In this document: piece after piece, positions 1 through 17,062 of the stretch
How positions within the stretch are numbered: position 1 is the stretch's first letter
How the letters are laid out: each line of letters starts with the position of its first letter
UHGV virus genome: UHGV-0205375
DNA from: a virus
Length of the DNA stretch: 17,062 nt
Reading direction: 5' to 3' (one strand)
The notes under the pieces: model-generated
The model's input: only the letters and a program-made list of their open reading frames with translations
What the model was told of the DNA's origin: nothing
Database searches by the model: none
Program-made: the position numbers and the translations under genes

Positions 1-83
1 GTGACGCGGACATTATCCGGCGTAATGCCATTACGCATCCTGGCTTTGTGCCGGTGATCCCTCTGAAGGTGCCAGTGCAATGA
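1..83 (+). CDS. 3' end (27 codons) of an upstream tail-module gene, partial
   Basis: Open frame from the window edge to TGA at 81-83, which overlaps the next ATG (80-82) in an ATGA coupling arrangement. Too short to assign a family; by Mu-like gene order it could be the DNA-circulation protein. Confidence 0.3.
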   Translation, partial: DADIIRRNAITHPGFVPVIPLKVPVQ

Positions 84-1159
84 ACGACAATGTCACGCTA
101 CGGGTAAATGGCCGGGAGTGGAATGGCTGGACATCGGTGCGCATCGGTGCCGGTATTGAACGGCTGGCGCGGGATTTCAGTGTGGAGATCACCCGCCAGT
201 GGCCGGGAGATGAGGGTATTACCACGCTTCAGCCGCGCATTAAAAACGGTTCAAAAGTGGAAGTGCTGATTGGTGATGAGCTGGTGATTACCGGCTGGGT
301 GGAGGCGACTCCCGTTCGTTACGATGCCCGTTCGGTCAGCACCGGTATTGCCGGACGTAGTCTGACGGCTGACCTGATTGACTGTGCAGCCGAACCGACA
401 CAGTTTAACGGACGCTCGCTGGTGCAGATTGCGCAGGCGCTTGCTGCGCCTTTCGGCATTGAGGTGGTGAACAACGGTGCGCCGTCGGGTGTTATTCCTG
501 ATGTCCAGCCTGATCACGGTGAAACGGTGATTGAGGTAATCAACAAAATACTCGGTCAGCAGCAGGCACTGGCTTACGACGACCCGCACGGCAGGCTGGT
601 GATTGGCGGTATTGGCTCAACGCGGGCACATACTGCGCTGGTACTCGGGGAAAACATCCTTTCCTGCGATACGGAGAAGAGTATCCGGGAGCGGTTTTCT
701 GTTTACCAGGTGGCGGGGCAGCGTGCCGGAAACGACGATGATTTCGGTGAGGCCACCACCACCGCGCTGCGGGCCCGCACAGAGGACGCATTTATTGCCC
801 GTTACCGTCCGATGTATATCAGGCAGACAGGGCAGGCTACGGGGGCAGGCTGTATTGCCCGTGCGGACTTTGAAGCCCGACAACGGGCGGCGCGGACGGA
901 TGAAACCACCTATGTGGTGCAGGGCTGGCGACAGGGTAACGGTACGCTGTGGCAGCCCAACCAGCGGGTGATTGTCTTCGATCCGGTCTGTGGTTTCGAC
1001 AATACCGAACTGCTTGTCTCGGAAGTCACGTTTACTCAGGACCAGAACGGCACCCTGACGGAAATCCGTGTCGGCCCACCTGATGCTTATCTGCCTGAAC
1101 CCGAAGCCCCCGGCGCGCGGAAAAAGAAAAAAGCCAGAGTACAGGAGGACCCGTTCTGA
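80..1159 (+). CDS. Baseplate hub / tail protein, Mu gp44 (P)-like, phage GPD family
   Basis: 359-aa ORF with AGGAGG-type coupling to the next gene. First gene of a collinear Mu-like baseplate block (hub, V, gp46, J, gp48, fibre). Assignment rests on synteny and recalled similarity. Confidence 0.75.
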   Translation: MNDNVTLRVNGREWNGWTSVRIGAGIERLARDFSVEITRQWPGDEGITTLQPRIKNGSKVEVLIGDELVITGWVEATPVRYDARSVSTGIAGRSLTADLIDCAAEPTQFNGRSLVQIAQALAAPFGIEVVNNGAPSGVIPDVQPDHGETVIEVINKILGQQQALAYDDPHGRLVIGGIGSTRAHTALVLGENILSCDTEKSIRERFSVYQVAGQRAGNDDDFGEATTTALRARTEDAFIARYRPMYIRQTGQATGAGCIARADFEARQRAARTDETTYVVQGWRQGNGTLWQPNQRVIVFDPVCGFDNTELLVSEVTFTQDQNGTLTEIRVGPPDAYLPEPEAPGARKKKKARVQEDPF

Positions 1160-1707
1160 TGAAGGCGATTGAAGCCATGCAGCGACAACTCCTCGGCCTG
1201 ATTGGGCGGGCAGTGGTGAAAAGCATCAGTGCCACCACGAAATGTCAGACCGTGGATGTGTCCCTGATTGCCGGTGAACCCAAAGCCGGGATTGAACATC
1301 TTGAACCCTACGGTTTTACCGCAAGGGCAAACAGCGGTGCGGAAGCGGTGGTGTTGTTTCCGGATGGCGACCGTTCTCATGCGGTGGTTGTTACGGTGTC
1401 GGACCGGCGCTACCGCCTGAAAGGGCTGCAGACGGGTGAGGTGGCTGTCTATGACGATCAGGGGCAGTCCGTGACGCTGACCCGGGAGGGGATCGTGGTG
1501 GACGGTGCAGGTAAAACGATCACGTTTCGCAATGCGCCCAGAGCACGTTTTGAAATGGACCTGGAAGTGACCGGACAGGTGAAAGACCTGTGCGACTCCG
1601 GCGGTACCACCATGTCAGCGATGCGGCTTGCCTATAACGGGCATCGTCACAGAGAGAACGGTCAGGGCAGTAACACCGACAAACCGGATAAAGCGATGGA
1701 GGCATGA
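1159..1707 (+). CDS. Baseplate assembly protein V-like (Mu gp45-like spike)
   Basis: 182-aa ORF; its ATG at 1159 overlaps the upstream TGA (1157-1159), with AGGAGG at 1144-1149. Position and size fit a baseplate V/spike protein. Confidence 0.75.
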   Translation: MKAIEAMQRQLLGLIGRAVVKSISATTKCQTVDVSLIAGEPKAGIEHLEPYGFTARANSGAEAVVLFPDGDRSHAVVVTVSDRRYRLKGLQTGEVAVYDDQGQSVTLTREGIVVDGAGKTITFRNAPRARFEMDLEVTGQVKDLCDSGGTTMSAMRLAYNGHRHRENGQGSNTDKPDKAMEA

Positions 1708-2132
1708 TGGAACTGTGGCTGACGGTGAACGGTAAACGCACCTGCGCCAGTGCACCGCTGGATCCGCTGACCCGCGCCGTGGTGATTTCCCTGTTTACCT
1801 GGCGGCGGGCGGAGCCTGATGACAACGCCGACGTCCCGATGGGATGGTGGGGGGATACCTGGCCTGCGGTACAGAATGACCGTTACGGCTCCCGACTGTG
1901 GCTGCTTCAGCGCAGCAAACTGACCAATCAGCTGGTGCAGACGGTAAGGGGATATATCCGCGAATGCCTGCAATGGATGATTGATGACGGCGTGGTGTCC
2001 CGTATTGATCTGGATATCCGCCGCACCGGGATTAATGAGCTGGGTAACAGTATCACCCTCTGGCGTCGTGACGGACCGGTAATGATTTCTTTTGATGATC
2101 TGTGGAGTGCGATAACGCATGGCGGACAGTGA
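1704..2132 (+). CDS. GP46-family baseplate protein (Mu gp46 / P2 W-like)
   Basis: 142-aa ORF; ATGA overlap with the upstream stop at 1704-1707. Position is between the V and J genes. Confidence 0.7.
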   Translation: MMELWLTVNGKRTCASAPLDPLTRAVVISLFTWRRAEPDDNADVPMGWWGDTWPAVQNDRYGSRLWLLQRSKLTNQLVQTVRGYIRECLQWMIDDGVVSRIDLDIRRTGINELGNSITLWRRDGPVMISFDDLWSAITHGGQ

Positions 2133-3177
2133 ATTTCAGCGCCCGACGCTGGCAGAAAATATCAGTATGCTCCGTAACGATTTATTCGCCAGGCTGGACG
2201 TCAGCGACACGCTCCGGCGCATGGATGAAGACGTGCGGGCAAAGGTGTATGCGGCGGCGCTGCATACGGTTTACGGTTACATCGATTATCTGGCAATGAA
2301 CATGCTGCCTGACCTGTGCGATGAGTCCTGGCTGGCGCGACATGCTGCGATGAAACAGTGTCCGCGCAAGGGGGCCACGGCTGCCAGCGGGTATATGCGC
2401 TGGGAAGGTGTCAGCGATGGCCTGAAGGTGACCGCCGGGAGTGTTATTCAGCGCGATGACCTGGTTCAGTACACGGCAACTGCCGATGCAACCAGCTCCG
2501 GTGGTGTCCTGCGCGTGCCGATCGCCTGCTCAAATGCAGGCGCGGTCGGTAACGCTGACGACGGTACGGCATTAATCCTGGTCACGCCGGTGAATGGTCT
2601 GCCGTCTTCCGGTGTGGCTGACACCCTGACAGGCGGATTTGATACTGAAGAGCTGGAAACGTGGCGCGCCCGCGTCATTGAGCGGTATTACTGGACGCCG
2701 CAGGGCGGGGCTGACGGGGACTATGTCGTCTGGGCTAAAGAAGTGCCCGGCATTACCCGCGCATGGACATACCGTCACTGGATGGGAACGGGAACTGTCG
2801 GTGTGATGATTGCCAGCAGTGACCTGATTAATCCCATTCCGGAAGAATCAACGGAAACGGCGGCAAGACAACATATCGAACCACTGGCCCCGGTGGCAGG
2901 CTCTGATTTGTATGTGTTCAGGCCGGTGGCACATACGGTGGATTTTCATATCCGCGTGACGCCGGACACACCGGAAATACGGGCTGCCATCACCGCGGAG
3001 TTGCGTTCGTTCCTGCTGCGTGATGGTTATCCGCAGGGAGAACTGAAGGTATCGCGTATCAGTGAGGCGATTTCCGGTGCGAACGGGGAATACAGCCATC
3101 AGTTGCTTGCACCGGCAGACAATATCTCCATTGCGAAAAACGAACTGGCGGTACTGGGGACGATTTCATGGACGTGA
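2119..3177 (+). CDS. Baseplate J-like protein (Mu gp47-like)
   Basis: 352-aa ORF overlapping its neighbours by a few codons. Size and position are typical of baseplate J. Confidence 0.8.
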
Positions 3178-3752
3178 CAAACGATGATTACATCCGTCTG
3201 TTGTCGGCACTGTTGCCCCCCGGTCCGGCGTGGTCAGCCGGCGATCCGGCGATTGCCGGTGCGGCACCGTCATTAACCCGCGTTCATCAGCGTGCGGATG
3301 CCCTGATGCGGGAGCTTGATCCGCGCACCACCACCGAGCTGATAAATCGCTGGGAGCGTCTGTGTGGCCTGCCGGATGAATGTATTCCCGCAGGGACACA
3401 GACCCTTCGCCAGCGTCAGCAACGGCTGGATGCGAAGGTTAACCTGACGGGTGGCATCAACGAGGATTTTTATCTTGCACAGCTTGCTGCCCTGGGCAGA
3501 CCAGACGCCACCATCACGCGATACGACAAAAGCACGTTCACCTGCTCATCGGCCTGTACTGACGCGGTGAATGCGCCGGAATGGCGGTATTACTGGCAGG
3601 TCAACATGCCAGCCGCCACCAACACCACCTGGATGACATGTGGCGATCCCTGTGATTCCGCGCTGCGCTTCTGGGGGGACACCGTTGTCGAGTGTGTTCT
3701 TAACAAACTCTGCCCGTCGCATACCTATGTGATTTTTAAATATCCGGAGTAA
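3168..3752 (+). CDS. Tail protein, DUF2313 family (Mu gp48 / YmfQ-like)
   Basis: 194-aa ORF immediately upstream of the tail fibre gene, overlapping the J gene stop. Confidence 0.7.
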
Positions 3753-3755
3753 TCC

Positions 3756-4421
3756 ATGCATCGTATAGACACGAAAACCGCGCAGAAGGATAAGTTCGGC
3801 GCGGGTAAGAACGGTTTTACCCGTGGTAACCCCCAGACCGGCACGCCTGCCACCGATCTGGATGATGACTACTTTGACATGTTGCAGGAGGAGCTTTGCA
3901 GCGTTGTGGAGGCATCCGGTGCCAGCCTGGAGAAGGGGCGGCATGACCAGCTGCTTACCGCGCTTCGTGCGCTGCTGTTAAGCCGCAAGAATCCGTTTGG
4001 TGATATCAAATCGGATGGCACGGTGAAAACGGCTCTCGAAAACCTTGGTTTGGGAGAAGCGGCAAAACTTGGCGCTGCTGTAGGGGTAACGGGTAATACC
4101 GGGAGAATATTGATCCCGGCTTTAATTGGTGGGGTTGAACAAAATATCATTTTCCAGTGGGTCTCTGGATTTCTTTCCGATTCGACTGGAGTAGCAACCG
4201 TGACATTACCTATGGCATTTCCTAACGCTCTGTTTCATGCCACTGCGATTGACTCAGGTGCTTCTGCTAGCTCGTGGAATGGATCGGCCGGCACAACGTG
4301 GGGCTTCGATATTGGTGGCTCTACCAGAACGACAGTCAAAGTTCGTGTTTTAAGAACAACTAATGGGACTTCATGGGCGGGTGCTTCAGCTGCCGGTTGT
4401 TTATTCGCAATAGGTTATTAA
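3756..4421 (+). CDS. Tail fibre protein; constant N-terminal part (Sc) fused to the currently expressed variable C-terminal part (Sv)
   Basis: 221-aa ORF with GGAG 7 nt upstream. N-terminus [40 protein letters not shown] is the conserved e14/Mu-type fibre N-terminus. The inversion crossover site lies inside this gene at 4033-4058. Confidence 0.8.
4033..4058. repeat. Left recombination site of the invertible segment (hix/gix-like, 26 bp, core TT at 4045-4046)
   Basis: CTCTCGAAAACC TT GGTTTGGGAGAA; its reverse complement TTCTCCCAAACC AA GGTTTTCGAGAG resembles the hix/gix sites as recalled. A 24-bp perfect inverted repeat (4045-4068) pairs with 5625-5648. Confidence 0.65.
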
Positions 4422-4422
4422 C

Positions 4423-4839
4423 ATGAAAACAAGATACTTTTATGACGCCGTTGATAACGGATTTTATATTGAACCTGAAAGCAGGTTTATTCCTGAATCA
4501 GCTATTGAAATCAGTGTTAACCTCTACAACCAATTTGCTGGTATTGCCTGGCCTGAAGGTAAAATGCTTGGTGCAGATAGCACTGGACTGCCCGCATGGG
4601 TCGATGCGCCGCCTCCAACGCATGAAGAGCAAATAGCGGCGGCAGAACAATATCGCCAGCAACGGCTACAGCAGATTGACGAAGTAACCGCCGACTGGCG
4701 GGTTGAATTAATGCTCGGCGATATAAGTGACGAGGATAAAGCGAAATTGTCTGAGTGGATGGCGCATAAAAAAGCGGTGAAAGCCGTCGATACGTCAACG
4801 GCCCCTAATGTCATCTGGCCTGAACAGCCGGAGGCGTAG
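4423..4839 (+). CDS. Tail fibre assembly protein (Tfa family)
   Basis: 138-aa ORF directly after the fibre gene. The motif LPAWVDAPPPTHEEQIAAAE is shared with the opposite-strand paralogue (LPAWADIPPPTHEELIEITE). Confidence 0.8.
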   Translation: MKTRYFYDAVDNGFYIEPESRFIPESAIEISVNLYNQFAGIAWPEGKMLGADSTGLPAWVDAPPPTHEEQIAAAEQYRQQRLQQIDEVTADWRVELMLGDISDEDKAKLSEWMAHKKAVKAVDTSTAPNVIWPEQPEA

Positions 4840-5254
4840 GCCATTCAATATCTGGCGCACCGGAAGTATCAACCAGTTCCAGTGCGTCCAGATAATCCAG
4901 CCACAAATTATATTGCGCCAGTTCGTCACCTTTCAGACGACCAATAGCGGCTTTACCGGGCCATTGTTTACTGTTCATGTATTCGTTGGCCTGGTTAATT
5001 AGTAACTGTCTTTCTGATTCAGTAATTTCAATAAGCTCTTCATGCGTGGGTGGAGGAATATCAGCCCACGCAGGCAGCGCATCATCTCCGGCAATACGGA
5101 CTTTTCCTTGTGGCGGTTCAGCCATAAACTCACTGACAATATTTTGATTCACTTCTTTCACATCTGATAAATCCCATCCCTCTGATTTATATTTATCAAT
5201 CATATCCACAGGGAAAAAAGCATTATGTCTGGCACTATAAACATATTTGTTCAT
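4811..5254 (-). CDS. Alternative tail fibre assembly protein (Tfa'), in the inverted orientation
   Basis: Start moved to the internal ATG at 5252-5254 (MNKYVYSARH...), preceded by an AGGGTG SD-like sequence; 147 aa. Carries the Tfa motif and overlaps the 3' end of tfa by 29 bp, as in e14 and Mu G segments. Confidence 0.75.
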   Translation of the reverse strand: MNKYVYSARHNAFFPVDMIDKYKSEGWDLSDVKEVNQNIVSEFMAEPPQGKVRIAGDDALPAWADIPPPTHEELIEITESERQLLINQANEYMNSKQWPGKAAIGRLKGDELAQYNLWLDYLDALELVDTSGAPDIEWPTPPAVQAR

Positions 5255-5274
5255 ATAAATCACCCTGAATAAAA

Positions 5275-5643
5275 TTACTCGCCAACAGCCCACCAACAGT
5301 AATTCATGGTAACAGTTGGACTTGTCGAGGTTGTTCTAAAGGCAGAATAAAACCCTGTTAACCCTGTCTCTTCAGTTGTCATCATAAAACCACGACCACT
5401 CCCGGCAGTTGAACCACCATCACCAGAATGTGAAAGCAAGGCAATATCAGCTTTTTTAGGGAAAGGTATATTAAATTCTACCCGTAGTGTCTGACTCGCA
5501 AGCGTAGGAGACACACGCCCACGACCATATTGCAGGATTTTCCCGTTGGGTAATTTCATCCATCCATCACCACTGGCAAAAGAGGCCATGTCCGGTATCT
5601 GATTTTCCCCTGTCCCCACATCCCGTTTTGCCGCTTCTCCCAA
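5275..5643 (-). CDS. Alternative tail fibre variable C-terminal cassette (Sv'), promoterless until inversion
   Basis: 122-aa open frame whose 5' end (GEAAK...) begins inside the right crossover site and mirrors the ...LGLGEAAK junction of the expressed fibre gene. Inversion would fuse it to the constant part of 3756-4421. Confidence 0.65.
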   Translation of the reverse strand: MGEAAKRDVGTGENQIPDMASFASGDGWMKLPNGKILQYGRGRVSPTLASQTLRVEFNIPFPKKADIALLSHSGDGGSTAGSGRGFMMTTEETGLTGFYSAFRTTSTSPTVTMNYCWWAVGE

Positions 5644-5660
5644 ACCAACCTTTCAAATAT
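5635..5660. repeat. Right recombination site of the invertible segment (core AA at 5647-5648)
   Basis: TTCTCCCAAACC AA CCTTTCAAATAT. The inner half-site plus core is identical to the reverse complement of the left site; it lies 60 bp upstream of the invertase start. Confidence 0.65.
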
Positions 5661-5719
5661 TTTTCTGAATCAGGTGATATTTCGCCTCTTCTCCTGTTTT
5701 TACAACAGGAGAAGCACTC

Positions 5720-6283
5720 ATGATTTACGGGTATGTTCGTGTATCAACAAATCATCAGGATACAGAGTTGCAACGTCTTGCACTTGAGTCAGCTGGCTGT
5801 GAGCGAATTTATGAAGAATATGCCAGTGGCAGAACAGCTAATCGCCCTGTGTTAAAGGAATTAATTACGGTGATGAAAAGTGGAGATGAGTTGATTGTCT
5901 GGAAGTTAGATCGGATAGGGAGAAATGTGCTGCATGCGCTATTGATGTTTCAAAATCTGCACGAAAAAGGTGTTAATTTTCGGAGTATTACAGATGGCGT
6001 AGACCTGAAAACAGCAAGTGGTCGCTATAATTTCCGTAATATTCTTTCTGCTGCGCAGTATGAATCTGATTTGAATAGCGAGCGAACTTTAGCTGGTTTG
6101 GCTATTGCCAGATCCAAAGGCCGGATTGGTGGGCGTAGACCGAAGTTTAGCGACGAGCAGTGGCAACAGATGGGAGCGCTCATAGCGGCAGGGAAATCAC
6201 GGCGTTATGTTGCACGTATCTATAACGTTGGGCTATCAACCCTATATAAACGATTTCCTGTTACTGGCATTCAAACGAAATAA
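5720..6283 (+). CDS. pin: Serine DNA invertase, Pin/Gin/Hin family
   Basis: 187 aa with AGGAG 8 nt upstream. N-terminal YGYVRVSTNHQ (catalytic Ser), WKLDRIGRN, GRIGGRRPKF and a C-terminal HTH (VGLSTLYKRF) follow the Gin/Pin pattern, and the gene abuts the invertible segment. Confidence 0.9.
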   Translation: MIYGYVRVSTNHQDTELQRLALESAGCERIYEEYASGRTANRPVLKELITVMKSGDELIVWKLDRIGRNVLHALLMFQNLHEKGVNFRSITDGVDLKTASGRYNFRNILSAAQYESDLNSERTLAGLAIARSKGRIGGRRPKFSDEQWQQMGALIAAGKSRRYVARIYNVGLSTLYKRFPVTGIQTK

Positions 6284-6587
6284 TTTAAAAGCAATTTAAA
6301 GAGTTATTTGTCTAATGTTGGAAGCCGCAGCCACGTCGTATGCAAGAACGTGCTGCGGCTGGCTGGCGAACTTTCGATAGTGCGAGTATTGAATGATTTC
6401 CAACTGTTATCGATTTTGCGTATTTTTTGCATGAGAGGATTTTTACCTCCTCCCGCCGATCCTCCATGGCTTTACGCCTGTGTCTCTGGTCTGCTCTGTG
6501 CCAGAAGCGGACATAGCAGGTGCCAGATGCATTTGTTATTCTTCATTGAATTGAGCAGTATCCTTAACAGGAACTCTGAATACATAA

Positions 6588-7226
6588 ATGAAGATGAAAA
6601 ACATGTCTGAAGTGTTGACCCAAGAAAAGCTTATTTTTGTTGCCCAGAGACTAAAGGCCCTCGCGCAGTCAGGCCTGACCTATTCAAAAGACGTCTTTGA
6701 CAAGGAACGCTATGAAGCCTTGCGTGAAATTGCCGCTGGACTGCTGAGTTCGCAGTTTGATATTAGCCGCAATGATTTGTTTCATGTATCGGAAACGGGT
6801 TACGCGACGCCCAAAACAGATGTGCGTGCGTTTATCCTGCGTAATAATCGTATTCTGATGGTGAAAGAGGCTGCAGATGGATTATGGAGTCTTCCTGGCG
6901 GATGGGCAGATGTTGGAGATACACCTTCTGAAGCTGTGCGTCGAGAGGTCGAAGAAGAAACCGGATTAAAAGTCAGAGTGACTAAACTATTGGGAGTTTG
7001 GGATCGTAATCTTCACGGCCATCCGCCTTTACCCTGGCATGTTTACAAGCTGATTTTTCTCTGTGAAGAAGTAGGTGGCAGCCTGTCAATCAGCCATGAG
7101 TCACTCGATGCTGATTTTTTTGATGTCAACGACCTGCCTGAATTGTCGCTTTCAAGAATTGTGCCTGAGCAGATTGCTGTCAGCCTGAGAGTAGCGAAAG
7201 GTGATGAAAAAACATGGTTTGATTAA
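6588..7226 (+). CDS. NUDIX hydrolase with an N-terminal helical domain
   Basis: 212-aa ORF with a Nudix box GGWADVGDTPSEAVRREVEEETGL (G-x5-E-x7-REVxEExGL). The start is ambiguous among ATGs at 6588, 6594 and 6603; substrate unknown. Confidence 0.75.
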   Translation: MKMKNMSEVLTQEKLIFVAQRLKALAQSGLTYSKDVFDKERYEALREIAAGLLSSQFDISRNDLFHVSETGYATPKTDVRAFILRNNRILMVKEAADGLWSLPGGWADVGDTPSEAVRREVEEETGLKVRVTKLLGVWDRNLHGHPPLPWHVYKLIFLCEEVGGSLSISHESLDADFFDVNDLPELSLSRIVPEQIAVSLRVAKGDEKTWFD

Positions 7227-7255
7227 CTTTCTTCTGCAACCATTAAGGAATGGCA

Positions 7256-7894
7256 ATGATATTCAACGCTAAGGGTTTTTTATTCGATATGGACGGTACG
7301 CTGGTTGATTCAACAGCCGTAGTGGAAAGCGTCTGGAGAGATTTTTGTGCAGAATACGGTCTTGATTCTCAGGCTGTGATTGCTTACGCACACGGGCGGC
7401 AAACGATTGATACACTAACGCATTTTATTGGTGCAGGTGAGAAAACCAATAAAATCGCGGCCTCACTCGAAGAGGTTGAAATCAACACGACAGAAGGCGT
7501 TACTGAAGTAAAAGGGGCCGCTGCACTCTTATCAAAACTGCCACCGGATAGCTGGGCACTTGTCACTTCTGCAGGCAGAATGCTTGCCGAAAACAGGATG
7601 AAAGCGGCTAATCTCCCCTTACCCAGAGTAATGGTGTGTGCAGAAGATGTAATGACGGGAAAACCAAGTCCCGAGGGTTACATCAAAGCAGCTTTGGCTT
7701 TGGGCCTTGAGCCTGGTGAATGCGTGGTATTTGAGGATGCATCTGCGGGTATAAAAGCAGGGCTGGCAAGTGGAGCTTCGGTAATAGCTGTTCAGCCTGA
7801 CGCTCTGGGAGCATCTGAAGCCCATGCCGTCAGCGAACTGTCTGACATTATGGTCAAGATTTCCGGAGAACGTTTCAATATCATCTGTGGTTAA
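7256..7894 (+). CDS. HAD-IA family phosphatase (beta-phosphoglucomutase-like sugar-phosphatase fold)
   Basis: HAD motif I FDMDGTLVDS at the N-terminus and an acidic motif (VVFEDASAG) near the C-terminus. Start placed at the second ATG (7256) because AAGGA at 7244-7248 is then 7 nt upstream; the ORF track starts at 7250. It lies 23-29 bp after the NUDIX gene, so probably co-transcribed. Confidence 0.8.
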   Translation: MIFNAKGFLFDMDGTLVDSTAVVESVWRDFCAEYGLDSQAVIAYAHGRQTIDTLTHFIGAGEKTNKIAASLEEVEINTTEGVTEVKGAAALLSKLPPDSWALVTSAGRMLAENRMKAANLPLPRVMVCAEDVMTGKPSPEGYIKAALALGLEPGECVVFEDASAGIKAGLASGASVIAVQPDALGASEAHAVSELSDIMVKISGERFNIICG

Positions 7895-8226
7895 TCACGT
7901 TACACAATACGCATCAATGGACGCTGAGTAGTTCGCGAGTTTTAAACTTCCAACGTCCGCTTTTCGCTCATAACAGACATAAACTTCAGTTATGGCATAA
8001 AGGTATGCATGCTGGGTGGGGAAAGTATGAAGGAAAAGAAGACTGCTGCGCCGTTTGTCGTCACGTTTATCTTCATTGGCTATGCAAGTCGTAATACAAG
8101 GTGGGACAAAACTGAGACACATAAGGCCTCGCAATGGCTTGCAAGGCTTTACATGTTTTGATGTGGTGGGACGTGTGAGCGCAGTGTTGATGGGGTAATG
8201 CTTTGAATTAGAAGCGGATTCTTATA

Positions 8227-8273
8227 ATTCGTAATGCGAAGGTCGTAGGTTCGACTCCTATTATCGGCACCAT
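8227..8273 (+). tRNA. Partial tRNA-Thr(CGU) gene: 3' 47 nt only (anticodon loop through CCA); attachment-site core, not a functional tRNA
   Basis: ATTCGTAATGCGAAGGTCGTAGGTTCGACTCCTATTATCGGCACCA contains the anticodon CGT, T-arm GGTTCGACTCC and acceptor 3' end with CCA, matching the 3' part of enterobacterial thrW as recalled. The upstream 80 bp has no D-arm or 5' acceptor half. It sits 13 bp from the 3' end of the integrase gene. Confidence 0.7.
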
Positions 8274-8286
8274 TTAAATCAATAAG

Positions 8287-9450
8287 TTACACATCATTAG
8301 TACCTTCCTTATTTTTTGACTGGGACAAATTTGGGACCGATGGGTTCAGGATCGAGTCTATTTGCCGTGCGTGTTCGGTAAGGTGATTAGGTGCAAGGTG
8401 AGCATATCGACGAACCATTTCGATAGACTCCCAGCCTCCCATTTCCTGTAACACTGACAACGGGACTCCGGCTTGAACCAGCCAACTTGCCCAGGTGTGT
8501 CTCAAGTCGTGAAATCTGAAATCATCAATACCAGCCCGTCTCAGCGCCGCTTTCCAGGCTGTGTTTGCGTCATACCGCATCTTCCTGACTGTTGGCGCTT
8601 TCGTTCCGTCTGGTTTGGTACAGCTTTCCTTGTACACAAATACCCAACGGTGATGATTCCCGATTTGTTTTTTCAATACGCGACATGCAGTATCATTCAG
8701 CGCAACGCCAATTGCGCGGTTTGATTTACTCTCTTCCGGGTTTATCCATGCCACCCGGCGCTGCATATCTATTTGTTGCCATTCAAGGTTGATGATGTTC
8801 GAGCGTCTTAGGCCTGTTGCCAGTGCAAATTCAACAACAGACTTTAATGGCTCCGGACATTCATCAATCAGCCTTTGTGCTTCATGGGGCTCCAGCCAGC
8901 GGATCCGTTTATTCTTTGGTTGGGGCACTTTAATAATTGGTGCCTTATCCAGCATTTTCCATTCACGCTCTGCGGCTCTTAGTAGGGCCTTTATAAATGA
9001 AAGATGCGTAGCCTTCGTTGCAACGGACGCTGGTTTTGGCGTGTATTCTGGAACAGGTTTCCCTTTTTTTCTGCATGCTTCTGCCCTGAGTTTCCAGTTT
9101 TCCTCATGACGCCGGTTCGTCATTTTCTGCATTGCTGAATAAATTTTTGATTCAGTAATGTCTCTTAGTTGCATTCCTGCGAAATGTTGAAGCCAGAATC
9201 CGATCCGGCTTTTGTCATCGTCCAGTGATTTTTTATGTGCTTTCTCTTCAAGCCACCTGACACACGCTTCCTCGAACGTTATATCAGGTATTTCACCAAG
9301 TTTGCTGACCCGCCATGCTTCAGCCTTTAGCTTGTCATGGAGTTCTGTCGCCTGCCTTTTGTCCTTTGTTCCAAGAGACTGTTTAAATCTTTTACCGTTC
9401 GGCAATGTGAAACTGGCGTACCATATTTCACCTCTGCGGAAGAGTGACAT
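8287..9450 (-). CDS. int: Tyrosine integrase, lambdoid/P22-like
   Basis: 387 aa with C-terminal catalytic region [16 protein letters not shown]...MVRRYAHL (H-x-x-R and Tyr). The 3' end abuts the tRNA-Thr fragment; P22-type integrases are known to use thrW. Confidence 0.9.
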
Positions 9451-9677
9451 TTTCTTTCCTCTGTTATGCCATCACCCGCGCTCACCTGGACAGTATGCAG
9501 CGGAGACTGAAGAGCCGCAATGCAGGCTTGTCGTGTTGTGAGGTAAGGAGATTTATTCTTAGTGGGATCTTTGCGTGTTGCCTGAAGACGCCCTGTGCGT
9601 ATCCAGTTAATGGCAGTCGGTCTGGATATCTTGAGAAAATGACAGGCCTCATCGAGTGTGAGGCTGTATGGCTCCAT
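9327..9677 (-). CDS. xis: Excisionase (Xis), P22-like
   Basis: Start taken at the internal Met ([29 protein letters not shown]...), giving 116 aa with an HTH-like N-terminus. Overlaps the 5' end of int and is coupled by a 1-nt overlap to the upstream gene. Confidence 0.6.
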
Positions 9678-9982
9678 TATTTCACCTCTTGCTGTGACAT
9701 TGTTGAAAAATGGATACCAGCTCGTTGCTGCCAGACGATCCAACCGAGAGTCATATCCCATGCCATGTATTCGTTATCGCCGTTTTTTGCTCTCCGACGA
9801 TCTACTAAGTCACCGAAACGCTTTTCCATGAATAATTCATAAGCTTCGCGTTCATCTGGTTCTACTTCCAGAGATAGGAGTGCGATTTCATAAGCACGGC
9901 GCTCAATATCGTCTCGCACGTCAAGGCTGCTGATACGCTCTTTAATTTCTTTAATCAGTTCTTTGTCGGTAAAAGTGGTCAT
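9677..9982 (-). CDS. Hypothetical early protein, YfdT-like by size and synteny (101 aa)
   Basis: Acidic 101-aa ORF with stop/start overlaps to both neighbours. Last gene of a five-gene run whose sizes (120/274/178/120/101 aa) match the CPS-53 yfdP-yfdT block as recalled. Confidence 0.5.
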   Translation of the reverse strand: MTTFTDKELIKEIKERISSLDVRDDIERRAYEIALLSLEVEPDEREAYELFMEKRFGDLVDRRRAKNGDNEYMAWDMTLGWIVWQQRAGIHFSTMSQQEVK

Positions 9983-10344
9983 TATGCTCCAGCCTCCGGT
10001 GCTTTTGGCATTACTGCCCAGTGAGTGATATTGACGTTTTCAAGGTCCCCGACCTGAAATGTCCACTGCCATTCTCCGGTTTCTTTTTGTCCCCAGGTGT
10101 ACCAGAGAGAACGCCAGCCAATTAGCCAGCCTTCTCCGTTAGCATCGAATAACAAAACACTTTCATTTGCTGGTGGCAGTTCAGTTGACACTGGTATTAC
10201 TTTGTTTTCCTGTGCTGCACATTTAGCTTCAAGCGCATCGAATTTACGCACTAGGTATTCAGCATCTGTTTCATTTACTTTCAGATCTCGCGGTACACAT
10301 CTCCCACGAAGAAACCCTTCCATTTCGAAAACATTCATGCGCAT
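9982..10344 (-). CDS. Hypothetical early protein, YfdS-like by size and synteny (120 aa)
   Basis: 120-aa ORF overlapping the upstream HD-domain gene by 10 nt. Confidence 0.5.
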   Translation of the reverse strand: MRMNVFEMEGFLRGRCVPRDLKVNETDAEYLVRKFDALEAKCAAQENKVIPVSTELPPANESVLLFDANGEGWLIGWRSLWYTWGQKETGEWQWTFQVGDLENVNITHWAVMPKAPEAGA

Positions 10345-10871
10345 TTGCGTAACTCCGATAACTCGTTAAAGCGTTCCATAAACATCCCGTAGGCATGGCC
10401 CGGAGCCAGTGGAATCACGTTGAACATCTCTGTTGCCGGGATACCTTCCAGTACAGGCCAGAAAGAGCCATCATCAAGCCCGAGATCGCGGCGTTCGGTT
10501 GCCAGCATGATGAGATCGGCATATTTCACGGGCGTACTCATAACTGGGGGTAACCCGTATTTCTCACGGATTACGGCGTCTATTTTTTCTTCCATTTGTT
10601 TATAGTCAGGAAGAAGGCGTTTCAGTGGTGCGGGAATGTCCTGGCAATACGCTTCTGTTGCATCATGCATTAACGCTTCAAAAGCAAATTCCTGCGGCAC
10701 CAGCTGGCTGCAAAGAACCGCATGTTGGGCGACGCTGTAGAAGTGCGAAAGATGACCGGCAAAGCGACAGATATTTGAAAGGGAAACCGCGATATCGTTA
10801 ATATCGATGTCGTCTTTATTTATCCTGTCATAATAAAAATGCTTCCCGGAAAAAGTTTTAATAAATGACAT
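10335..10871 (-). CDS. yfdR: HD-domain phosphohydrolase (YfdR-like 5'-deoxynucleotidase family)
   Basis: Start taken at the internal Met (MSFIKTFSGKHFYYD...), giving 178 aa. HD-domain residues are visible (VAQHAV... ALMHDATEAY). Confidence 0.7.
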   Translation of the reverse strand: MSFIKTFSGKHFYYDRINKDDIDINDIAVSLSNICRFAGHLSHFYSVAQHAVLCSQLVPQEFAFEALMHDATEAYCQDIPAPLKRLLPDYKQMEEKIDAVIREKYGLPPVMSTPVKYADLIMLATERRDLGLDDGSFWPVLEGIPATEMFNVIPLAPGHAYGMFMERFNELSELRKCA

Positions 10872-10998
10872 TTTGTTCTCCACGTATATGCGCTGCACCG
10901 CGCTGAATTCTGGTAAAAAGAATCCCTCACCATCCGGCGATTATTGAGTAAATTACGTTTCCATAAATGCCCCCGCAGGGGCATTTGCAGTAATGAAA

Positions 10999-11823
10999 TC
11001 AGGCGGTGAAAGTACCAATAAAGGTTTCTACTTTGCTGTCCTTGAATTTCTCAACAAGCAGATCACGAAATTCGTTAGCCATTTCTTCCTGCACCGCCTC
11101 CAGCTGAATAATGCGTAGAACCAGTACAGGACGATCGCCAGTGATAATACTGAGGCGTAATTTAAACGGACGTTCTTTCAGACCTTCAAACGGAACGCAT
11201 TTAAATTCAAATGCCACTGGCATAATGTCTTTGGTCTTCGCTTCGACAGACTCCATCAGGGAGCGTTTGCCGCTGAAGTCATTATCTTCAAAATCAGCGG
11301 TCTGGTTTGCTTCAATCGTGATTTTACGGACAGCCGCAGCCGCTTTTGTTGCCTGAATAGCGTCACCATTAGCATCAAAGCCCACAAGATAGTCGGCCCA
11401 GTCTTCAATCCATTCTGCCAGTGACTTCTGGGAGTTACGCTCGCCGTTAACAGACAACAGAGCAGAGAACGGTGCTGTCTTTTTCAGTTTGAGTGTGGCG
11501 GTGTTATCTGCGTGGCCTGGTTCATCAATAGTACCTAGGTTAAGCACACTGACGGCACGCATATTATCAGCATCGATAAAGCAGCGGGTGCCTTCATCTG
11601 CAAGATCTTTAGAATAACGGGTAAAGTCATCGATGCTGGCAGTGGAAAGCGCACCACGGAAACGGAAGCGATTTAAATTAAATTTTTCCAGATCATGAAT
11701 GCGGAAATTCTCAGGCAATGCCACAGCATCGGCACCAATCTTACTGATAATTTCATTAACACCCTGAGCAGAAATAAGGGCATGGATTTGATTAATTGCG
11801 GTTGCGTCTAAGTTCTGAGACAT
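10999..11823 (-). CDS. yfdQ: DUF2303-type phage protein (YfdQ-like)
   Basis: 274-aa ORF directly upstream of the HD-domain gene; the name is assigned from recalled size (274 aa) and position upstream of yfdR, not from a motif. Confidence 0.6.
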
Positions 11824-11888
11824 AATAAGTCCTCACTATATAAAGATATTCAGTGATGAGATAAATAATCAGTTAATTAAAAACGATA

Positions 11889-12251
11889 TTAACGACCTGC
11901 TGCGCGGAGTTTTCCGTCAGGTTCACCGGCAAGAGTCAGTAACTGTCCCTGGTCTTCCTGCAGAATAGTCAGGCGACCACCGCGATTGACATACATCGGC
12001 GTTTCGGTGGTGTCTTCTTCGGAAATTTTCCCGCGGTTAGTCGGGCGAACATATGAGAGTTTGTGTTTGATTTTCACTCGGTTCTCATCAAACGGTTCGA
12101 TTTCCAGGTTGAGCGAGACCTTACCTTTGGTTTTCGTGTTCATCACACCGGAAGCGACTTCACTGAGAACTGCGCCGAATTTGGTTTCAAATACGCCGCC
12201 GTCCAGCTCCCCGATAAATGCCTGCACATCAGTACTGCGTTCGCTAGCCAT
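11889..12251 (-). CDS. Hypothetical early protein, YfdP-like by size and synteny (120 aa)
   Basis: Start at MASERSTDVQAF... (ATG at 12249-12251). The longer 226-aa track ORF extends through GC-rich structured non-coding sequence with an Arg-rich nonsense translation. Confidence 0.55.
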   Translation of the reverse strand: MASERSTDVQAFIGELDGGVFETKFGAVLSEVASGVMNTKTKGKVSLNLEIEPFDENRVKIKHKLSYVRPTNRGKISEEDTTETPMYVNRGGRLTILQEDQGQLLTLAGEPDGKLRAAGR

Positions 12252-12387
12252 TTTGCTGCTCCTCATCATATCGACCCTGCAAGGTCGGTTAGTTTCTCCA
12301 CAAAACAGAGAAGAACACCTGCGGTGACTGCCGCCCGGATGGATTGGGTTATGAGCCCGTCGTCCGGTGATGCTCTTCTCTGTTTTG

Positions 12388-12433
12388 TAAAAAGGACGGT
12401 ACCAGCCGGAAGCAAGGGTACAAGCTGGTACCG
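12388..12433 (-). terminator. Putative intrinsic terminator for leftward (minus-strand) transcription
   Basis: 10-bp perfect GC-rich inverted repeat CGGTACCAGC (12397-12406) / GCTGGTACCG (12424-12433) with a 17-nt loop. On the minus strand it is followed by TCCTTTTTAC. The large loop makes it weaker than a canonical terminator. Confidence 0.35.
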
Positions 12434-12719
12434 CCAAGACTACACACAGCATAAAGTTGTGGTGCCGGGTGCCTCCCGGTGCCTGGCGAAGGTTGCACAC
12501 CAGGCGGGTGGGTATCCACAGAAGGTCGACTGTCAGCCTCAACCTTAACCCGCGTGCGCTGAGCCGCATTCACCACAACGCTAAGGATTCTCTCTGGTTG
12601 AAAATACTTAGCTGTTATGTGCCTGCTTTTAGCCACATCAGGCGAGGTGGACCTAGTTATTCCCCAACAACAAGGATTCGGTTAATCTGGTTATCCCCAA
12701 CAACGCAAAAGGAAAAGAA

Positions 12720-13154
12720 ATGTCCGGTAATATCTATACGCTGTACAAATCCCACTGTGAAAATGTTGGAAAGTATCGGGGCATTGAAATCAGTGGGGTA
12801 GTGTCATCAGTCGAAATAAGCAAAGTTGAATCAAGGGCAACATTACTTACTCTTTTGGACCTTGTCTTACATGAGCACCGGAAGAAATTCGGCACTCCCT
12901 ATAATCAGTTGAATGGGAAAAAGGCTCTGGTTCACCTTATTCTGATGAAGCATCACTGGATGCCAAAACAGATTAATGAGATGAAATTTGATGAACTTCT
13001 TCTTTCAATTCAGGATGAACTCACACTTGATAAAATAAGCGTAACCGCCCAGAAATTTTTAGATTATCGAGACTGGAGATCACAAATTCATCACTTTGAT
13101 GATTTTGACGAAAATGAATGGGATCCTAATTTGTCTGCACAATATCTAAAGTAA
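12720..13154 (+). CDS. Hypothetical protein (144 aa), orphan gene oriented against the leftward early operon
   Basis: ATG at 12720 with AAGGA 6 nt upstream. Preceded by two direct repeats GTTAT(T)CCCCAACAAC (12656-12671, 12690-12704). The 3' end overlaps the convergent 68-aa gene by 29 bp. No recognisable family. Confidence 0.55.
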   Translation: MSGNIYTLYKSHCENVGKYRGIEISGVVSSVEISKVESRATLLTLLDLVLHEHRKKFGTPYNQLNGKKALVHLILMKHHWMPKQINEMKFDELLLSIQDELTLDKISVTAQKFLDYRDWRSQIHHFDDFDENEWDPNLSAQYLK

Positions 13155-13332
13155 CATCCTGTGATAAAACCGTGATTTCCTGATCCAGTTTTTTTAAGGA
13201 GTCTATTGTTTCCTGTCGATAAGACAGCACTTCACGAAGCTGGTTTATAGCTGCCAGCTTCTTTGTCATCCACTCATAAATTTCCTCATCTGTGTAGCCA
13301 GGCGCGACGATTTTGGGTTCTGTTTTGTGCAT
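13126..13332 (-). CDS. Hypothetical protein (68 aa), first gene downstream of the putative pL
   Basis: Start taken at the ATG at 13330-13332, preceded by GAGGAGA 7 nt upstream; the track's TTG start at 13347 lies inside that RBS. No Arg-rich N-terminus, so not obviously an N-type antiterminator. Confidence 0.5.
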   Translation of the reverse strand: MHKTEPKIVAPGYTDEEIYEWMTKKLAAINQLREVLSYRQETIDSLKKLDQEITVLSQDVTLDIVQTN

Positions 13333-13496
13333 TTCACATCTCCTCAAGTTATCAGTTACTTGTTGATGGGGACCAGATTGTTAAAGAGCTAAGCGTCCTG
13401 TAGGGCGCTTTTTTGTTGCTAACGAATCATCCTGGACTTCATATGCCCCAGGCGGCTACTTCGTGGGCGTCCTGCCTGTTCGTTGTCGGTAAAATG

Positions 13497-13538
13497 ATAT
13501 TGCTACTTAAAGTTGCAAAAATCAACTACAAAAAGTAG
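13497..13538 (-). promoter_or_regulatory. Putative OL/pL: two 13-bp operator sites (CTAC-N5-GTAG type) interleaved with -35 TTGATT and -10 CAATAT on the minus strand
   Basis: Minus-strand reading is CTACTTTTTGTAG - TTGATT - 17-bp spacer containing CAACTTTAAGTAG - CAATAT. Same architecture and 23-bp operator spacing as the OR/pR region at 15303-15344. Confidence 0.5.
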
Positions 13539-13844
13539 AAGTTAAGGGCATAAAAACGCATTTTGAAATTAATTCATTGAATTTACAGGTAAAATATTTT
13601 GGGGGCTATGATCAAAAAATTATATTGTGAAGTTAGCTGAGTTGTAGAACGTGATGGATTGTTTCATTGTGGCTGAGATCAGTATGTGATCTAGTTAATC
13701 ATCAAGTGGGGAGAAGTCAATCATGAGAGTATTGTTGAGTTTTTGGAGACTAAGTGTAAAACGGTAGGGAATTTACTACTCAATGGATTGTGTGATTTAG
13801 CCTCGATAGTAAGAAAACTAGGGCAGGTCATAGTCAAAAACTTA

Positions 13845-14129
13845 TCAAAACATAAATTTGGCGAGACCTAAAATCGCCAAGCCTGTTGCAACAGTCCATG
13901 CGATCTGTTTATTTACGGCTGATGAAATAGCGCTGTTGACTTCACTTAGGCTAGGTTTTTTTGACAACTTTTCATCTATATCTATTTGTTTTTGAAGGAT
14001 AACAGCGACATCGCGTCGGGTGTCGGAGAGAGCGTTTCGCAAATCACGAATGTCAGCTCTCATCTCTGCGAGATTTGTTTTTATATCCTCAACATTCGCT
14101 TCTAACTTAGCGACTCGGGCTTCAAGCAT
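13845..14129 (-). CDS. Small coiled-coil protein with C-terminal transmembrane anchor (XhlA-like architecture)
   Basis: Start taken at the ATG at 14127-14129, preceded by GGAGGTG 6 nt upstream; 94 aa. MLEARVAKLEANVEDIKTNLAEMRADIRDLRNALSDTRRDV is coiled-coil-like and the C-terminus IAWTVATGLAILGLAKFMF is hydrophobic. The track's longer ORF would overlap the upstream gene by 56 nt. Confidence 0.55.
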   Translation of the reverse strand: MLEARVAKLEANVEDIKTNLAEMRADIRDLRNALSDTRRDVAVILQKQIDIDEKLSKKPSLSEVNSAISSAVNKQIAWTVATGLAILGLAKFMF

Positions 14130-14196
14130 GTCATCACCTCCGCCATCTCCACCGTGTCTTCTAATTGTGGGAAGTTCACTATTAAATGGTACTACA

Positions 14197-14544
14197 TTAT
14201 TTTGCGGCGTCGGCATTTTTTTCATCTTCCGTTTTTGCTGGGAACTTTTCATTTACCCAGTTCAAAACTGAAAACGCATTTATATGAATTTCATTTCCAC
14301 AATTGTTGCATATTAGTGAAAAGTAATACTGGTTAGCAGTATCAGAATAAATGCTTTTTTCAGTAAAAACATTCACATAACTACCAAGTTTCATAGTACA
14401 TGGCATGCCCACATTCGCGCTGACTTGAGGCACAGTCAATCTGTCGTGTCCACATAGTGTACATTTTAGATATATATTCTTTTCTGAGAAATAAGAGACC
14501 AACATATCCATGTTAATCTTTTCGAATCCCTGCTCACTAGCCAT
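14197..14544 (-). CDS. Zinc-ribbon-type protein (115 aa), unknown function
   Basis: Two CxxC pairs (CTLCGH and CNNCGN) about 50 residues apart. Starts 15 bp downstream of the cI stop on the same strand, so probably co-transcribed with the repressor. Confidence 0.55.
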   Translation of the reverse strand: MASEQGFEKINMDMLVSYFSEKNIYLKCTLCGHDRLTVPQVSANVGMPCTMKLGSYVNVFTEKSIYSDTANQYYFSLICNNCGNEIHINAFSVLNWVNEKFPAKTEDEKNADAAK

Positions 14545-14559
14545 TATATGCCCTTAGAA

Positions 14560-15300
14560 CTATAACCGATTGTATTTTATTGACTCATGAATCAACGCCT
14601 TGCCCATTACATAAAGCTGATCCTGCGATTTTTCATCGATGTACCATTTCTCATAGGCAGGGTTATCCGAAAGAACGGCTAGCTTGTCACCTTGCATTTG
14701 AAGACGTTTAACATGAAAAGTCTTACCGTAAACGAAAGAGTAAATTCCATCAGTCTGGAAGTGACGAACAGAAATGTCGACAAACAGTCGATCTCCGGAA
14801 ACGAGAGTAGGGGACATACTATCGCCATTTACAGTCATAACCTTAATATCATCCTGAGAACGGTTACCGAAAAGAGAACGGGCATGTTCTGTTGTGAACT
14901 CAATGGCGTAGAGCACATCAACATAGTCTGAAAGCATATAGGTTCCAGGTCCTGCGCTAACGCTAAGATCTAAAACTTCTATCCTGTATACGTCGGGTTT
15001 AGTTGGATTGGGGATGCTTGCCATTTCCTTACATCCTTCTCTCTCGCCAACACCATATTCTAAATATGAAGCCGATACCCCCAGAGCCAACGCAAGTTTA
15101 TTCATGACAGAGGCACGAGGCTTCGCTGCGCCGATTGTGTATCGCCGCGCCATTTCATATGTAACGCCAACAAGACTTTTGAGTTGGGTGACAGAAATTC
15201 CCTTGTTTGTCATTAACTCGTTTAGTCTCTTGGCGAAATCTGGATACTTCTGTTCTTCTACCATAGGTAGAAGATTACTCACATCACATACGCTCGTCAT
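14560..15300 (-). CDS. cI: CI-type prophage repressor (HTH plus LexA/S24 peptidase domain)
   Basis: HTH region ISVTQLKSLVGVTYEMARRY and an S24 autoprotease domain with GDSMSPTL (Ser) and HVKRL (Lys). The track start at 15321 would place the operators inside the CDS; start set to the ATG at 15298-15300 (possible leaderless mRNA), with the ATG at 15262-15264 as an alternative. Confidence 0.85.
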   Translation of the reverse strand: MTSVCDVSNLLPMVEEQKYPDFAKRLNELMTNKGISVTQLKSLVGVTYEMARRYTIGAAKPRASVMNKLALALGVSASYLEYGVGEREGCKEMASIPNPTKPDVYRIEVLDLSVSAGPGTYMLSDYVDVLYAIEFTTEHARSLFGNRSQDDIKVMTVNGDSMSPTLVSGDRLFVDISVRHFQTDGIYSFVYGKTFHVKRLQMQGDKLAVLSDNPAYEKWYIDEKSQDQLYVMGKALIHESIKYNRL

Positions 15301-15302
15301 TT

Positions 15303-15344
15303 CTATTTTAAGTAGTTGCAATTCGCTACTTTAAGTAGCATTAT
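15303..15344. promoter_or_regulatory. Putative OR with divergent promoters: operators CTATTTTAAGTAG (15303-15315) and CTACTTTAAGTAG (15326-15338); pR -35 TTGCAA (15316-15321) and -10 CATTAT (15339-15344)
   Basis: Two near-palindromic 13-bp sites spaced 23 bp centre to centre between divergent cI and cro. The pR spacer is 17 bp, and the cro AGGAG RBS follows at 15361-15365. Confidence 0.55.
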
Positions 15345-15371
15345 CCCCTCTGGATTTCAGAGGAGAAAGAT

Positions 15372-15635
15372 ATGTCATCTCAAAACTACACCGAGAAAGC
15401 AGTAAAGGCTGCGGGAAAGTCTTTATCTGAAGTAGCTCGTCGCTTTGGTTTTAAATCTACTCAATCTGTCGCTAATTGGGTAATTAACAATCAAGTCCCG
15501 TCGGAACGAGTTTTACAACTTTGTGAGCTGGGGAACTGGTCCGTAACCCCCCATGAGCTGCGTCCTGATATTTATCCAAATCCAAATGATGGATTACCAG
15601 AGTGCTATTCAAAAGTTAGCGGTTCAGTTGCGTAA
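15372..15635 (+). CDS. Cro-like HTH regulator (YdaS-like)
   Basis: 87 aa, divergent from cI, AGGAG 6 nt upstream. The segment STQSVANWVINNQVPSERVLQLCELGNWSVTPHELRPDIY resembles YdaS/Cro-type proteins as recalled. Confidence 0.7.
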   Translation: MSSQNYTEKAVKAAGKSLSEVARRFGFKSTQSVANWVINNQVPSERVLQLCELGNWSVTPHELRPDIYPNPNDGLPECYSKVSGSVA

Positions 15636-15663
15636 ACGTAACCACAGAAACGAGGAGTTAACC

Positions 15664-16215
15664 GTGGGTAAGCATCACTGGAAAGTAGAAAAACAGCCTG
15701 AGTGGTACGTGAAAGCTGTCAGAAAAACTATCGCGGCGTTGCCGGGTGGTTACGCTGAAGCTGCTGACTGGCTGGATGTAACAGAGAACGCATTATTTAA
15801 CCGCCTTCGTGCCGATGGCGATCAGATTTTCCCGCTGGGATGGGCAATGGTTTTACAGCGCGCAGCTGGCACTCACTACATTGCGGATGCTGTCGCACAG
15901 TCTGCTGGTGGGGTGTTCGTATCGCTTCCTGAAATTGAGGAAGTAGAGAACGCCGATATAAACCAGCGCCTGCTGGAAGTCATCGAACAGATCGGGAGTT
16001 ACTCAAAGCAGATTCGTTCGGCAATCGAAGATGGGGTAGTGGAGCCACACGAGCAGACAGCAATTAATGATGAGTTGTATCTGTCAATTTCGAAGCTCCA
16101 GGAGCATGCAGCACTGGTCTACAAAATCTTTTGCGCTCCAGAAAAGAGTGACGCCCGCGAGTGTGCAGCTCCGGGCGCCGTGGCGTGTCGTGACTGTGGA
16201 GAAACTAACGCATGA
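15664..16215 (+). CDS. CII-like lysogeny regulator (CP76/YdaT-analogue class), start uncertain
   Basis: Start placed at GTG 15664 because GAGGAG lies 7 nt upstream and it falls after the cro stop; 183 aa. The track's ATG at 15553 would overlap cro by 83 nt. The family call rests on position downstream of cro. Confidence 0.45.
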
Positions 16216-16550
16216 ACAGTTTAACAACACACTACCGTCGCTCGCAACTGATTGCGCTTCCTGTACCGGGTGGAAAAGCGAAGGTGGAGTATTGCTATGC
16301 AGTAAATGTACCAGGTGACAGGGAAATTGTAACCCACAGCTTTGCAGAGTGGGCTGTGGGGGATTTCAACCGGCAGAAGGAGACAGTCCTTTGCGACAAG
16401 TTAACCGCTGGTTCAAAGATCACTACGGAGTGCCCGTCAGAGTCATTCGTTGGGAGCCGGAAACACAACGGGTTATCTACCTCCGTGAAGGCTATGAGCA
16501 TGAGTGCTTCAGCCCGCTCGAACAGTTTCGTCGTAAATTCAGGGAAATAG
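16212..16550 (+). CDS. Hypothetical protein between the cII-like and replication genes; frame ambiguity
   Basis: ATG at 16212 overlaps the upstream TGA, and the ORF ends 9 nt before the replication-gene start. The overlapping frame 16349-16570 reads more protein-like in its 3' half ([33 protein letters not shown]...). Confidence 0.35.
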
Positions 16551-16559
16551 AGGTCGGTC

Positions 16560-17062
16560 ATGAGCACTAAATTAACCGGCTATGTATGGGATGGTTGCGC
16601 TGCGTCAGGCATGAAATTATCCAGCGTGGCAATTATGGCCCGCCTGGCTGATTTCAGTAATGACGAAGGTGTGTGCTGGCCATCAATTGAAACCATTGCC
16701 CGTCAGATTGGCGCGGGGATGAGTACCGTCAGAACGGCTATCGCACGGCTGGAAGCAGAAGGCTGGTTAACGCGTAAGGCGCGTCGCCAGGGTAACCGCA
16801 ATGCGTCGAATGTTTATCAGCTTAACGTTGCGAAGCTTCAGGCAGCGGCATTTTCTCAACTGTCAGATTCTGACCCGTCAAAATCTGACGCATCAAAATC
16901 TGACCCGTCAAAATTTGATGCGTCGAAATCTGGCAAAAAAGCGGGTTTTCACCCGTCAGAATCTGGCGGGGATCCGTCAGTAAAATCAAAACATGATCCG
17001 TCAGATAAAAAAACTTCTCGTCCGGACGCTTCGCAACCGGACACGCAGCCGACCAAACACAC
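16560..17062 (+). CDS. Replication initiator (O-like, HTH N-terminal domain), 5' partial: runs off the window end
   Basis: ATG at 16560 with GAGG 7 nt upstream; open frame to the window end. HTH-like N-terminus (SSVAIMARLADFSNDEGVCWPSIETIARQIGAGMSTVRTAIARLEAEGW) and a repetitive linker (DPSKSDASKSDPSKFDASKSGKK) encoded by the iterons. Confidence 0.7.
   Translation, partial: MSTKLTGYVWDGCAASGMKLSSVAIMARLADFSNDEGVCWPSIETIARQIGAGMSTVRTAIARLEAEGWLTRKARRQGNRNASNVYQLNVAKLQAAAFSQLSDSDPSKSDASKSDPSKFDASKSGKKAGFHPSESGGDPSVKSKHDPSDKKTSRPDASQPDTQPTKH
16869..17010. repeat. Putative replication origin iterons inside the initiator gene
   Basis: Four contiguous 15-bp repeats (TCTGACCCGTCAAAA at 16869-16883 and 16899-16913; TCTGACGCATCAAAA at 16884-16898; TTTGATGCGTCGAAA at 16914-16928), then degenerate CCGTCAGA-type copies and an A-rich tract near 17000-17010. 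Confidence 0.6.

Follow-up and report, generated by a model that had tools for sequence, protein, structure and literature searches.

A probable Pin/Gin-type inversion switch for the tail-fibre tip of an SfV/SfIV-like temperate phage

Introduction

Some phages carry a DNA segment that an enzyme encoded next to it can invert, which exchanges the tip of the tail fibre and with it the range of bacteria to which the phage can attach. The G segment of phage Mu, the C segment of phage P1 and the P segment of the e14 element have been textbook cases of such switches since the 1980s, and the designations Sv and Sv' for the two alternative fibre C-termini are taken from the Mu nomenclature. The e14 P segment inverts in culture (PMC4272514; PMC12529663), and is flipped by PinE as well as in trans by PinQ/PinR (PMC12529663); its left crossover site and inner repeat are the same as those of the locus described here.

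Here we describe a related segment in a 17,062-nucleotide stretch of viral DNA, UHGV-0205375 (hereafter the window). A preliminary description had assigned the locus to a known type of invertible tail-fibre system; this assignment stands, with the qualification that the e14 Pin/P segment, and not Mu G, is the nearest known system. We estimate a probability of about 85% that the locus is a Pin/Gin-type site-specific inversion switch for the receptor-binding fibre tip, carried by an SfV/SfIV-like temperate phage with a Mu-type baseplate. As a switch it is conceptually nothing new, and it is ordinary save for the unstudied clade to which its invertase belongs, but it provides a clean and fully readable example in which all of the parts are intact and the same cassettes are seen flipped in nature.

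Results and Discussion

The phage that carries the segment

Judged by its sequence, the element that carries the segment belongs with the SfV/SfIV-like temperate phages and has a baseplate of the Mu type. The baseplate module spans 80-3752 and includes a Baseplate_J gene identified by profile match (2119-3177) and, directly upstream of the fibre gene, a plus-strand gene of the YmfQ / Mu gp48 baseplate wedge family (3168..3752; Pfam Phage_Mu_Gp48, E=6.9e-27). The baseplate wedge region is 97-99% identical at the DNA level to phages SfI, SfII, SfIV, SfV and SKA5, and to the prophage of E. coli C10. Beyond the invertase gene the window has NUDIX-HAD, followed by an SfIV-type int. The idea that this is a prophage truncated after the invertase was rejected because the window stays colinear with the SfIV/SfV int-xis-early region. 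No tRNA fragment marking an attachment site was found in the window.

Both the baseplate module and the early region, which is SfIV-like, appear intact, and the fibre is therefore most simply a part of the virion. This bears on the proposal that in a lysogen the switch acts as a host anti-phage device rather than as the setter of virion host range. Such a role is reported for the e14 P segment, whose inverted fusion protein blocks adsorption of phage T2 (PMC12529663) and whose sites and constant fibre part are common to the window. However, the variable tips are unlike those of e14, and together with the apparently intact baseplate module and early region this makes an anti-phage role quite improbable here.

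Crossover sites and inverted repeats

The left 26-bp crossover site (4033-4058) reads CTCTCGAAAACC-TT-GGTTTGGGAGAA, with its core dinucleotide at 4045-4046, and the right site (5635-5660) reads TTCTCCCAAACC-AA-CCTTTCAAATAT, with its core at 5647-5648. The two are in inverted orientation with matching cores (TT/AA), and a 24-bp perfect inverted repeat (left arm 4045-4068, partner arm 5625-5648), located by direct comparison, covers their inner halves and cores and stops exactly at the 2-bp core. A repeat finder reports somewhat longer arms (4040-4068 and 5625-5653) of 29 nt that are 93% complementary. About 5e-7 perfect 24-nt pairs are expected by chance in 17 kb, a figure that is our own arithmetic (N^2/2 x 4^-24). 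The inner half-site plus core, TTCTCCCAAACCAA, is present with two or fewer mismatches at just these two places within the window, compared with 0.18 expected, and a site search of the window revealed no extra crossover sites of the kind seen in a multi-inversion system such as p15B Min. The preliminary description had reported perfect 24-bp repeats, hix/gix-like sites of 26 bp around a 2-bp core, and divergence of the right-hand site in its outer half, and all three observations hold.

Alignment with known sites, also proposed in that description, shows that no position distinguishes the left site from the left-hand site of the K-12 e14 P segment (positions 3779-3804 of the compared e14 sequence) or from the sites of SKA5, C10 and C11. 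By our own count, 18 of its 26 positions agree with Mu gix. The right site has its inner half and core in common with e14, but its outer half is CCTTTCAAATAT rather than the CGTTTATGAAAA of e14, and is a poor fit to the family half-site consensus. The same right site is present without change in phage SKA5, and the motif AAACC-AA-CCTTT is also situated upstream of related invertase genes in most loci from other genera, with AATTG or AAATG replacing AAACC in two of them.

The fibre gene, its alternative tips and their chaperones

The plus-strand tail-fibre gene (3756-4421) encodes a 221-aa protein of the Gp53-like_C type, composed of a constant part and Sv. The constant 5' part (3756..4046, plus strand; residues 1-97) lies outside the segment and shares approximately 97% identity with the 'short tail fiber' gene of SfV/SfIV, the likeness stopping at about 4067, where the repeat has its inner end. 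Sv, the variable C-terminus (4047..4421, plus strand), matches Gp53-like_C (E=1.6e-8) as far as the end of the profile, and is fused in frame to the constant part in the present orientation, as had been described earlier. It is followed by the gene for its tail-fibre assembly chaperone, Tfa (4423..4839, plus strand; Pfam Caudo_TAP, E=1.9e-31). The minus strand carries the silent alternative C-terminus Sv' (5275..5646; Gp53-like_C, E=5.7e-10) and its chaperone Tfa' (4811..5254; Pfam Caudo_TAP, E=3.4e-30), a 147-aa gene annotated alike in C10 and C11. The two tfa genes converge with a 29-nt overlap and their products are 32% identical, and similarity between Sv' and Sv is undetectable past the first seven residues. 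The left arm of the 24-bp repeat codes for a junction peptide, GLGEAAK, that is common to both tips.

Inversion in silico between the cores yields an uninterrupted alternative fibre of 220 aa, which together with the reading frames and Pfam matches agrees with the earlier account of two intact alternative C-termini and two Tfa chaperones. The exact 221-aa protein (WP_249530955.1) is found in public genomes, and the eight places shown, of 12 contigs, all have an e14-type right end. The exact flipped 220-aa fibre was absent from a collection of 15 billion proteins, and a near-identical variant is encoded by C11.

The fibre gene is thus split, with the constant 97-residue N-terminal part outside the segment and the two tips of about 124 residues arranged head to head within 1.6 kb, each followed by its own chaperone gene. 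By analogy with the family mechanism, invertase dimers would bind both 26-bp sites, introduce staggered cuts at the TT/AA cores, rotate one pair of half-sites by 180 degrees and religate the ends, so that the alternative tip with its chaperone would come to lie in frame downstream of the late promoter and the constant 5' part. Expression would be confined to whichever cassette has the plus orientation, and a lysate from a mixed population would thus carry two adsorption specificities. Catalysis by the window's own enzyme, its rate and the receptor of each tip are matters that we infer.

Both orientations occur in nature

Two E. coli prophages, in C10 (CP010132) and C11 (CP010133), occupy the same chromosomal place beside yfhH, and have flanks that are 99.97% identical and a 1614-bp middle that is inverted at 99.9% identity, with the breakpoints falling inside the repeats. 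C10 has the 221-aa fibre protein as here, and C11 is in the flipped state, with the fused Sv' annotated. The adjacent recombinase is truncated in both, so the inversion that separates them must have been made earlier or in trans. In addition, an invertase identical to that of the window (187/187 residues) adjoins a related segment that has one orientation in SKA5 and E. coli 2824 and the other in GPEC1222.

The exact combination of cassette pair and invertase allele was present in no genome of the collections searched, and among 5,426 complete E. coli genomes there was no place covering at least 80% of 3700-6300; inversion of the window's own element is therefore not directly observed. Nonetheless, because both orientations are known for the cassette pair, and also for the identical invertase with a related segment, the switch is very probably active, which strengthens the earlier suggestion that it is functional. 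It is correspondingly very unlikely that the segment is a frozen relic that has lost inversion. The exact combination is known from a single orientation, the outer half of the right site is weak, and relatives decay readily (SfIV keeps only the reverse tfa by an IS, phi80 a fragment, and C10 a truncated recombinase), but the window retains every part intact, with two open frames and perfect 24-bp repeats, and these parts are found inverted elsewhere.

The truncated recombinases of C10 and C11 raise the further question of whether such segments depend for inversion chiefly on other Pin-family recombinases of the host, acting in trans, with the adjacent gene playing a minor part. C10 and C11 differ by an inversion in spite of that truncation, the left site and inner repeat are shared with the e14 segment that both PinE and PinQ/PinR invert (PMC12529663), and E. 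coli genomes hold a median of two and a maximum of nine matching places. We nevertheless consider this unlikely for the window, where the adjacent invertase is intact, has a conserved recognition helix, and is found as the exact protein on at least 1000 public contigs; moreover, the prophages of a host are not dependable for a free phage.

The invertase gene and its leader

The adjacent gene (5720..6283, plus strand) lies outside the segment and encodes a full-length serine DNA invertase of 187 aa with matches to Resolvase (E=3.3e-36) and HTH_7 (E=7.3e-12). Catalytic residues Ser9, Arg7, Asp64, Arg65 and Arg68 align with those of Gin and PinE, to which the protein is about 50-55% identical, and the recognition helix GLSTLYKRFP is conserved. 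Its best solved relative is Gin (3UJ3, 4M6F; E=1.2e-56 across residues 1-181). The gene is thus intact, as first described.

A conserved leader (5674..5716, plus strand) precedes the gene and consists of a 5-bp hairpin and then an 11-12-bp hairpin whose 3' arm holds the invertase Shine-Dalgarno sequence, AGGAG. The predicted fold has an energy of -26.1 kcal/mol (z = -5.5), the leader is kept in five other genera with one compensatory pair (C-G to U-A), and in phage phi80 it carries the annotation 'IR3', ahead of pinL. By sequestering the ribosome-binding site, this conserved hairpin would be expected to keep expression of the invertase low. In a promoter and terminator scan of 3600-6700 no clear sigma-70 promoter for the invertase was found on the plus strand before the gene, and the counts of both signals in this region are at chance level.

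An invertase clade with altered Fis-dependence residues

The invertase belongs to a large, widespread and common clade of uncharacterised enterobacterial phage invertases, which includes PinL of phi80 and is marked by the signature GRYNFRNILSAAQYES in helix E; the literature library searched for phi80 pinL contained nothing relevant. Asn104, Arg106, Ile108, Tyr114 and Ser116 are invariant in all 119 of 119 clusters in the clade; the corresponding residues of Gin and PinE are F, H, M, M and R. Asn104 occupies the position of Hin Phe105, such that the Phe105/Met109 lock is replaced by N104 and I108. The equivalent Hin mutant, F105N, inverts faster than wild type in vivo and does not need Fis (PMC4513852). 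Hin residues K/R48, K/R51, Q151, R154 and L155 are reported to be uniquely conserved in Fis-dependent invertases (PMC3798978), and the corresponding residues here are E47, T50, Q150, A153 and L154. Positions 50, 150, 153 and 154 differ among clade members, so that the residues by which Hin makes contact with Fis and the enhancer are not conserved in this clade. The window invertase thus does not have the combined Fis/enhancer-dependent residue set and Phe105/Met109 lock, although Hin K47 is retained as Lys46. These features raise the possibility, which we advance tentatively, that the switch is real but that enzymes of this clade are not classically Fis/enhancer-dependent, and act without Fis or under some other control, such as a leader hairpin that limits translation.

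In a search for a Fis enhancer, as the preliminary description had proposed, an enhancer is not clearly present. Two 15-mers of the form G-N13-C at +22 and +71, conserved in gin, pinE and C10 pin, are degraded here to GTATCAACAAATCAT and CAGCTGGCTGTGAGC, each short of one terminal G or C, a loss to be read in light of the degeneracy of Fis sites. Other pairs 48 bp apart score poorly when scored by G-N13-C and AT-centre, to which the same caution applies. The positions that we take to be the gin/pinE enhancer were assigned provisionally, by pattern, and their spacing comes out at 49, compared with 48 as published. The retained Lys46 also tempers the case for Fis-free inversion. Synonymous sites in 13 clade genes show only a weak extra constraint in codons 1-20, and this could mark an embedded element. 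Hin F105N also provokes SOS, and a wild enzyme with the same substitution must therefore compensate elsewhere. That the clade has naturally lost its dependence on Fis and the enhancer, with activity perhaps limited by the leader hairpin through sequestration of the ribosome-binding site, seems to us a little more doubtful again. If independence of Fis does prove natural to the clade, it would parallel the hyperactive Hin and Gin mutants with which the control of serine recombinases has been studied, and would offer a compact recombinase for engineering.

Comparison with known systems

The locus has these properties of a Din (Hin/Gin/Cin/Pin) system: a small serine recombinase with the nucleophilic Ser9 (S9 in Gin, S10 in Hin) and an HTH, two inverted, imperfectly palindromic 26-bp sites with identical cores, alternative fibre 3' exons and chaperones inside the segment with the constant 5' part and the promoter outside, and both orientations represented, for the cassette pair and for the identical invertase with a related segment. 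It falls outside the narrower e14 Pin system, which has a PinE-type invertase and the right site TTCTCCCAAACC-AA-CGTTTATGAAAA. The e14 P segment of K-12 has the same gene order after the same YmfQ gene (ymfQ-stfP-tfaP-tfaE-stfE-pinE), is 96.8% identical in DNA over 2390-4069, including the constant fibre part, and has tfa genes that converge with the same 29-nt overlap and an invertase outside on the right. It differs in the variable tips and most of the tfa genes, and in the spacer from the end of the 26-bp site to the invertase, which is 59 nt with the conserved hairpin in the window and 54 nt without such a hairpin in e14. Furthermore, e14 is a defective remnant, whereas the window element looks like a complete SfIV-type phage region.

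Mu G/Gin, and likewise P1 C/Cin, resemble the locus in having a split fibre gene (Sc plus Sv or Sv'), paired chaperones (U/U'), 26-bp sites and an invertase gene that lies beyond the segment, with gp44-48 of a Mu-type baseplate upstream. However, the Mu G segment is 3 kb with a fibre of about 500 aa, compared with 1.6 kb and 221 aa here, the cores are GA/TC in Mu G and AA/TT in the window, and the enhancer and Fis-contact features of Gin are not conserved.

The closest relatives divide according to which parts of the switch they have in common with the window. SKA5 (OR670062) and the 2824 and GPEC1222 prophages have the identical invertase protein, crossover sites and leader, and agree with the window at 97-99% in the baseplate and the constant part of the fibre, but contain another cassette pair; SKA5 then continues to dinI-int, in contrast to the NUDIX-HAD and SfIV-type int of the window. 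The C10 and C11 prophages have the same cassette pair (99.4%), but an e14-type right site and a truncated PinE-type recombinase instead. The same cassettes have thus come to be paired with two types of invertase through exchanges located precisely at the crossover sites, which illustrates the way in which E. coli temperate phages trade receptor-binding modules.

Organization of the invertible tail fibre module

The module follows a Mu-type baseplate module containing a Baseplate_J gene (2119-3177) and a Mu gp48/YmfQ gene (3168-3752), and begins with a fibre gene (3756-4421) encoding a 221-aa protein with a C-terminal Gp53-like_C domain. Downstream are Tfa (4423-4839), Tfa' (4811-5254) on the opposite strand to Tfa, a second Gp53-like_C tip, Sv' (5275-5646), on the opposite strand to the fibre gene, and a 187-aa invertase (5720-6283) with Resolvase and HTH_7 domains. 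These ORFs and domains bear out the preliminary description of two alternative fibre C-termini (Sv and Sv') and two Tfa chaperones, with Sv fused to the constant part in the present orientation, adjoining an intact serine invertase; the invertase is full length and retains the catalytic residues Ser9, Arg7, Asp64, Arg65 and Arg68. In silico reverse complementation of 4047-5646 generates an open 220-aa fibre whose first 104 residues are unchanged. Sv and Sv' have in common only seven repeat-encoded residues, GLGEAAK, and Tfa and Tfa' are 32% identical.

Two further features of the cassettes were noted. A 43-nt, 77% inverted repeat (4588-4630 and 5035-5077) arises from a PAW-D-PPPTHEE motif common to both tfa genes, and the 3' end of Tfa' (region 4808-4999, including the 29-nt overlap with Tfa at 4811-4839) is 94-96% conserved with the e14 P segment of E. 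coli K-12 and phage SKA5, while the remaining cassette sequence differs.

A repeat finder identifies inverted arms at 4040-4068 and 5625-5653 (29 nt, 93% complementary), and alignment of one arm to the reverse complement of the other confirms the reported 24-nt perfect repeat, at 4045-4068 and 5625-5648; we calculate that chance alone would give about 5e-7 such repeat pairs in 17 kb. The arms overlap 26-bp crossover sites with 2-bp cores, CTCTCGAAAACC-TT-GGTTTGGGAGAA on the left (4033-4058) and TTCTCCCAAACC-AA-CCTTTCAAATAT on the right (5635-5660). The perfect repeat runs outwards as far as the central dinucleotide and no further, as predicted for exchange at this point. A search of the window for the inner half-site plus core with up to two mismatches found no third copy (0.18 expected), indicating a two-site rather than a multi-inversion system.

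Evidence for inversion

E. coli C10 and C11 (CP010132 and CP010133) carry the same prophage adjoining yfhH, with flanks 99.97% identical over 3 kb per side; between the sites, 1614 bp lie in opposite orientations in the two strains, at 99.9% identity. The window's orientation and an identical 221-aa fibre are found in C10; in C11 the segment is flipped and a 220-aa fusion is annotated. The recombinase adjoining the segment is truncated to 89 codons in both prophage regions (L001 5016-5282 in C10, L002 2673-2939 in C11), and their inversion thus occurred either before the truncation or in trans. For e14, inversion of the segment takes place in ordinary cultures (PMC4272514) and can be driven by PinE and, in trans, by PinQ/PinR (PMC12529663).

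The window invertase is identical (187/187) to those of phage SKA5 and the E. coli 2824 and GPEC1222 prophages. All three have a left site identical to that of the window; the right site is also identical in SKA5, differs at one outer-half base in 2824, and was not matched in GPEC1222. The orientation of some 1.3 kb of the GPEC1222 segment is opposite to that in SKA5 and 2824. Inversion of the cassette pair between C10 and C11, together with an identical invertase beside both orientations of a related segment, supports the earlier proposal that the switch is probably functional. None of the genomes searched has exactly this pairing of cassettes and invertase allele; 80% coverage of 3700-6300 is not reached in any complete E. 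coli genome, and all eight of the listed places encoding the exact 221-aa fibre have an e14-type right end. For the window itself we therefore infer inversion rather than observe it.

Module exchange and genomic context

Similarity between the window and C10 ends at 5653, and that with SKA5 is interrupted from 4067 to 5634, showing that cassette pair and invertase have recombined exactly at the crossover sites; the window combines cassettes of the C10 type with an invertase of the SKA5 type. Other matches break off about 100-190 nt into the invertase gene (about 5820-5904), forming a second class of breakpoints; in phi458, for example, 99.6% identity is confined to 5632-5904. These boundaries suggest that modules are often exchanged both at the crossover sites and within the 5' part of the invertase gene.

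The window is colinear with SfIV and SfV, temperate Shigella/E. coli phages, with about 97% identity in the baseplate and constant fibre part, and 98.5% identity to SfIV from 8102 onwards (integrase, excisionase, early genes, cI and replication). The tail genes are followed without a break by the invertible module, the cargo, an integrase (8287-9450, minus strand), an excisionase, early genes and cI, as in the vegetative map of SfIV/SfV, and the presumed attP region (~8100-8290) is uninterrupted. In SfIV one tfa in forward and one in reverse orientation, an IS and gtr O-antigen genes occupy the stretch from fibre gene to integrase, the IS and gtr genes taking the place of Sv', the invertase and a NUDIX-HAD pair in the window; with its reverse-strand tfa, a remnant of the switch, this SfIV stretch resembles a decayed form of the intact module. 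The NUDIX-HAD pair (6588-7894, between invertase and integrase) consists of genes for a HAD phosphatase and for a NUDIX hydrolase that carries a Nudix_N domain. It recurs at different positions, with 99% identity, in unrelated lambdoid E. coli prophages, and behaves as mobile cargo (a moron).

The invertase and its clade

The exact invertase protein is present in at least 1000 contigs, and its clade includes at least 119 clusters at ≥77% identity in Escherichia, Salmonella, Citrobacter, Klebsiella, Enterobacter and Serratia, with relatives at 65-82% identity in Kluyvera, Trabulsiella, Morganella, Erwinia and others. We take phi80 pinL to belong to the clade from its 83% DNA identity to the window gene and its same leader, rather than from protein alignment. 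In its recognition helix the window invertase closely resembles Pin and Hin. Overall identity to PinE and Gin is only ~50-55%.

In Hin, Phe105 and Met109 lock the inactive dimer, and F105N gives faster inversion in vivo, dispenses with Fis and induces SOS (PMC4513852). With a one-residue offset, confirmed on the Hin DNA-binding-domain structure, the window has Asn104, Arg106 and Ile108 for Phe105, His107 and Met109, all invariant in the clade (119/119). Hin contacts the Fis-bound enhancer through K47, K/R48 and K/R51 of helix B and Q151, R154 and L155 of the DNA-binding domain, residues uniquely conserved in Fis-dependent invertases (PMC3798978). The window counterparts are Lys46 (112 K and 7 R in the clade), Glu47 (mostly R/K, 95/119; Glu in 11), Thr50 (mostly A/T/G, seldom basic), Gln150 (64 E, 47 Q), Ala153 (38 R, 25 A, 23 E) and Leu154 (68 L, 31 R, 17 M). 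The Fis-contact patch varies freely, unlike residues 99-128, which are identical in 13/13 genes compared across genera.

The genes gin, pinE and C10 pin share conserved G-N13-C 15-mers at +22 and +71; from their pattern, those of gin and pinE are taken to be the classical enhancer. In the window 15-mers at these positions, GTATCAACAAATCAT and CAGCTGGCTGTGAGC, one terminal G or C is missing from each; Fis sites being degenerate, this need not mean that the enhancer is lost. Different regulation of the clade from the classical enzymes is compatible with these features.

Third-codon-position diversity among 13 clade genes is ~0.85 bits in codons 1-20 (5720-5780) and ~1.0-1.7 elsewhere, hinting at an extra constraint on DNA or RNA.

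Two adjacent leader hairpins, at 5674-5687 and 5688-5716, separate the right site from the start of the invertase gene; the second has an 11-12-bp perfect stem that buries the AGGAG ribosome-binding site (Shine-Dalgarno sequence) in its 3' arm (-26.1 kcal/mol, z = -5.5 for the leader fold). The structure is kept in Kluyvera, Trabulsiella, Pseudocitrobacter, Shimwellia and Apirhabdus, with one compensatory change (C-G to U-A), and is annotated as 'IR3' before phi80 pinL. The predicted hairpin presumably keeps invertase translation low.

Comparison with known systems

The switch is a new instance of a well-known system type, as previously described, and the uncharacterised invertase clade is the sole lead beyond the ordinary. 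The left site matches Mu gix at 18/26 positions, in agreement with its description as hix/gix-like, with an AA/TT core in place of GA/TC. The nearest relative is the e14 Pin/P system, whose left site is identical and whose right site has the same inner half and core; the outer half, noted earlier as diverged, is indeed CCTTTCAAATAT here and CGTTTATGAAAA in e14. A 2025 study gives the inner repeat TTGGTTTGGGAGAAGG as the site of e14 inversion (PMC12529663); the first 15 bases of this repeat, TTGGTTTGGGAGAAG, match the window. Unlike the window, neither e14 (pinE) nor Mu (gin) has the leader hairpin structure.

Follow-up and report, generated by a model that had tools for sequence, protein, structure and literature searches.

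NUDIX hydrolases with a Nudix_N plus NUDIX architecture are known from CDP-Chase of Bacillus cereus (PDB 3Q1P, 3Q4I, 6NCH and 6NCI) and the UDP-X diphosphatase of Streptococcus pneumoniae (4HFQ), and the characterised members of the CDP-Chase type come from Firmicutes chromosomes, have links to precursors of teichoic acid or peptidoglycan, and are not reported with a HAD phosphatase partner. Enzymes of the CDP-Chase subfamily form asymmetric homodimers with two distinct active sites and combine NDP-X pyrophosphatase with a reported 3'-5' RNA exonuclease activity. Known substrates differ within the subfamily (CDP-choline, UDP-MurNAc), an action on cell-wall precursors has been proposed, and the subfamily signatures are an LPxLS motif and a NUDIX box of the form GXarXsm[E/D]UX2[S/T]X2EX3KEUXEEXGU (PMC3655063). 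Among phosphatases, E. coli YfbT/HxpA and yeast Gpp1 have the HAD-IA fold with four catalytic motifs. Enzymes of both kinds are combined here in a gene pair borne by phages of a Gram-negative host.

Temperate phages carry several units at the slot positions in which this pair occurs, including fun(Z) of P2, gtrABC of SfV-type phages and mcrA of e14, all with a shown or accepted role in conflict or surface modification, whereas the role of the NUDIX-HAD pair is putative. In P2 the Z/fun slot is occupied by fun(Z), annotated as blocking T5, and three new defence systems have been reported from this locus (Vassallo et al., PMC9519451). Acb1, Apyc1 and the NARP pathways, which break down or rebuild immune metabolites made from nucleotides, are likewise small enzymes carried by phages and directed at molecules derived from nucleotides, and a NUDIX-like module is part of NatV, the NARP2 enzyme. 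At the Pfam level none shows a sequence or domain relation to the pair, in which only NUDIX and HAD domains are found, and the pair has no NAD-salvage partner genes, its nearest relatives being hydrolases of housekeeping type. NARP3 was considered and set aside as an unrelated system. Literature searches on NUDIX proteins in the context of phage hotspots, P2 or anti-defence returned nothing on a NUDIX-HAD pair.

The window, the whole 17,062-nucleotide stretch of virus genome UHGV-0205375 that was analysed, is one SfV-like temperate phage in the attP configuration, with tail genes 98% identical to those of SfV and the same order of int, xis, early genes, CI, Cro and CII (Table 1). In an earlier note on this DNA the position of the pair had been compared with that of the gene at the e14 element end; the phage is SfV-like instead, and beyond the pair lies an intact attP. 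The 46-nt attP core, which we take to be the 3' end of tRNA-Thr (thrW), lies within 8102-8300, a segment that matches the attP/int region annotated in SfI, SfII, SfIV and SfV at 97-98% identity, and no complete tRNA was found. Two prophages in tandem at thrW were rejected as a reading, because phage DNA flanks the core on both sides and because, from the tail genes through the cargo, attP, int, xis and the early genes to CI, Cro and CII, the gene order is that of vegetative SfV.

Table 1. Features of the NUDIX-HAD cargo region and its surroundings (positions in the window; a dot marks features without strand).
Feature	Position	Strand	Details
Serine DNA invertase of Pin/Gin type, directly before the cargo slot	5720..6283	+	Resolvase E 3.3e-36, plus HTH_7
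Non-coding spacer, invertase to cassette	6284..6488	.	ykgJ-like fragment at 6333-6422
Mobile cassette, 1,490 bp	6489..7978	+	shared BLAST end points
Left terminal inverted repeat	6489..6521	.	core motif 6489-6512 GTCTGCTCTGTGCCAGAAGCGGAC; pairs with 7946-7978
NUDIX hydrolase, CDP-Chase/UDP-X diphosphatase subfamily (assigned from sequence), 207 aa	6603..7226	+	Nudix_N and NUDIX (Pfam); probable start
HAD-IA phosphatase, YfbT/HxpA-like sugar or polyol type, 212 aa	7256..7894	+	HAD_2, Hydrolase; probable start, alternative ATG 7250
Right terminal inverted repeat	7946..7978	.	core motif 7955-7978 GTCCGCTTTTCGCTCATAACAGAC
attP core, 46 nt	8227..8272	+	core also at the L292 prophage-chromosome junction
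P22/SfV-type tyrosine integrase, same phage	8287..9450	-	Phage_integrase E 3.2e-48

The pair fills the lysogenic-conversion slot between the tail-fibre/invertase module and attP, where SfV has gtrV-gtrB-gtrA (gtrABC) and e14 has mcrA, which on checking does follow pinE at the element end. A cargo slot beside the invertase had been proposed, and the relatives display a variable one, at the future prophage end: contents differ between otherwise near-identical phages, most relatives lack the cassette, and the same invertase protein (WP_000639149.1) recurs in related prophages with an empty slot or other cargo downstream. The slot is empty in strain 13C1065T, and in strain 5735 a different gene lies between the same boundary motifs, with homology to the window restarting at 7952. 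The gtr and mcrA units have no flanking boundary motif, unlike the NUDIX-HAD cassette, which is otherwise a phage moron, lysogenic-conversion-type cargo of a category already known.

Positions 6284-6587, within the interval first described as the pair, are non-coding; a 100-aa TTG open reading frame at 6308-6610 has no family match in Pfam. The ykgJ-like fragment matches the E. coli ykgJ region in L002 at 88% identity, and the spacer segment is common to the L292 prophage up to 6428 and to L293 up to 6518. The impression that the region is lower in GC than the tail genes proved correct as far as it went, with 46.5% in the cassette against 58.2% in the baseplate genes, but the invertase, the integrase and the whole early region are equally low (44-47%). 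The GC outlier is the high-GC baseplate module and not the cargo, the rest of the phage being at 44-48%, so low GC was rejected as a sign of foreign DNA.

The limits of the cassette were fixed by BLAST, with the same end points recovered against the P2-like phage P24C9, against 12 contigs of IMG/VR and, at 90% identity, against contig L173. The end points agree across four phage backbones and one non-phage contig. In L173, a flanking gene has its nearest named relative in Rahnella aquatilis (76%). The ends so defined coincide exactly with a terminal inverted repeat of a 24-33-nt motif, complementary at 24 of 33 positions (P about 1e-8, the location having been set beforehand by the independent BLAST limits). 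The same motif delimits other cargo units. It is present in about 31% of E. coli genomes at 1-5 copies per genome and, among about 80 chromosomal NUDIX loci, was found only beside the cassette, and on these counts an ordinary chromosomal REP element was rejected. A stable hairpin or a terminator is not supported, given unremarkable folding energies, a right copy in the window that does not fold at all and no T-run after the motif. On direct reading the motif is also unlike the known recombination sites dif/cer, hix/gix and attC. No target-site duplication was seen at the cassette.

Integron gene cassettes and Xer-dependent pdif modules are likewise short units of mixed function with short conserved repeats as borders, and, as with those units, motif-bounded cargo, which here spans defence, GNAT, glyoxalase, NUDIX and regulator genes, occurs singly or in tandem arrays and is common to several replicons. 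Unlike either, the motif is not attC- or dif-like on direct reading and no dedicated recombinase lies alongside. The cassette was probably swapped into this phage at its 24-33-nt boundary motifs, which are conserved and border other cargo of these slots too. The exchange may proceed by short-homology recombination.

The cassette is present in 22 of 5,426 complete E. coli genomes (0.4%), always at 99% identity or above. The pair is not tied to the invertase slot, since 18 of the 22 carriers have the cassette in the early-right operon of Qin-like lambdoid prophages, between a replication-region gene and Q, a slot that also shows alternative cargo, and since P24C9 has it in the Z/fun slot, between G and FI. 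No P2-like prophage in the 5,426 complete genomes has it in that slot. Copies at least 99% identical were found in P2-like phages, Qin-like lambdoid prophages and at one lambda-like prophage end, so that at least four different phage backbones carry the cassette, mostly in intact form. In IMG/VR, 12 copies are 100% identical and the next match is at 37%. Outside phages, many Enterobacteriaceae have a chromosomal NUDIX orthologue (62-72% identity) that stands alone, the nearest relatives of the HAD protein outside the pair (59-69% identity) lie in unrelated chromosomal contexts, and the pair itself occurs at 85-90% DNA identity in non-phage enterobacterial contigs with ordinary metabolic neighbours. 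The earlier note had weighed its reading against conserved chromosomal genes with the same neighbours in phage-free genomes; the pair does occur in non-phage contigs, which counts in part against that reading, but with neighbours that differ each time. These comparisons indicate that the cassette was captured from an enterobacterial chromosome and is now circulating among unrelated E. coli temperate phages.

The identification of a NUDIX hydrolase and a HAD-IA phosphatase is borne out by Pfam and by intact catalytic motifs. The open reading frame of the former (6588-7226, plus strand) matches Nudix_N (PF12535, E 7.6e-18, residues 14-61) and NUDIX (PF00293, E 7.9e-19, residues 77-184); RefSeq starts the gene at 6588 (212 aa), and homologues and ribosome-binding sites suggest that the true start is likely 6603 (MSEVLTQEK). 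The homology and structure search proposed for the NUDIX protein placed it in the CDP-Chase/UDP-X diphosphatase subfamily. CDP-Chase (3Q1P) is 45% identical over 186 residues (E 7e-50), with further PDB matches to 3O8S (43% identity) and 4HFQ, and the best full-length fold matches in Foldseek are CDP-Chase (6NCI, 3Q4I) and UDP-X diphosphatase (4HFQ) at E about 1e-19; full-length matches were limited to these two enzymes, other NUDIX enzymes scoring 1e-10 or weaker. The NUDIX box reads G-x5-D-x7-REVxEExGL on the translation and, as GWADVGDTPSEAVRREVEEETGL, fits the subfamily pattern with R where the published form has K; LPELS occupies residues 183-187 in the numbering of the 212-aa form, and the two-domain architecture is that of the subfamily. 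In the monomer model, confidence is low for the N-terminal domain (pLDDT 43-65), which would fit a domain that needs the dimer in order to fold.

For the second gene, the open reading frame 7250-7894 (plus strand) matches HAD_2 (E 2.2e-22) and Hydrolase (E 2.3e-16) in Pfam, and its true start is likely 7256, judging from an AAGGA 6 nt upstream and the agreement of homologues. All four HAD motifs are intact on direct reading (I DMDGT, II TS, III K and IV ED, in the contexts FDMDGTLVDS, VTSAG, GKPSPEGY and FEDASAG), and the HAD-IA assignment is given by TIGR01509 (HAD-SF-IA-v3), at 61.3 bits against a cut-off of 29.4. The best NCBIfam model is the sugar phosphatase PRK11587 (NF008610; 190.8 bits, E 1.9e-56), but this score falls below the 282-bit equivalog cut-off for YfbT/HxpA, and the protein is therefore a relative of YfbT and not its orthologue. 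The best PDB match is yeast glycerol-3-phosphatase (2QLT, 6e-23).

A pyrophosphatase followed by a phosphatase, as had been suggested, is chemically sensible, and co-inheritance of the two genes under purifying selection (below) supports it. From the two families we infer that the NUDIX enzyme would cleave the pyrophosphate bond of an NDP-X substrate to give NMP and X-phosphate, and that the HAD enzyme would then release X and phosphate, which would make the breakdown irreversible. For the substrate, our best guess is a sugar, a polyol or an alcohol in nucleotide-activated form (CDP-glycerol, CDP-ribitol, the CDP-choline type, an NDP-sugar or ADP-ribose). We give about an even chance to the reading that the cassette is an accessory moron whose two enzymes degrade NDP-X in turn, for housecleaning or precursor draining in the infected or lysogenic cell and not for the dedicated destruction of an immune signal.

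Co-transcription of the two genes is plausible because they lie on the same strand 29 nt apart, no terminator-like site is predicted between them, and the same pair recurs with 26-28 nt spacing at three other loci. No sigma-70 consensus promoter was found on the plus strand within the cassette, either in a crude consensus scan or by eye; the only terminator-like stem in the cassette is a weak one at 6513-6539. In all four phage contexts the cassette is co-oriented with the upstream phage operon, and this, together with the lack of a consensus promoter, makes expression by read-through in lytic growth plausible.

Such expression would suit a counter-defence role, in which the NUDIX enzyme cleaves an ADP-ribose-derived or other nucleotide signal, or a toxic product released by NAD-degrading defences, during the lytic cycle and the HAD enzyme completes the breakdown, so that Thoeris-type or related signalling is blunted; the early-right position in 18 genomes fits as well, and NUDIX enzymes can cleave pyrophosphates of the ADP-ribose type. 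The protein of 3O8S was deposited as an ADP-ribose pyrophosphatase, a label that is putative. In a screen of 74 substrates that protein had no good substrate, with weak activity on dinucleotide polyphosphates only. ADP-ribose pyrophosphatases are reportedly marked by a proline that follows the NUDIX box at a distance of about 15-16 residues, a rule attributed to Dunn et al. in 1999; in the protein described here the box ends at G126-L127, positions +15 and +16 are L and H, and the first prolines are P146 and P147 (+19 and +20). The degradation of defence signals raised in the earlier note thus finds nothing specific in its favour, the NUDIX protein being nearest to hydrolases of CDP-choline and UDP-MurNAc and the HAD protein to sugar or polyol phosphatases, both with close chromosomal relatives. 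With no Pfam-level similarity to phage proteins known to degrade or sequester signals, a recent capture from chromosomes on which the NUDIX gene is solitary, and no NUDIX-HAD counter-defence module found in the literature searches, we consider this role very improbable.

Both genes are under purifying selection, with dN/dS of 0.09-0.16 for NUDIX and 0.11-0.17 for HAD across pair-bearing loci and dS alike for the two, and the pair is retained in L007 down to protein identities of 80% (NUDIX) and 72% (HAD). An old conserved operon was rejected as an account of the pair, as some 80 NUDIX homologues on chromosomes have no HAD gene next to them and just one of these roughly 80 loci has a HAD gene nearby, only 27% identical. 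Some phage copies have decayed, including that of phage 11W, two genomes with a deletion in the HAD gene and one copy interrupted by IS3, and phage copies have lost the AGGAG ribosome-binding site present in chromosomal copies. Decay of this kind may point to weak selection, with the cassette as a near-neutral passenger, swapped with ease at its motifs, its enzymes keeping their housekeeping activities, perhaps in separate pathways, to no particular benefit. The rarity of the cassette, the usual absence of a HAD partner from chromosomal loci and the similar movement of plainly housekeeping-type cassettes all suit a passenger. Phage genomes are size-limited and useless DNA is usually lost, and against that background the low dN/dS, a pairing kept through 20-28% protein divergence, the predominance of intact phage copies and the near-identical copies on several backbones leave such a passenger quite improbable.

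Location argues for a role in conflict and against housekeeping, because the slots are enriched in defence genes and because cargo between the same motifs matches PADLOC models, including PDC-S39, PDC-M38, Menshen NsnA/B, AbiLi, a ThsA-like SIR2, PD-T4-2, LmuA and AriA. One further motif-bounded cassette joins an adenosine deaminase, a SIR2 protein and a Ham1 NTP pyrophosphatase. By analogy with these neighbours in kind, a conflict role for the NUDIX-HAD cassette is possible. As a prophage defence, the pair could strip a non-essential host metabolite needed by incoming phages, or a phage-specific nucleotide, and so protect the lysogen from superinfection, as fun(Z), mcrA and gtr do from equivalent positions, for instance by removing UDP-glucose required for DNA glucosylation in T-even phages or the nucleotide-activated precursor of a surface receptor. 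The Z/fun slot in P24C9, the mcrA and gtrABC genes at the position filled in the window, and the cell-wall precursors proposed for characterised NUDIX relatives would all accord with superinfection exclusion. The pair has, on the other hand, no sensor or regulatory domain, its close orthologues are ordinary chromosomal genes, the cassette is rare and sometimes decayed, and the lytic orientation without a recognised promoter of its own fits expression in a lysogen poorly. In PADLOC the NUDIX protein matches PDC-S07 alone (36.8 bits), a generic NUDIX-core similarity on a par with MutT cross-matches, and the HAD protein matches nothing at E up to 1. Protection of the lysogen is on this balance clearly unlikely.

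A broader reading, rather unlikely but worth carrying along, is that the cassette is a sensor-less two-enzyme conflict module that would erase a nucleotide-linked metabolite (either an immune signal of the ADP-ribose type, or a nucleotide-linked sugar or polyol that glycosylation of phage DNA or of a receptor requires) and that it is spread among P2-like, lambdoid and SfV-like phages and enterobacterial chromosomes by an undescribed, integron-reminiscent exchange system based on the 24-33-nt inverted motif. Were a conflict role true, the module would be a very simple one, two constitutive hydrolases acting on such a metabolite with no sensor. Were the cassette plain housekeeping cargo, it would serve as a warning that lying in a defence-enriched hotspot is not enough to make a gene one of defence or counter-defence. 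The packaging is of interest irrespective of the enzymes, as P2-like, lambdoid and SfV-like phages and chromosomal arrays all have the same motif pair around exchangeable cargo. Many of the units so bounded resemble defence systems, known or candidate, and searches for new phage accessory genes could therefore start from the motif, which could also be a clue to how such genes move between unrelated phages. Cargo of housekeeping type lies between the same motifs as well (LysR with SDR, HxlR with NmrA, glyoxalase and GNAT), and one LysR and SDR cassette is 93% identical from end to end to a chromosomal cassette that adjoins a cassette with a solo NUDIX gene.

The 1,490-bp cassette that follows the invertase is a phage moron with housekeeping-type enzymes, and the basic observation of the earlier note, a NUDIX hydrolase gene paired with a HAD phosphatase gene, stands, with Nudix_N and NUDIX domains recognized in the first product and HAD_2 and Hydrolase domains in the second. 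RefSeq annotates proteins identical to both, the genes are also annotated in phage records, and PHROG families exist; literature searches found no paper describing or testing the pair. Catalytic motifs are intact in both proteins, and homology and ribosome-binding-site spacing place the likely start codons at 6603 (NUDIX) and 7256 (HAD). The genes are separated by 29 nt, with no terminator predicted between them, and the pair recurs with the same spacing at other loci. In chromosomal copies (L169, L173 and L007), an AGGAG/AGGGG ribosome-binding site precedes the NUDIX start; the phage copies have TGAAG at that position (window 6575-6602) and two in-frame ATGs upstream, and their NUDIX translation may be weaker or started differently.

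Homology and structure searches of the NUDIX, as proposed in the earlier note, returned CDP-Chase and UDP-X diphosphatase as best matches. Identity is 45% to the B. cereus CDP-Chase and 43% to S. suis 3O8S, and the predicted structure, confident for the NUDIX domain and weak for the N-terminal domain, aligns along its entire length with CDP-Chase and the S. pneumoniae UDP-X diphosphatase (~1e-19), with all other NUDIX structures at 1e-10 or weaker. An LPxLS motif and a NUDIX-box variant are shared with this subfamily, the known substrates of which are CDP-choline and UDP-MurNAc derivatives and which its authors proposed to be a family acting on cell-wall precursors (PMC3655063); for the S. suis member, none of 74 substrates tested was convincing. 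For the HAD, the nearest model is the E. coli sugar phosphatase YfbT/HxpA (score below cut-off) and the nearest solved relative is the yeast glycerol-3-phosphatase. Because of these family relationships, the best-supported prediction for the pair is the breakdown of an NDP-X, in which the NUDIX would release NMP and X-phosphate and the HAD would convert X-phosphate to X and phosphate, X being a sugar, polyol or alcohol. An accessory two-step module of this kind, lacking a dedicated immune role, has in our judgement an even chance of being the correct reading. The anti-defence interpretation of the earlier note, signal degradation, is a minority possibility. Counter-defence gains a little from the constant co-orientation of the cassette with the upstream phage operon and from the absence of a recognized promoter of its own, but nothing links the NUDIX to ADP-ribose-type signals, its characterized relatives act on CDP and UDP compounds, and it does not conform to the ADPRase proline rule. 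Of the functions weighed here, counter-defence is the most doubtful.

The window is a segment of one temperate-phage genome (table), the gene order of which is the vegetative order of SfV, so that the att site is an intact attP and not a prophage end; an initial reading of two prophages in tandem was dropped on the same ground. The 46 nt found after the two cargo genes are taken to be the 3' end of tRNA-Thr; no complete tRNA was detected. Among 5,426 complete E. coli genomes and 50,697 phage records, none covers window 5700-8300 to 80% or more; an SfV-like backbone together with the invertase and the cassette is not represented there. The lower GC of the cargo region relative to the tail genes, noted earlier by eye, is correct and misleading, as the cassette, at 46.5%, agrees with the remainder of the phage and the sole outlier is the baseplate module (window 1-3750, 58%), with fibres, invertase, cargo, integrase and early genes (3756-17062) at 44-48%. 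The early-left ORF listed in the table may encode a second nucleotide-metabolism enzyme of the same phage, as judged from its family match.

Features of the window and of comparison loci (contigs designated L)
Feature	Position	Strand	Remarks
Baseplate and tail genes	1-4067		97-98% identity with Shigella phages SfV, SfI, SfII, SfIV (sequence comparison)
Tail-fibre region	following the tail genes	both	fibre C-termini and assembly genes by family match
Inverted crossover sites	4040-4068, 5625-5653		29 nt, 93% complementary; bracket tail-fibre region
Invertible tail-fibre segment	4040-5653	both	alternative fibre C-termini and assembly genes on opposite strands; invertase adjoining
Pin-type invertase	5720-6283		family match
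Invertase-cassette spacer	6333-6422		90 nt, 88% identity to E. coli ykgJ region; match labelled partial 'capsid protein' by RefSeq in strain NMBU-W12E19, apparently a mis-call
Boundary motifs	6489-6512, 7955-7978		left, right
NUDIX hydrolase gene	6603-7226	+	
HAD-IA phosphatase gene	7256-7894	+	
attP/int region	8102-8300		encloses 46-nt stretch; 97-98% identity with annotated region of Sf phages
P22/SfV-type integrase	8287-9450	-	family match
Excisionase, early-left genes, CI-type repressor, Cro, CII	beyond integrase, in this order		
Early-left operon ORF	10335-10898	-	weak match to YfbR-like HD-domain 5'-deoxynucleotidase family (25.0 bits, cut-off 25.9)
Motifs elsewhere	L175 336/2433; L293 3790; L301 4751/6458; L302 4751/6831		also many IMG/VR loci among L176-L291
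Tandem arrays of motif-bounded units	L003 4229-8008; L185 3690-6609; L286 2245-4048; L198 1361-4433		
Deaminase-SIR2-Ham1 unit	L201 1793-5305		motif-bounded
Unit with 8-nt arms	L184 8200-9736		in high-GC contig

Whether compared by BLAST with phages, IMG/VR contigs or E. coli genomes, the cassette kept the limits 6489-7978, exactly where a 33-nt inverted repeat lies (6489-6521/7946-7978; 24/33 complementary; P ~1e-8 for positions fixed beforehand). At ≥99% identity, the cassette occurs in four phage settings. In the P2-like phages P24C9 and 10W it fills the classical Z/fun slot, flanked by the tail-fibre assembly gene G and the sheath gene FI. In Qin-like lambdoid prophages it sits in the early-right region, with a DUF977 gene on one side and hokD on the other. 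A lambda-like prophage has it at the thrW-side end, and the fourth setting is the SfV-like slot of the window. The Qin-like setting accounts for 18 of the 22 carriers among the 5,426 complete E. coli genomes and for 11 of 12 IMG/VR contigs; none of the 22 has the window's arrangement. The e14 layout given in the earlier note (pinE, mcrA, element end) proved correct when checked, and the positional argument is strengthened, though its anchor needs moving, as this is an SfV-like phage and several slots hold the cassette.

The chromosomes of Cedecea, Leclercia, Pseudescherichia, Kluyvera, Enterobacter and other genera carry NUDIX orthologues of 62-72% identity as solitary genes, with essentially no HAD neighbour at ~80 such loci. 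In viral contigs no NUDIX match falls between 100% and 37% identity, indicating that the phage copies represent one recent capture. Outside E. coli, the pair was found in three settings: L173, with 90% DNA identity over exactly the cassette, metabolic neighbours and a flanking gene whose nearest named relative is in Rahnella (76% identity); L169, with 85% identity and an extra GGACT gene inside the boundary motifs; and L007/L008, an island with integrases (protein identity 80% and 72%). At pair-bearing loci, dN/dS is 0.09-0.17 for both genes and dS is similar, which argues that they were inherited together under purifying selection. That the cassette is a near-neutral passenger seems improbable to us, ranking between counter-defence and a defence role.

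The boundary motifs (left, GTCCGCTT-TGTGCCAG-AAGCGGAC; right, GTCCGCTT-TTCGCTCA-AAGCGGAC; mutually inverted) bound exchangeable cargo in P2-like, Qin-like lambdoid and SfV-like phages, and this cassette system is the most interesting by-product of the analysis. The same motifs flank fun(Z) in P2 and a 340-aa uncharacterized protein or a DUF4209 protein (match to defence candidate PDC-S39, 2e-102) in Qin-like prophages. Among related prophages that share the invertase, the slot is empty or occupied by a 314-aa uncharacterized protein, in which case homology to the window extends to 6518 and resumes at 7952, running through both motifs. An IMG/VR scan returned at least 54 motif-bounded units, some in tandem; their size classes number at least 25, one being the 1,466-nt spacing of the NUDIX-HAD cassette. 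Their cargo matches the PADLOC models PDC-M38A/B, NsnA/B, AbiLi, ThsA-like SIR2, CARF_ADA-type deaminase, PD-T4-2_A, LmuA and AriA, and also comprises housekeeping types (LysR + SDR, HxlR + NmrA, glyoxalase, GNAT and cytidylyltransferase). A phage-borne LysR + SDR unit matches, at 93% identity from end to end, the chromosomal unit directly following a NUDIX-only unit in contig L003, showing exchange between chromosome-like and phage DNA. Cargo exchange may proceed by short-homology recombination or some recombinase. With 1-5 copies per genome in ~31% of E. coli genomes, the motif is not a general REP element, and it shows no unusual folding energy. These repeats may already be on record for Z/fun in Nilsson et al. 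2004.

Location favours a role in phage conflict, as fun, from the Z/fun slot, blocks T5, three new defence systems come from the fun locus (Vassallo et al., PMC9519451), and equivalent slots hold mcrA and gtr. Against such a role, the two genes lack a sensor domain, close chromosomal orthologues are solitary, PADLOC returns only a generic match, and the cassette is rare with some copies decayed (e.g., in phage 11W). Prophage defence or exclusion is unlikely, albeit foremost among the alternatives to an accessory NDP-X module. In a slot of this kind, contig L201 has a motif-bounded unit with genes for a SIR2-like protein, an adenosine deaminase and an NTP pyrophosphatase of Ham1 type, which has the look of a candidate for nucleotide-based defence. 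Further, L184 and six similar high-GC IMG/VR phage contigs have the same 8-nt arms (GTCCGCTT ... AAGCGGAC) with different loops around a 1.5-kb two-gene uncharacterized unit, either by chance or because the motif is distributed more widely.

Follow-up and report, generated by a model that had tools for sequence, protein, structure and literature searches.

Introduction

The temperate phage SfI has been described as a mosaic in which SfV/e14-like morphogenesis genes are combined with an int/xis module shared with P22-like phages, and its homology to e14 was noted in the same work (PMC3636060). The attP of SfI is located between the conversion genes and int and has been verified by PCR on the phage; its 46-base core, common to attP, attL and attR, is stated to be identical in SfII, SfV, SfX and P22 (PMC3636060). 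The same 46-bp site was found at the two ends of the SfIV prophage (PMC3851460), and both the SfI and the SfIV GenBank genomes were made by circularising the prophage sequence at the att core (PMC3636060, PMC3851460). Between its tail fibre and attP, SfIV carries an IS element and gtrABC. The cryptic prophage e14 of E. coli K-12 uses a different integrase and integrates at the icd site.

To this group of phages we compared a stretch of viral DNA of 17,062 nt from the virus genome UHGV-0205375 (the whole stretch is called the window in the following), in which a piece of a tRNA-Thr gene lies between phage genes.

Results and Discussion

Positions 8227-8272 on the plus strand read ATTCGTAATGCGAAGGTCGTAGGTTCGACTCCTATTATCGGCACCA and are an exact copy, with 0 mismatches, of the last 46 nt of tRNA-Thr (thrW), including the CCA. 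This string occurs a single time in the window and 0 times in 200 shuffles, even if 3 mismatches are allowed. As a reference for the empty site (attB) we used E. coli DETEC-P169 with the order proA, tRNA-Thr, LysR remnant and paoD, where the string corresponds to positions 31-76 of the 76-nt tRNA-Thr adjoining proA. Identity with this empty site runs 14 nt beyond the CCA to 8286, resulting in a 60-nt match at 100%, but left of 8227 the two sequences are unrelated, and base 8226 is A in the window and C in thrW. A complete cloverleaf with an anticodon is not present, as the window holds tRNA positions 31-76 only; ARAGORN found 0 tRNA genes over the whole window and the Rfam scan of the window gave no tRNA match at E<=1. 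The initial annotation had described a 47-nt 3' fragment without a complete tRNA, had regarded it as an att core derived from thrW, and had placed it between phage genes on both sides with a P22-like int to its right and e14/Mu-like phage DNA to its left. Our data agree with all of this except for the length, which is 46 nt. The features around the fragment are:

8102-8226, plus strand: P arm of a P22-type attP, with SfIV/P22 homology, candidate arm sites and a hairpin
8102 and 8167 (TGGGAC) and 8113 (TGAGAC), plus strand: candidate arm-type Int sites of the P arm, from a motif scan
8227-8272, plus strand: attP core, the exact 3' 46 nt of thrW, equal to the published SfI/SfII/SfV/SfX/P22 core
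8273-8290, plus strand: extension of the attP/attB identity past the tRNA end (DETEC-P169 match), overlapping the int stop codon at 8287-8289
8291-8340, plus strand: P' arm, overlapping the int 3' end, with tandem TGGGAC at 8321 and 8332
8287-9450, minus strand: tyrosine integrase of the P22/SfV type (Pfam Phage_integrase, 3.2e-48)
9327-9761, minus strand: excisionase Xis (PHROG 2907, 1.3e-50; Pfam HTH_17)

The sequence parts that are characteristic of a P22/SfV-type attP could be found here. The core is identical to the host thrW 3' end in 46 of 46 positions and agrees letter for letter with the published 46-base SfI core, and the positions aligned to it in the GenBank records of SfII and P22 are annotated as attP. 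The cognate P22-family integrase adjoins the site, with int located at a distance of 15 nt from the CCA; its product shares 100% identity with the Int of SfIV and 90% with that of P22, and xis is placed as in both phages, although the true start of Xis probably lies inside the ORF 9327-9761. On both sides of the core there are phage arms with repeated sites which are homologous to known arms: the P22 attP region aligns to 8102-8448, thus including both arms, with 80.7% identity, and the P arm 8102-8226 is common to SfIV, P22 and DLP12-type attR ends, with related P-arm sequence being present also at an icd-type attR. A damaged or mis-assembled tRNA gene can be dismissed, because the break at 8227 falls exactly on the published core boundary and the sequence upstream of it is the conserved P arm.

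The spacer between the stop codons of the HAD gene (7250-7894, plus strand) and of int (8287-9450, minus strand) covers 7895-8286 and is a four-part mosaic made of 7895-7978, 7951-8101, 8102-8226 and 8227-8272. Of the five copies of TGGGAC in the 17-kb window four flank the core, all on the plus strand (8102, 8167, 8321 and 8332), and these are kept in P22, SfIV and a DLP12-type attR. The pair in the P' arm forms a direct repeat with a distance of 11 bp that is kept in P22 and SfIV. By analogy to lambda, the TGGGAC repeats would represent arm-type Int sites. An IHF-consensus match, AATCAATAAGTTA, abuts the core at 8277-8289; it is the sole one within 7900-8500 among five in the window, and P22 has a match at the aligned position, which suggests that IHF may bind at this candidate site. 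Positions 8114-8155 can form a hairpin, after which a short T run follows on the minus strand. The hairpin is kept in P22, in SfIV and at DLP12-type and e14-type ends, and lambda contains a counterpart of it. From its place across the core from int one might speculate that the hairpin acts on int transcripts, either as a terminator or as a sib-like element. With one compensatory pair in six sequences, its covariation is too weak for classing the hairpin as a structured RNA.

We searched about 50,000 phage records with the window. The best matches were SfIV, SfV, SfII and SfI, and they are collinear across the whole window. Against SfIV, window 1-4067 is 97.9% identical to the baseplate genes, 8102-13486 is 99.2% identical to the attP arm, int and early genes, with the homology restarting exactly at 8102, and 15639-17048 is 95.5% identical to the region from cro to replication. 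All three segments occur in the same order and orientation in one 39.8-kb genome, and likewise SfIV, SfV, SfII and SfI each hold the left and the right module together in one genome of 37-41 kb. Beyond xis, the right side contains yfdT/S/R/Q/P-type early genes, an S24-type repressor, a cII-like regulator and the start of the replication region. A Rfam match to "mir-5880" in the replication region was rejected as a real RNA, as the sequence is a run of short repeats; these repeats are probably ori iterons.

The left side is composed of the following features:

80-3752, plus strand: Mu-like baseplate genes gp44/P, gp45, gp46, gp47/J and gp48 of an SfV-like myovirus (Pfam)
3756-6283, both orientations: invertible tail-fibre region and invertase (Pfam Gp53-like_C, Caudo_TAP, Resolvase and HTH_7)
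3756-4421: tail fibre, gp53-like
4423-4839: tfa
4811-5296, minus strand: tfa', opposed to tfa
5275-5643, minus strand: alternative fibre C-terminus
4040-4068 and 5625-5653: inverted repeats of 29 nt, 93% complementary
5720-6283: Gin/Pin-type invertase (Pfam Resolvase and HTH_7)
6588-7894, plus strand: cargo (moron) cassette NUDIX and HAD, occupying the slot of gtrABC in SfV/P22
6588-7226, plus strand: NUDIX hydrolase (Pfam NUDIX/Nudix_N)
7250-7894, plus strand: HAD-family phosphatase (Pfam HAD_2)
7895-7978, plus strand: 3' tail of the NUDIX-HAD cassette, 96.4% identical downstream of HAD
7951-8101, plus strand: conserved, non-coding-looking segment left of attP, found in many lambdoid phages
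8027-8161, plus strand: 44-codon ORF, starting in the conserved left segment and ending in the P arm

The baseplate genes correspond to orf15-19 of SfIV and are 97.5% identical to those of the prophage in E. coli TW14425 described below. Core chromosome as the source of the left-hand genes can be dismissed, as they are phage baseplate and fibre genes. Together with the collinearity described above, the Pfam set gp44-48 shows the combination that is typical for SfV-like myoviruses, namely a Mu-like baseplate and a lambdoid early region with attP-int in between. The same layout with a different int is found in the isolated E. coli phage SKA5. Judged by these comparisons, the "e14/Mu-like" left side and the "P22-like int" on the right side are the two ends of one known mosaic phage type.

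We therefore propose with considerable confidence that the tRNA-Thr fragment is the attP core of just one temperate phage, which belongs to the SfV/SfIV/e14 type and is seen in its unintegrated gene order. A 3' fragment of a tRNA with phage DNA on both sides is by definition what an attP looks like, and thus no second element is needed. The proposed phage would combine a lambdoid early region and a P22-type int-xis-att module with a Mu-like contractile tail, and the order of the window (baseplate, invertible fibres, invertase, NUDIX and HAD, P arm, 46-nt core, int, xis, early genes, cI/cro, replication) would be that of a virion genome, an excised circle or a concatemer. Following the lambda/P22 paradigm, the catalytic domain of Int would bind the core and its N-terminal domain the TGGGAC arm sites on both sides, IHF would bend the DNA, and Int would carry out strand exchange between the core and its identical 46-nt counterpart at the 3' end of thrW in the chromosome. 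Integration would then split the window at the core: the int side would become attL, restoring a complete thrW beside proA, and the side with cargo and P arm would become attR, bearing the tRNA fragment. We infer protein binding and strand exchange, as well as the role of the hairpin.

With a single phage as the source of the attP, the window should be found split at the core in normal lysogens, and this is what we observed in bacterial chromosomes. In loci with the early genes of the window the match begins precisely at 8227, and on the other side of this point lie a complete thrW and proA. Among the chromosomes, E. coli TW14425 matched the right half best, with 100% coverage; here one prophage lies between two copies of the core that are 43.5 kb apart. 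At its attL the order is proA, a complete tRNA-Thr and int, with window 8227-17051 being present at 99.75% identity, and its attR matches window 8101-8275, thus P arm and core, at 98.9%. Inside the attR end follow cargo, a Pin-type invertase, invertible fibres and the Mu-like baseplate, the latter matching window 1-4067 within the same 43.5-kb prophage. Excision of a TW14425-like prophage by Int/Xis would join its two ends in the way seen in the window. The second-closest match to the right half, GPEC617, also carries a single SfV-like prophage at thrW. In NMBU-W12E19 window 6333-8290 (NUDIX, HAD, spacer and core) is present at 99.2% as an attR and is followed by the chromosomal pao genes; this prophage carries a lambda-like tail. 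Recombination of the site with attB is thus indirectly supported by lysogens whose sequences are split at the core. The right half by itself does not prove an SfV-like structural module, because in strain 09-00049 the early region of the window is joined to lambda-like siphovirus structural genes.

The cargo is the part in which the window deviates from its relatives. Serotype-converting phages carry gtrA-gtrB-gtr(type) or oac beside attP, but the corresponding slot of the window contains the invertase, NUDIX and HAD. As there are no gtr genes in the cargo slot, we see no sign of O-antigen conversion, and the phage should not be assumed to be serotype-converting, since NUDIX and HAD replace the O-antigen-modifying genes of its Shigella relatives. 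For HAD (7250-7894) a match to a sugar-phosphatase-like NCBIfam model was found below the cut-off. The 1.3-kb NUDIX-HAD cassette is present at 99% or more in P2-like, Rac-like and lambda-like prophages, and segment 7895-7978 accompanies it wherever it occurs (loci L005 and L017-L026). As the cassette moves between prophages of the P2-like, Rac-like, lambda-like and SfV-like types, it is a candidate for a host-fitness or anti-defence function. None of the complete E. coli genomes and phage records shows exactly this pairing of NUDIX-HAD cargo and SfV-like tail genes, and a search of viral, genome and metagenome contigs with a gapped exact pattern from the end of HAD to the end of int gave no contig with the cargo-attP-int junction. 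Exact-protein look-ups with the 221-aa tail fibre, NUDIX, the invertase, a 115-aa early protein and the 50-aa call over the small ORF yielded no such contig either. A shorter pattern from the P arm to int was found in two IMG/VR contigs, which match the baseplate and the attP-int segment of the window but, like the Shigella phages, diverge from it in the cargo region. The NUDIX-HAD cassette in the slot of the conversion genes is the one mildly new point of this locus.

A gene order like that of the window would also result if the same or a near-identical SfV-like phage were integrated twice head to tail at thrW and the window spanned the internal attP. For lambda it is well known that double lysogens can carry two prophages in tandem with an attP between them, and among the complete genomes we found one possible case, E. 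coli ET201, in which a stretch of 40 kb has the gene of the portal protein WP_000466250.1 at either end and an intact attP and int mid-way. With this one case in 5,426 complete genomes such polylysogeny is rare, however, and the ET201 assembly is full of frameshifts and thus a possible artefact of reads from excised or replicating phage. No feature of the window demands a second phage copy, and we consider this origin unlikely.

The initial annotation had assigned the two sides of the fragment to different elements and had seen tandem integration at thrW as the simplest explanation, a view that our data do not support. Two different elements in tandem would make the fragment an internal hybrid junction, which we regard as slightly less likely still than a duplicated phage. 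In such an arrangement the left element would contribute the P arm and the right element the P' arm on the two sides of the core, and the intact thrW and the left integrase would be located further to the left. Arrays of this kind do exist at thrW in a few E. coli chromosomes, as in PSS-04, where the core fragment lies between an unrelated myovirus-like prophage and the int of a lambda-like prophage, and in EC21Z-144, where a lambda-like prophage is followed by a truncated int remnant and a defence island; an analogous junction is present at argU in about 80 genomes. The early region of the window can also be joined to structural genes of non-SfV type, as in 09-00049. In a tandem array, however, the flanks come from different elements, and here both flanks belong to one phage family, with SfIV, SfV, SfII and SfI carrying both modules in the same order and orientation, and to one prophage type, as the two chromosomal loci most similar to the right half (TW14425 and GPEC617) are single SfV-like prophages and the far end of the TW14425 prophage matches the P arm and baseplate of the window as well. 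Moreover, the P arm of the window is the type that accompanies this int, with 98-99% identity to SfIV and TW14425, but the arm found in the true heterologous array of PSS-04 reaches a similarity of only about 85%. The P-arm region is joined to int in just two of the 622 complete genomes that carry this region.

We also had a closer look at the segment to the left of the P arm, in which the initial annotation had seen weak evidence for a small membrane peptide encoded by a 44-codon ORF. The ORF is indeed present at 8027-8161 with the translation given there, and its first 25 codons are part of segment 7951-8101. This segment is conserved with 82-95% identity beside attP in lambda, e14-type and thrW-type phages, the identity being about 95% at other thrW attR ends, 88% at an e14-type attR that adjoins the icd fragment, and 82% in the comparison with lambda 27319-27464. 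If 8027-8161 or its first ~25 codons did encode a genuine small peptide of hydrophobic character that is expressed from the attR end, this would be in line with a start codon (ATG or GTG) and a GGGGAA motif that are kept in 9 of 9 aligned sequences (window and homologues), with six synonymous and four non-synonymous changes in the first 25 codons (start change aside and the error-prone ET201 assembly left out), with an open frame in the corresponding region of the lambda-type homologues, and with two phage records in which the automatic annotation calls a CDS at this position. In the lambda-type homologues, however, a 2-nt indel shifts the frame after about codon 17. Five of the eight homologues have GTG in place of ATG, codon 37 is a stop in two of eight, and over the ORF there are 8 synonymous and 14 non-synonymous distinct substitutions and one stop, which is not clearly different from the neutral expectation. 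The first 75 nt (8027-8101) are missing in SfIV, P22 and TW14425, where homology starts at 8101-8102, and the 3' part (8102-8161) overlies the arm sites and the hairpin. The hydrophobic run of 14 residues is short for a membrane helix, neither Pfam nor PHROG has a family for the product, and RefSeq has nothing annotated at this position in the genomes examined. A search against 5.8 billion proteins gave 45 clusters, all of them at least 73% identical, enterobacterial and 29-77 aa long. Given its poor conservation and its overlap with conserved P-arm sites, the ORF is probably not a gene, and we give the peptide little chance. Similarly improbable is that 7951-8101 encodes the start of an unannotated small hydrophobic peptide, (M/V)KEKK(T/S)A..F..T.IF..., which would be expressed from the attR end of lambdoid prophages including lambda, and that, separately, the window derives from a true thrW polylysogen.

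Conclusion

In summary, the feature is an ordinary, already known P22/SfV-type attP, and the result matters little beyond correct annotation: a tRNA fragment between phage DNA should be read first as an attP in vegetative gene order and not as two elements. The serotype-converting Shigella phages SfV, SfIV, SfII and SfI, which integrate at thrW, have the identical 46-nt core, a P arm with 98% identity from 8102 onwards and baseplate genes with 97-98% identity, and they share the order of tail fibres, cargo slot, attP, int, xis and early genes. The differences to these phages are found in the cargo slot, which in the SfV group contains gtrA-gtrB-gtr(type) and in the window the invertible fibre segment, the invertase and NUDIX and HAD, as well as in the immunity region, since 13487-15638 of the window differs from SfIV. 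The Salmonella phage P22 shows the same core, TGGGAC repeats, hairpin and IHF-like site as well as the order of cargo, attP, int and xis, with gtrABC left of attP, but P22 is a podovirus with unrelated structural genes and its arms have diverged by about 20%. The prophage e14 and the SfV-like prophages at thrW have the same structure, with a Mu-like baseplate, invertible fibre, Pin-type invertase and cargo at attR; e14 and the TW14425 and GPEC617 prophages are integrated, so that the whole prophage lies between their two ends and chromosomal DNA adjoins these. The tandem arrays in PSS-04 and EC21Z-144 at thrW and in APEC O18 at argU offer the same local picture of a tRNA 3' fragment that lies between phage DNA and adjoins int, but their two sides are demonstrably different prophages or remnants and int is often truncated, whereas in the window int is intact and both sides belong to one phage type.

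Tail-fibre and early regions

Most of the early region of the window resembles SfIV, a Shigella phage integrating at thrW, and this likeness is interrupted at the immunity genes. The features discussed here are the following.

Features of the window
3756-6283: invertible tail-fibre switch (inverted repeats and adjoining invertase)
6588-7978: NUDIX + HAD two-gene cassette
8114-8155 (minus-strand reading): hairpin of 17 bp with a short T run after it
12386-12609, minus strand: match to the sRNA family STnc100
13487-15638: immunity region, comprising the repressor, a pair of small genes and the cro side

The immunity region has no match in SfIV but shares 99.8% identity with further thrW prophages of E. 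coli; it is a swapped module in an otherwise SfIV-like early region. The homology to SfIV also stops at 4067, which is the end of the left arm of the 29-nt inverted repeats (4040-4068 and 5625-5653, 93% complementary) in the tail-fibre switch. These repeats enclose two opposed tail-fibre assembly genes together with an alternative fibre C-terminus, and the segment bounded by them is adjoined by an invertase of the Gin/Pin type.

Upstream of a yfdP-like gene in the early region, the STnc100 match covers the full length of the family with 43.4 bits (E=1e-6), slightly below the Rfam gathering score of 47. A second Rfam match, "mir-5880" at 16861-16935, was rejected as it is actually a run of short repeats resembling TCTGAC(C/G)C(G/A)TCAAAAT; lying in the replication region, these are probably replication-origin iterons.

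Related loci in E. coli

Among the compared chromosomal loci, strain ET201 (NZ_CP100994.1, 3584018-3624365) shows one SfV-like prophage in two head-to-tail copies, separated by an intact attP and with the same portal protein at either end. Many genes are frameshifted in this assembly, so the double prophage is a genuine polylysogen or else an artefact from excised phage reads. At argU of APEC O18 (NZ_CP006830.1, 4424707-4443042) a lambda-like prophage gives way to a phage arm and the core, beyond which lies the truncated integrase of a DLP12-like remnant; ompT is duplicated there. This arrangement recurs in about 80 other genomes and is a common tandem array among ExPEC-type strains.

In the single SfV-like thrW prophage of TW14425, the stretch from the invertase to attR (3290-9230 of locus L060) contains corA and ysgD between IS1 copies, together with a GIY-YIG protein and a regulator of the AraC family. 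The cargo slot of this prophage appears to have captured chromosomal genes.

Hairpin and cargo cassette

The hairpin at 8114-8155 lies on the opposite side of the att core from int and could act as an int terminator or sib-like element. It is kept in P22, SfIV and the DLP12-type and e14-type attR, with just one compensatory pair seen, and its counterpart in lambda is located near 27.47-27.50 kb.

The NUDIX + HAD cassette retains at least 99% identity across very different prophage settings: between tfa and sheath in a P2-like setting, after DUF977 in a Rac-like one, beside an integrase of the P4 type and, in a lambda-like prophage at thrW, at the attR end. With this distribution, it behaves as a hopping moron. 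In the window it occupies the slot which in SfV and P22 holds the O-antigen-modifying genes gtrABC instead.

Follow-up and report, generated by a model that had tools for sequence, protein, structure and literature searches.

A yfdP-yfdT block among the early-left genes of a temperate phage of the SfV/SfIV family

Introduction

Five consecutive minus-strand genes of 120, 274, 178, 120 and 101 aa in the virus genome UHGV-0205375 had been predicted to be the yfdP-yfdQ-yfdR-yfdS-yfdT block known from the K-12 cryptic prophage CPS-53, here joined to an integration module of another type. What kind of phage carries these genes, how does their arrangement relate to that of K-12, and what might they do? 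Analysis of the whole 17,062-nucleotide stretch (hereafter the window) identified an SfV/SfIV-family temperate phage genome with Mu-like baseplate genes, in which yfdP-yfdQ-yfdR-yfdS-yfdT are an accessory block of the early-left operon, flanked by the immunity region on one side and by xis-int-attP(thrW) on the other. This is the usual position of the block within an SfV-type phage, and the feature is an ordinary one that has been described before. With moderate confidence, we read the block as an early-left host-takeover function that would damp initiation on the host chromosome through DnaA.

Results

Five genes matching K-12 yfdP-yfdT

The predicted correspondence in order and size was upheld by pairwise alignment with the K-12 MG1655 proteins (BLASTP), in which all five matched at full length with 0 gaps and 96-99% identity. 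The DNA is colinear as well, a single blastn alignment joining window positions 9621-12270 to K-12 positions 2473585-2476234 (96.4% over 2650 nt). Such a match is far beyond chance.

11889-12251, minus strand: yfdP, 120 aa; opens the block; 117/120 residues identical to K-12 YfdP (98%)
10999-11823, minus strand: yfdQ, 274 aa; DUF2303; 272/274 identical to K-12 YfdQ (99%)
10335-10871, minus strand: yfdR, 178 aa; HD-superfamily phosphohydrolase; 174/178 identical to K-12 YfdR (98%)
9982-10344, minus strand: yfdS, 120 aa; C-terminal DUF551; 115/120 identical to K-12 YfdS (96%)
9677-9982, minus strand: yfdT, 101 aa; 97/101 identical to K-12 YfdT (96%)
9621-12270, no strand assigned: colinear homology to K-12 CPS-53, yfdP through ypdJ (blastn)

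Packing from yfdR down to xis is tight and operon-like: yfdR and yfdS overlap by 10 nt, yfdS and yfdT share 1 nt, and yfdT and xis overlap by 1 nt, the TAA stop of yfdT running into the xis ATG (TAATG). A mechanical list of open reading frames gave longer versions of two genes, taking the yfdP frame to 226 aa from an ATG further upstream, at 12569, and the yfdR frame to 187 aa from a GTG at 10898. The 120-aa YfdP and 178-aa YfdR begin at the same ATGs as the K-12 forms, each with a Shine-Dalgarno-like sequence ahead of it (GAGGAG or GGAGAA). We rejected the 226-aa frame (11889-12569; gp34 in the SfIV annotation, with the region annotated by PGAP as a frameshifted hypothetical) as a real protein because its first 106 codons lie inside a conserved structured leader and have no K-12 homologue and no family match.

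YfdS scored just above the Pfam cut-off for DUF551 (22.2 versus 22 bits). YfdP matched PHROG 204 (function unknown), and its homologues carry PF27127 in precomputed Pfam annotation. The AF2 model of YfdP (pLDDT 67) contains one long helix and a 3-stranded sheet and had no significant neighbour in the PDB; matches to an NTF2-like fold were weak (E of at least 0.018, TM below 0.3) and were treated as noise. In fold, neither the YfdQ nor the YfdP model resembled annealases, loaders or any protein of solved structure, and PADLOC defence models did not match YfdP, YfdQ or YfdR. A YfdQ homologue is present in the PDB as an unpublished 36-chain entry (9O7M), which suggests a large oligomer; a literature search for this entry returned nothing relevant.

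A structured leader upstream of yfdP

The region upstream of yfdP is occupied by an untranslated leader in two parts.

12386-12609, minus strand: leader 5' part, untranslated; similar to STnc100, a prophage sRNA; closes with a GC-rich hairpin and then a U-run
12270-12385, minus strand: leader 3' part, a stem of about 25 bp around a conserved loop; immediately precedes the ribosome-binding site of yfdP

Folding of positions 12255-12640 gave -167 kcal/mol (z = -7.5), and an RNAalifold consensus from 5 phages predicted 42 pairs, 6 of them changed on both sides. In ST64B, LLS, phiES15 and Lys8385Vzw, compensatory changes preserve both the terminator hairpin and the long-range stem GUUGUGGUG/CACCACAAC. 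At gathering threshold, Rfam returned no match anywhere in the window; a permissive search gave a sub-threshold match of the 5' part to STnc100 (RF02076) over the full model length (43.4 bits versus a gathering score of 47, E = 4e-8). A DicF match in the permissive search was at chance level, and the 3' part matched no Rfam family. As for an antiterminator like HK022 put, sequence comparison gave it no support: blastn at word size 7 showed nothing similar in the HK022 early region or in P22. A promoter scan was uninformative because it returned fewer promoter-like sites than shuffled sequence did.

Integration module and comparison with K-12

Downstream of yfdT lies a P22-type integration module that ends in a fragment of thrW.

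9327-9677, minus strand: xis, P22-type excisionase, 116 aa from Met29 of the 144-aa open reading frame 9327-9761
8287-9450, minus strand: int, P22-type tyrosine integrase, 387 aa; Pfam Phage_integrase
8227-8272, plus strand: attP core; same sequence as the last 46 nt at the 3' end of tRNA-Thr (thrW)

Xis is 87% identical to P22 Xis over 116 aa, with Pfam HTH_17 and PHROG excisionase matches that begin at residue 29 of the open reading frame, and Int is 90% identical to P22 Int over 387 aa, with no meaningful similarity to K-12 IntS. The attP core matches thrW in the E. coli chromosome L001 (10828-10873) and lies past the 3' end of int, 14 nt from its stop codon; BLAST homology to a proA-thrW-int prophage junction begins exactly there, at window position 8227. 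ARAGORN found no complete tRNA in the window, as expected, since attP holds just a fragment of thrW. The original prediction that the block adjoins a P22-like int/xis beside a thrW fragment is thus confirmed, and the K-12 annotation agrees with its placing of CPS-53 at argW.

CPS-53 (KplE1) carries the same five genes in the same order and orientation and with the same sizes, but at argW with TorI and IntS, which are unrelated to the P22-type pair at thrW in the window. On the other side of the block, blastn homology to K-12 starts again only at window position 16793, so K-12 is without window positions 12271-16792, and both the leader and the entire immunity region are gone from it. What K-12 retains after yfdT, inside ypdJ, is the opening 56 nt of a xis of the P22 type, its ATG turned into ATA. 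Across 5,426 complete E. coli genomes, at least 1,184 have the P22-type xis|yfdT junction, compared with 390 that have the K-12-type yfdT|torI junction. The xis|yfdT arrangement is the standard SfV/SfIV/SfII layout and is commoner in E. coli than that of K-12, which looks like the derived state given its xis relic with a dead start codon. The module shuffling that had been proposed is real, but its direction is the reverse of that implied: the window has the standard layout, and K-12 is apparently the one that changed.

Distribution of the block in other phages

SfIV, SfV, SfII and many lambdoid phages carry this block at the same position, and in ST64B, LLS, phiNP and Lys8385Vzw yfdP-Q-R are the first annotated leftward genes after the repressor. 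Genes of the yfdP/Q/R type have been called common early-left-operon genes (Genome Res 2025, PMC12315714). Other genes stand in place of yfdS and yfdT in ST64B, LLS and phiNP. HD proteins of the YfdR family are far more widely spread, occurring in 284 phage records, among them virulent and jumbo phages that infect Caulobacter, Bacillus, Stenotrophomonas and Pseudomonas.

YfdR as an HD-superfamily protein

An HD domain had been proposed for the 178-aa protein, and the translation contains the motif residues H50, H69-D70 and E73; none of the 4 substitutions relative to K-12 YfdR falls on them. YfdR also matched PHROG 318, annotated as 'deoxyribonucleoside 5' monophosphate phosphatase' (E = 3e-110), and Atu1052, an HD protein of known structure (PDB 2gz4, E = 3e-14). 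Pfam cut-offs were marginally missed (YfbR-like, 25.2 versus 25.9 bits; HD_3, 17.5 versus 22.5 bits), and it is the motif, the PHROG 318 match and the homologue in the PDB that together place YfdR in the HD superfamily.

The earlier description of YfdR as a 5'-deoxynucleotidase stands in so far as this is the RefSeq name of K-12 yfdR, but it requires a qualification. YfdR shares with YfbR, the E. coli HD-domain 5'-deoxynucleotidase (PDB 2paq), membership of the HD superfamily and the H...HD...E metal/catalytic motif, whereas the two are very distant in sequence (phmmer E = 0.88) and YfdR reaches only 20.5 bits against the NCBIfam YfbR equivalog NF003009 (cut-off 122). By these scores, YfdR is not a YfbR orthologue. 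Activity as a dNMP phosphatase has been reported, with an affinity for nucleotides far below YfbR's (PMC4776307 citing Zimmerman 2008).

Proposed action on host initiation through DnaA

An effect of yfdQRST on DnaA-dependent initiation, likewise mentioned in the original prediction, is borne out by the literature. In pull-downs, K-12 YfdR binds DnaA domain I via Phe46, and DnaA F46A loses binding (PMC4776307, Noguchi & Katayama 2016); YfdR also competes moderately with DiaA as well as with DnaB for DnaA (PMC4776307). In multicopy, yfdQ plus yfdR plus either yfdS or yfdT is the minimal set that inhibits oriC initiation, as seen by flow cytometry, and oriC replication is inhibited in vitro (PMC4776307). 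Within K-12, yfdP is dispensable for the DnaA-related phenotype and yfdQ is required for the multicopy inhibition. The effect appears only with multicopy supply, initiation being unaltered when yfdQRST is deleted, and an artefact of overexpression is a possibility that the authors of the study themselves concede (PMC4776307).

The window contains the gene set for such an inhibitor (yfdQ, yfdR and at least one of yfdS/yfdT), and the frames of yfdQ, yfdR, yfdS and yfdT are all intact. From its 98% identity to the tested K-12 protein, we infer that the window YfdR binds DnaA domain I at Phe46 and inhibits oriC initiation. On this basis, the block would be silent in a lysogen of the live phage and, after induction or infection, would be transcribed leftward through the long structured leader. 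YfdR, with YfdQ and YfdS/YfdT, would then damp host oriC initiation while the phage replicates, much as lambda P does via DnaA domain III, and the weak dNMP phosphatase activity of YfdR would be secondary or separate.

Discussion

Alternative roles for the block

Two features of the distribution weaken the DnaA-directed reading. The replacement of yfdS and yfdT in ST64B, LLS and phiNP means that the K-12 'minimal set' is not conserved, and the spread of the YfdR family over 284 records from phages of distant hosts, virulent jumbo phages among them, points to a general enzymatic role, as a specific contact with E. coli DnaA cannot be conserved there. It is accordingly possible, if unlikely, that YfdR serves phage growth mainly as an HD-domain (deoxy)nucleoside-monophosphate phosphatase, reshaping dNMP/dNTP pools or removing modified or signalling nucleotides with YfdP and YfdQ as partners, and that DnaA binding is incidental to overexpression. 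The intact motif, the homology to Atu1052, the RefSeq name and the annotation of PHROG 318, 6402 and 8467 as dNMP phosphatases all fit this role, and yfdR has been listed as a reported CMP phosphatase (PMC10870394), but deletion of yfdR did not raise CMP yield in the same work. The low nucleotide affinities and the poor YfbR equivalog score also argue against this role, and the need for yfdQ and yfdS/T in the initiation phenotype would be left unexplained. The reported stress phenotypes lead elsewhere: cells deleted for CPS-53 as a whole, for yfdQ or for yfdS are more sensitive to H2O2, and those deleted for yfdQ also to MMS (cited in PMC4776307). Together with the near-intact state of the block in an otherwise decayed K-12 prophage, they are what could be said for genes kept because low-level prophage expression aids host tolerance of oxidative, acid or alkylation stress, as reported for CPS-53. 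We consider this very improbable, as the phenotypes are weak and, in intact inducible phages, the genes lie in the repressed early-left operon behind a terminator-containing leader, not in a moron position with its own promoter.

A role in phage replication or recombination is improbable too. The yfdPQR core might stand in for a missing helicase or loader by way of DnaA domain I and DnaB, or supply an unrecognised recombination function in the slot of the Rec module. YfdR does grip exactly the DnaA surface that recruits DnaB (PMC4776307), and the 36-chain entry of the YfdQ homologue, suggestive of a large oligomer, also fits such a role. All 13 of the yfdR-bearing lambdoid phages or prophages inspected have an O-like initiator (HTH_36 N-terminus) with no annotated helicase or loader, a count that ignores shared ancestry in genomes chosen by similarity; the background of such 'O-only' modules is 34/314 lambdoid phages, or about 11% (PMC12315714). 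Their O-like proteins are of at least two C-terminal types, and the two modules are separated by differing immunity regions, which indicates that the linkage of yfdR to O-only modules has survived recombination. The association may nevertheless be co-inheritance of one early-region super-module. DnaA boxes (TTWTNCACA) number 0 in the window where 1.6 are expected, and a related prophage has none in its replication region and no enrichment overall. ArgO145 carries both the cluster and a complete Rec module (PMC12315714), making a hidden recombinase unlikely, and the YfdQ and YfdP models resemble neither annealases nor loaders. We give equally little credence to the specific proposal that the yfdP-Q-R core (with S/T) is the partner of O-only replication modules, with YfdR using its hold on the face of DnaA domain I that binds DnaB and DiaA to draw the loading of host helicase away from oriC and towards the phage; if true, it would explain a replication class that the 2025 survey termed 'not yet understood' (PMC12315714).

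Comparison with known systems

The DnaA-directed inhibition that we favour has functional precedents: lambda P, which binds DnaA domain III, and B. subtilis SirA and E. coli DiaA and Dps, which bind domain I, are small DnaA-binding proteins that lower initiation, and the Phe46/Phe49 surface is likewise the one that SirA and DiaA use (PMC4776307). The likeness is functional and drawn from the literature; no relationship of these regulators to YfdR in sequence or fold was found.

Among lambdoid phages, the P-Q-R trio has the same order as in the window and comes first among the early-left genes in ST64B (sb37-35), LLS (gp39-37), phiNP and ArgO145, behind a structured leader related to that of the window. 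The trio there is of a yfdP/yfdQ/yfdR(yfbR) type, and these phages differ from the window in having integration modules of other kinds, other genes in place of yfdS and yfdT, and YfdR proteins only 66-68% identical to that of the window.

Closely related to the window are SfV, SfIV and SfII, serotype-converting phages of Shigella flexneri, which are colinear with the window at 97-99% DNA identity in the order attP, int, xis, yfdT-yfdP, leader, and which share its Mu-like baseplate genes; the corresponding early-left region is orf29-31 in SfV and gp28-34 in SfIV. They differ in the type of immunity region (13487-15639 in the window) and in the segment between the tail-fibre genes and attP, where the gtrABC of SfIV gives way in the window to an invertase and to hydrolases of the NUDIX and HAD types. 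The gtrA-gtrB-gtr(type) O-antigen modification cassette is absent from this segment of the window, which thus shares the SfV-like backbone without being a serotype converter of that kind.

The yfdP-yfdT block is accordingly a widespread module, already described in SfV, ST64B, LLS and K-12, and the binding of DnaA by YfdR is published, so that the finding itself matters little beyond the correct annotation of a known module. Its residual value lies in the natural, intact and inducible context that it gives to the K-12 relic, with its leader RNA, its immunity region and its O-only replication module all in place, for genes whose physiology has so far been probed only by multicopy expression from a decayed prophage, and whose homology to genes of SfV had already been pointed out for YfdQRST (PMC4776307).

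The yfd block and its identity to CPS-53

A mechanical list of open reading frames contained five adjacent minus-strand frames in window 9677-12251 which, with the K-12 start codons, give products of 120, 274, 178, 120 and 101 aa (yfdP, yfdQ, yfdR, yfdS and yfdT, respectively). Every one of these starts is preceded by a Shine-Dalgarno-like sequence, and the packing is operon-like:

yfdP-yfdQ, minus strand: 65-nt gap
yfdQ-yfdR, minus strand: 127-nt gap
yfdR/yfdS, minus strand: overlap of 10 nt
yfdS/yfdT, minus strand: overlap of 1 nt
yfdT/next gene, minus strand: yfdT stop overlaps the next start (TAATG)

In pairwise BLASTP, the products were 98, 99, 98, 96 and 96% identical to YfdP, YfdQ, YfdR, YfdS and YfdT of K-12 MG1655 over their full length with no gaps, and window 9621-12270 is colinear with DNA of the cryptic K-12 prophage CPS-53 (96.4% over 2650 nt). 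These alignments bear out, at exactly the predicted coordinates, an identification of the yfdP-yfdT block originally made from the sequence alone. The yfdQ-yfdR spacer (10872-10998, 127 nt) contains, on its coding strand, a weak hairpin resembling a terminator (10940-10927), where the record of phage Ayreon also has an annotated terminator; this hairpin could set the ratio of YfdP/Q to YfdR/S/T expression.

Direction of the module exchange

The integration module adjoining the block is of P22 type, with Int 90% and Xis 87% identical to those of P22, and Int shows no relationship to IntS of K-12. The gene thrW, which lies beside the same integrase on E. coli chromosomes, has its last 46 nt reproduced exactly at window 8227-8272; since ARAGORN found no whole tRNA in the window, this stretch is the attP core. 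The original prediction of a P22-type backbone for integration beside a fragment of thrW was thus correct, and the module shuffling that it proposed relative to CPS-53 is real (TorI/IntS/argW versus P22-type), but the direction is reversed, K-12 probably being the changed side.

Two lines of evidence bear on this direction. K-12 homology continues 56 nt beyond the stop codon of yfdT, entering the P22-type xis at its 5' end, where the ATG start has become ATA, and stops before torI, while K-12 ypdJ shares 91% identity with codons 1-46 of a 144-aa ORF in the window (window 9621-9761; CPS-53 locus L004, 10095-10235). On these grounds ypdJ is a relic covering the yfdT end and 56 nt from the start of a P22-type xis, and its retention indicates that the yfdT/P22-type xis junction is ancestral, the TorI/IntS/argW module having replaced the P22-type one in the CPS-53 lineage. 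In agreement, among 5426 complete E. coli genomes the window's junction (9440-9800, counted where coverage was at least 80%) is present in 1184 and the K-12 yfdT/torI junction in 390, so that the window's arrangement is the rule and that of K-12 the variant.

Overall, CPS-53 is a decayed relative of the window's phage type. K-12 matches outside the yfd block comprise the tail-fibre remnants yfdL (3818-4067) and yfdK (4808-5117), together with 16793-17051, which falls within an O-like replication gene. Because sequence matching window 12270 directly abuts sequence matching 16793 in K-12, CPS-53 has lost 4.5 kb (window 12271-16792), including the leader upstream of yfdP and the entire immunity region, which makes yfdO what is left of the replication gene's C-terminal part. 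The corresponding window segment contains the leader, an ECs1072-family gene, the repressor, cro, a CII-like gene and the beginning of the O-like gene.

Protein families and proposed role

YfdQ matches DUF2303 over its full length (Pfam, E = 2e-92) and YfdS carries a C-terminal DUF551 barely at the Pfam threshold; YfdP and YfdT had no family match in the local Pfam copy, and YfdP homologues carry the newer Pfam family PF27127. None of the PADLOC defence models matched YfdP, YfdQ or YfdR. The HD domain predicted in the 178-aa protein was recovered as an HD phosphohydrolase motif (H50, H69-D70 and E73), with matches to PHROG 318 (dNMP phosphatase, E = 3e-110) and to the HD protein Atu1052 (PDB 2gz4, E = 3e-14). 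Its scores are just below the cut-offs of Pfam YfbR-like and HD_3 and far below that of the NCBIfam YfbR equivalog (20.5 bits against 122), so that YfdR belongs to the HD superfamily without being a YfbR orthologue. A structure entry named 'YfdQ Protein' (PDB 9o7m, 36 chains per entry) is homologous to YfdQ (window 10999-11823; E = 1e-44) and may show what DUF2303 does; two fold libraries did not return it, and a search for an accompanying publication found none.

The yfdQRST genes were isolated for suppressing hda-185 over-initiation when in multicopy, with a minimal set of yfdQ and yfdR together with yfdS or yfdT, yfdP being dispensable (Noguchi and Katayama, Front Microbiol 2016, PMC4776307). 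In that work, multicopy yfdQRST inhibited initiation in the wild type and in dnaAcos, seqA, DARS and diaA backgrounds, purified YfdR bound to domains I-II of DnaA in a Phe46-dependent manner and competed moderately with DiaA and DnaB, and YfdQRST-enriched extracts inhibited oriC replication in vitro. Gene deletion gave no initiation phenotype, and the authors allowed for an overexpression artefact; they also noted homologues in SfV (ORFs 29-31) and, citing Zimmerman et al. (2008), described YfdR as structurally homologous to YfbR and as having a much lower affinity for nucleotides. The originally stated link of yfdQRST to DnaA-dependent initiation was correct. A 2025 lambdoid survey (PMC12315714) describes early-left operons (ST64B, phiNP, LLS, ArgO145) as carrying the yfbR(yfdR)/yfdQ/yfdP trio fairly often, regarding its function as unknown and a hidden recombination role as unlikely. 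With these two papers, the block is already in the literature in both K-12 and phage contexts, and it is an ordinary feature.

The block sits between the immunity region and xis, and DnaA-directed activity is reported for proteins 96-99% identical to those of the window (PMC4776307). We lean slightly towards a reading in which the block would form part of a repressed leftward early transcript and, after induction, would damp host initiation during phage replication. The main rival, that YfdR is primarily a nucleotide phosphatase, is less probable but carries some weight: tblastn placed the YfdR family in 284 phage records, many from virulent or jumbo phages that infect Caulobacter, Bacillus, Stenotrophomonas and Pseudomonas, across which conservation of a specific E. 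coli DnaA contact is impossible, and yfdS and yfdT are not conserved beyond the SfV/Stx group.

Damping of host initiation aside, yfdR is associated with a particular replication module. In the early-right region of all 13 yfdR-bearing lambdoid genomes inspected (loci L001, L003, L007 and L012-L021: the E. coli thrW prophage, SfIV, ST64B, phiNP, LLS, 2H10, Stx2a_1447, cdtI, Providencia PSTRCR_117lys, 1720a-02, Lys8385Vzw, mEp460 and Ayreon) there is an O-like initiator and no annotated helicase or loader, SfIV being covered only up to the start of gp42 and the LLS statement being taken from PMC12315714. All four initiators with a Pfam match have an HTH_36 N-terminus, the Providencia initiator matched no Pfam family, and a PerC-like yfdN homologue follows the initiator in most of the 13 loci. 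Such "O only" modules occur in 34 of 314 lambdoid phages, and their replication has been called not understood (PMC12315714). A functional link between yfdR and these modules is nonetheless improbable, because the sample was chosen by similarity, the association could be mere co-inheritance, and DnaA boxes were found neither in the window nor in the replication region of a related prophage.

A structured leader upstream of yfdP

Window 12255-12640 (minus strand) has a predicted fold of -167 kcal/mol (z = -7.5 versus 100 shuffles). This untranslated leader (12270-12640) is often unannotated in phage records and is mosaically conserved in ST64B, LLS, phiNP, phiES15 and Stx phages. The 5' half of the leader (12386-12609) matches the full Rfam model of STnc100, an sRNA family already known from prophages and related to PasD (bioRxiv 10.64898/2026.05.13.724894), at 43.4 bits (gathering score 47, E = 4e-8), and ends in a GC-rich hairpin and U-run whose pairing is kept among phages despite differing stem sequence. 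The 3' half (12270-12385), with no Rfam match, forms a stem of ~25 bp enclosing a strongly conserved loop, and 6 of its 42 predicted pairs are changed on both sides among five phages. A 226-aa ORF overlying this RNA (11889-12569, minus; SfIV gp34, fused to yfdP), labelled 'frameshifted hypothetical' by PGAP, almost certainly yields no protein and looks like an annotation artefact.

In ST64B, LLS, phiNP and Lys8385Vzw the repressor gene and yfdP directly flank the leader, but in phiES15 its 5' half precedes kil-gam instead, making the leader a property of the left operon and not of yfdP. That the RNA may control or gate read-through into the yfd genes is a reasonable idea; LLS has no N homologue (PMC12315714), and no similarity was found between the leader and the HK022 early region where put is located.

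Comparison with Shigella phages

The Shigella phages SfIV, SfV and SfII match the whole window at 97-98% over 52-64% of its length, and share its gene order:

1 to about 5300: Mu-like baseplate and tail-fibre genes
Next: cargo slot, then attP (core 8227-8272)
8287-9450: int
9327-9677: xis
9677-12251, minus: yfdT to yfdP
Beyond: leader, immunity region, start of the O-like replication gene

A pair of 29-nt inverted repeats (4040-4068 and 5625-5653; 93% complementary, containing TTGGTTTGGGAGAA) encloses 1.6 kb with tail-fibre C-terminus and tail-fibre-assembly genes in opposite orientations, adjoined by a resolvase/invertase-family gene (5720-6283), apparently an invertible host-range segment of the Mu G/e14 P type. 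An ECs1072-family phage-associated gene (12720-13154, plus) is oppositely oriented within the leftward operon and convergent with a 73-aa ORF (13126-13347; overlap of 29 nt). Behind a gene for a 253-aa S24-peptidase/HTH repressor (14560-15321), and on its strand, come two genes of low GC content (37-38%) and unassigned function (14197-14544 and 13845-14252), occupying the place of rexAB/sieB-type exclusion genes.

The slot adjoining attP holds gtrABC in SfV and SfIV, whereas the window has a NUDIX hydrolase (6588-7226; Nudix_N, weak PADLOC PDC-S07 match) and a HAD-family hydrolase (7250-7894), a pair found at ≥99% in other E. coli genomes. The immunity region (13487-15639) is likewise unlike that of SfIV and unlike that of the closest E. 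coli prophage.

Follow-up and report, generated by a model that had tools for sequence, protein, structure and literature searches.

The DNA analysed here, a stretch of 17,062 nt (hereafter the window), represents a lambdoid prophage similar to SfIV, SfV and mEp460. On its minus strand, int (8287-9450) is followed by xis, yfdT, yfdS, yfdR, yfdQ and yfdP and then by the interval of interest, 12252-12719. According to the RefSeq annotation of identical DNA and a PHROG 204 match, yfdP occupies 11889-12251, with its ATG at 12251 and a Shine-Dalgarno sequence, GAGGAG, at 12264-12259. The divergent neighbour on the far side of the interval is an ECs1072-family gene (12720-13154, plus strand); beyond it lie a 68-aa ORF (13126-13332, minus strand) with two small minus-strand genes to its right, an S24/HTH repressor gene (14560-15321, minus strand) and a cro-like gene (15372, plus strand). 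Within the interval, the minus strand from 12650 to 12262 forms one conserved unit, which reads in the 5' to 3' direction as a short hairpin, a 124-nt pseudoknotted core, a 20-nt linker, an intrinsic terminator and a second, long hairpin. The first gene behind the terminator is yfdP.

A repeat scan recovered all of the inverted repeats that a first-pass annotation, made from the sequence alone, had listed for this GC-rich interval. The 15-bp perfect repeat extends to 25-nt arms (12300-12324 with 12364-12388) that are 84% complementary, and on the minus strand UCCUUUUUAC comes after the 10-bp perfect repeat (12397-12406 with 12424-12433). A further perfect repeat of 9 bp (12456-12464 with 12571-12579), absent from that annotation, is the closing helix of the RNA and encloses the previously described 'GC hairpins' at 12461-12510, which are helices P5 (12479-12465) and P4 (12504-12482) of the core. 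GC content is 0.53-0.585 in the interval as opposed to 0.35-0.45 to its right. Folding bore out the structured character of the DNA: the minus strand from 12380 to 12615 reaches -99.8 kcal/mol (z = -4.97; matched by none of 200 shuffles), with a centroid nearly identical to the minimum-energy fold, and the minus strand from 12252 to 12440 gives z = -6.09. Since the plus strand from 12380 to 12615 attains a z-score of only -2.24, the minus strand is taken to be the RNA strand.

At curated gathering thresholds, Rfam returned no match in the whole window. In E-value mode, minus-strand positions 12609-12386 aligned with positions 1-206 of STnc100 (RF02076) at 43.4 bits (E = 4.3e-8), just under the cut-off of 47, and the identical core with other flanks, found in another prophage (L106), scored 47.8 bits and thus exceeded it. 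For reference, the copy downstream of stx2B in phage 933W, a canonical STnc100, scores 207.7 bits under the Rfam model. Alignment with 933W and 11 others showed that, as in STnc100, a closing helix surrounds several hairpins and that the core contains GGUGAAU and CACCGGGAGGCACCCGGCACCA; the 3' single-stranded linker and Rho-independent terminator typical of STnc100 are likewise present in the window. Weak Rfam matches to DicF and the hairpin ribozyme were rejected as identities, for they reflect only the terminator hairpin and chance. The window RNA therefore belongs to a known prophage RNA family; it falls short of the threshold, has been mis-annotated and occupies an unusual position in an early operon. 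STnc100 is a multicopy prophage RNA, with 11 copies in EDL933, one of which has been confirmed by Northern blot. Its copy in Stx2 phage, EcOnc27 (~235/247 nt), crosslinks to Hfq, and the 247-nt form is destabilised when Hfq is missing. A 2026 preprint relates STnc100 to the EPEC sRNA PasD, which forms RIL-seq chimeras with many mRNAs. A discrete, Hfq-associated transcript is known for EcOnc27 and PasD only, and by analogy the window RNA may be one as well.

The core (12579-12456, minus strand, 124 nt) is defined by its STnc100 match, by a score of 104 bits under a custom model and by covariation. Its closing helix P1 pairs 12579-12571 with 12464-12456 and encloses P2 (12567-12552), P3 (12546-12522), P4 and P5, the last of these with the sequence CCGGGAGGCACCCGG. 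A pseudoknot joins the segment directly 3' of P2 to the loop of P4, pairing AAGGUUG (12546-12540) with CAACCUU (12495-12489). Scanning viral contigs with the core motif yielded 120 loci with 72 distinct sequences, and scanning one genome per species with the P5 motif added 106 further cores from Escherichia, Salmonella, Klebsiella, Enterobacter, Citrobacter, Kosakonia, Pantoea, Erwinia, Rahnella and others. When 13 distinct variants were aligned, 12 of 24 pairs had changed on both sides, compared with 3.2 +/- 1.4 in shuffled and 2-3 in slid controls. An alignment of 102 distinct sequences, fitted to the model and with P5 fixed by the search pattern, contained double changes in 334 cells as against 78 +/- 9 (shuffled) and 23-48 (slid). 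Covariation is significant for P1, P2 and P4; P5 hardly varies in these sets, so that covariation is uninformative for it. P1 illustrates the point well, as it occurs as GUUGUGGUG/CACCACAAC, GUUGCGGUG/CACCGCAAC, GUUGUGAUG/CAUCACAAC and AUUGUGGUG/CACCACAAU. Across the family, the best pseudoknot helix comprises 5.76 Watson-Crick pairs when each segment is matched with its own loop and 4.17 +/- 0.10 when loops are swapped. This helix is realised by dozens of differing sequences, including a compensatory change in Cronobacter phiES15 (AAGGCUG/CAGCCUU). The covariation check that the first-pass annotation had proposed hence supports, over ~100 Enterobacterales sequences, the core helices P1, P2 and P4 and the pseudoknot; the stem of the hairpin termed H below is supported by covariation as well.

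Downstream of the core follows the single-stranded linker UUUAUGCUGUGUGUAGUCUU (12455-12436, 20 nt, minus strand), a candidate seed or Hfq-contact segment. Its sequence UUGCUGUGUG(U/A)AGUCUU is kept in E. coli, Salmonella ST64B and Cronobacter phiES15 despite their differing terminators, and some family variants have the linker swapped for other sequence. The probe that detects Hfq-bound EcOnc27 spans the equivalent segment of canonical STnc100. A target search with the linker within the window returned only the self-match. The intrinsic terminator (12435-12387, minus strand) consists of a stem of 12-13 bp (12435-12395; -23 kcal/mol for the hairpin) and a U-tract at 12393-12389. Because E. coli, ST64B and phiES15 carry unrelated GC hairpins with a U-run at this same place, selection appears to act on termination rather than on sequence.

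The hairpins on either side belong to the same module. Sequence is conserved from ~12650 onwards in loci with unrelated upstream DNA and at least eight different divergent genes, and the e14 prophage of E. coli K-12 has the same 5' boundary. This boundary is marked by a small hairpin, CCACC..GUGG (12650-12633), and by GCAGGCACAUAAC (12626-12614), after which a predicted 5' hairpin, SL0 (12612-12580), abuts the closing helix. SL0 corresponds to a shortened H hairpin of the family. It aligns with the H hairpins found in related arrays, its stem covaries, and in phiES15 a different perfect hairpin stands in its place. The 15-bp inverted repeat of the first-pass annotation is real but located after the terminator, where it forms a long, family-typical H hairpin (12388-12300, minus strand; fold z = -6.09). 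Seven of its 12 stem pairs covary, and it is homologous to hairpins found directly 5' of cores in tRNA-linked arrays. At its apex, GGGCUCAUAACCC (12358-12346) is similar to a tRNA T-arm, and in arrays the apex can be a perfect T-arm, GGGUUCGAAUCCC. The H hairpin is, in our reading, of tRNA-like ancestry and probably marks or protects an RNA end. Next comes GUUUUGUGGAGAAAC (12306-12292), similar to the core start GUUGUGGUGAAUGC and perhaps what is left of a second unit. A small predicted hairpin, CCGACCUUGCAGGGUCGA (12288-12271), comes last in the conserved module. K-12 e14 keeps both the 12388-12300 and the 12288-12271 hairpins in front of xisE rather than yfdP, and its similarity runs to ~12262 before it diverges. 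Both hairpins are therefore parts of the RNA module, whose limits lie at ~12650 and ~12262.

A positional homologue has been characterised experimentally. sRNA-17 of E. coli K1 RS218, encoded in an mEp460-type prophage, was detected by Northern blot and RACE as an RNA of 193 nt (Sun et al. 2020, PMC7719688). Mapped with the sequence from the supplement of that paper, it runs from GUUGUGGUGAAUGCGCAGGC to GGUACCGCUCUUUU, a span of exactly 193 nt in mEp460, and thus from the first base of the closing helix P1 to the UUUU of the terminator's U-tract. Since these ends map to 12579 and ~12390, the window RNA is expected to be ~190 nt long. The first-pass annotation had anticipated a structured minus-strand RNA that ends at a terminator near 12390, and the RACE-mapped 3' end of sRNA-17 agrees with it; its size estimate of ~250 nt was too high, the expected RNA being nearer 190 nt, or 225 nt with the 5' hairpin included. 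Both RNAs occupy the slot between a divergent accessory gene and yfdP, share the closing helix GUUGUGGUG/CACCACAAC and the GAAUGCG start, and are ~96% identical over the terminator, the long hairpin and the yfdP leader. More broadly, 12252-12437 is 95-97% identical in mEp460, cdtI, Stx2a and Stx2c phages, and DNA further upstream is not common to them. Aligned with the window, mEp460 has the same architecture but a different core interior: BLAST homology stops at 12437, the linker differs and the core measures 135 nt instead of 124 nt. As the bodies of the two RNAs have only P1, GAAUGCG and the terminator in common, the window RNA is a sister variant of sRNA-17 and not the same sRNA. The authors of the sRNA-17 study reported no relative in Rfam and gave no description of the fold, and their RACE did not distinguish primary from processed ends (PMC7719688). 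The ArcA-regulated promoter of sRNA-17 resides in upstream DNA that is absent from the window (PMC7719688). Replacement of sRNA-17 by a resistance cassette raised yfdP RNA ~95-fold, and yfdR also increased (PMC7719688). Such a rise is what removal of a terminator would produce, but the experiment is confounded and read-through from the cassette is an alternative. Taken together, the gap upstream of yfdP is best read as holding the gene for a tightly folded prophage RNA of ~190 nt, of the STnc100/sRNA-17 kind.

Where transcription of this RNA starts can be narrowed down by comparison. Promoter scans at two stringencies detected no convincing sigma-70 promoter beside the RNA (minus strand, 12580-12720). 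At L106, the same core starts ~10 nt after the -10 hexamer of a TTGACA-18-TACATT promoter, which sits just after the repressor's terminator and is flanked by palindromes that also flank the repressor's own promoter; these features identify it as a pL, so that the RNA is the first product of this promoter. An operator-like palindrome of the window's oR (15325-15339) is found again at 13501-13513, which would put pL ~900 nt upstream of the RNA. The placement of the interval in a leftward early operon is thus plausible, and the RNA would be expressed from pL in this prophage as well, although an opposite-strand gene sits between the putative pL and the RNA, which counts against simple pL expression. 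It had also been pointed out that the first gene after pL is not N-like. Indeed, the 68-aa ORF encodes an acidic protein without a Pfam match that belongs to PHROG 1744, of unknown function; the lambda N/nut combination of an arginine-rich, N-like first pL protein with a boxA-boxB site is not reproduced in the window. A boxA-like sequence (12/13 match) is present at 13378-13390, near pL and outside the RNA interval, and the P5 loop, AGGCA, is not a GNRA-like boxB loop. As for the suggested gating element, a terminator does lie between leftward transcription and yfdP-int; an antitermination activity finds no support.

Upstream of ~12650 the DNA is mosaic, with at least eight different opposite-strand genes using the ECs1072-family slot. 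The two direct repeats of the first-pass annotation map here, to 12656-12671 and 12689/90-12704, in the 5' region of the divergent gene, and recur nowhere else in the window (chance expectation 0.27). They had been grouped with the hairpins into a single element, of which only the RNA module has held: the repeats are contained in a ~70-bp segment that travels with at least five different divergent genes but is missing at other loci that have this RNA, and they therefore constitute a separate portable module that abuts the divergent gene and probably regulates it. The possibility that they are degenerate copies of the P1 5' strand was considered and rejected as not significant.

The wider family shows that the core is not confined to this arrangement. 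A crude classification of the sequence after each of the 106 cores from the one-genome-per-species sample found a terminator within 110 nt in 43 cases (median distance, 47 nt), another core within 60 nt in 8, a Shine-Dalgarno sequence with an ORF in 10, and unclassified sequence in 45. Because only ~40% of the cores in this sample are followed by a terminator and others directly precede an ORF, a tRNA or another core, some of them in mRNA leaders, the conserved core cannot simply be the body of an sRNA. Pantoea carries trimers of cores that are separated by 10-22-nt spacers and closed by a single linker and terminator. At some loci, the core is separated from a tRNA gene by 4-9 nt or flanked by tRNA genes on both sides, and the 3' end of the core, CCCGGCACCA, equals the 3' end of the neighbouring tRNAs. 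The core is thus probably a module in its own right with an ancestry in tRNA operons. Within the window, ARAGORN reported 0 tRNA genes, and only T-arm-like and 3'-end-like motifs are present.

The element is common. Of 5426 complete E. coli genomes, 1913 contain a match to positions 12389-12612, in 1828 cases with a coverage of at least 80%, and all records listed carry the RNA under a 'hypothetical protein', a frameshifted pseudogene or a ymfH feature. In K-12 MG1655, the core resides in e14 at 1,201,261-1,201,383 on the minus strand, where the annotated start codon of YmfH is the AUG inside GGUGAAUGCGG; ymfH itself is assigned to the operon intE-xisE-ymfH and to the e14 'YmfT' co-expression set. 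A second K-12 prophage, CPS-53, was dismissed as a carrier, its homology beginning only ~20 nt before yfdP and the element being absent.

With regard to function, we favour, with moderate confidence, the view that the locus encodes an Hfq-type prophage sRNA that arises through early leftward transcription and has a terminator that also protects yfdP-int. The RNA would be transcribed leftward within the early-left (pL) transcription unit and fold into the compact five-helix pseudoknotted core, closed by P1 and followed by linker and terminator, to give a stable RNA of ~190 nt (12579 to ~12390) of the STnc100/PasD/sRNA-17 superfamily. Most likely, it would act in trans as an Hfq-associated regulator, as its relatives do, in which the structured core stabilises the RNA or binds protein and pairing falls to the exchangeable linker. 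Except when read through, the terminator would stop leftward transcription before it enters yfdP-yfdQRST-xis-int. The present analysis itself establishes the structure of the RNA, its family relationship and conservation, the anatomy of the terminator and the non-coding character of the interval. A discrete RNA with these ends, Hfq binding and an effect on yfdP would be carried over from experiments on homologues; expression from pL in this prophage, trans targets and a role for the second hairpin are presumed. To our knowledge, a pseudoknotted multi-helix fold is unusual for Hfq sRNAs, which counts against this reading.

The distribution of the core raises the question of whether sRNA production is its primary purpose at all. 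It might instead be an autonomous RNA module of tRNA ancestry that is placed at operon heads, in tRNA arrays and in mRNA leaders, serving either as a processing signal (RNase P-type or self-cleaving) or, at pL, as a polymerase-acting substitute for N/nut; we regard this general proposal as unlikely. In its more specific form, the core would mainly be a cis-acting processing module of tRNA-like ancestry that is cut by RNase P, RNase E, RNase III or itself to set RNA ends inside long phage transcripts, with the sRNA as a by-product or secondary use. The tandem arrays of Pantoea and their short spacers, the cores next to or between tRNA genes, the GGGUUCGAAUCCC-type T-arm motifs in the intervening hairpins and the tRNA-like 3' end CCCGGCACCA all speak for such a role, as does the 5' end of sRNA-17, which coincides with the first base of P1, directly after a hairpin and with no promoter ahead. 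This end is ambiguous, however, because the L106 promoter starts within a few nucleotides of P1, making a primary 5' end conceivable as well, and because the published RACE is blind to the difference. Given, moreover, that the window lacks an ARAGORN-detectable tRNA, that the CCA sequence is paired within P1 and that no known ribozyme family matches, processing as the main function seems doubtful to us.

Still less probable is that the core is a put-like RNA that rides on RNA polymerase and permits read-through of the terminator into yfdP-int in place of an N protein. Its location would suit this task: it heads the pL operon (in L106 it comes straight after pL), precedes every delayed-early gene and has a terminator immediately behind it. 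Further points in favour are that searches for an N-like protein came up empty, that the core combines strong conservation with a pseudoknot, and that some family members without a terminator sit in mRNA leaders. Yet, neither the sequence nor the two-stem-loop architecture of HK022 put is present, and both Rfam and the custom model miss the HK022 immunity region. HK022 has put copies after both pL and pR, whereas the core is present once per prophage: the window has one copy, and so does a homologous locus of 16.8 kb that reaches Q, whose rightward operon is devoid of it up to that gene. Homologues also accumulate as terminated RNAs, core trimers closed by a terminator are at odds with an antiterminator role, and a separate boxA-like site exists near pL. 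A last explanation is that the interval is a decayed protein gene, as implied by the RefSeq 'frameshifted hypothetical protein' and by ymfH of K-12: PGAP marks 12266-12576 as a frameshifted CDS, the 103-aa YmfH covers the same DNA in K-12, and the yfdP frame is open back to 12569. The mechanical ORFs over the interval are a 226-aa upstream extension of the yfdP frame and frames of 95 aa and 114 aa, none of which has a Pfam match. Among close homologues, the in-frame extension upstream of yfdP varies in length from 29 to 126 codons, in line with the earlier judgement that no credible ORF covers the interval. The translations are of low complexity and rich in Arg, Pro and Gly, substitutions are compensatory across helices instead of codon-periodic, and the same core recurs in tandem arrays and beside tRNAs. 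A decayed gene is thus effectively excluded, and the Hfq-type prophage sRNA with a shielding terminator remains our preferred interpretation.

Recognising this RNA corrects a protein or pseudogene annotation in about a third of complete E. coli genomes. It also joins sRNA-17, STnc100/EcOnc27 and PasD in one structural superfamily with a covariation-supported pseudoknot; this pseudoknot, the link between sRNA-17 and STnc100 and the relatives in tRNA arrays are what the present analysis adds. In prophages of the SfV, mEp460 and ST64B kinds, an sRNA and its terminator would come to lie between pL and the excision and recombination genes (directly after pL in L106), a placement that bears on the timing of xis and int in phages without N. 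The copy in K-12 makes these predictions testable in a standard strain.

STnc100/EcOnc27 and PasD, like sRNA-17, are among the closest known systems: they share with the window RNA a full-length model alignment, an identical CACCGGGAGGCACCCGGCACCA, the order of helices, a linker with a Rho-independent terminator and a prophage location. Unlike the early-left copy of the window, canonical STnc100 is located in the late region downstream of Q/stx2B and is convergent with AsxR, and its Rfam structure line, as printed by cmscan, has no pseudoknot. RNAalifold does not predict pseudoknots. It is with this program that the STnc100 consensus was derived (Zhu et al.).

Three further systems resemble the window RNA in arrangement. 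Like putL and putR of HK022, it occupies a cis position just after an early promoter in a lambdoid phage without N; put, though, is an RNA of two stem-loops and ~70 nt in both early operons, whereas the window RNA is a single-copy, 124-nt, five-helix pseudoknotted structure that precedes a terminator at which its homologues stop. The PR'-6S RNA-tR' segment of lambda is another short structured RNA in a promoter-proximal position of a phage operon, with a terminator that gates the downstream genes, and StxS of Stx phages reportedly has the same arrangement. The window RNA is similar to both in that a promoter-proximal RNA ends at a terminator that has to be overcome; it differs in that 6S and StxS belong to the late operon, are read through with the help of Q and show no sequence relationship, and no antiterminator was identified here. 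RtT RNA of the tyrT operon, finally, consists of structured repeats in a tRNA operon that include a copy of the tRNA 3' end and are freed from a longer transcript. Its repeated units parallel the array context of the core family, even though the window RNA has no Rfam RtT match and differs from it in both fold and host elements.

The leftward early operon, the minus-strand transcription unit assigned to the putative pL, carries a boxA-like site, AGCUCUUUAACAA, at 13378-13390 (-), which shares 12 of 13 positions with UGCUCUUUAACAA, the consensus for rrn boxA, and may act as a Nus-dependent antitermination site of this operon. A 12-mer taken from it, GCTCTTTAACAA, is also present in 43 of the compared loci and, in all five loci inspected, lies on the same strand as the STnc100-type RNA and ~0.7-0.9 kb upstream of it. 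On the leftward strand, the site is immediately preceded by a hairpin at 13391-13410, and a putative oL is found ~110 nt upstream of the site itself. The latter assignment concerns the palindrome GCTACTTTAAGTAGC, which is located between the repressor and cro genes (15325-15339) and recurs as a partial second copy downstream of the repressor block (13501-13513); the two copies likely represent the oR and oL operators, respectively. This reading places pL itself near 13500.

Downstream of the putative promoter, the 68-aa ORF on the minus strand runs tail to tail into the ECs1072-family gene on the plus strand, the 3′ ends of the two sharing 29 nt (13126-13154). Two terminator-like hairpins are oriented on the plus strand in this region, one within the 68-aa ORF (13236-13261) and the other, at 13391-13410, beyond it. 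As for structured RNAs in the early regions of other phages, an isrK RNA match scoring 64.3 bits, i.e. above the cut-off, sits in the rightward early region of Salmonella phage ST64B (L003:5232-5308, +).

The slot directly upstream of the STnc100-type RNA (12650-12720) is an accessory-gene hotspot, being occupied across different prophages by at least eight unrelated genes, all on the opposite strand. In the window, the DNA here contains an ArcA box-like GTTA-N7-GTTA direct repeat, GTTAATCTGGTTA (12681-12693, +), flanked by the two longer direct repeats. The positional homologue in mEp460-type prophages, sRNA-17, is reported to be under ArcA control (PMC7719688), via upstream DNA that the window lacks.

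In Pantoea and Superficieibacter genomes, STnc100-type cores occur in tandem, with three to six per array and spacers of 10-22 nt (L171:949-1989, -; L206:3236-3601, +; also L197 and L170); at L171 and L206, the two loci from Pantoea that were inspected, runs of three cores close with a single linker and terminator. Elsewhere, cores and T-arm-containing hairpins alternate, at gaps of a few nucleotides, with bona fide genes for tRNAs (Asn, Tyr, Thr, Ser and Met) (L088:4263-4809, -; L064:1102-2152, +; L211:4064-4824, +).

RefSeq labels the RNA of the window (12266-12576, -) a ‘frameshifted hypothetical protein’, and the same RNA in the e14 prophage of K-12 is annotated as the protein YmfH (ymfH, NC_000913 1201069-1201380). 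According to a retron study, over-expression of a ymfH clone triggers RcaT, the toxin of retron-Sen2 (bioRxiv 10.1101/2020.06.22.160242), an effect whose cause might be either the RNA or an artificial peptide.

Follow-up and report, generated by a model that had tools for sequence, protein, structure and literature searches.

Comparative sequence analysis points to a conserved convergent module of an ECs1072-family gene and a small overlapping partner in lambdoid prophages

Introduction

A moron or exclusion gene that faces the pL promoter, and an accessory gene that carries an overlapping antisense partner, are layouts that are already known. In phage lambda, sieB (34482-35036, plus strand) lies tail-to-tail with N (35037-35438, minus strand), the first gene of the pL operon, just to the left of oL. 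This is the position and polarity of the gene pair that we describe here, although lambda N and sieB abut without overlapping, whereas our pair overlaps. SieB is a membrane protein. Ranade and Poteete reportedly established in 1993 that P22 counters its own SieB by means of an antisense RNA, sas, together with Esc. The antidote of the sieB system is an internal translation product, while in our case it would be a separate convergent gene.

A second precedent is Tha/Ith of S. aureus prophages. Here an accessory gene is accompanied by a small overlapping antisense gene that encodes an inhibitor, and antisense transcription tips the balance between the two genes according to whether the phage is lysogenic or lytic, so that autoimmunity on induction is avoided (Rostol et al. 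2024, PMC11087260). Like Tha, the large gene described below has a small, overlapping, antisense and protein-coding partner, in this case a conserved one, and inhibition by that partner would be suggested by the analogy. There are also differences. Tha is a HEPN RNase encoded in the cI operon, whereas our large gene appears to form its own transcription unit and its product has no HEPN that we could find; and Ith has its own constitutive promoter, whereas our small gene rides on a lytic promoter. The problem of autoimmunity has therefore a recent solution in Tha/Ith and a long-known one in sieB/esc. The same paper mentions that BstA of phage BTP1 needs a self-immunity element.

The third precedent is found in the e14 prophage, where ymfI and ymfJ are listed, on the basis of RNA-seq, as a convergent excludon. 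Late in the SOS response ymfJ rises by log2 4.8, versus 2.0 for ymfI. Finally, classical morons are single units which reside near the immunity region or behind the antiterminator gene Q. These are also the locations of the module described here, which differs from classical morons in being a conserved pair with a fixed polarity to the lytic promoter.

In this work we analyse a stretch of 17,062 nucleotides from the virus genome UHGV-0205375, hereafter called the window. It carries a 144-aa ORF that runs against its early genes and that an earlier note, made from the sequence alone, had singled out as an orphan. We found no description in the searchable literature of its pairing with a specific small partner, of the two slots in which the pair docks, or of its confidently predicted fold that lacks a structural relative.

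Results

Layout of the locus

The window is a lambdoid prophage of the SfV/SfIV/e14 type, and positions 12300-13487 share 98-99.8% identity with Shigella phage SfIV and the Escherichia phages Kati, vB_EcoS-569R4 and vB_EcoM-689R6. From the integrase (8287-9450) to the S24/LexA-like cI gene (14560-15321, minus strand), every accepted gene is on the minus strand, with the exception of the 144-aa gene. Beyond cI follow cro (15372-15635) and a CII-like gene (15553-16215), both on the plus strand.

The 144-aa gene, which we call the large gene, occupies 12720-13154 of the plus strand. It starts with ATG, is preceded by the Shine-Dalgarno sequence AAGGAAAAGAA and opposes transcription from pL. The small partner gene lies at 13126-13332 of the minus strand. 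It encodes 68 aa from its ATG, ahead of which is the Shine-Dalgarno sequence GAGGAGATGTGAA, while an alternative TTG start at 13347 would give a protein of 73 aa. According to these coordinates the two genes overlap tail-to-tail by 29 bp (13126-13154).

The location of pL can be deduced from operator repeats. A search for the 13-bp palindrome CTACTTTAAGTAG, allowing up to two mismatches, returned seven strand-matches where 0.14 were expected. Two sites are located at 13503-13538 (23 bp apart), two with equal spacing at 15303-15338 beside cro, and there are none elsewhere. We take the former pair, CAACTTTAAGTAG and CTACTTTTTGTAG, to be oL, as it mirrors oR at 15303-15338. In addition, a 17-nt stretch, CTTTAAGTAGCAATATC, is almost the same as CTTTAAGTAGCATTATC from the pR region. 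On the strength of the operator repeats and this near-identity, we place a putative pL at 13525-13497 of the minus strand, with a -35 box TTGATT (13525-13520), a -10 box CAATAT (13502-13497) and a transcription start near 13490. The 68-aa ORF would then be the first on the pL transcript, behind a leader of about 158-160 nt. We looked in this leader for a structured, put-like or nut-like RNA, and found that it folds no better than shuffled sequences (z -0.22); an Rfam search gave no match within the cassette.

The geometry is hence as the earlier note had drawn it: a plus-strand ORF with a good ribosome-binding site among minus-strand early genes, overlapping by 29 bp a 68-aa ORF that the operator palindromes, about 160 nt upstream of it, now mark as the first pL gene, and facing pL in such a way that transcription from pL is antisense to it.

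The two proteins

The same note had recognised no family for the large protein, and in this it was mistaken. The protein matches the NCBIfam model NF033230 (ECs1072 family phage-associated protein) with 157.8 bits and an E-value of 1.7e-46, far above the curated cut-off of 70 bits, and the alignment pairs residues 4-144 with profile positions 2-142 of 142. It also matches PHROG 5286, to which no function is assigned, over residues 1-144 of 144 (1.5e-90). HMMER, run exhaustively over 1.84 billion representatives, gathered a family of 76 clusters at 50% identity. Nearly all of the members are stand-alone proteins of 143-157 aa, in which L50, R54, L64, G66, A69, H72 and W134 are nearly invariant. 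Among 5426 complete E. coli genomes, 410 (about 8%) carry the cassette, counted when 12560-13420 was covered at 80% or more. Searching the literature by the family and PHROG identifiers led to one microarray table only.

The AlphaFold2 model of the large protein, computed from a 48-sequence alignment, is confident (pLDDT 94.1, pTM 0.88) and all-alpha, with seven helices. With a Kyte-Doolittle maximum of 0.84 over 19 residues it is not expected to have a membrane segment, unlike SieB, and the protein is thus modelled as a soluble all-alpha protein. The earlier note had called for remote-homology searches and structure prediction of both proteins. For the large one these have delivered a family and a confident fold, and the fold has no counterpart in the libraries compared: there was no match to Pfam, PADLOC or a PDB sequence profile, and none at E <= 0.001 when the model was compared with BFVD and PDB using Foldseek. 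A HEPN domain (Rx4-6H motif) or HEPN fold was sought in it and not found. Two further relationships can be set aside. Homology to SieB is ruled out by an hhalign probability of 0.3% against lambda SieB and by the lack of a Pfam SieB match, and PADLOC gave no match that would indicate homology to BstA.

The small protein matches PHROG 1744, again with no function assigned, over residues 1-68 of 68 (6e-35). Its family is characterized by an N-terminal motif, EPxIxAxG[YL]SxxE[IL]xxW[ML], followed by a coiled-coil helix; in the window the motif is given as EPxIxAxGYxxxEIxxWM. The partner profile matches proteins, all of them named 'hypothetical', from sources that include Escherichia, Salmonella, Klebsiella, Citrobacter, Enterobacter, Kluyvera, Serratia and Arsenophonus. 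Against the PDB the small protein returned only coiled-coil noise, and no DNA-binding domain matched it. The genes are also convergent, and the pair therefore does not look like a type II toxin-antitoxin system, which is a co-directional operon with a DNA-binding antitoxin that represses its own promoter. The small gene hosts a T7/A7 homopolymer at 13181-13187, and variants with T8 shift frame after residue 47. The E. albertii copy has T8 at this point, frameshifted variants of the small protein are found in P0120, P0125 and P0133, and in some copies the partner is frameshifted and the large gene is kept.

Conservation of the pair

Our main finding concerns the genomic context of distant members of the large-protein family, which are 22-37% identical to the protein of the window. 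We scanned every ORF in 102 loci with HMMs for both proteins. A homologous small partner was convergent and overlapping in 94 of the 102 loci, convergent without overlap in two (one of them, L138, being a truncated copy) and missing from six. Many of the 102 loci are near-duplicates. When the full-length large proteins were clustered at 70% identity, 14 of the 17 lineages had an overlapping partner, and no partner could be recognised in L011, L104 and L108. Eight of the surveyed loci supplied the seed of the partner HMM, and 80 viral contigs are independent of the seed. In other lineages the coding overlap ranges from 14 to 197 bp. Judged by this context survey, the two genes are a conserved module.

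The module docks in two slots. In the first, which adjoins cI, the small gene is the first after pL; this is the arrangement of the window, SfIV, L097, L102 and L103. The second is directly after the Q antiterminator gene and ahead of the holin gene, where classical morons sit behind the late promoter, and hosts the module in L100, L110-L114, L133, L139-L141 and Salmonella phage ST64B. In L098 the module is embedded against the early replication operon. In every case the polarity is the same, with the small gene along lytic transcription and the large gene opposed to it.

Both proteins bear the marks of selection. Within a clade whose members are 69-100% identical, the large gene has a dN/dS of 0.13 and the part of the partner that lies outside the overlap one of 0.14, values that indicate purifying selection on both genes. 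The overlapped tail of the partner has a dN/dS of 0.59 and a reduced dS, and it seems for this reason to be constrained only from the opposite strand. The large ORF is a real gene, as evident from 76 homologous clusters of conserved length, a pLDDT of 94 and a dN/dS of 0.13. The dN/dS of the partner core likewise suggests that the small ORF is more than a chance ORF. A spurious origin of the large ORF, antisense to minus-strand genes that alone are real, is hardly credible: no clear promoter was found for it and the annotated neighbouring plus-strand ORF (12457-12801) does look spurious, but a curated family cut-off exceeded, distant homologues of constant length, a confident model, purifying selection and a transcribed homologue in ST64B all speak against it.

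Terminators, promoter and repeats

A terminator scan and direct reading identified an intrinsic terminator on the plus strand at 13391-13417 (AAGCGTCC-TGTA-GGGCGCTT followed by TTTTTGTTG). It lies past the small gene and just short of oL, and has no U-tract on the minus strand. A second terminator-like hairpin, of nine pairs followed by TTTGTCAT, matches the terminator consensus in the scan at 13236-13270 of the plus strand, which is within the small gene and about 80 nt past the stop codon of the large gene. With terminators at these two places, a plus-strand transcript of the large gene would be antisense to at least 145 nt of the small gene and probably to all of it. The overlap between transcripts that characterizes an excludon would in this way be forced by the positions of the ORFs and the terminator in the window. 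Furthermore, that a terminator exists here at all implies that transcripts reach it.

The promoter of this transcript is less evident. No plus-strand promoter ahead of the large gene came out of a standard scan, and the best candidate for sigma-70 is a weak one at 12660-12688 of the plus strand (TTCCCC, 17 nt, TAATCT). Its PWM score of 5.72 is at about the 99th percentile of the window, which is not convincing.

Upstream of the large gene are two direct repeats, GTTAT(T)CCCCAACAAC, which are 33 bp apart and span 12656-12704 of the plus strand, 16-64 nt ahead of the ATG. The copies, GTTATTCCCCAACAAC at 12656-12671 and GTTATCCCCAACAAC at 12690-12704, have an exact 11-mer in common. The earlier note had reported both of them, and had proposed that they could bind a regulator. 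It did not mention a third copy, inverted and imperfect (AATCTGGTCCCCATCAACAA), at 13360-13379 of the minus strand, 28-47 nt upstream of the small gene. In RNA folding, 12684-12703 and 13360-13379 are predicted to form a long-range helix, with pairing probabilities mostly above 0.9 and arms about 660 nt apart. This pairing is predicted on both strands and for both of the cargo types compared, that with ECs1072 and that with an unrelated 171-aa gene (CREC-532); in the latter, 19 of the 20 positions agree between the inverted arms.

The comparison of these cargo types is informative. In other E. coli prophages the 171-aa cargo, which is unrelated, has the same direct repeats ahead of it, and distant ECs1072 homologues are without them. 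The proposal of regulator sites specific to the large gene is hence not upheld for the CCCCAACAAC repeats. Their conservation with unrelated cargo indicates that they belong to the slot and not to the gene. Homology between the ECs1072 and 171-aa types stops precisely where the second repeat ends, while on the right-hand side the breakpoint runs through the inverted copy, just ahead of the terminator at 13391-13417, which is common to the ECs1072 and 171-aa types and is absent in e14 and SfV. The repeats could be the arms of a long-range RNA helix (e.g. an RNase III site or a 5'-3' clamp), they could be protein-binding sites, or they could serve as recombination linkers in the exchange of cargo.

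A slot with exchangeable cargo

The slot between the yfdP/ymfH-type gene and cI hosts different cargo among related prophages. We have seen ECs1072 with its partner, ymfI/ymfJ in e14, orf33 alone in SfV, and, in further E. coli prophages, single plus-strand genes of 167-173 aa; the prophages with alternative cargo are SfV, e14, CREC-532, NCTC86 and MS15236. There are at least five alternative cargos, among them proteins of 167 and 170 aa. Three were compared with one another, ECs1072, YmfI and the 171-aa protein, and these are mutually unrelated. Homology of the module to YmfI, YmfJ and the 171-aa cargo is ruled out (hhalign gives 0.1% and 0.06% for the e14 pair). Judged by its contents, the yfdP/ymfH-cI slot of SfV-like prophages is a cargo hotspot.

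The e14 cassette is a useful comparison. In an identical slot, plus-strand ymfI converges on the first leftward gene and overlaps it, by 63 bp, in the same geometry as the pair of the window. That said, e14 has neither the CCCCAACAAC repeats nor the plus-strand terminator, and the window has both. The large gene further resembles a moron in having its own terminator, a lower GC content (0.38 versus 0.485 for the window) and a pattern of presence and absence among close relatives.

Expression of homologues

Transcript data are available for a relative of the module. Salmonella phage ST64B hosts an unannotated 144-aa member of the large family (hhalign 99.9%) that is convergent with sb50, a homologue of the partner (99.2%), and overlaps it by 71 bp. 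The counterparts in S. Typhimurium D23580 are STMMW_20121 (435 nt, large gene) and STMMW_20131 (360 nt, partner), and the ST64B and D23580 records agree in gene sizes, in the 71-bp overlap and in the gaps of 161 nt to the holin gene and 30 nt to sb49.

The RNA-seq data of Owen et al. show that STMMW_20121 has its own promoter and is expressed in lysogens, antisense to lytic genes. In their Table S5 this gene is at 61-269 TPM in 16 of 17 lysogen conditions (269 in InSPI2), and at 113 and 105 TPM after peroxide and nitric-oxide shock, which are the conditions that induce ST64B. The partner STMMW_20131 is at 23-258 TPM in lysogen conditions, with 108 in InSPI2 and 148 and 258 in the two shocks. 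The flanking genes are lower: the holin gene is at 0.3-33 TPM (InSPI2 15.8, peroxide 33, nitric oxide 32) and the Q-like sb49 at 1.5-7 TPM (2.3, 1.5 and 3.8, respectively) (Owen et al., Table S5).

These values fit lysogenic expression of the large gene with a reciprocal, modest shift on induction, in which the large gene drops from its InSPI2 level and the partner climbs from its own. Expression is not strictly exclusive, in that the partner is also transcribed in ST64B lysogens. Late promoters of the lambda type are constitutive, and this is plausibly the source of partner transcription in ST64B lysogens.

Discussion

The two genes of the module are probably expressed in opposite phage states. 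We propose that the large gene is a lysogen-expressed accessory effector and that the small gene encodes a phage-borne antagonist made from a lytic promoter, an explanation that draws on the analogy with lambda/P22 sieB and with Tha/Ith. It is the reading that we favour, and we hold it tentatively, judging it to fall a little short of probable. In its favour are the conserved pairing, the single polarity in both slots, selection on both genes, the plus-strand terminator close to oL and the ST64B transcripts, with e14 ymfI/ymfJ as a further precedent.

The proposed mechanism is as follows. Transcribed from its own promoter against the lytic direction, the large gene would be made in the lysogen, and its transcript would run antisense across the whole small gene to the terminator just short of oL and pL. 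The small gene would be the promoter-proximal ORF of a lytic transcript, initiated at pL in the window and at the late promoter behind Q elsewhere. The firing of pL, or read-through by Q-modified polymerase, would yield the small protein, and convergent transcription would lower expression of the large gene; since the units face each other and overlap, strong transcription in the lytic direction should shut the large gene down. Expression of the two genes would thus be opposite in lysogeny and in lytic growth. The analogies suggest that the large protein may be a lysogen effector, probably one that excludes or aborts other phages, and that the small coiled-coil protein would be the phage's own antagonist, protecting the phage as it enters lytic growth. 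A promoter within the window, mutual exclusion, antagonism between the proteins and any role in defence are elements of this scheme that we infer.

The earlier note had seen in the layout either an independently regulated moron or a lysogen-versus-lytic antagonistic pair. Much of this stands, namely the moron-like pattern of terminator, low GC content and swappable cargo, together with a convergent unit that is conserved. Antagonism between the two proteins is putative, and in ST64B lysogens both genes are transcribed. Counted against the favoured explanation are this transcription of the partner in lysogens, the absence of PADLOC and Pfam matches, of a solved relative, of a fold match and of a strong promoter in the window, the three lineages without a partner, and the copies in which a frameshifted partner stands beside a retained large gene. 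The redundancy of the loci and the seeding of the partner HMM from eight of them also weigh against it.

Alternatively, both proteins may act together in a lysogen-expressed system that is always present (sensor and effector, or toxin and inhibitor), with the overlap only tuning their ratio. The ST64B homologues have comparable transcript levels in almost every lysogen condition, the families co-occur and appear to co-evolve, and purifying selection acts on both, all of which would be expected of such a system. In the pL slot, however, the small gene is behind an operator-controlled promoter that should be silent in lysogens, which would leave the large protein present without its partner. The polarity towards lytic promoters is moreover the same in both slots, and some lineages keep the large gene alone. 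We consider joint action rather unlikely on this balance.

A further alternative is a safety device in the choice between lysis and lysogeny. In this case the product of the small gene would act early, either to promote lytic growth or to take over the host, and its leaky expression in the lysogen would be neutralised by the large protein and the antisense transcript. This would account for the placement of the small gene as the first ORF after pL or after Q and for a plus-strand transcript that must be antisense to the entire small gene; that ymfJ, which e14 has in this slot, is strongly induced late in the SOS response is also in keeping with it. The fact that the module can be dispensed with and swapped, close relatives having unrelated cargo in its place, points the other way, and its two different regulatory contexts fit an accessory cassette better than a core regulator. 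We therefore regard a safety device as an improbable function for the module.

Less probable again is that the plus-strand transcript is what matters most, as an antisense RNA or through transcriptional interference that damps read-through from pL or pR', with the protein secondary. P22 sas, lambda OOP and STnc6030 of BTP1 are precedents. The convergent overlap is kept although its length varies from 14 to 197 bp, and the terminator sits past the small gene, as regulation by RNA would lead us to expect. Against this stands the strong conservation of the protein: a dN/dS of 0.13, a confident fold, 76 clusters and a constant length argue that coding capacity is under selection.

To return to the effector and its antagonist, a stronger version of this reading would be that the module is a previously undescribed system of prophage immunity and self-immunity, in which an effector with a novel fold is paired with a dedicated inhibitor and is disarmed by the phage's own lytic programme through docking behind pL or pR'. 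We think that this fuller claim is doubtful as it stands. Should the large protein prove to act against phages, it would represent a new prophage-encoded defence family, and its partner a new family of inhibitors. The conserved polarity behind lytic promoters provides a testable rule for how an accessory function could be switched off at lytic entry, and the yfdP/ymfH-cI slot is a place in which to seek more genes of this type.

The ECs1072 module is spread over prophages of Escherichia, Shigella, Salmonella, Klebsiella, Serratia and Citrobacter, and the relatives in Salmonella ST64B and in Klebsiella prophages extend its relevance beyond the window. As for the namesake of the family, ECs1072 of O157 Sakai, its expression was detectable in an uninduced culture and dropped 4.4-fold at entry into stationary phase.

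A cargo hotspot near cI

SfV-like prophages have a cargo hotspot in the stretch that separates cI from the yfdP/ymfH-type gene. This can be seen when the window (12652-13421) is set beside the loci L004, L002, L005 and L013-L016, among which the plus-strand cargo is one of five alternatives: ECs1072, YmfI or a protein of 167, 170 or 171-173 aa. The ECs1072 and 167-173-aa cargos share a common left flank, and each begins at an identical offset after it.

The ECs1072-family gene and its small convergent partner are not always found intact together. An intact partner gene lies beside a truncated ECs1072-family gene at L110 (1280-1480, minus strand), L135, L136, L138 and L151; a prophage of S. Typhimurium DT104 is among those with this arrangement. 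Conversely, L011, L104 and L108 have a large gene beside which no partner is recognisable. The partner gene in the window, which encodes 68 aa, contains a T7/A7 run at 13181-13187. T8 variants of this run occur in E. albertii and in the protein clusters P0120, P0125 and P0133 (at least 13 contigs), with the result that the frame shifts after residue 47 and the ORF lengthens to 80 aa. These variants could be the product of sequencing error, decay or phase variation.

Annotation of the region downstream of the cassette

Directly downstream of the cassette, and on the pL strand, is an element that resembles STnc100 (RF02076), a family of prophage sRNAs. The match at 12386-12609 (minus strand) covers the full length of the model with an E-value of 4e-08, and at 43.4 bits it is near-threshold, the gathering score of the family being 47. 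A weak DicF-like match also falls within this element. PasD sRNAs have been linked to STnc100 in a 2026 preprint.

A 226-aa ORF (11889-12569, minus strand; annotated as SfIV_34) overlaps the STnc100-like element with its N-terminal ~100 residues, for which no PHROG match was found at E <= 0.01. The yfdP-type PHROGs match only residues 101-226, and the PGAP annotation of other E. coli genomes shows a YfdP of 120 aa together with a 'frameshifted' fragment. The shorter YfdP is probably the real gene here. A 114-aa ORF (12457-12801, plus strand; annotated as SfIV_35 in SfIV) extends over the 5' end of the ECs1072 gene, has neither a Pfam nor a PHROG match and is probably spurious.

Additional genes between cI and pL

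Two additional minus-strand genes (13845-14252 and 14197-14544) lie between cI and pL, the same position as rexAB in lambda. They encode a coiled-coil protein (PHROG 3556) and a protein with CxxC motifs (PHROG 4293). The pair is missing from SfIV, e14 and SfV, where the pL region directly follows cI. We consider these genes candidates for lysogen-expressed cargo that is co-transcribed with cI. A 300-bp AT-rich spacer without an ORF holds a strong promoter-like site (13619-13648, minus strand; TCTACA, 18 nt, TATAAT; 10/12 matches); the inferred pL lies ~100 nt downstream of this site.

Repeats and a tRNA in other lineages

At the compared locus L103, two direct repeats (TTxAxTGCACCTTA, 2896-2938) are found 29 bp apart and 63-105 nt upstream of the large gene, with a 22-nt inverted partner at 2768-2789. 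These direct repeats bear no sequence relationship to the CCCCAACAAC repeats upstream of the ECs1072 gene in the window. In L114, a Klebsiella version located in the late slot between the Q antiterminator and the holin, copies of a 25-nt direct repeat lie on both sides of the module (2391-2415 and 3123-3147); they are 84% identical and 732 bp apart. The annotations of some related Klebsiella phages, which belong to a different lineage (L141 type), place a tRNA-Thr next to the module.

Follow-up and report, generated by a model that had tools for sequence, protein, structure and literature searches.

The window, by which we mean the whole analysed stretch of 17,062 nt, contains an immunity region with divergent cI and cro genes. 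This identification, made in an earlier note on the same DNA, is supported by Pfam, which assigns helix-turn-helix (HTH) and S24 peptidase domains to the repressor. The features of the region are as follows.

13422-13483, minus strand: covarying RNA-like element of about 62 nt, starting some 7 nt downstream of the predicted pL +1
13497-13525, minus strand: predicted pL, with -35 TTGATT (13525-13520), 17-nt spacer, -10 CAATAT (13502-13497) and +1 at about 13490
13503-13515: candidate promoter-proximal OL operator (OL1-like), CTACTTAAAGTTG, one mismatch, occupying the pL spacer
13526-13538: candidate distal OL operator (OL2-like), CTACAAAAAGTAG, exact, adjoining the pL -35
13845-14544, minus strand: two small cargo genes between cI and OL, in a rex-like position
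14560-15264, minus strand: cI repressor gene, 234 aa, Pfam HTH_3 and Peptidase_S24, likeliest start ATG 15264
15258-15270: candidate OR3-like operator, CTACCATAGGTAG, exact, with its centre on the A of ATG 15264 and an extended palindrome at 15256-15272
15272-15300, minus strand: candidate pRM, with -35-like ATGACG (15300-15295), 17-nt spacer, -10-like TAATCT (15277-15272) and 7 nt to A15264
15303-15315: candidate middle operator (OR2-like), CTATTTTAAGTAG, one mismatch, lying between the pR -35 and the candidate pRM -35 and adjoining both
15316-15344, plus strand: predicted pR, with -35 TTGCAA (15316-15321), 17-nt spacer, -10 CATTAT (15339-15344) and +1 at about 15351
15326-15338: candidate pR-proximal operator (OR1-like), CTACTTTAAGTAG, exact, occupying the pR spacer
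15372-15635, plus strand: cro-like gene, 87 aa, YdaS/Cro-type HTH (PF15943)

The SAG cleavage-site motif, the GDSM serine and the VKRL lysine of CI were invariant in 28 homologues, and the cro product was 62-82% identical among loci with the same operators. The cargo genes occupy a slot that is variable among loci and gave no significant match in Pfam or PADLOC, and a cII-like gene was assigned by Pfam to the 186-CII/YmfL type.

Four palindromes of the form CTAC-N5-GTAG had been described at OL and OR, and reading of the sequence together with a motif scan placed all of them where they had been reported, in two pairs with the 23-bp spacing that had been given for each. The form itself is exact at 13526-13538 and 15326-15338 only, as the sites at 13503-13515 and 15303-15315 carry one mismatch each. 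A motif search of the whole 17-kb stretch, a check proposed in the earlier note, returned one further exact match at 15258-15270. Exact matches thereby number three against 0.07 expected, a count reached in 0 of 200 shuffles, and all five matches with at most one mismatch fall within the two regulatory regions. The centres are A/T-only in the four sites reported before and CATAG in 15258-15270. The CTAC/GTAG palindromes are supported as the best operator candidates of the window.

Fifteen related loci from E. coli, Providencia, Morganella and metagenomic contigs, with repressors 41-84% identical, have the same layout and the same recognition helix; as a scan of genome contigs gave three loci only, related loci were fetched protein by protein. 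The five-site layout recurs in all 15, with OR sites at -68, -45 and 0 from the second ATG (15264 here) and an OL pair 23 bp apart, the distance of this pair ranging from 737 to 2663 bp. The OR1-like site lies at -68 or -67 in all loci, and the OR2-like site at -45, where it is never perfect and keeps an invariant ATAG half-site. At OL, the proximal site was found at its offset and the distal site 23 bp from it in 15/15 loci, and the E. coli variants ZYS9073 and OkiPb01716 have an exact GTAG half-site at the position of 13503-13515. With up to two mismatches allowed, the 15 loci contained no third OL site at a recurrent offset, and no OFR-like site was found after cro. As the third OR site is present in all loci, OR comprises three candidate operators and OL two, so that the earlier count of two operators per side stands for OL and fails for OR. 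A one-mismatch site within cro (at about -162), recurrent among the loci, was rejected as an operator; it has two mismatches here and lies in a conserved coding stretch, SLSEVAR. A possible fourth site 23 bp past the pR-proximal operator occurs in seven loci (CTCTAACATGTAG) and is absent from the DNA studied here.

On both sides the operator pairs frame -35 and -10 hexamers separated by 17 nt, rightward for pR and leftward for pL, in agreement with the mirrored layout proposed before. The placement of one operator inside the spacer was likewise confirmed with refined coordinates, the pR spacer consisting of TTCG plus the operator. The hexamers match the consensus weakly (8/12 for pR and 7/12 for pL) and a consensus promoter scan left pR, pL and pRM below threshold or unlisted, so the promoter calls rest on conservation and not on score. 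The equivalents of the pR hexamers are kept in the related loci; at pL, TTG directly follows the distal operator in all loci and a NANNAT-type -10 follows the proximal operator in most. The operators would overlap the predicted -35/-10 regions of pR and pL, with hexamers and 17-nt spacers that fit and are conserved but resemble the consensus weakly.

The start of cI had been placed at ATG 15300. This codon (15298-15300) does lie 2 nt from an operator and lacks a Shine-Dalgarno sequence, as had been stated, but as a start it is disfavoured by the alignment with HK022/HK75 CI, by the PGAP start and by the codon statistics of the 12-codon extension that it would add. Met1 of HK022/HK75 CI aligns with residue 13 of the longer frame, which is the Met of ATG 15264, and the PGAP annotation of strain TW14425 begins cI at 15264. 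Synonymous changes made up 10% of the differing codon pairs in the extension versus 48% in cI proper, and the 36 nt upstream of ATG 15264 had no third-position excess, their values equalling those of out-of-frame controls. By these statistics the 36 nt that separate the two ATGs have diverged in the manner of non-coding sequence. ATG 15264, with the N-terminus (M)VEEQKYPDF, appears more likely as the cI start than ATG 15300, with MTSVCDVSNLLPMVEE (MTSVCDV...). The frame from ATG 15300 is open in 14/14 loci, for which the naive chance is 0.003, or about 0.05-0.1 after a correction for relatedness that is our own judgement, so a longer CI isoform is possible. Neither ATG is preceded by a Shine-Dalgarno sequence in any related locus. 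The TTG at 15321, taken by PGAP as the cI start in strain CX12, was rejected since it falls inside the pR -35 hexamer. Prodigal-type gene callers predict a 246-aa CI in many homologues, and the start at 15264 would correct a recurring gene-start error, as many database CI models of 246, 250 and 253 aa begin within the operator region.

Between the two ATGs, 14 loci have the same arrangement of an invariant ATGAC, a 17-nt spacer of variable sequence and fixed length, TAxxCT, 7 nt and the ATG. The T of TAxxCT that would end a codon is kept, although the residue encoded by this codon is S, R, D or L depending on the locus. The -10-like hexamer lies at -13 to -8 of the cI ATG here, in HK75 and in locus L006, and one nucleotide closer in L005. 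The earlier note had proposed a leaderless cI from ATG 15300; from that codon the proposal is not supported. Given the start at ATG 15264 and the conserved pRM-like pair, however, a leaderless cI stays plausible from there, with the 5' end of its mRNA at or next to A15264. A second candidate, TAAAAT at 15310-15305 inside the OR2-like site, matches the -10 consensus in five of six positions and reads TATAAT in the Morganella and Providencia loci, its first T varying among loci (T, G in L008, C in L017); it could be the real -10 of pRM.

The third OR site is centred on the second ATG (offset 0) in every related locus. As judged from these loci it is conserved beyond coding needs, with third codon positions invariant inside the site and positions downstream of it varying freely. 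A palindrome in this position is seen in four immunity types of the clade, its centre of symmetry being the A of the cI ATG here and in HK75, L005, L006 and S9-5. It changes together with the other operators of the same phage, being GAAC/GTTC in HK75 and TTAAC/GTTAA in L005. In the HK75 record an oR3, labelled as similar to that of HK022, has its centre on the cI ATG. The half-sites of the OR3-like site are perfect, unlike lambda OR3, which is a weak site, and only the G/C-flanked centre CATAG hints at a lower affinity here.

We propose, with a probability of roughly 60%, that an E. coli lambdoid prophage has its immunity switch here, with an HK022-like CI, a three-site OR, a two-site OL and cI starting at ATG 15264. 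We infer how the repressor binds, where the promoters lie and the transcript starts, and how activation and negative autoregulation would work, as follows. The CI of this HK022-like branch would recognise CTAC-N5-GTAG with an A/T-rich centre, and CI dimers are predicted on the OL sites 13503-13515 and 13526-13538 and on the OR sites 15326-15338, 15303-15315 and 15258-15270. As each lytic promoter would have one operator within its 17-nt spacer and a second adjoining the -35 from upstream, the 23-bp pairs, about two helical turns apart, could shut both pR and pL. Binding of CI at these pairs would probably be cooperative, and looping between OL and OR may occur. The cI gene is probably transcribed from the weak ATGACG-17 nt-TAATCT promoter between the OR2-like and OR3-like sites, whose geometry would put the 5' end of the mRNA on the AUG or at most one base from it and hence make cI leaderless, as in lambda. 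The OR2-like site would lie just upstream of the candidate pRM -35, in a position from which CI could activate. Its centre is at about -45 from the +1, and lambda OR2 stands 3 bp nearer the +1 of pRM, so that activation is uncertain. With the OR3-like site over the +1 and the AUG, CI at a high level, or Cro, could block cI transcription. The weakness of the predicted promoters, with 7-8 consensus matches out of 12, speaks against this model.

The same start at 15264 could be served by a leadered transcript, with TAAAAT/TATAAT as the -10, transcription from about 15297-15300, a leader of about 35 nt devoid of a Shine-Dalgarno sequence, and 15258-15270 acting as a roadblock. The -10-like hexamer is conserved and becomes a perfect TATAAT in distant loci, and PGAP, the HK75 alignment and the codon statistics back the start codon. 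We nevertheless regard a leadered cI as unlikely, as it leaves the ATGAC and TAxxCT blocks at their constant 17-nt spacing unexplained, the first base of its -10 is variable, CI bound at both sites of lytic repression would occlude the promoter, and three other immunity types of the clade have a -10-like hexamer 6-7 nt before the ATG.

The model that follows from the earlier note, a 246-aa cI leaderless from ATG 15300 with TAAAAT as its -10, a bipartite OR and a purely coding 15258-15270, seems to us distinctly improbable. It accommodates the ATG and open frame in 14/14 loci, the 246-aa proteins from gene callers, the five-of-six match of TAAAAT (TATAAT in Morganella and Providencia) and the want of space for a Shine-Dalgarno sequence. 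The extension, however, has no coding signature (10% versus 48% synonymous), HK022 CI aligns from the second Met and PGAP uses 15264. The first T of TAAAAT is variable, and the hexamer ends only 4 nt before ATG 15300, compared with the 7 nt between TAATCT and the A of ATG 15264. As its -10 and -35 would both lie inside operators, CI would shut its own maintenance promoter whenever it repressed pR. A purely coding 15258-15270 also fits poorly with its lack of third-position variation next to freely varying downstream sequence, and by our own estimate, scaled from 0.07 per 17 kb, chance alone would place an exact third site at this distance of 45 bp only about 0.001 times.

That 15258-15270 is no repressor site at all, being kept for a translation-initiation context or another factor beside a bipartite OR, is very improbable: its centre, CATAG, is not A/T-only as in the other four sites and it lies 45 bp instead of 23 bp from its neighbour, but it has the same half-sites as the other operators, the equivalent palindrome at the ATG covaries with the remaining operators in HK75 and L005, and the equivalent site is annotated as oR3 in HK75.

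The conserved covarying element just past pL is the most interesting side observation. Its stems covary in the alignment of related loci, from which alone the structure emerged, as single-sequence folding downstream of pL was no better than for shuffles. Rfam gave no match for it, and no second, putR-like copy was found. Two short motifs, ACGAAC and CAGGATGA, occur both in the element and in put; its covariance model left the put sites of HK75 and HK022 undetected, and we therefore do not call it a put RNA. Tentatively, and with considerable doubt, it could represent a new class of put-like, factor-independent antiterminator RNA in an N-less HK022-style system widespread in prophages of Enterobacterales. 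If so, the N-less early-control module would consist of three OR sites, with OR3 on the leaderless cI +1/AUG, two OL sites and an RNA antiterminator.

This immunity type was present in 206 of 5426 complete E. coli genomes (about 4%) and in prophages of other Enterobacterales. E. coli TW14425 carries the module at about 1,035,400-1,037,700 of NZ_CP127265, and GB089 carries it too. Repressors as low as 43% identical overall still have the recognition helix GVTYEMxRRYTxGxAKPR, and E. coli variants keep the operators while the sequence to the right of OL diverges completely. In a megablast search against deposited phages only the flanks were matched and the immunity module was not, and the searched literature yielded neither a match for the operator sequences nor a usable pRM mapping for HK022. 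The repressor-binding motif and immunity type appear to be a new specificity, being absent from the searched papers and, at high identity, from deposited phages. The switch preferred here, with its three-site OR and cI from ATG 15264, reads as an ordinary lambda-type switch with a new immunity specificity. It provides, from sequence only, a definition of the operator motif and a full operator map for this immunity type. By this comparison, members of the HK022-like CI clade seem to share a design in which one operator has its centre on the +1/AUG of a cI that is probably leaderless, a simple variant of lambda negative autoregulation that does not overturn the current understanding of lambdoid switches.

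Among known systems, the 434/P22-type operators, which are short and have a non-contacted centre, resemble the palindromes described here, in which outer half-sites of 4 bp are conserved around a centre that varies and is mostly A/T. The half-site sequence (CTAC/GTAG) is different. In phage 434 more G/C in the operator centre lowers affinity, which may be compared with the G/C-containing centre of the OR3-like site.

The resemblance to lambda lies in the 23-bp spacing, the mirrored OL, the S24 autopeptidase domain of the repressor, the cI gene without a Shine-Dalgarno sequence and the -10-like hexamer just before its AUG. The OR pair here is centred at about -18 and -41 relative to pR, as are lambda OR1 and OR2. 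The differences are that the operators here are of 13 bp (perhaps 17 bp) and of another sequence, that OL3 is missing, and that the third OR site lies on the +1/AUG, its distance from OR2 exceeding by about two helical turns that of lambda OR3, which is placed between the -35 and -10 of pRM. In lambda, the pRM transcript from which cI is translated has no leader (PMC10491246). The Stx phage 933W also has three operators at OR and lacks OL3, and its repressor binds OR1 and OR2 non-cooperatively (PMC5977221); its repressor and operator sequences are unrelated in specificity to those described here.

The closest likeness is to HK022/HK75, whose CI is homologous over the full length (42% identity, E = 7e-67) with N-termini aligning at MV(E/Q). 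Cooperative binding and OL-OR looping have been described for HK022 CI (PMC8053113). Shared features are an oR3 palindrome whose centre is the A of the cI ATG, a -10-like hexamer 7 nt before it, the divergent cI/cro pair, OL and OR flanking cI, and the position of a structured RNA, here a putative one, directly after pL. In HK022 put is a two-stem RNA of about 70 nt just downstream of pL, with a second copy downstream of pR, and putL occupies the position equivalent to the 13422-13483 element, whereas the RNA here was not detected as put and no putR-like copy was found. Measured from the cI ATG, the other two operators have their centres at -45 and -68 here and at -33 and -57 in HK75. In place of oL1-3 plus OFR, OL here has only two sites, and nothing like OFR was found after cro. 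The Cro proteins come from different families (19% identity), a cII-like gene of 186-CII/YmfL type is present here, and cargo genes stand between cI and OL. As the half-sites are CTAC/GTAG here and GAAC/GTTC in HK022/HK75, and the recognition helix differs as well, the two represent different immunity types.

The immunity region carries five sites of the form CTAC-N5-GTAG, and no other site with up to one mismatch was present in the whole window.

13503-13515: putative OL operator, one mismatch (GTTG)
13526-13538: putative OL operator, exact
15258-15270: putative third OR operator, exact
15303-15315: putative middle OR operator, one mismatch (CTAT)
15326-15338: putative pR-proximal OR operator, exact

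The three exact copies in 17 kb compare with 0.07 expected, and this number was reached in 0 of 200 shuffles. The earlier note had reported four sites in two pairs; all four lie where it placed them and the 23-bp spacing of both pairs was confirmed from centre to centre, but 13503-13515 and 15303-15315 are only one-mismatch versions. Its count of two operators per side held at OL, where no third site recurred at any offset across 15 related loci even with two mismatches allowed. At OR, the window-wide search it had proposed uncovered one further exact site (15258-15270) that adjoins OR and had been overlooked, and whose centre, CATAG, is the sole operator centre not purely A/T.

The comparison loci were obtained from E. 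coli variants, from proteins with 66-84% identity to CI, from a genome scan that gave one Morganella locus and from deposited phages whose CI shares 41-45% identity (Providencia phage PSTRCR_117lys and Escherichia phage Phi06_2987 S). The same operator layout was found in 15 of 15 loci, with OR operators at -68 (or -67), -45 and 0, numbered from the A of ATG 15264, the second ATG, and an OL pair 23 bp apart downstream of cI, at a distance of 737-2663 bp that varied with inserted cargo genes. The E. coli variants share no related sequence to the right of OL, yet they retain the operators, and in them the mismatched OL half-site of the window is a perfect GTAG. The middle OR site was imperfect in every locus, with an invariant ATAG half-site. 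The CI HTH segment GVTYEMxRRYTxGxAKPR was present in every CTAC/GTAG locus down to 43% overall identity, whereas HK75 and HK022 have a different CI helix and different half-sites (GAAC/GTTC); Cro was conserved within the group (62-82%). Such persistence of the sites, together with the co-kept CI helix and the conserved Cro, is the pattern expected of real operators. An operator-like sequence within cro (15423-15435, CTATCTGA(A/G)GTAG type) has two mismatches in the window and one in several loci (L011, L017 and L019, about -162 from the cI ATG); it overlaps the conserved SLSEVAR coding stretch, and coding requirements, not an operator function, probably account for its retention.

The operators are combined with predicted lytic promoters, read from the sequence as follows.

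Predicted pR: CTATTTTAAGTAG, -35 TTGCAA (15316-15321), TTCG + CTACTTTAAGTAG, CATTAT (15339-15344)
Predicted pL, minus strand: CTACTTTTTGTAG, TTGATT (13525-13520), TTTG + CAACTTTAAGTAG, CAATAT (13502-13497)

As both pairs are 23 bp apart and hexamers and operators follow the same order at pR and pL, the mirrored layout described earlier is real at both predicted promoters. The hexamers are weak (8/12 consensus matches for pR and 7/12 for pL), and a consensus promoter scan listed neither. A palindrome, CCTCTG-N5-CAGAGG (15347-15363), follows the pR -10 ahead of the cro ATG; its right arm contains the cro Shine-Dalgarno and its sixth arm position covaries among loci (G-C, A-T, T-A). Seven related loci have CTCTAAC(A/G)TGTAG there, which fits the operator with two mismatches and lies 23 bp further on than the pR-proximal site; the window lacks it.

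Downstream of pL, a conserved RNA-like element was detected.

13422-13483, minus strand: RNA-like element of about 62 nt, beginning about 7 nt past the predicted pL +1
13391-13410: flanking hairpin

It was represented by 17 distinct copies in related loci, with compensatory changes in 4 of 15 predicted pairs, and deposited phages of Klebsiella, Citrobacter, Pantoea and Yersinia carry it as well. The element sits where HK022 has the antiterminator site putL, and the short motifs ACGAAC and CAGGATGA are present both in it and in putL/putR. It had no match in Rfam, nor were the put sites of HK75/HK022 detected by a covariance model derived from it. We hypothesize that it may be a put-like antiterminator.

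Three cI starts are possible: TTG 15321, ATG 15300 and ATG 15264. TTG 15321 falls within the pR -35 and was rejected. ATG 15300, preferred in the earlier note, corresponds to the 246-aa models of Prodigal-type callers, while PGAP places the start at 15264 in most genomes. The evidence favours ATG 15264 on four grounds. Met1 of HK75/HK022 CI (42% identical, E = 7e-67) aligns with the Met encoded by ATG 15264, which is residue 13 when the protein is read from ATG 15300. The HK75 record labels as oR3, with a note of similarity to HK022 oR3, a site whose centre is the start codon of cI (TTGAACTTATGGTTCAA); its counterpart at ATG 15264 is TTCTACCTATGGTAGAA, with symmetry around the A of ATG at distances 2-9. 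The ATG-centred arrangement recurs in two further immunity types of the clade, L005 and L006, each with half-sites of its own. In a comparison of nine loci, codon positions 1, 2 and 3 in the variable part of the 12-codon extension diverged by 0.47, 0.32 and 0.40, with 10% of differing codon pairs synonymous (out-of-frame controls 9% and 4%), against 0.28, 0.20 and 0.55 and 48% synonymous in cI proper. Lastly, the conservation profile of the extension resembles that of a promoter, with ATGAC invariant, then 17 nt that vary in sequence but not in number, an invariant T-A-x-x-C-T and finally the operator; the T of T-A-x-x-C-T would be a third codon base, in a codon for S, R, D or L by locus. A longer CI isoform from ATG 15300 is possible, as all 14 loci keep its frame open; the naive probability of 0.003 rises to about 0.05-0.1 by our own rough estimate when relatedness is allowed for. 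Many database models of this repressor family begin too far upstream (246, 250 and 253 aa), within the operator region, and HK022-type loci (HK75 locus L031, 2456-2500) also have an in-frame upstream ATG, overlapping the pR -10 (CATAAT).

Conservation and spacing point to a candidate maintenance promoter, pRM, for ATG 15264.

15300-15295: -35-like ATGACG of candidate pRM
15277-15272: -10-like TAATCT of candidate pRM

TAATCT is followed by 7 nt and then, as eighth base, by the A of ATG 15264. The same geometry was found in HK75 (CTGATA, 17 nt, TATAGT, 7 nt, ATG) and L006 (TATAAT, 7 nt, ATG), with GATATT, 6 nt, ATG in L005, and a Shine-Dalgarno before ATG 15264 or its equivalent was seen in none of the loci. 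Since related types share this geometry and no locus has a Shine-Dalgarno, a leaderless cI starting at 15264 is plausible; lambda cI is leaderless (PMC10491246). A leadered cI transcribed from TAAAAT/TATAAT is kept as a rival because the Morganella and Providencia loci have a full-consensus TATAAT at this position. For the ATG 15300 start of the earlier note, a promoter with the same TAAAAT (15310-15305) as its -10 is weaker: TAAAAT ends 4 nt ahead of that ATG and lies within operator 15303-15315, its matching -35 lies within 15326-15338, and its first T is G or C in two lineages.

The centres of the pR-proximal and middle OR operators lie at about -18 and -41 relative to predicted pR, as do those of lambda OR1 and OR2. 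The invariant imperfection of the middle site is as would be expected for a cooperatively filled site. This site ends 2 bp ahead of the candidate pRM -35, a position compatible with pRM activation by CI; its centre would fall near -45 (the lambda counterpart is at -42). The third site would span the predicted +1/AUG, where it could allow negative autoregulation by CI or, alternatively, shut-off by Cro; by analogy with phage 434, its CATAG centre may lower affinity. HK022 CI binds cooperatively with OL-OR looping (PMC8053113).

The window derives from a lambdoid prophage or phage of E. coli. It contains baseplate/tail genes of Mu-like type, an invertase, an integrase, a yfdP/Q/R-like early-left operon, the immunity region and a replication module.

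Within 1-9450: Mu-like baseplate and tail-fibre genes
5720-6283: Gin/Cin-type invertase
8287-9450, minus strand: integrase
13845-14544, minus strand: two small unannotated ORFs, cargo slot
16848-16970: iteron-like direct repeats of 15 bp (five to six copies, consensus about GTCAAAATCTGACNC), inside the replication-initiator gene

NUDIX and HAD hydrolase genes lie between invertase and integrase, and the order from tail genes to int corresponds to a vegetative phage map and not to a prophage. The cargo between the cI stop and OL, in a rex-like position, varies among the window and comparison loci L003, L004 and L008-L028; Pfam and PADLOC gave nothing significant for the two ORFs of the window, other loci carry HigB toxin, HipA_2 with DUF3037 or ParA/CbiA-like ATPases, and the slot is empty in the Providencia, Morganella and Phi06_2987 loci. 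The iteron-like repeats are probably the origin of replication, and an Rfam mir-5880 match to them was spurious. In the early-left region, the prophage-associated sRNA family STnc100 (RF02076) was matched at 12386-12609 on the minus strand with 43.4 bits, just below the gathering score of 47 (E = 1e-6).

The 2.3-kb immunity module occurred at 99.8-100% identity in 15 complete E. coli genomes and as a 95% variant in two further, and the cI-OR-cro core in 206 of 5426 E. coli genomes. No deposited phage carried the module at high identity, matches being to the flanks only; the best CI tblastn matches among them were HK639 (58%) and HK022/HK75 (42%). The operator site sequences had no relevant match in the searchable literature.

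The switch is predicted to work in the manner of the lambda and HK022 switches, and its CI belongs to the HK022-like clade. As in 933W (PMC5977221), OL is without a third site. Compared with HK022, the window differs in operator spacing, lacks oL3 and OFR, has a Cro from another family and a cII of the 186-CII/YmfL-like type, and carries cargo genes between cI and OL; it represents an immunity specificity distinct from that of HK022.

Follow-up and report, generated by a model that had tools for sequence, protein, structure and literature searches.

A two-gene cassette was found between the cI-type repressor gene and the left operator of a temperate enterobacterial phage, and it has, in our estimate, an even chance of being a lysogen-expressed, prophage-encoded phage-exclusion module with a membrane effector. 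The DNA analyzed, referred to here as the window, is the whole 17,062-nt viral genome UHGV-0205375. The first gene, ORF1, encodes a protein with the features of a zinc ribbon, and the second, ORF2, a predicted membrane-anchored coiled-coil protein that is most likely made in two nested forms. The exclusion reading is drawn by analogy from five features: the position of the cassette, its mobility between phage backbones, a diversified and presumed specificity part set against a constant core, the lack of enzymatic domains, and the membrane anchor. No homology to any PADLOC 2.0, Pfam or NCBIfam model was found, and the functional assignment therefore rests on position and architecture.

The immunity region and its cargo

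The window contains myovirus baseplate and tail-fibre genes with an invertase, and from about 8.2 kb onward it is 97 to 99.8% identical to a prophage inserted at tRNA-Thr in Escherichia coli GB089. The integrase gene is followed by a yfdP/Q/R-type early-left operon and then by a lambdoid-style immunity region (Table 1). The repressor matched Pfam S24 (8.4e-17), HTH_3 (2e-5) and PHROG 4, annotated as transcriptional repressor (3e-50), and its reading frame is open as far as a TTG at position 15321. A CII-like ymfL gene comes next after cro.

Table 1. Features of the window that bear on the cassette (positions in nucleotides of the window)
Feature	Position	Strand	Remarks
Integrase	8287-9450		
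OL/pL region	13496-13552		Operators CTACTTAAAGTTG (13503-13515) and CTACAAAAAGTAG (13526-13538), 13-bp palindromes; inverted repeat with OR
Non-coding spacer	13553-13844	minus	292 bp; within the swapped segment 13540-14560
ORF2, long form	13845-14225	minus	126 aa by PGAP; phrog_3556; maintained upstream frame
ORF2, predicted short form	13845-14129	minus	94 aa (coiled coil and TM helix); internal ATG at 14129-14127
Predicted C-terminal TM anchor	13848-13904	minus	IAWTVATGLAILGLAKFMF; sole Kyte-Doolittle window above 1.6; nothing after the anchor
Predicted coiled-coil helix	13962-14135	minus	Residues 31-88 of the 126-aa form; AF2 and heptads
Internal Shine-Dalgarno GGAGGT	14136-14141	minus	Within the Gly-rich linker; 6 nt before the internal ATG (GGAGG core 7 nt away)
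ORF1	14197-14544	minus	115-aa cytoplasmic zinc-ribbon protein; presumed specificity subunit ("partner")
cI-type repressor	14560-15264	minus	HTH_3 and Peptidase_S24; PGAP start 15264; RefSeq annotation
OR	15303-15338		Between cI and cro; two 13-bp palindromic operators found by repeat search, CTATTTTAAGTAG (15303-15315) and CTACTTTAAGTAG (15326-15338)
cro	15372-15635		Faced by cI

A preliminary description of this DNA had reported two small genes on the repressor strand, 15 nt behind cI, and a putative OL/pL at 13497-13538. Both reports held up. ORF1 and ORF2 are real open reading frames, annotated by RefSeq in 17 near-identical E. coli prophages, and, as stated there, 15 nt separate the ATG of ORF1 (14544) from the cI stop (14560). 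The OL palindromes match the OR pair and have the same spacing of 23 bp, and a 57-nt inverted repeat (13496-13552 versus 15289-15345, 75% complementary) holds both operator pairs. On the minus strand between cI and OL, no terminator-like site was found, and promoter-like matches were at chance level (5 seen versus 6.0 expected). Co-transcription of ORF1 and ORF2 with cI is therefore the simplest reading that we infer from the sequence. The spacer between ORF2 and OL travels with the cassette and is conserved in near-identical prophages only; it had no Rfam match, and its promoter and terminator signals were not above chance.

The interval between cI and N, whose transcription is shared with the repressor, is recognized as a hotspot and holds the abortive-infection systems rexAB and bstA (PMC8585504), in agreement with the earlier description of this slot as a place for cargo. 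Its equivalence to the rex slot was borne out by HK544, a phage with lambda-like cI, PRM, PR and PL, in which a related cassette (HK544_041/040) lies exactly in the rexA-rexB position. When the cI-to-OL interval was compared across related prophages, as had been suggested, precise replacement of the cargo behind an identical cI was found. E. coli ZYS9073 and 20AR1039 have the same or a 96%-matching cI and the same flanks as the window, and in them the segment 13540-14560 is replaced by another pair, consisting of a zinc-ribbon gene and a gene for an N-tail, GG, Met, coiled coil and TM helix. In the sister prophage L108, homology with the window resumes at 13539. These alignments indicate cargo turnover between variants of one design, with boundaries exactly at the cI stop and at OL.

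The two proteins and a predicted nested start in ORF2

ORF1 gave no family at threshold in Pfam, NCBIfam or PADLOC; it matched phrog_4293 (5e-31), a PHROG without an assigned function. Four relatives were retrieved by a word-indexed search and 30 representatives by an exhaustive profile search among 1.84 billion proteins, and no annotated relative was found among them. Across 31 sequences with 20 to 87% identity to ORF1, residues C28, C31, C79, C82 and W96 are invariant, which substantiates the CxxC...CxxC zinc ribbon recognized earlier. According to the AF2 model, which is of good confidence (pLDDT 81.7, pTM 0.71), the two conserved CxxC knuckles are brought together in a beta-ribbon, as expected of a zinc ribbon. 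No hydrophobic segment was detected in ORF1. The model and the alignment indicate a soluble cytoplasmic zinc-ribbon protein with an otherwise undescribed elaboration of the fold. Profile searches of the cassette proteins against PDB sequences returned only leucine zippers and Fur-type CxxC motifs.

ORF2 overlaps the 3' end of ORF1 by at least 29 nt. Besides the PGAP start, it has alternative starts at 14216 (MPTP, as in the Serratia and Pectobacterium homologues) and 14252. The protein starts with a disordered N-tail, which a Gly-rich linker connects to a long coiled coil, and it ends in a TM helix at the very C terminus. AF2 predicted residues 1-27 to be disordered, followed by a helix at 31-88 (pLDDT 80-92), a break at KKPS and a second helix at 93-125. 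Hydrophobic residues occupy 14 of the 17 a/d heptad positions of the coiled coil, and a hydrophobic window was seen only once, over the last 19 residues; the coiled coil with a C-terminal membrane anchor proposed in the preliminary description is thus recovered. Since this window is the only one, ORF2 is predicted to be a tail-anchored inner-membrane protein. Its coiled coil is presumably cytoplasmic, next to nothing of the protein would lie in the periplasm, and an enzymatic domain is lacking. ORF2 matched phrog_3556, which has no assigned function (1.5e-47, residues 9-135 of a 135-aa frame). No fitting family was found for it in Pfam, NCBIfam, PADLOC or PDB, and PADLOC gave coiled-coil noise only (LmuB, JetC and PbeC, 12-19 bits). 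A soluble-plus-membrane pair that is not a described system had been suggested before, and the Pfam, NCBIfam, PADLOC and PHROG scans, which covered ORF1, ORF2 and the alternative partners, accordingly gave no described family, the returns being PHROGs without an assigned function and coiled-coil noise.

The preliminary description had taken a GGAGGTG sequence as the ribosome-binding site of ORF2. This Shine-Dalgarno sequence is conserved, but it is internal, the PGAP start being 14225 and not 14129. The GGAGGT (14141-14136) sits inside the ORF2 reading frame, which is open for 32 to 41 codons further upstream of the ATG at 14129. Relatives of ORF2 share a variable N-tail, a Gly-rich run and then M-L-E-A-R-V-A-K-L-E, in which the Met is nearly invariant (GTG instead in locus L026). 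GGAGG was found upstream of this Met in 33 of 38 distinct relatives, and in 27 of the 38 it lies 7 nt from the start codon. At -12, Gly is encoded by GGA in 29 of 37 sequences, versus 19 of 95 cases at -24 to -15 (Fisher p=7e-10). The GGAGG/ATG arrangement is also kept in SPN3UB, ST101-KPC2phi6.1, ENT1 and HK544, where the coiled coil and TM helix can no longer be aligned; L108 has GGGGG in its place. Many database entries for ORF2 relatives are annotated from the internal Met, at 94 to 98 aa.

The region upstream of the internal start shows the features of coding sequence. The in-frame stretch before the internal ATG is open for at least 24 codons in all 55 cassettes (median, 42), versus 31% for control frames (median, 11). 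The long frame begins at or over the stop codon of the partner gene, N-tail motifs such as DNVVPF are conserved past the overlap with ORF1, and the phrog_3556 match takes in residues upstream of the ATG at 14129. Because a GGAGG before an in-frame ATG is kept by a position-specific choice of Gly codon, and because the upstream frame is coding, gene 2 most likely yields two nested products, a long one of about 123 to 126 aa and a short one of 94 aa. We also weighed a fusion of ORF1 with ORF2 by programmed frameshifting and rejected it: ORF2 is in the +1 frame, and the spacing between the two genes varies among relatives (see below).

Exchange of partners and genomic slots

The 56 distinct cassettes, drawn from at least 10 genera, share a conserved architecture, and the wider family covers Escherichia, Salmonella, Klebsiella, Enterobacter, Citrobacter, Kluyvera, Serratia, Pectobacterium, Brenneria, Yersinia, Hafnia and Edwardsiella; in the scan of viral contigs, the best 80 of 100 loci were retained. 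The variant of the window is rare in E. coli (17 of 5426 complete genomes). This rarity, together with the absence of known domains, would suit hitch-hiking open reading frames without a selected function. Such an origin is extremely improbable in view of cysteines that stay invariant down to 20% identity, an architecture kept across all these cassettes, the position-specific codon choice and the maintained reading frames.

A small co-oriented gene precedes the ORF2-type gene at 83 of 85 loci, and the spacing between partner and effector genes ranges from -56 to +20 nt across relatives. Neither the nested start nor the diversity of these partners, of which the zinc ribbon is one of several interchangeable kinds, had been part of the preliminary description. 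Among the 56 distinct cassettes, 30 have a partner of 136 to 187 aa without cysteines, 19 have a zinc ribbon, 4 have a partner of about 94 aa, and the rest are singletons, including that of HK544. Representatives of the partners other than zinc ribbons had no match in Pfam or PADLOC. Zinc-ribbon homologues were inspected in S107, SPN3UB, ST101-KPC2phi6.1, ENT1, Serratia, Pectobacterium, Klebsiella quasipneumoniae and E. coli ZYS9073, and in every case the next gene had the N-tail/polyGly/Met/coiled-coil/TM layout.

Different partner classes were found in 47 of the 99 pairs of cassettes whose effector cores are at least 75% identical. In the Enterobacter locus L110, the effector (P0008) is 91% identical to ORF2 of the window over the core. 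DNA homology between the two extends from 14146, which is 17 nt before the internal ATG, to the stop codon, and the partners and N-tails share nothing. N-tail similarity is higher within a partner class than between classes (median, 19% versus 14%), a modest difference between pairs that are not independent. On these comparisons, the partner and the N-tail appear to behave as one exchangeable unit that is joined to the common core at the Gly linker. Because the two are co-inherited in this way, we infer that the partner probably binds the N-tail.

A cassette of this kind could also be an addiction or stabilization module resembling a toxin-antitoxin (TA) pair, with a tail-anchored toxin and an upstream antitoxin docked on the N-tail; its main role would be prophage maintenance, which is compatible with defence. 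The order and size of the genes are those of many type II TA pairs, the small genes overlap or abut as such pairs do, and a constant "toxin" core with exchangeable upstream partners resembles TA mix-and-match. We nevertheless consider a TA-like module unlikely, for a recognizable DNA-binding antitoxin domain was seen in none of the partner classes, and the strong preference for sites downstream of a repressor and the precise replacement of one variant by another are more like arms-race cargo than addiction.

Most copies of the cassette come immediately after a gene for a cI-like or Mnt repressor. The same-strand upstream neighbours (n=40 distinct) carried HTH_3 in 24 cases, Peptidase_S24 in 14, Phage_CI_repr in 10 and an Arc/Mnt-type domain in 3. 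In Serratia, Pectobacterium, Klebsiella and Enterobacter, at least five types of repressor have a cassette immediately behind them, and an identical cassette stands behind unrelated repressors at loci L026 and L027. In Sp15 (VT1-Sakai), the order is ECs2990 (cI), ECs2991 and ECs2992, the last annotated as "putative membrane protein." A Hafnia cassette lies at a prophage end, beside tail-fibre genes. In siphoviruses of the S107/SPN3UB type, the cassette precedes the tape-measure gene and is flanked by an Arc/antirepressor block and lipoprotein morons; the pair is co-oriented with the antirepressor and tail genes, and its expression in lysogens is not assured there. The preliminary description had tied the pair to immunity regions. 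Its occurrence at this other locus, before the tape-measure gene, counts in part against that link, but the region holds an Arc-like gene and antirepressor genes and so is again immunity-related.

In the P22-like phage UPF_BP1, the cassette overlaps the mnt stop codon and lies between mnt and gene 16. P22 sieA adjoins mnt and was cloned together with orf59a and mnt. The occupation of the interval where P22 keeps sieA, by a cassette with an inner-membrane product expressed from the maintenance operon, would fit classical superinfection exclusion in the style of P22 SieA or HK97 gp15, in which DNA entry is blocked at the inner membrane with neither cell death nor sensing. Such an entry block is improbable as the function of the cassette. 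ORF2 of the window ends with its TM helix and so exposes nothing to the periplasm, and the cytoplasmic zinc-ribbon partner and the long cytoplasmic coiled coil would be left unexplained. Among PHROG matches at E up to 0.1, moreover, no superinfection-exclusion family was seen, including no homology to P22 SieA, SieB or HK97 gp15, which were compared at the PHROG level only.

The location in the immunity operon would also suit a device for the prophage's own life cycle, one that either modulates induction or the lysis-lysogeny switch, as RexA is reported to do, or helps lysis as XhlA does. ORF2 had been called XhlA-like, and it does resemble XhlA (PF10779, the PBSX "haemolysin") in architecture: both are small and phage borne, and in both a cytoplasmic helix or coiled coil at the N terminus is followed by a TM anchor at the C terminus. 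The similarity is below the gathering threshold of the Pfam model. ORF2 of the window had no match to Pfam XhlA at E up to 1, one of 20 relatives matched it at 3.4e-4, and PHROG "hemolysin" families matched ORF2 at E values of 0.004 to 0.006. The likeness is architectural only, and XhlA sits in lysis cassettes, whereas ORF2 is found in immunity or moron slots with an obligatory upstream partner. A life-cycle role is quite improbable, since the near-identical GB089 prophage has its holin, endolysin and spanin elsewhere, in a distant late region, and the cassette is dispensable and exchangeable behind an identical cI and moves between unrelated phage backbones and slots.

Proposed function and comparison with known systems

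If the cassette is a phage-exclusion module, the following mechanism can be envisaged. The long and short isoforms of ORF2 would co-assemble through the coiled coil, and the partner would dock on the N-tail of the long isoform and set the specificity. An infection cue sensed by the partner would change the state of the oligomer, and the altered oligomer would either perturb the inner membrane, in a Rex-like abortive infection, or block the incoming phage. The ratio of long to short isoform may provide restraint or self-immunity, as in the stoichiometry proposal for RexA and RexB and in holin/antiholin pairs. More tentatively, and at somewhat less than an even chance, the cassettes may form a widespread and so far undescribed family of Enterobacterales prophage immune modules. 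It would combine a universal tail-anchored coiled-coil effector in two nested isoforms with interchangeable small sensors (a zinc ribbon or other folds), each with its own docking tail, and would rank among the commonest cargos of the rex slot and occur also in the sieA slot.

PADLOC-DB 2.0 (2023) gave no significant match for ORF1, ORF2 or the alternative partners. The literature was searched by locus tags, accessions and PHROG identifiers, and only a CGH table and a proteome list were found; the latter, for O157:H7, includes ECs2991, the partner in the related Stx1-prophage cassette (PMC3936929), and is the one piece of expression evidence, an indirect one. In the text and the part of the supplements of the DefensePredictor paper that were covered, neither the cassette accessions nor the motif were found. 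Tail-assembly-inhibition (Tai) systems were rejected as an identity for the cassette, HK544 being only a target phage in that study (PMC11364771).

The slot behind a prophage repressor has been the source of rexAB and bstA, and whatever it holds is expressed in every lysogen and shapes the range of phages able to infect the strain. Although no relative of the cassette has been described, copies of it turn up in many genera and at several of the classic exclusion slots. If it excludes phages, a new membrane-effector family would be added to bacterial immunity, and a system of about 240 aa in total would offer a compact model of a sensor coupled to a membrane effector. It would also account for some of the so far unexplained resistance to phages of enterobacterial lysogens, among them carriers of Shiga-toxin prophages and the Klebsiella or Salmonella strains targeted by phage therapy.

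Several known systems share individual features with the cassette. Type II TA systems likewise consist of two small overlapping genes, the upstream one exchangeable and the downstream one constant; the cassette differs in having neither a DNA-binding antitoxin domain nor a known toxin fold, its effector being a tail-anchored coiled coil. P22 SieA shares the post-mnt slot, through the related cassette in the P22-like phage, and an inner-membrane product in the maintenance operon, but it is a single gene, whereas the cassette comprises two genes with a cytoplasmic bulk. P22 SieB/Esc and lambda S107/S105 are nested products of one gene. As in those cases, initiation at an in-frame internal start in ORF2 would yield a truncated membrane protein that might modulate the full-length form. 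Neither the sequences nor the topology are related, however, the two ORF2 forms differ by a tail of 30 to 40 aa plus the Gly linker, and the internal start of ORF2 is predicted from a Shine-Dalgarno sequence and an ATG. Of gp30 and gp31 of mycobacteriophage Butters, one is reportedly cytoplasmic and the other a membrane protein, gp31 being said to have several TM helices. They are a prophage-expressed pair that defends against heterotypic phages (PMC7542560), and in being prophage expressed, as the cassette is predicted to be, and in having a cytoplasmic and a membrane member they resemble it; the host phylum and the sequences are unrelated, and neither a dual start nor partner swapping has been described for them.

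The closest parallel is lambda RexA/RexB. Like the cassette, the rex genes occupy the cI-to-OL slot on the cI strand; they are co-transcribed with the repressor, as the cassette is predicted to be, and the two genes encode one soluble and one inner-membrane component. A stoichiometric control has been proposed for Rex (PMC8585504), which parallels the idea of long and short isoforms in the cassette. There is no sequence relationship, in that the Pfam, PHROG and PADLOC scans gave no Rex family. ORF2, with its long coiled coil and lone C-terminal TM helix, differs from RexB, for which a polytopic ion channel has been described; RexA binds DNA and is far larger than the 115-aa zinc ribbon; and the partner of the cassette is interchangeable between unrelated families. 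As judged from the sequences, the cassette is closest to RexAB in its position and soluble-plus-membrane layout, yet it is not a member of the RexAB family. What is known, then, is repressor-linked prophage exclusion cargo, and what appears to be new is that the protein families have not been described before and that their design, modular and with a dual start, is unusual.

Variation in the effector and its partner

Public annotations of the relatives of ORF2, the effector gene of the cassette, differ in their start sites. Many of them begin at the internal Met, giving proteins of 94 to 98 aa, and others begin at an upstream start, giving 120 to 153 aa (the database entries bearing on this split are P0023, P0034, P0037, P0038 and P0041). 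Therefore, annotation pipelines are divided on the start of this gene, as would fit a competition between two initiation signals.

In one E. coli protein (P0042, 134 aa), the two components are naturally fused in frame, a class C partner of about 94 aa being joined to the effector core. The junction is a DVENIK stretch common to the class C partner and the effector core; the class C partner thus repeats, over a short length, the beginning of the effector coiled coil. This may have arisen by accidental recombination, or it may hint at helix mimicry.

In E. coli ZYS9073 (locus L108), an alternative cassette at positions 2464 to 3455 occupies the slot equivalent to 13540 to 14560 of the window, behind a cI protein identical to that of the window. 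Its partner is a zinc-ribbon protein of 120 aa. In its effector, of 210 aa, an N-tail of the YLRAV type is followed by GG-K-M, then by a different coiled coil, a TM helix and, after that helix, a Pro/Gln-rich tail of about 40 aa. The YLRAV tail was also found at a Klebsiella quasipneumoniae locus, paired with the same partner subtype.

Tail-fibre inversion segment and a second accessory slot

The region from 3756 to 6283 is an invertible tail-fibre segment. The NUDIX-like and HAD genes are paired and flanked by the invertase and the integrase; with this pair (6588 to 7894), the attP-proximal end has a second slot for accessory (moron) genes.

Features outside the cassette
Feature	Coordinates	Strand	Remark
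Tail-fibre gene	3756-4421		Points towards the inverted assembly ORFs
Tail-fibre-assembly ORFs, inverted	4811-5296	-
Hin/Gin-type DNA invertase (tail-fibre invertase)	5720-6283		Next to the tail-fibre gene
NUDIX hydrolase-like gene	6588-7226
HAD-superfamily hydrolase gene	7250-7894
Integrase	8287-9450
ECs1072-family phage-associated gene	12720-13154	+	NCBIfam 1.7e-46
First minus-strand ORF after pL	13126-13347	-	phrog_1744, function unknown

The region downstream of pL

The first minus-strand ORF after pL and the ECs1072-family gene are convergent, with a 29-nt overlap. No N-like antiterminator gene was recognised at the pL-proximal position by ORF, PHROG and NCBIfam scans. A stem-loop (13410-13391, minus strand) with an rrn-type boxA-like sequence, GCTCTTTAACAA (13389-13378, minus strand), directly on its 3' side lies about 100 nt downstream of pL/OL. 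The element (13378-13410) has no match in Rfam. Read on the plus strand, this hairpin and its T-run score as a terminator of the convergent gene of the ECs1072 family. On the minus strand, the element is probably a nutL-like antitermination site. The stretch around the element (~13400-13490), the only part of 13400-15400 to match SfII, SfIV, SfV and ST64B-type phages, carry no annotation in those phages and are shared with them at 83 to 100% identity.
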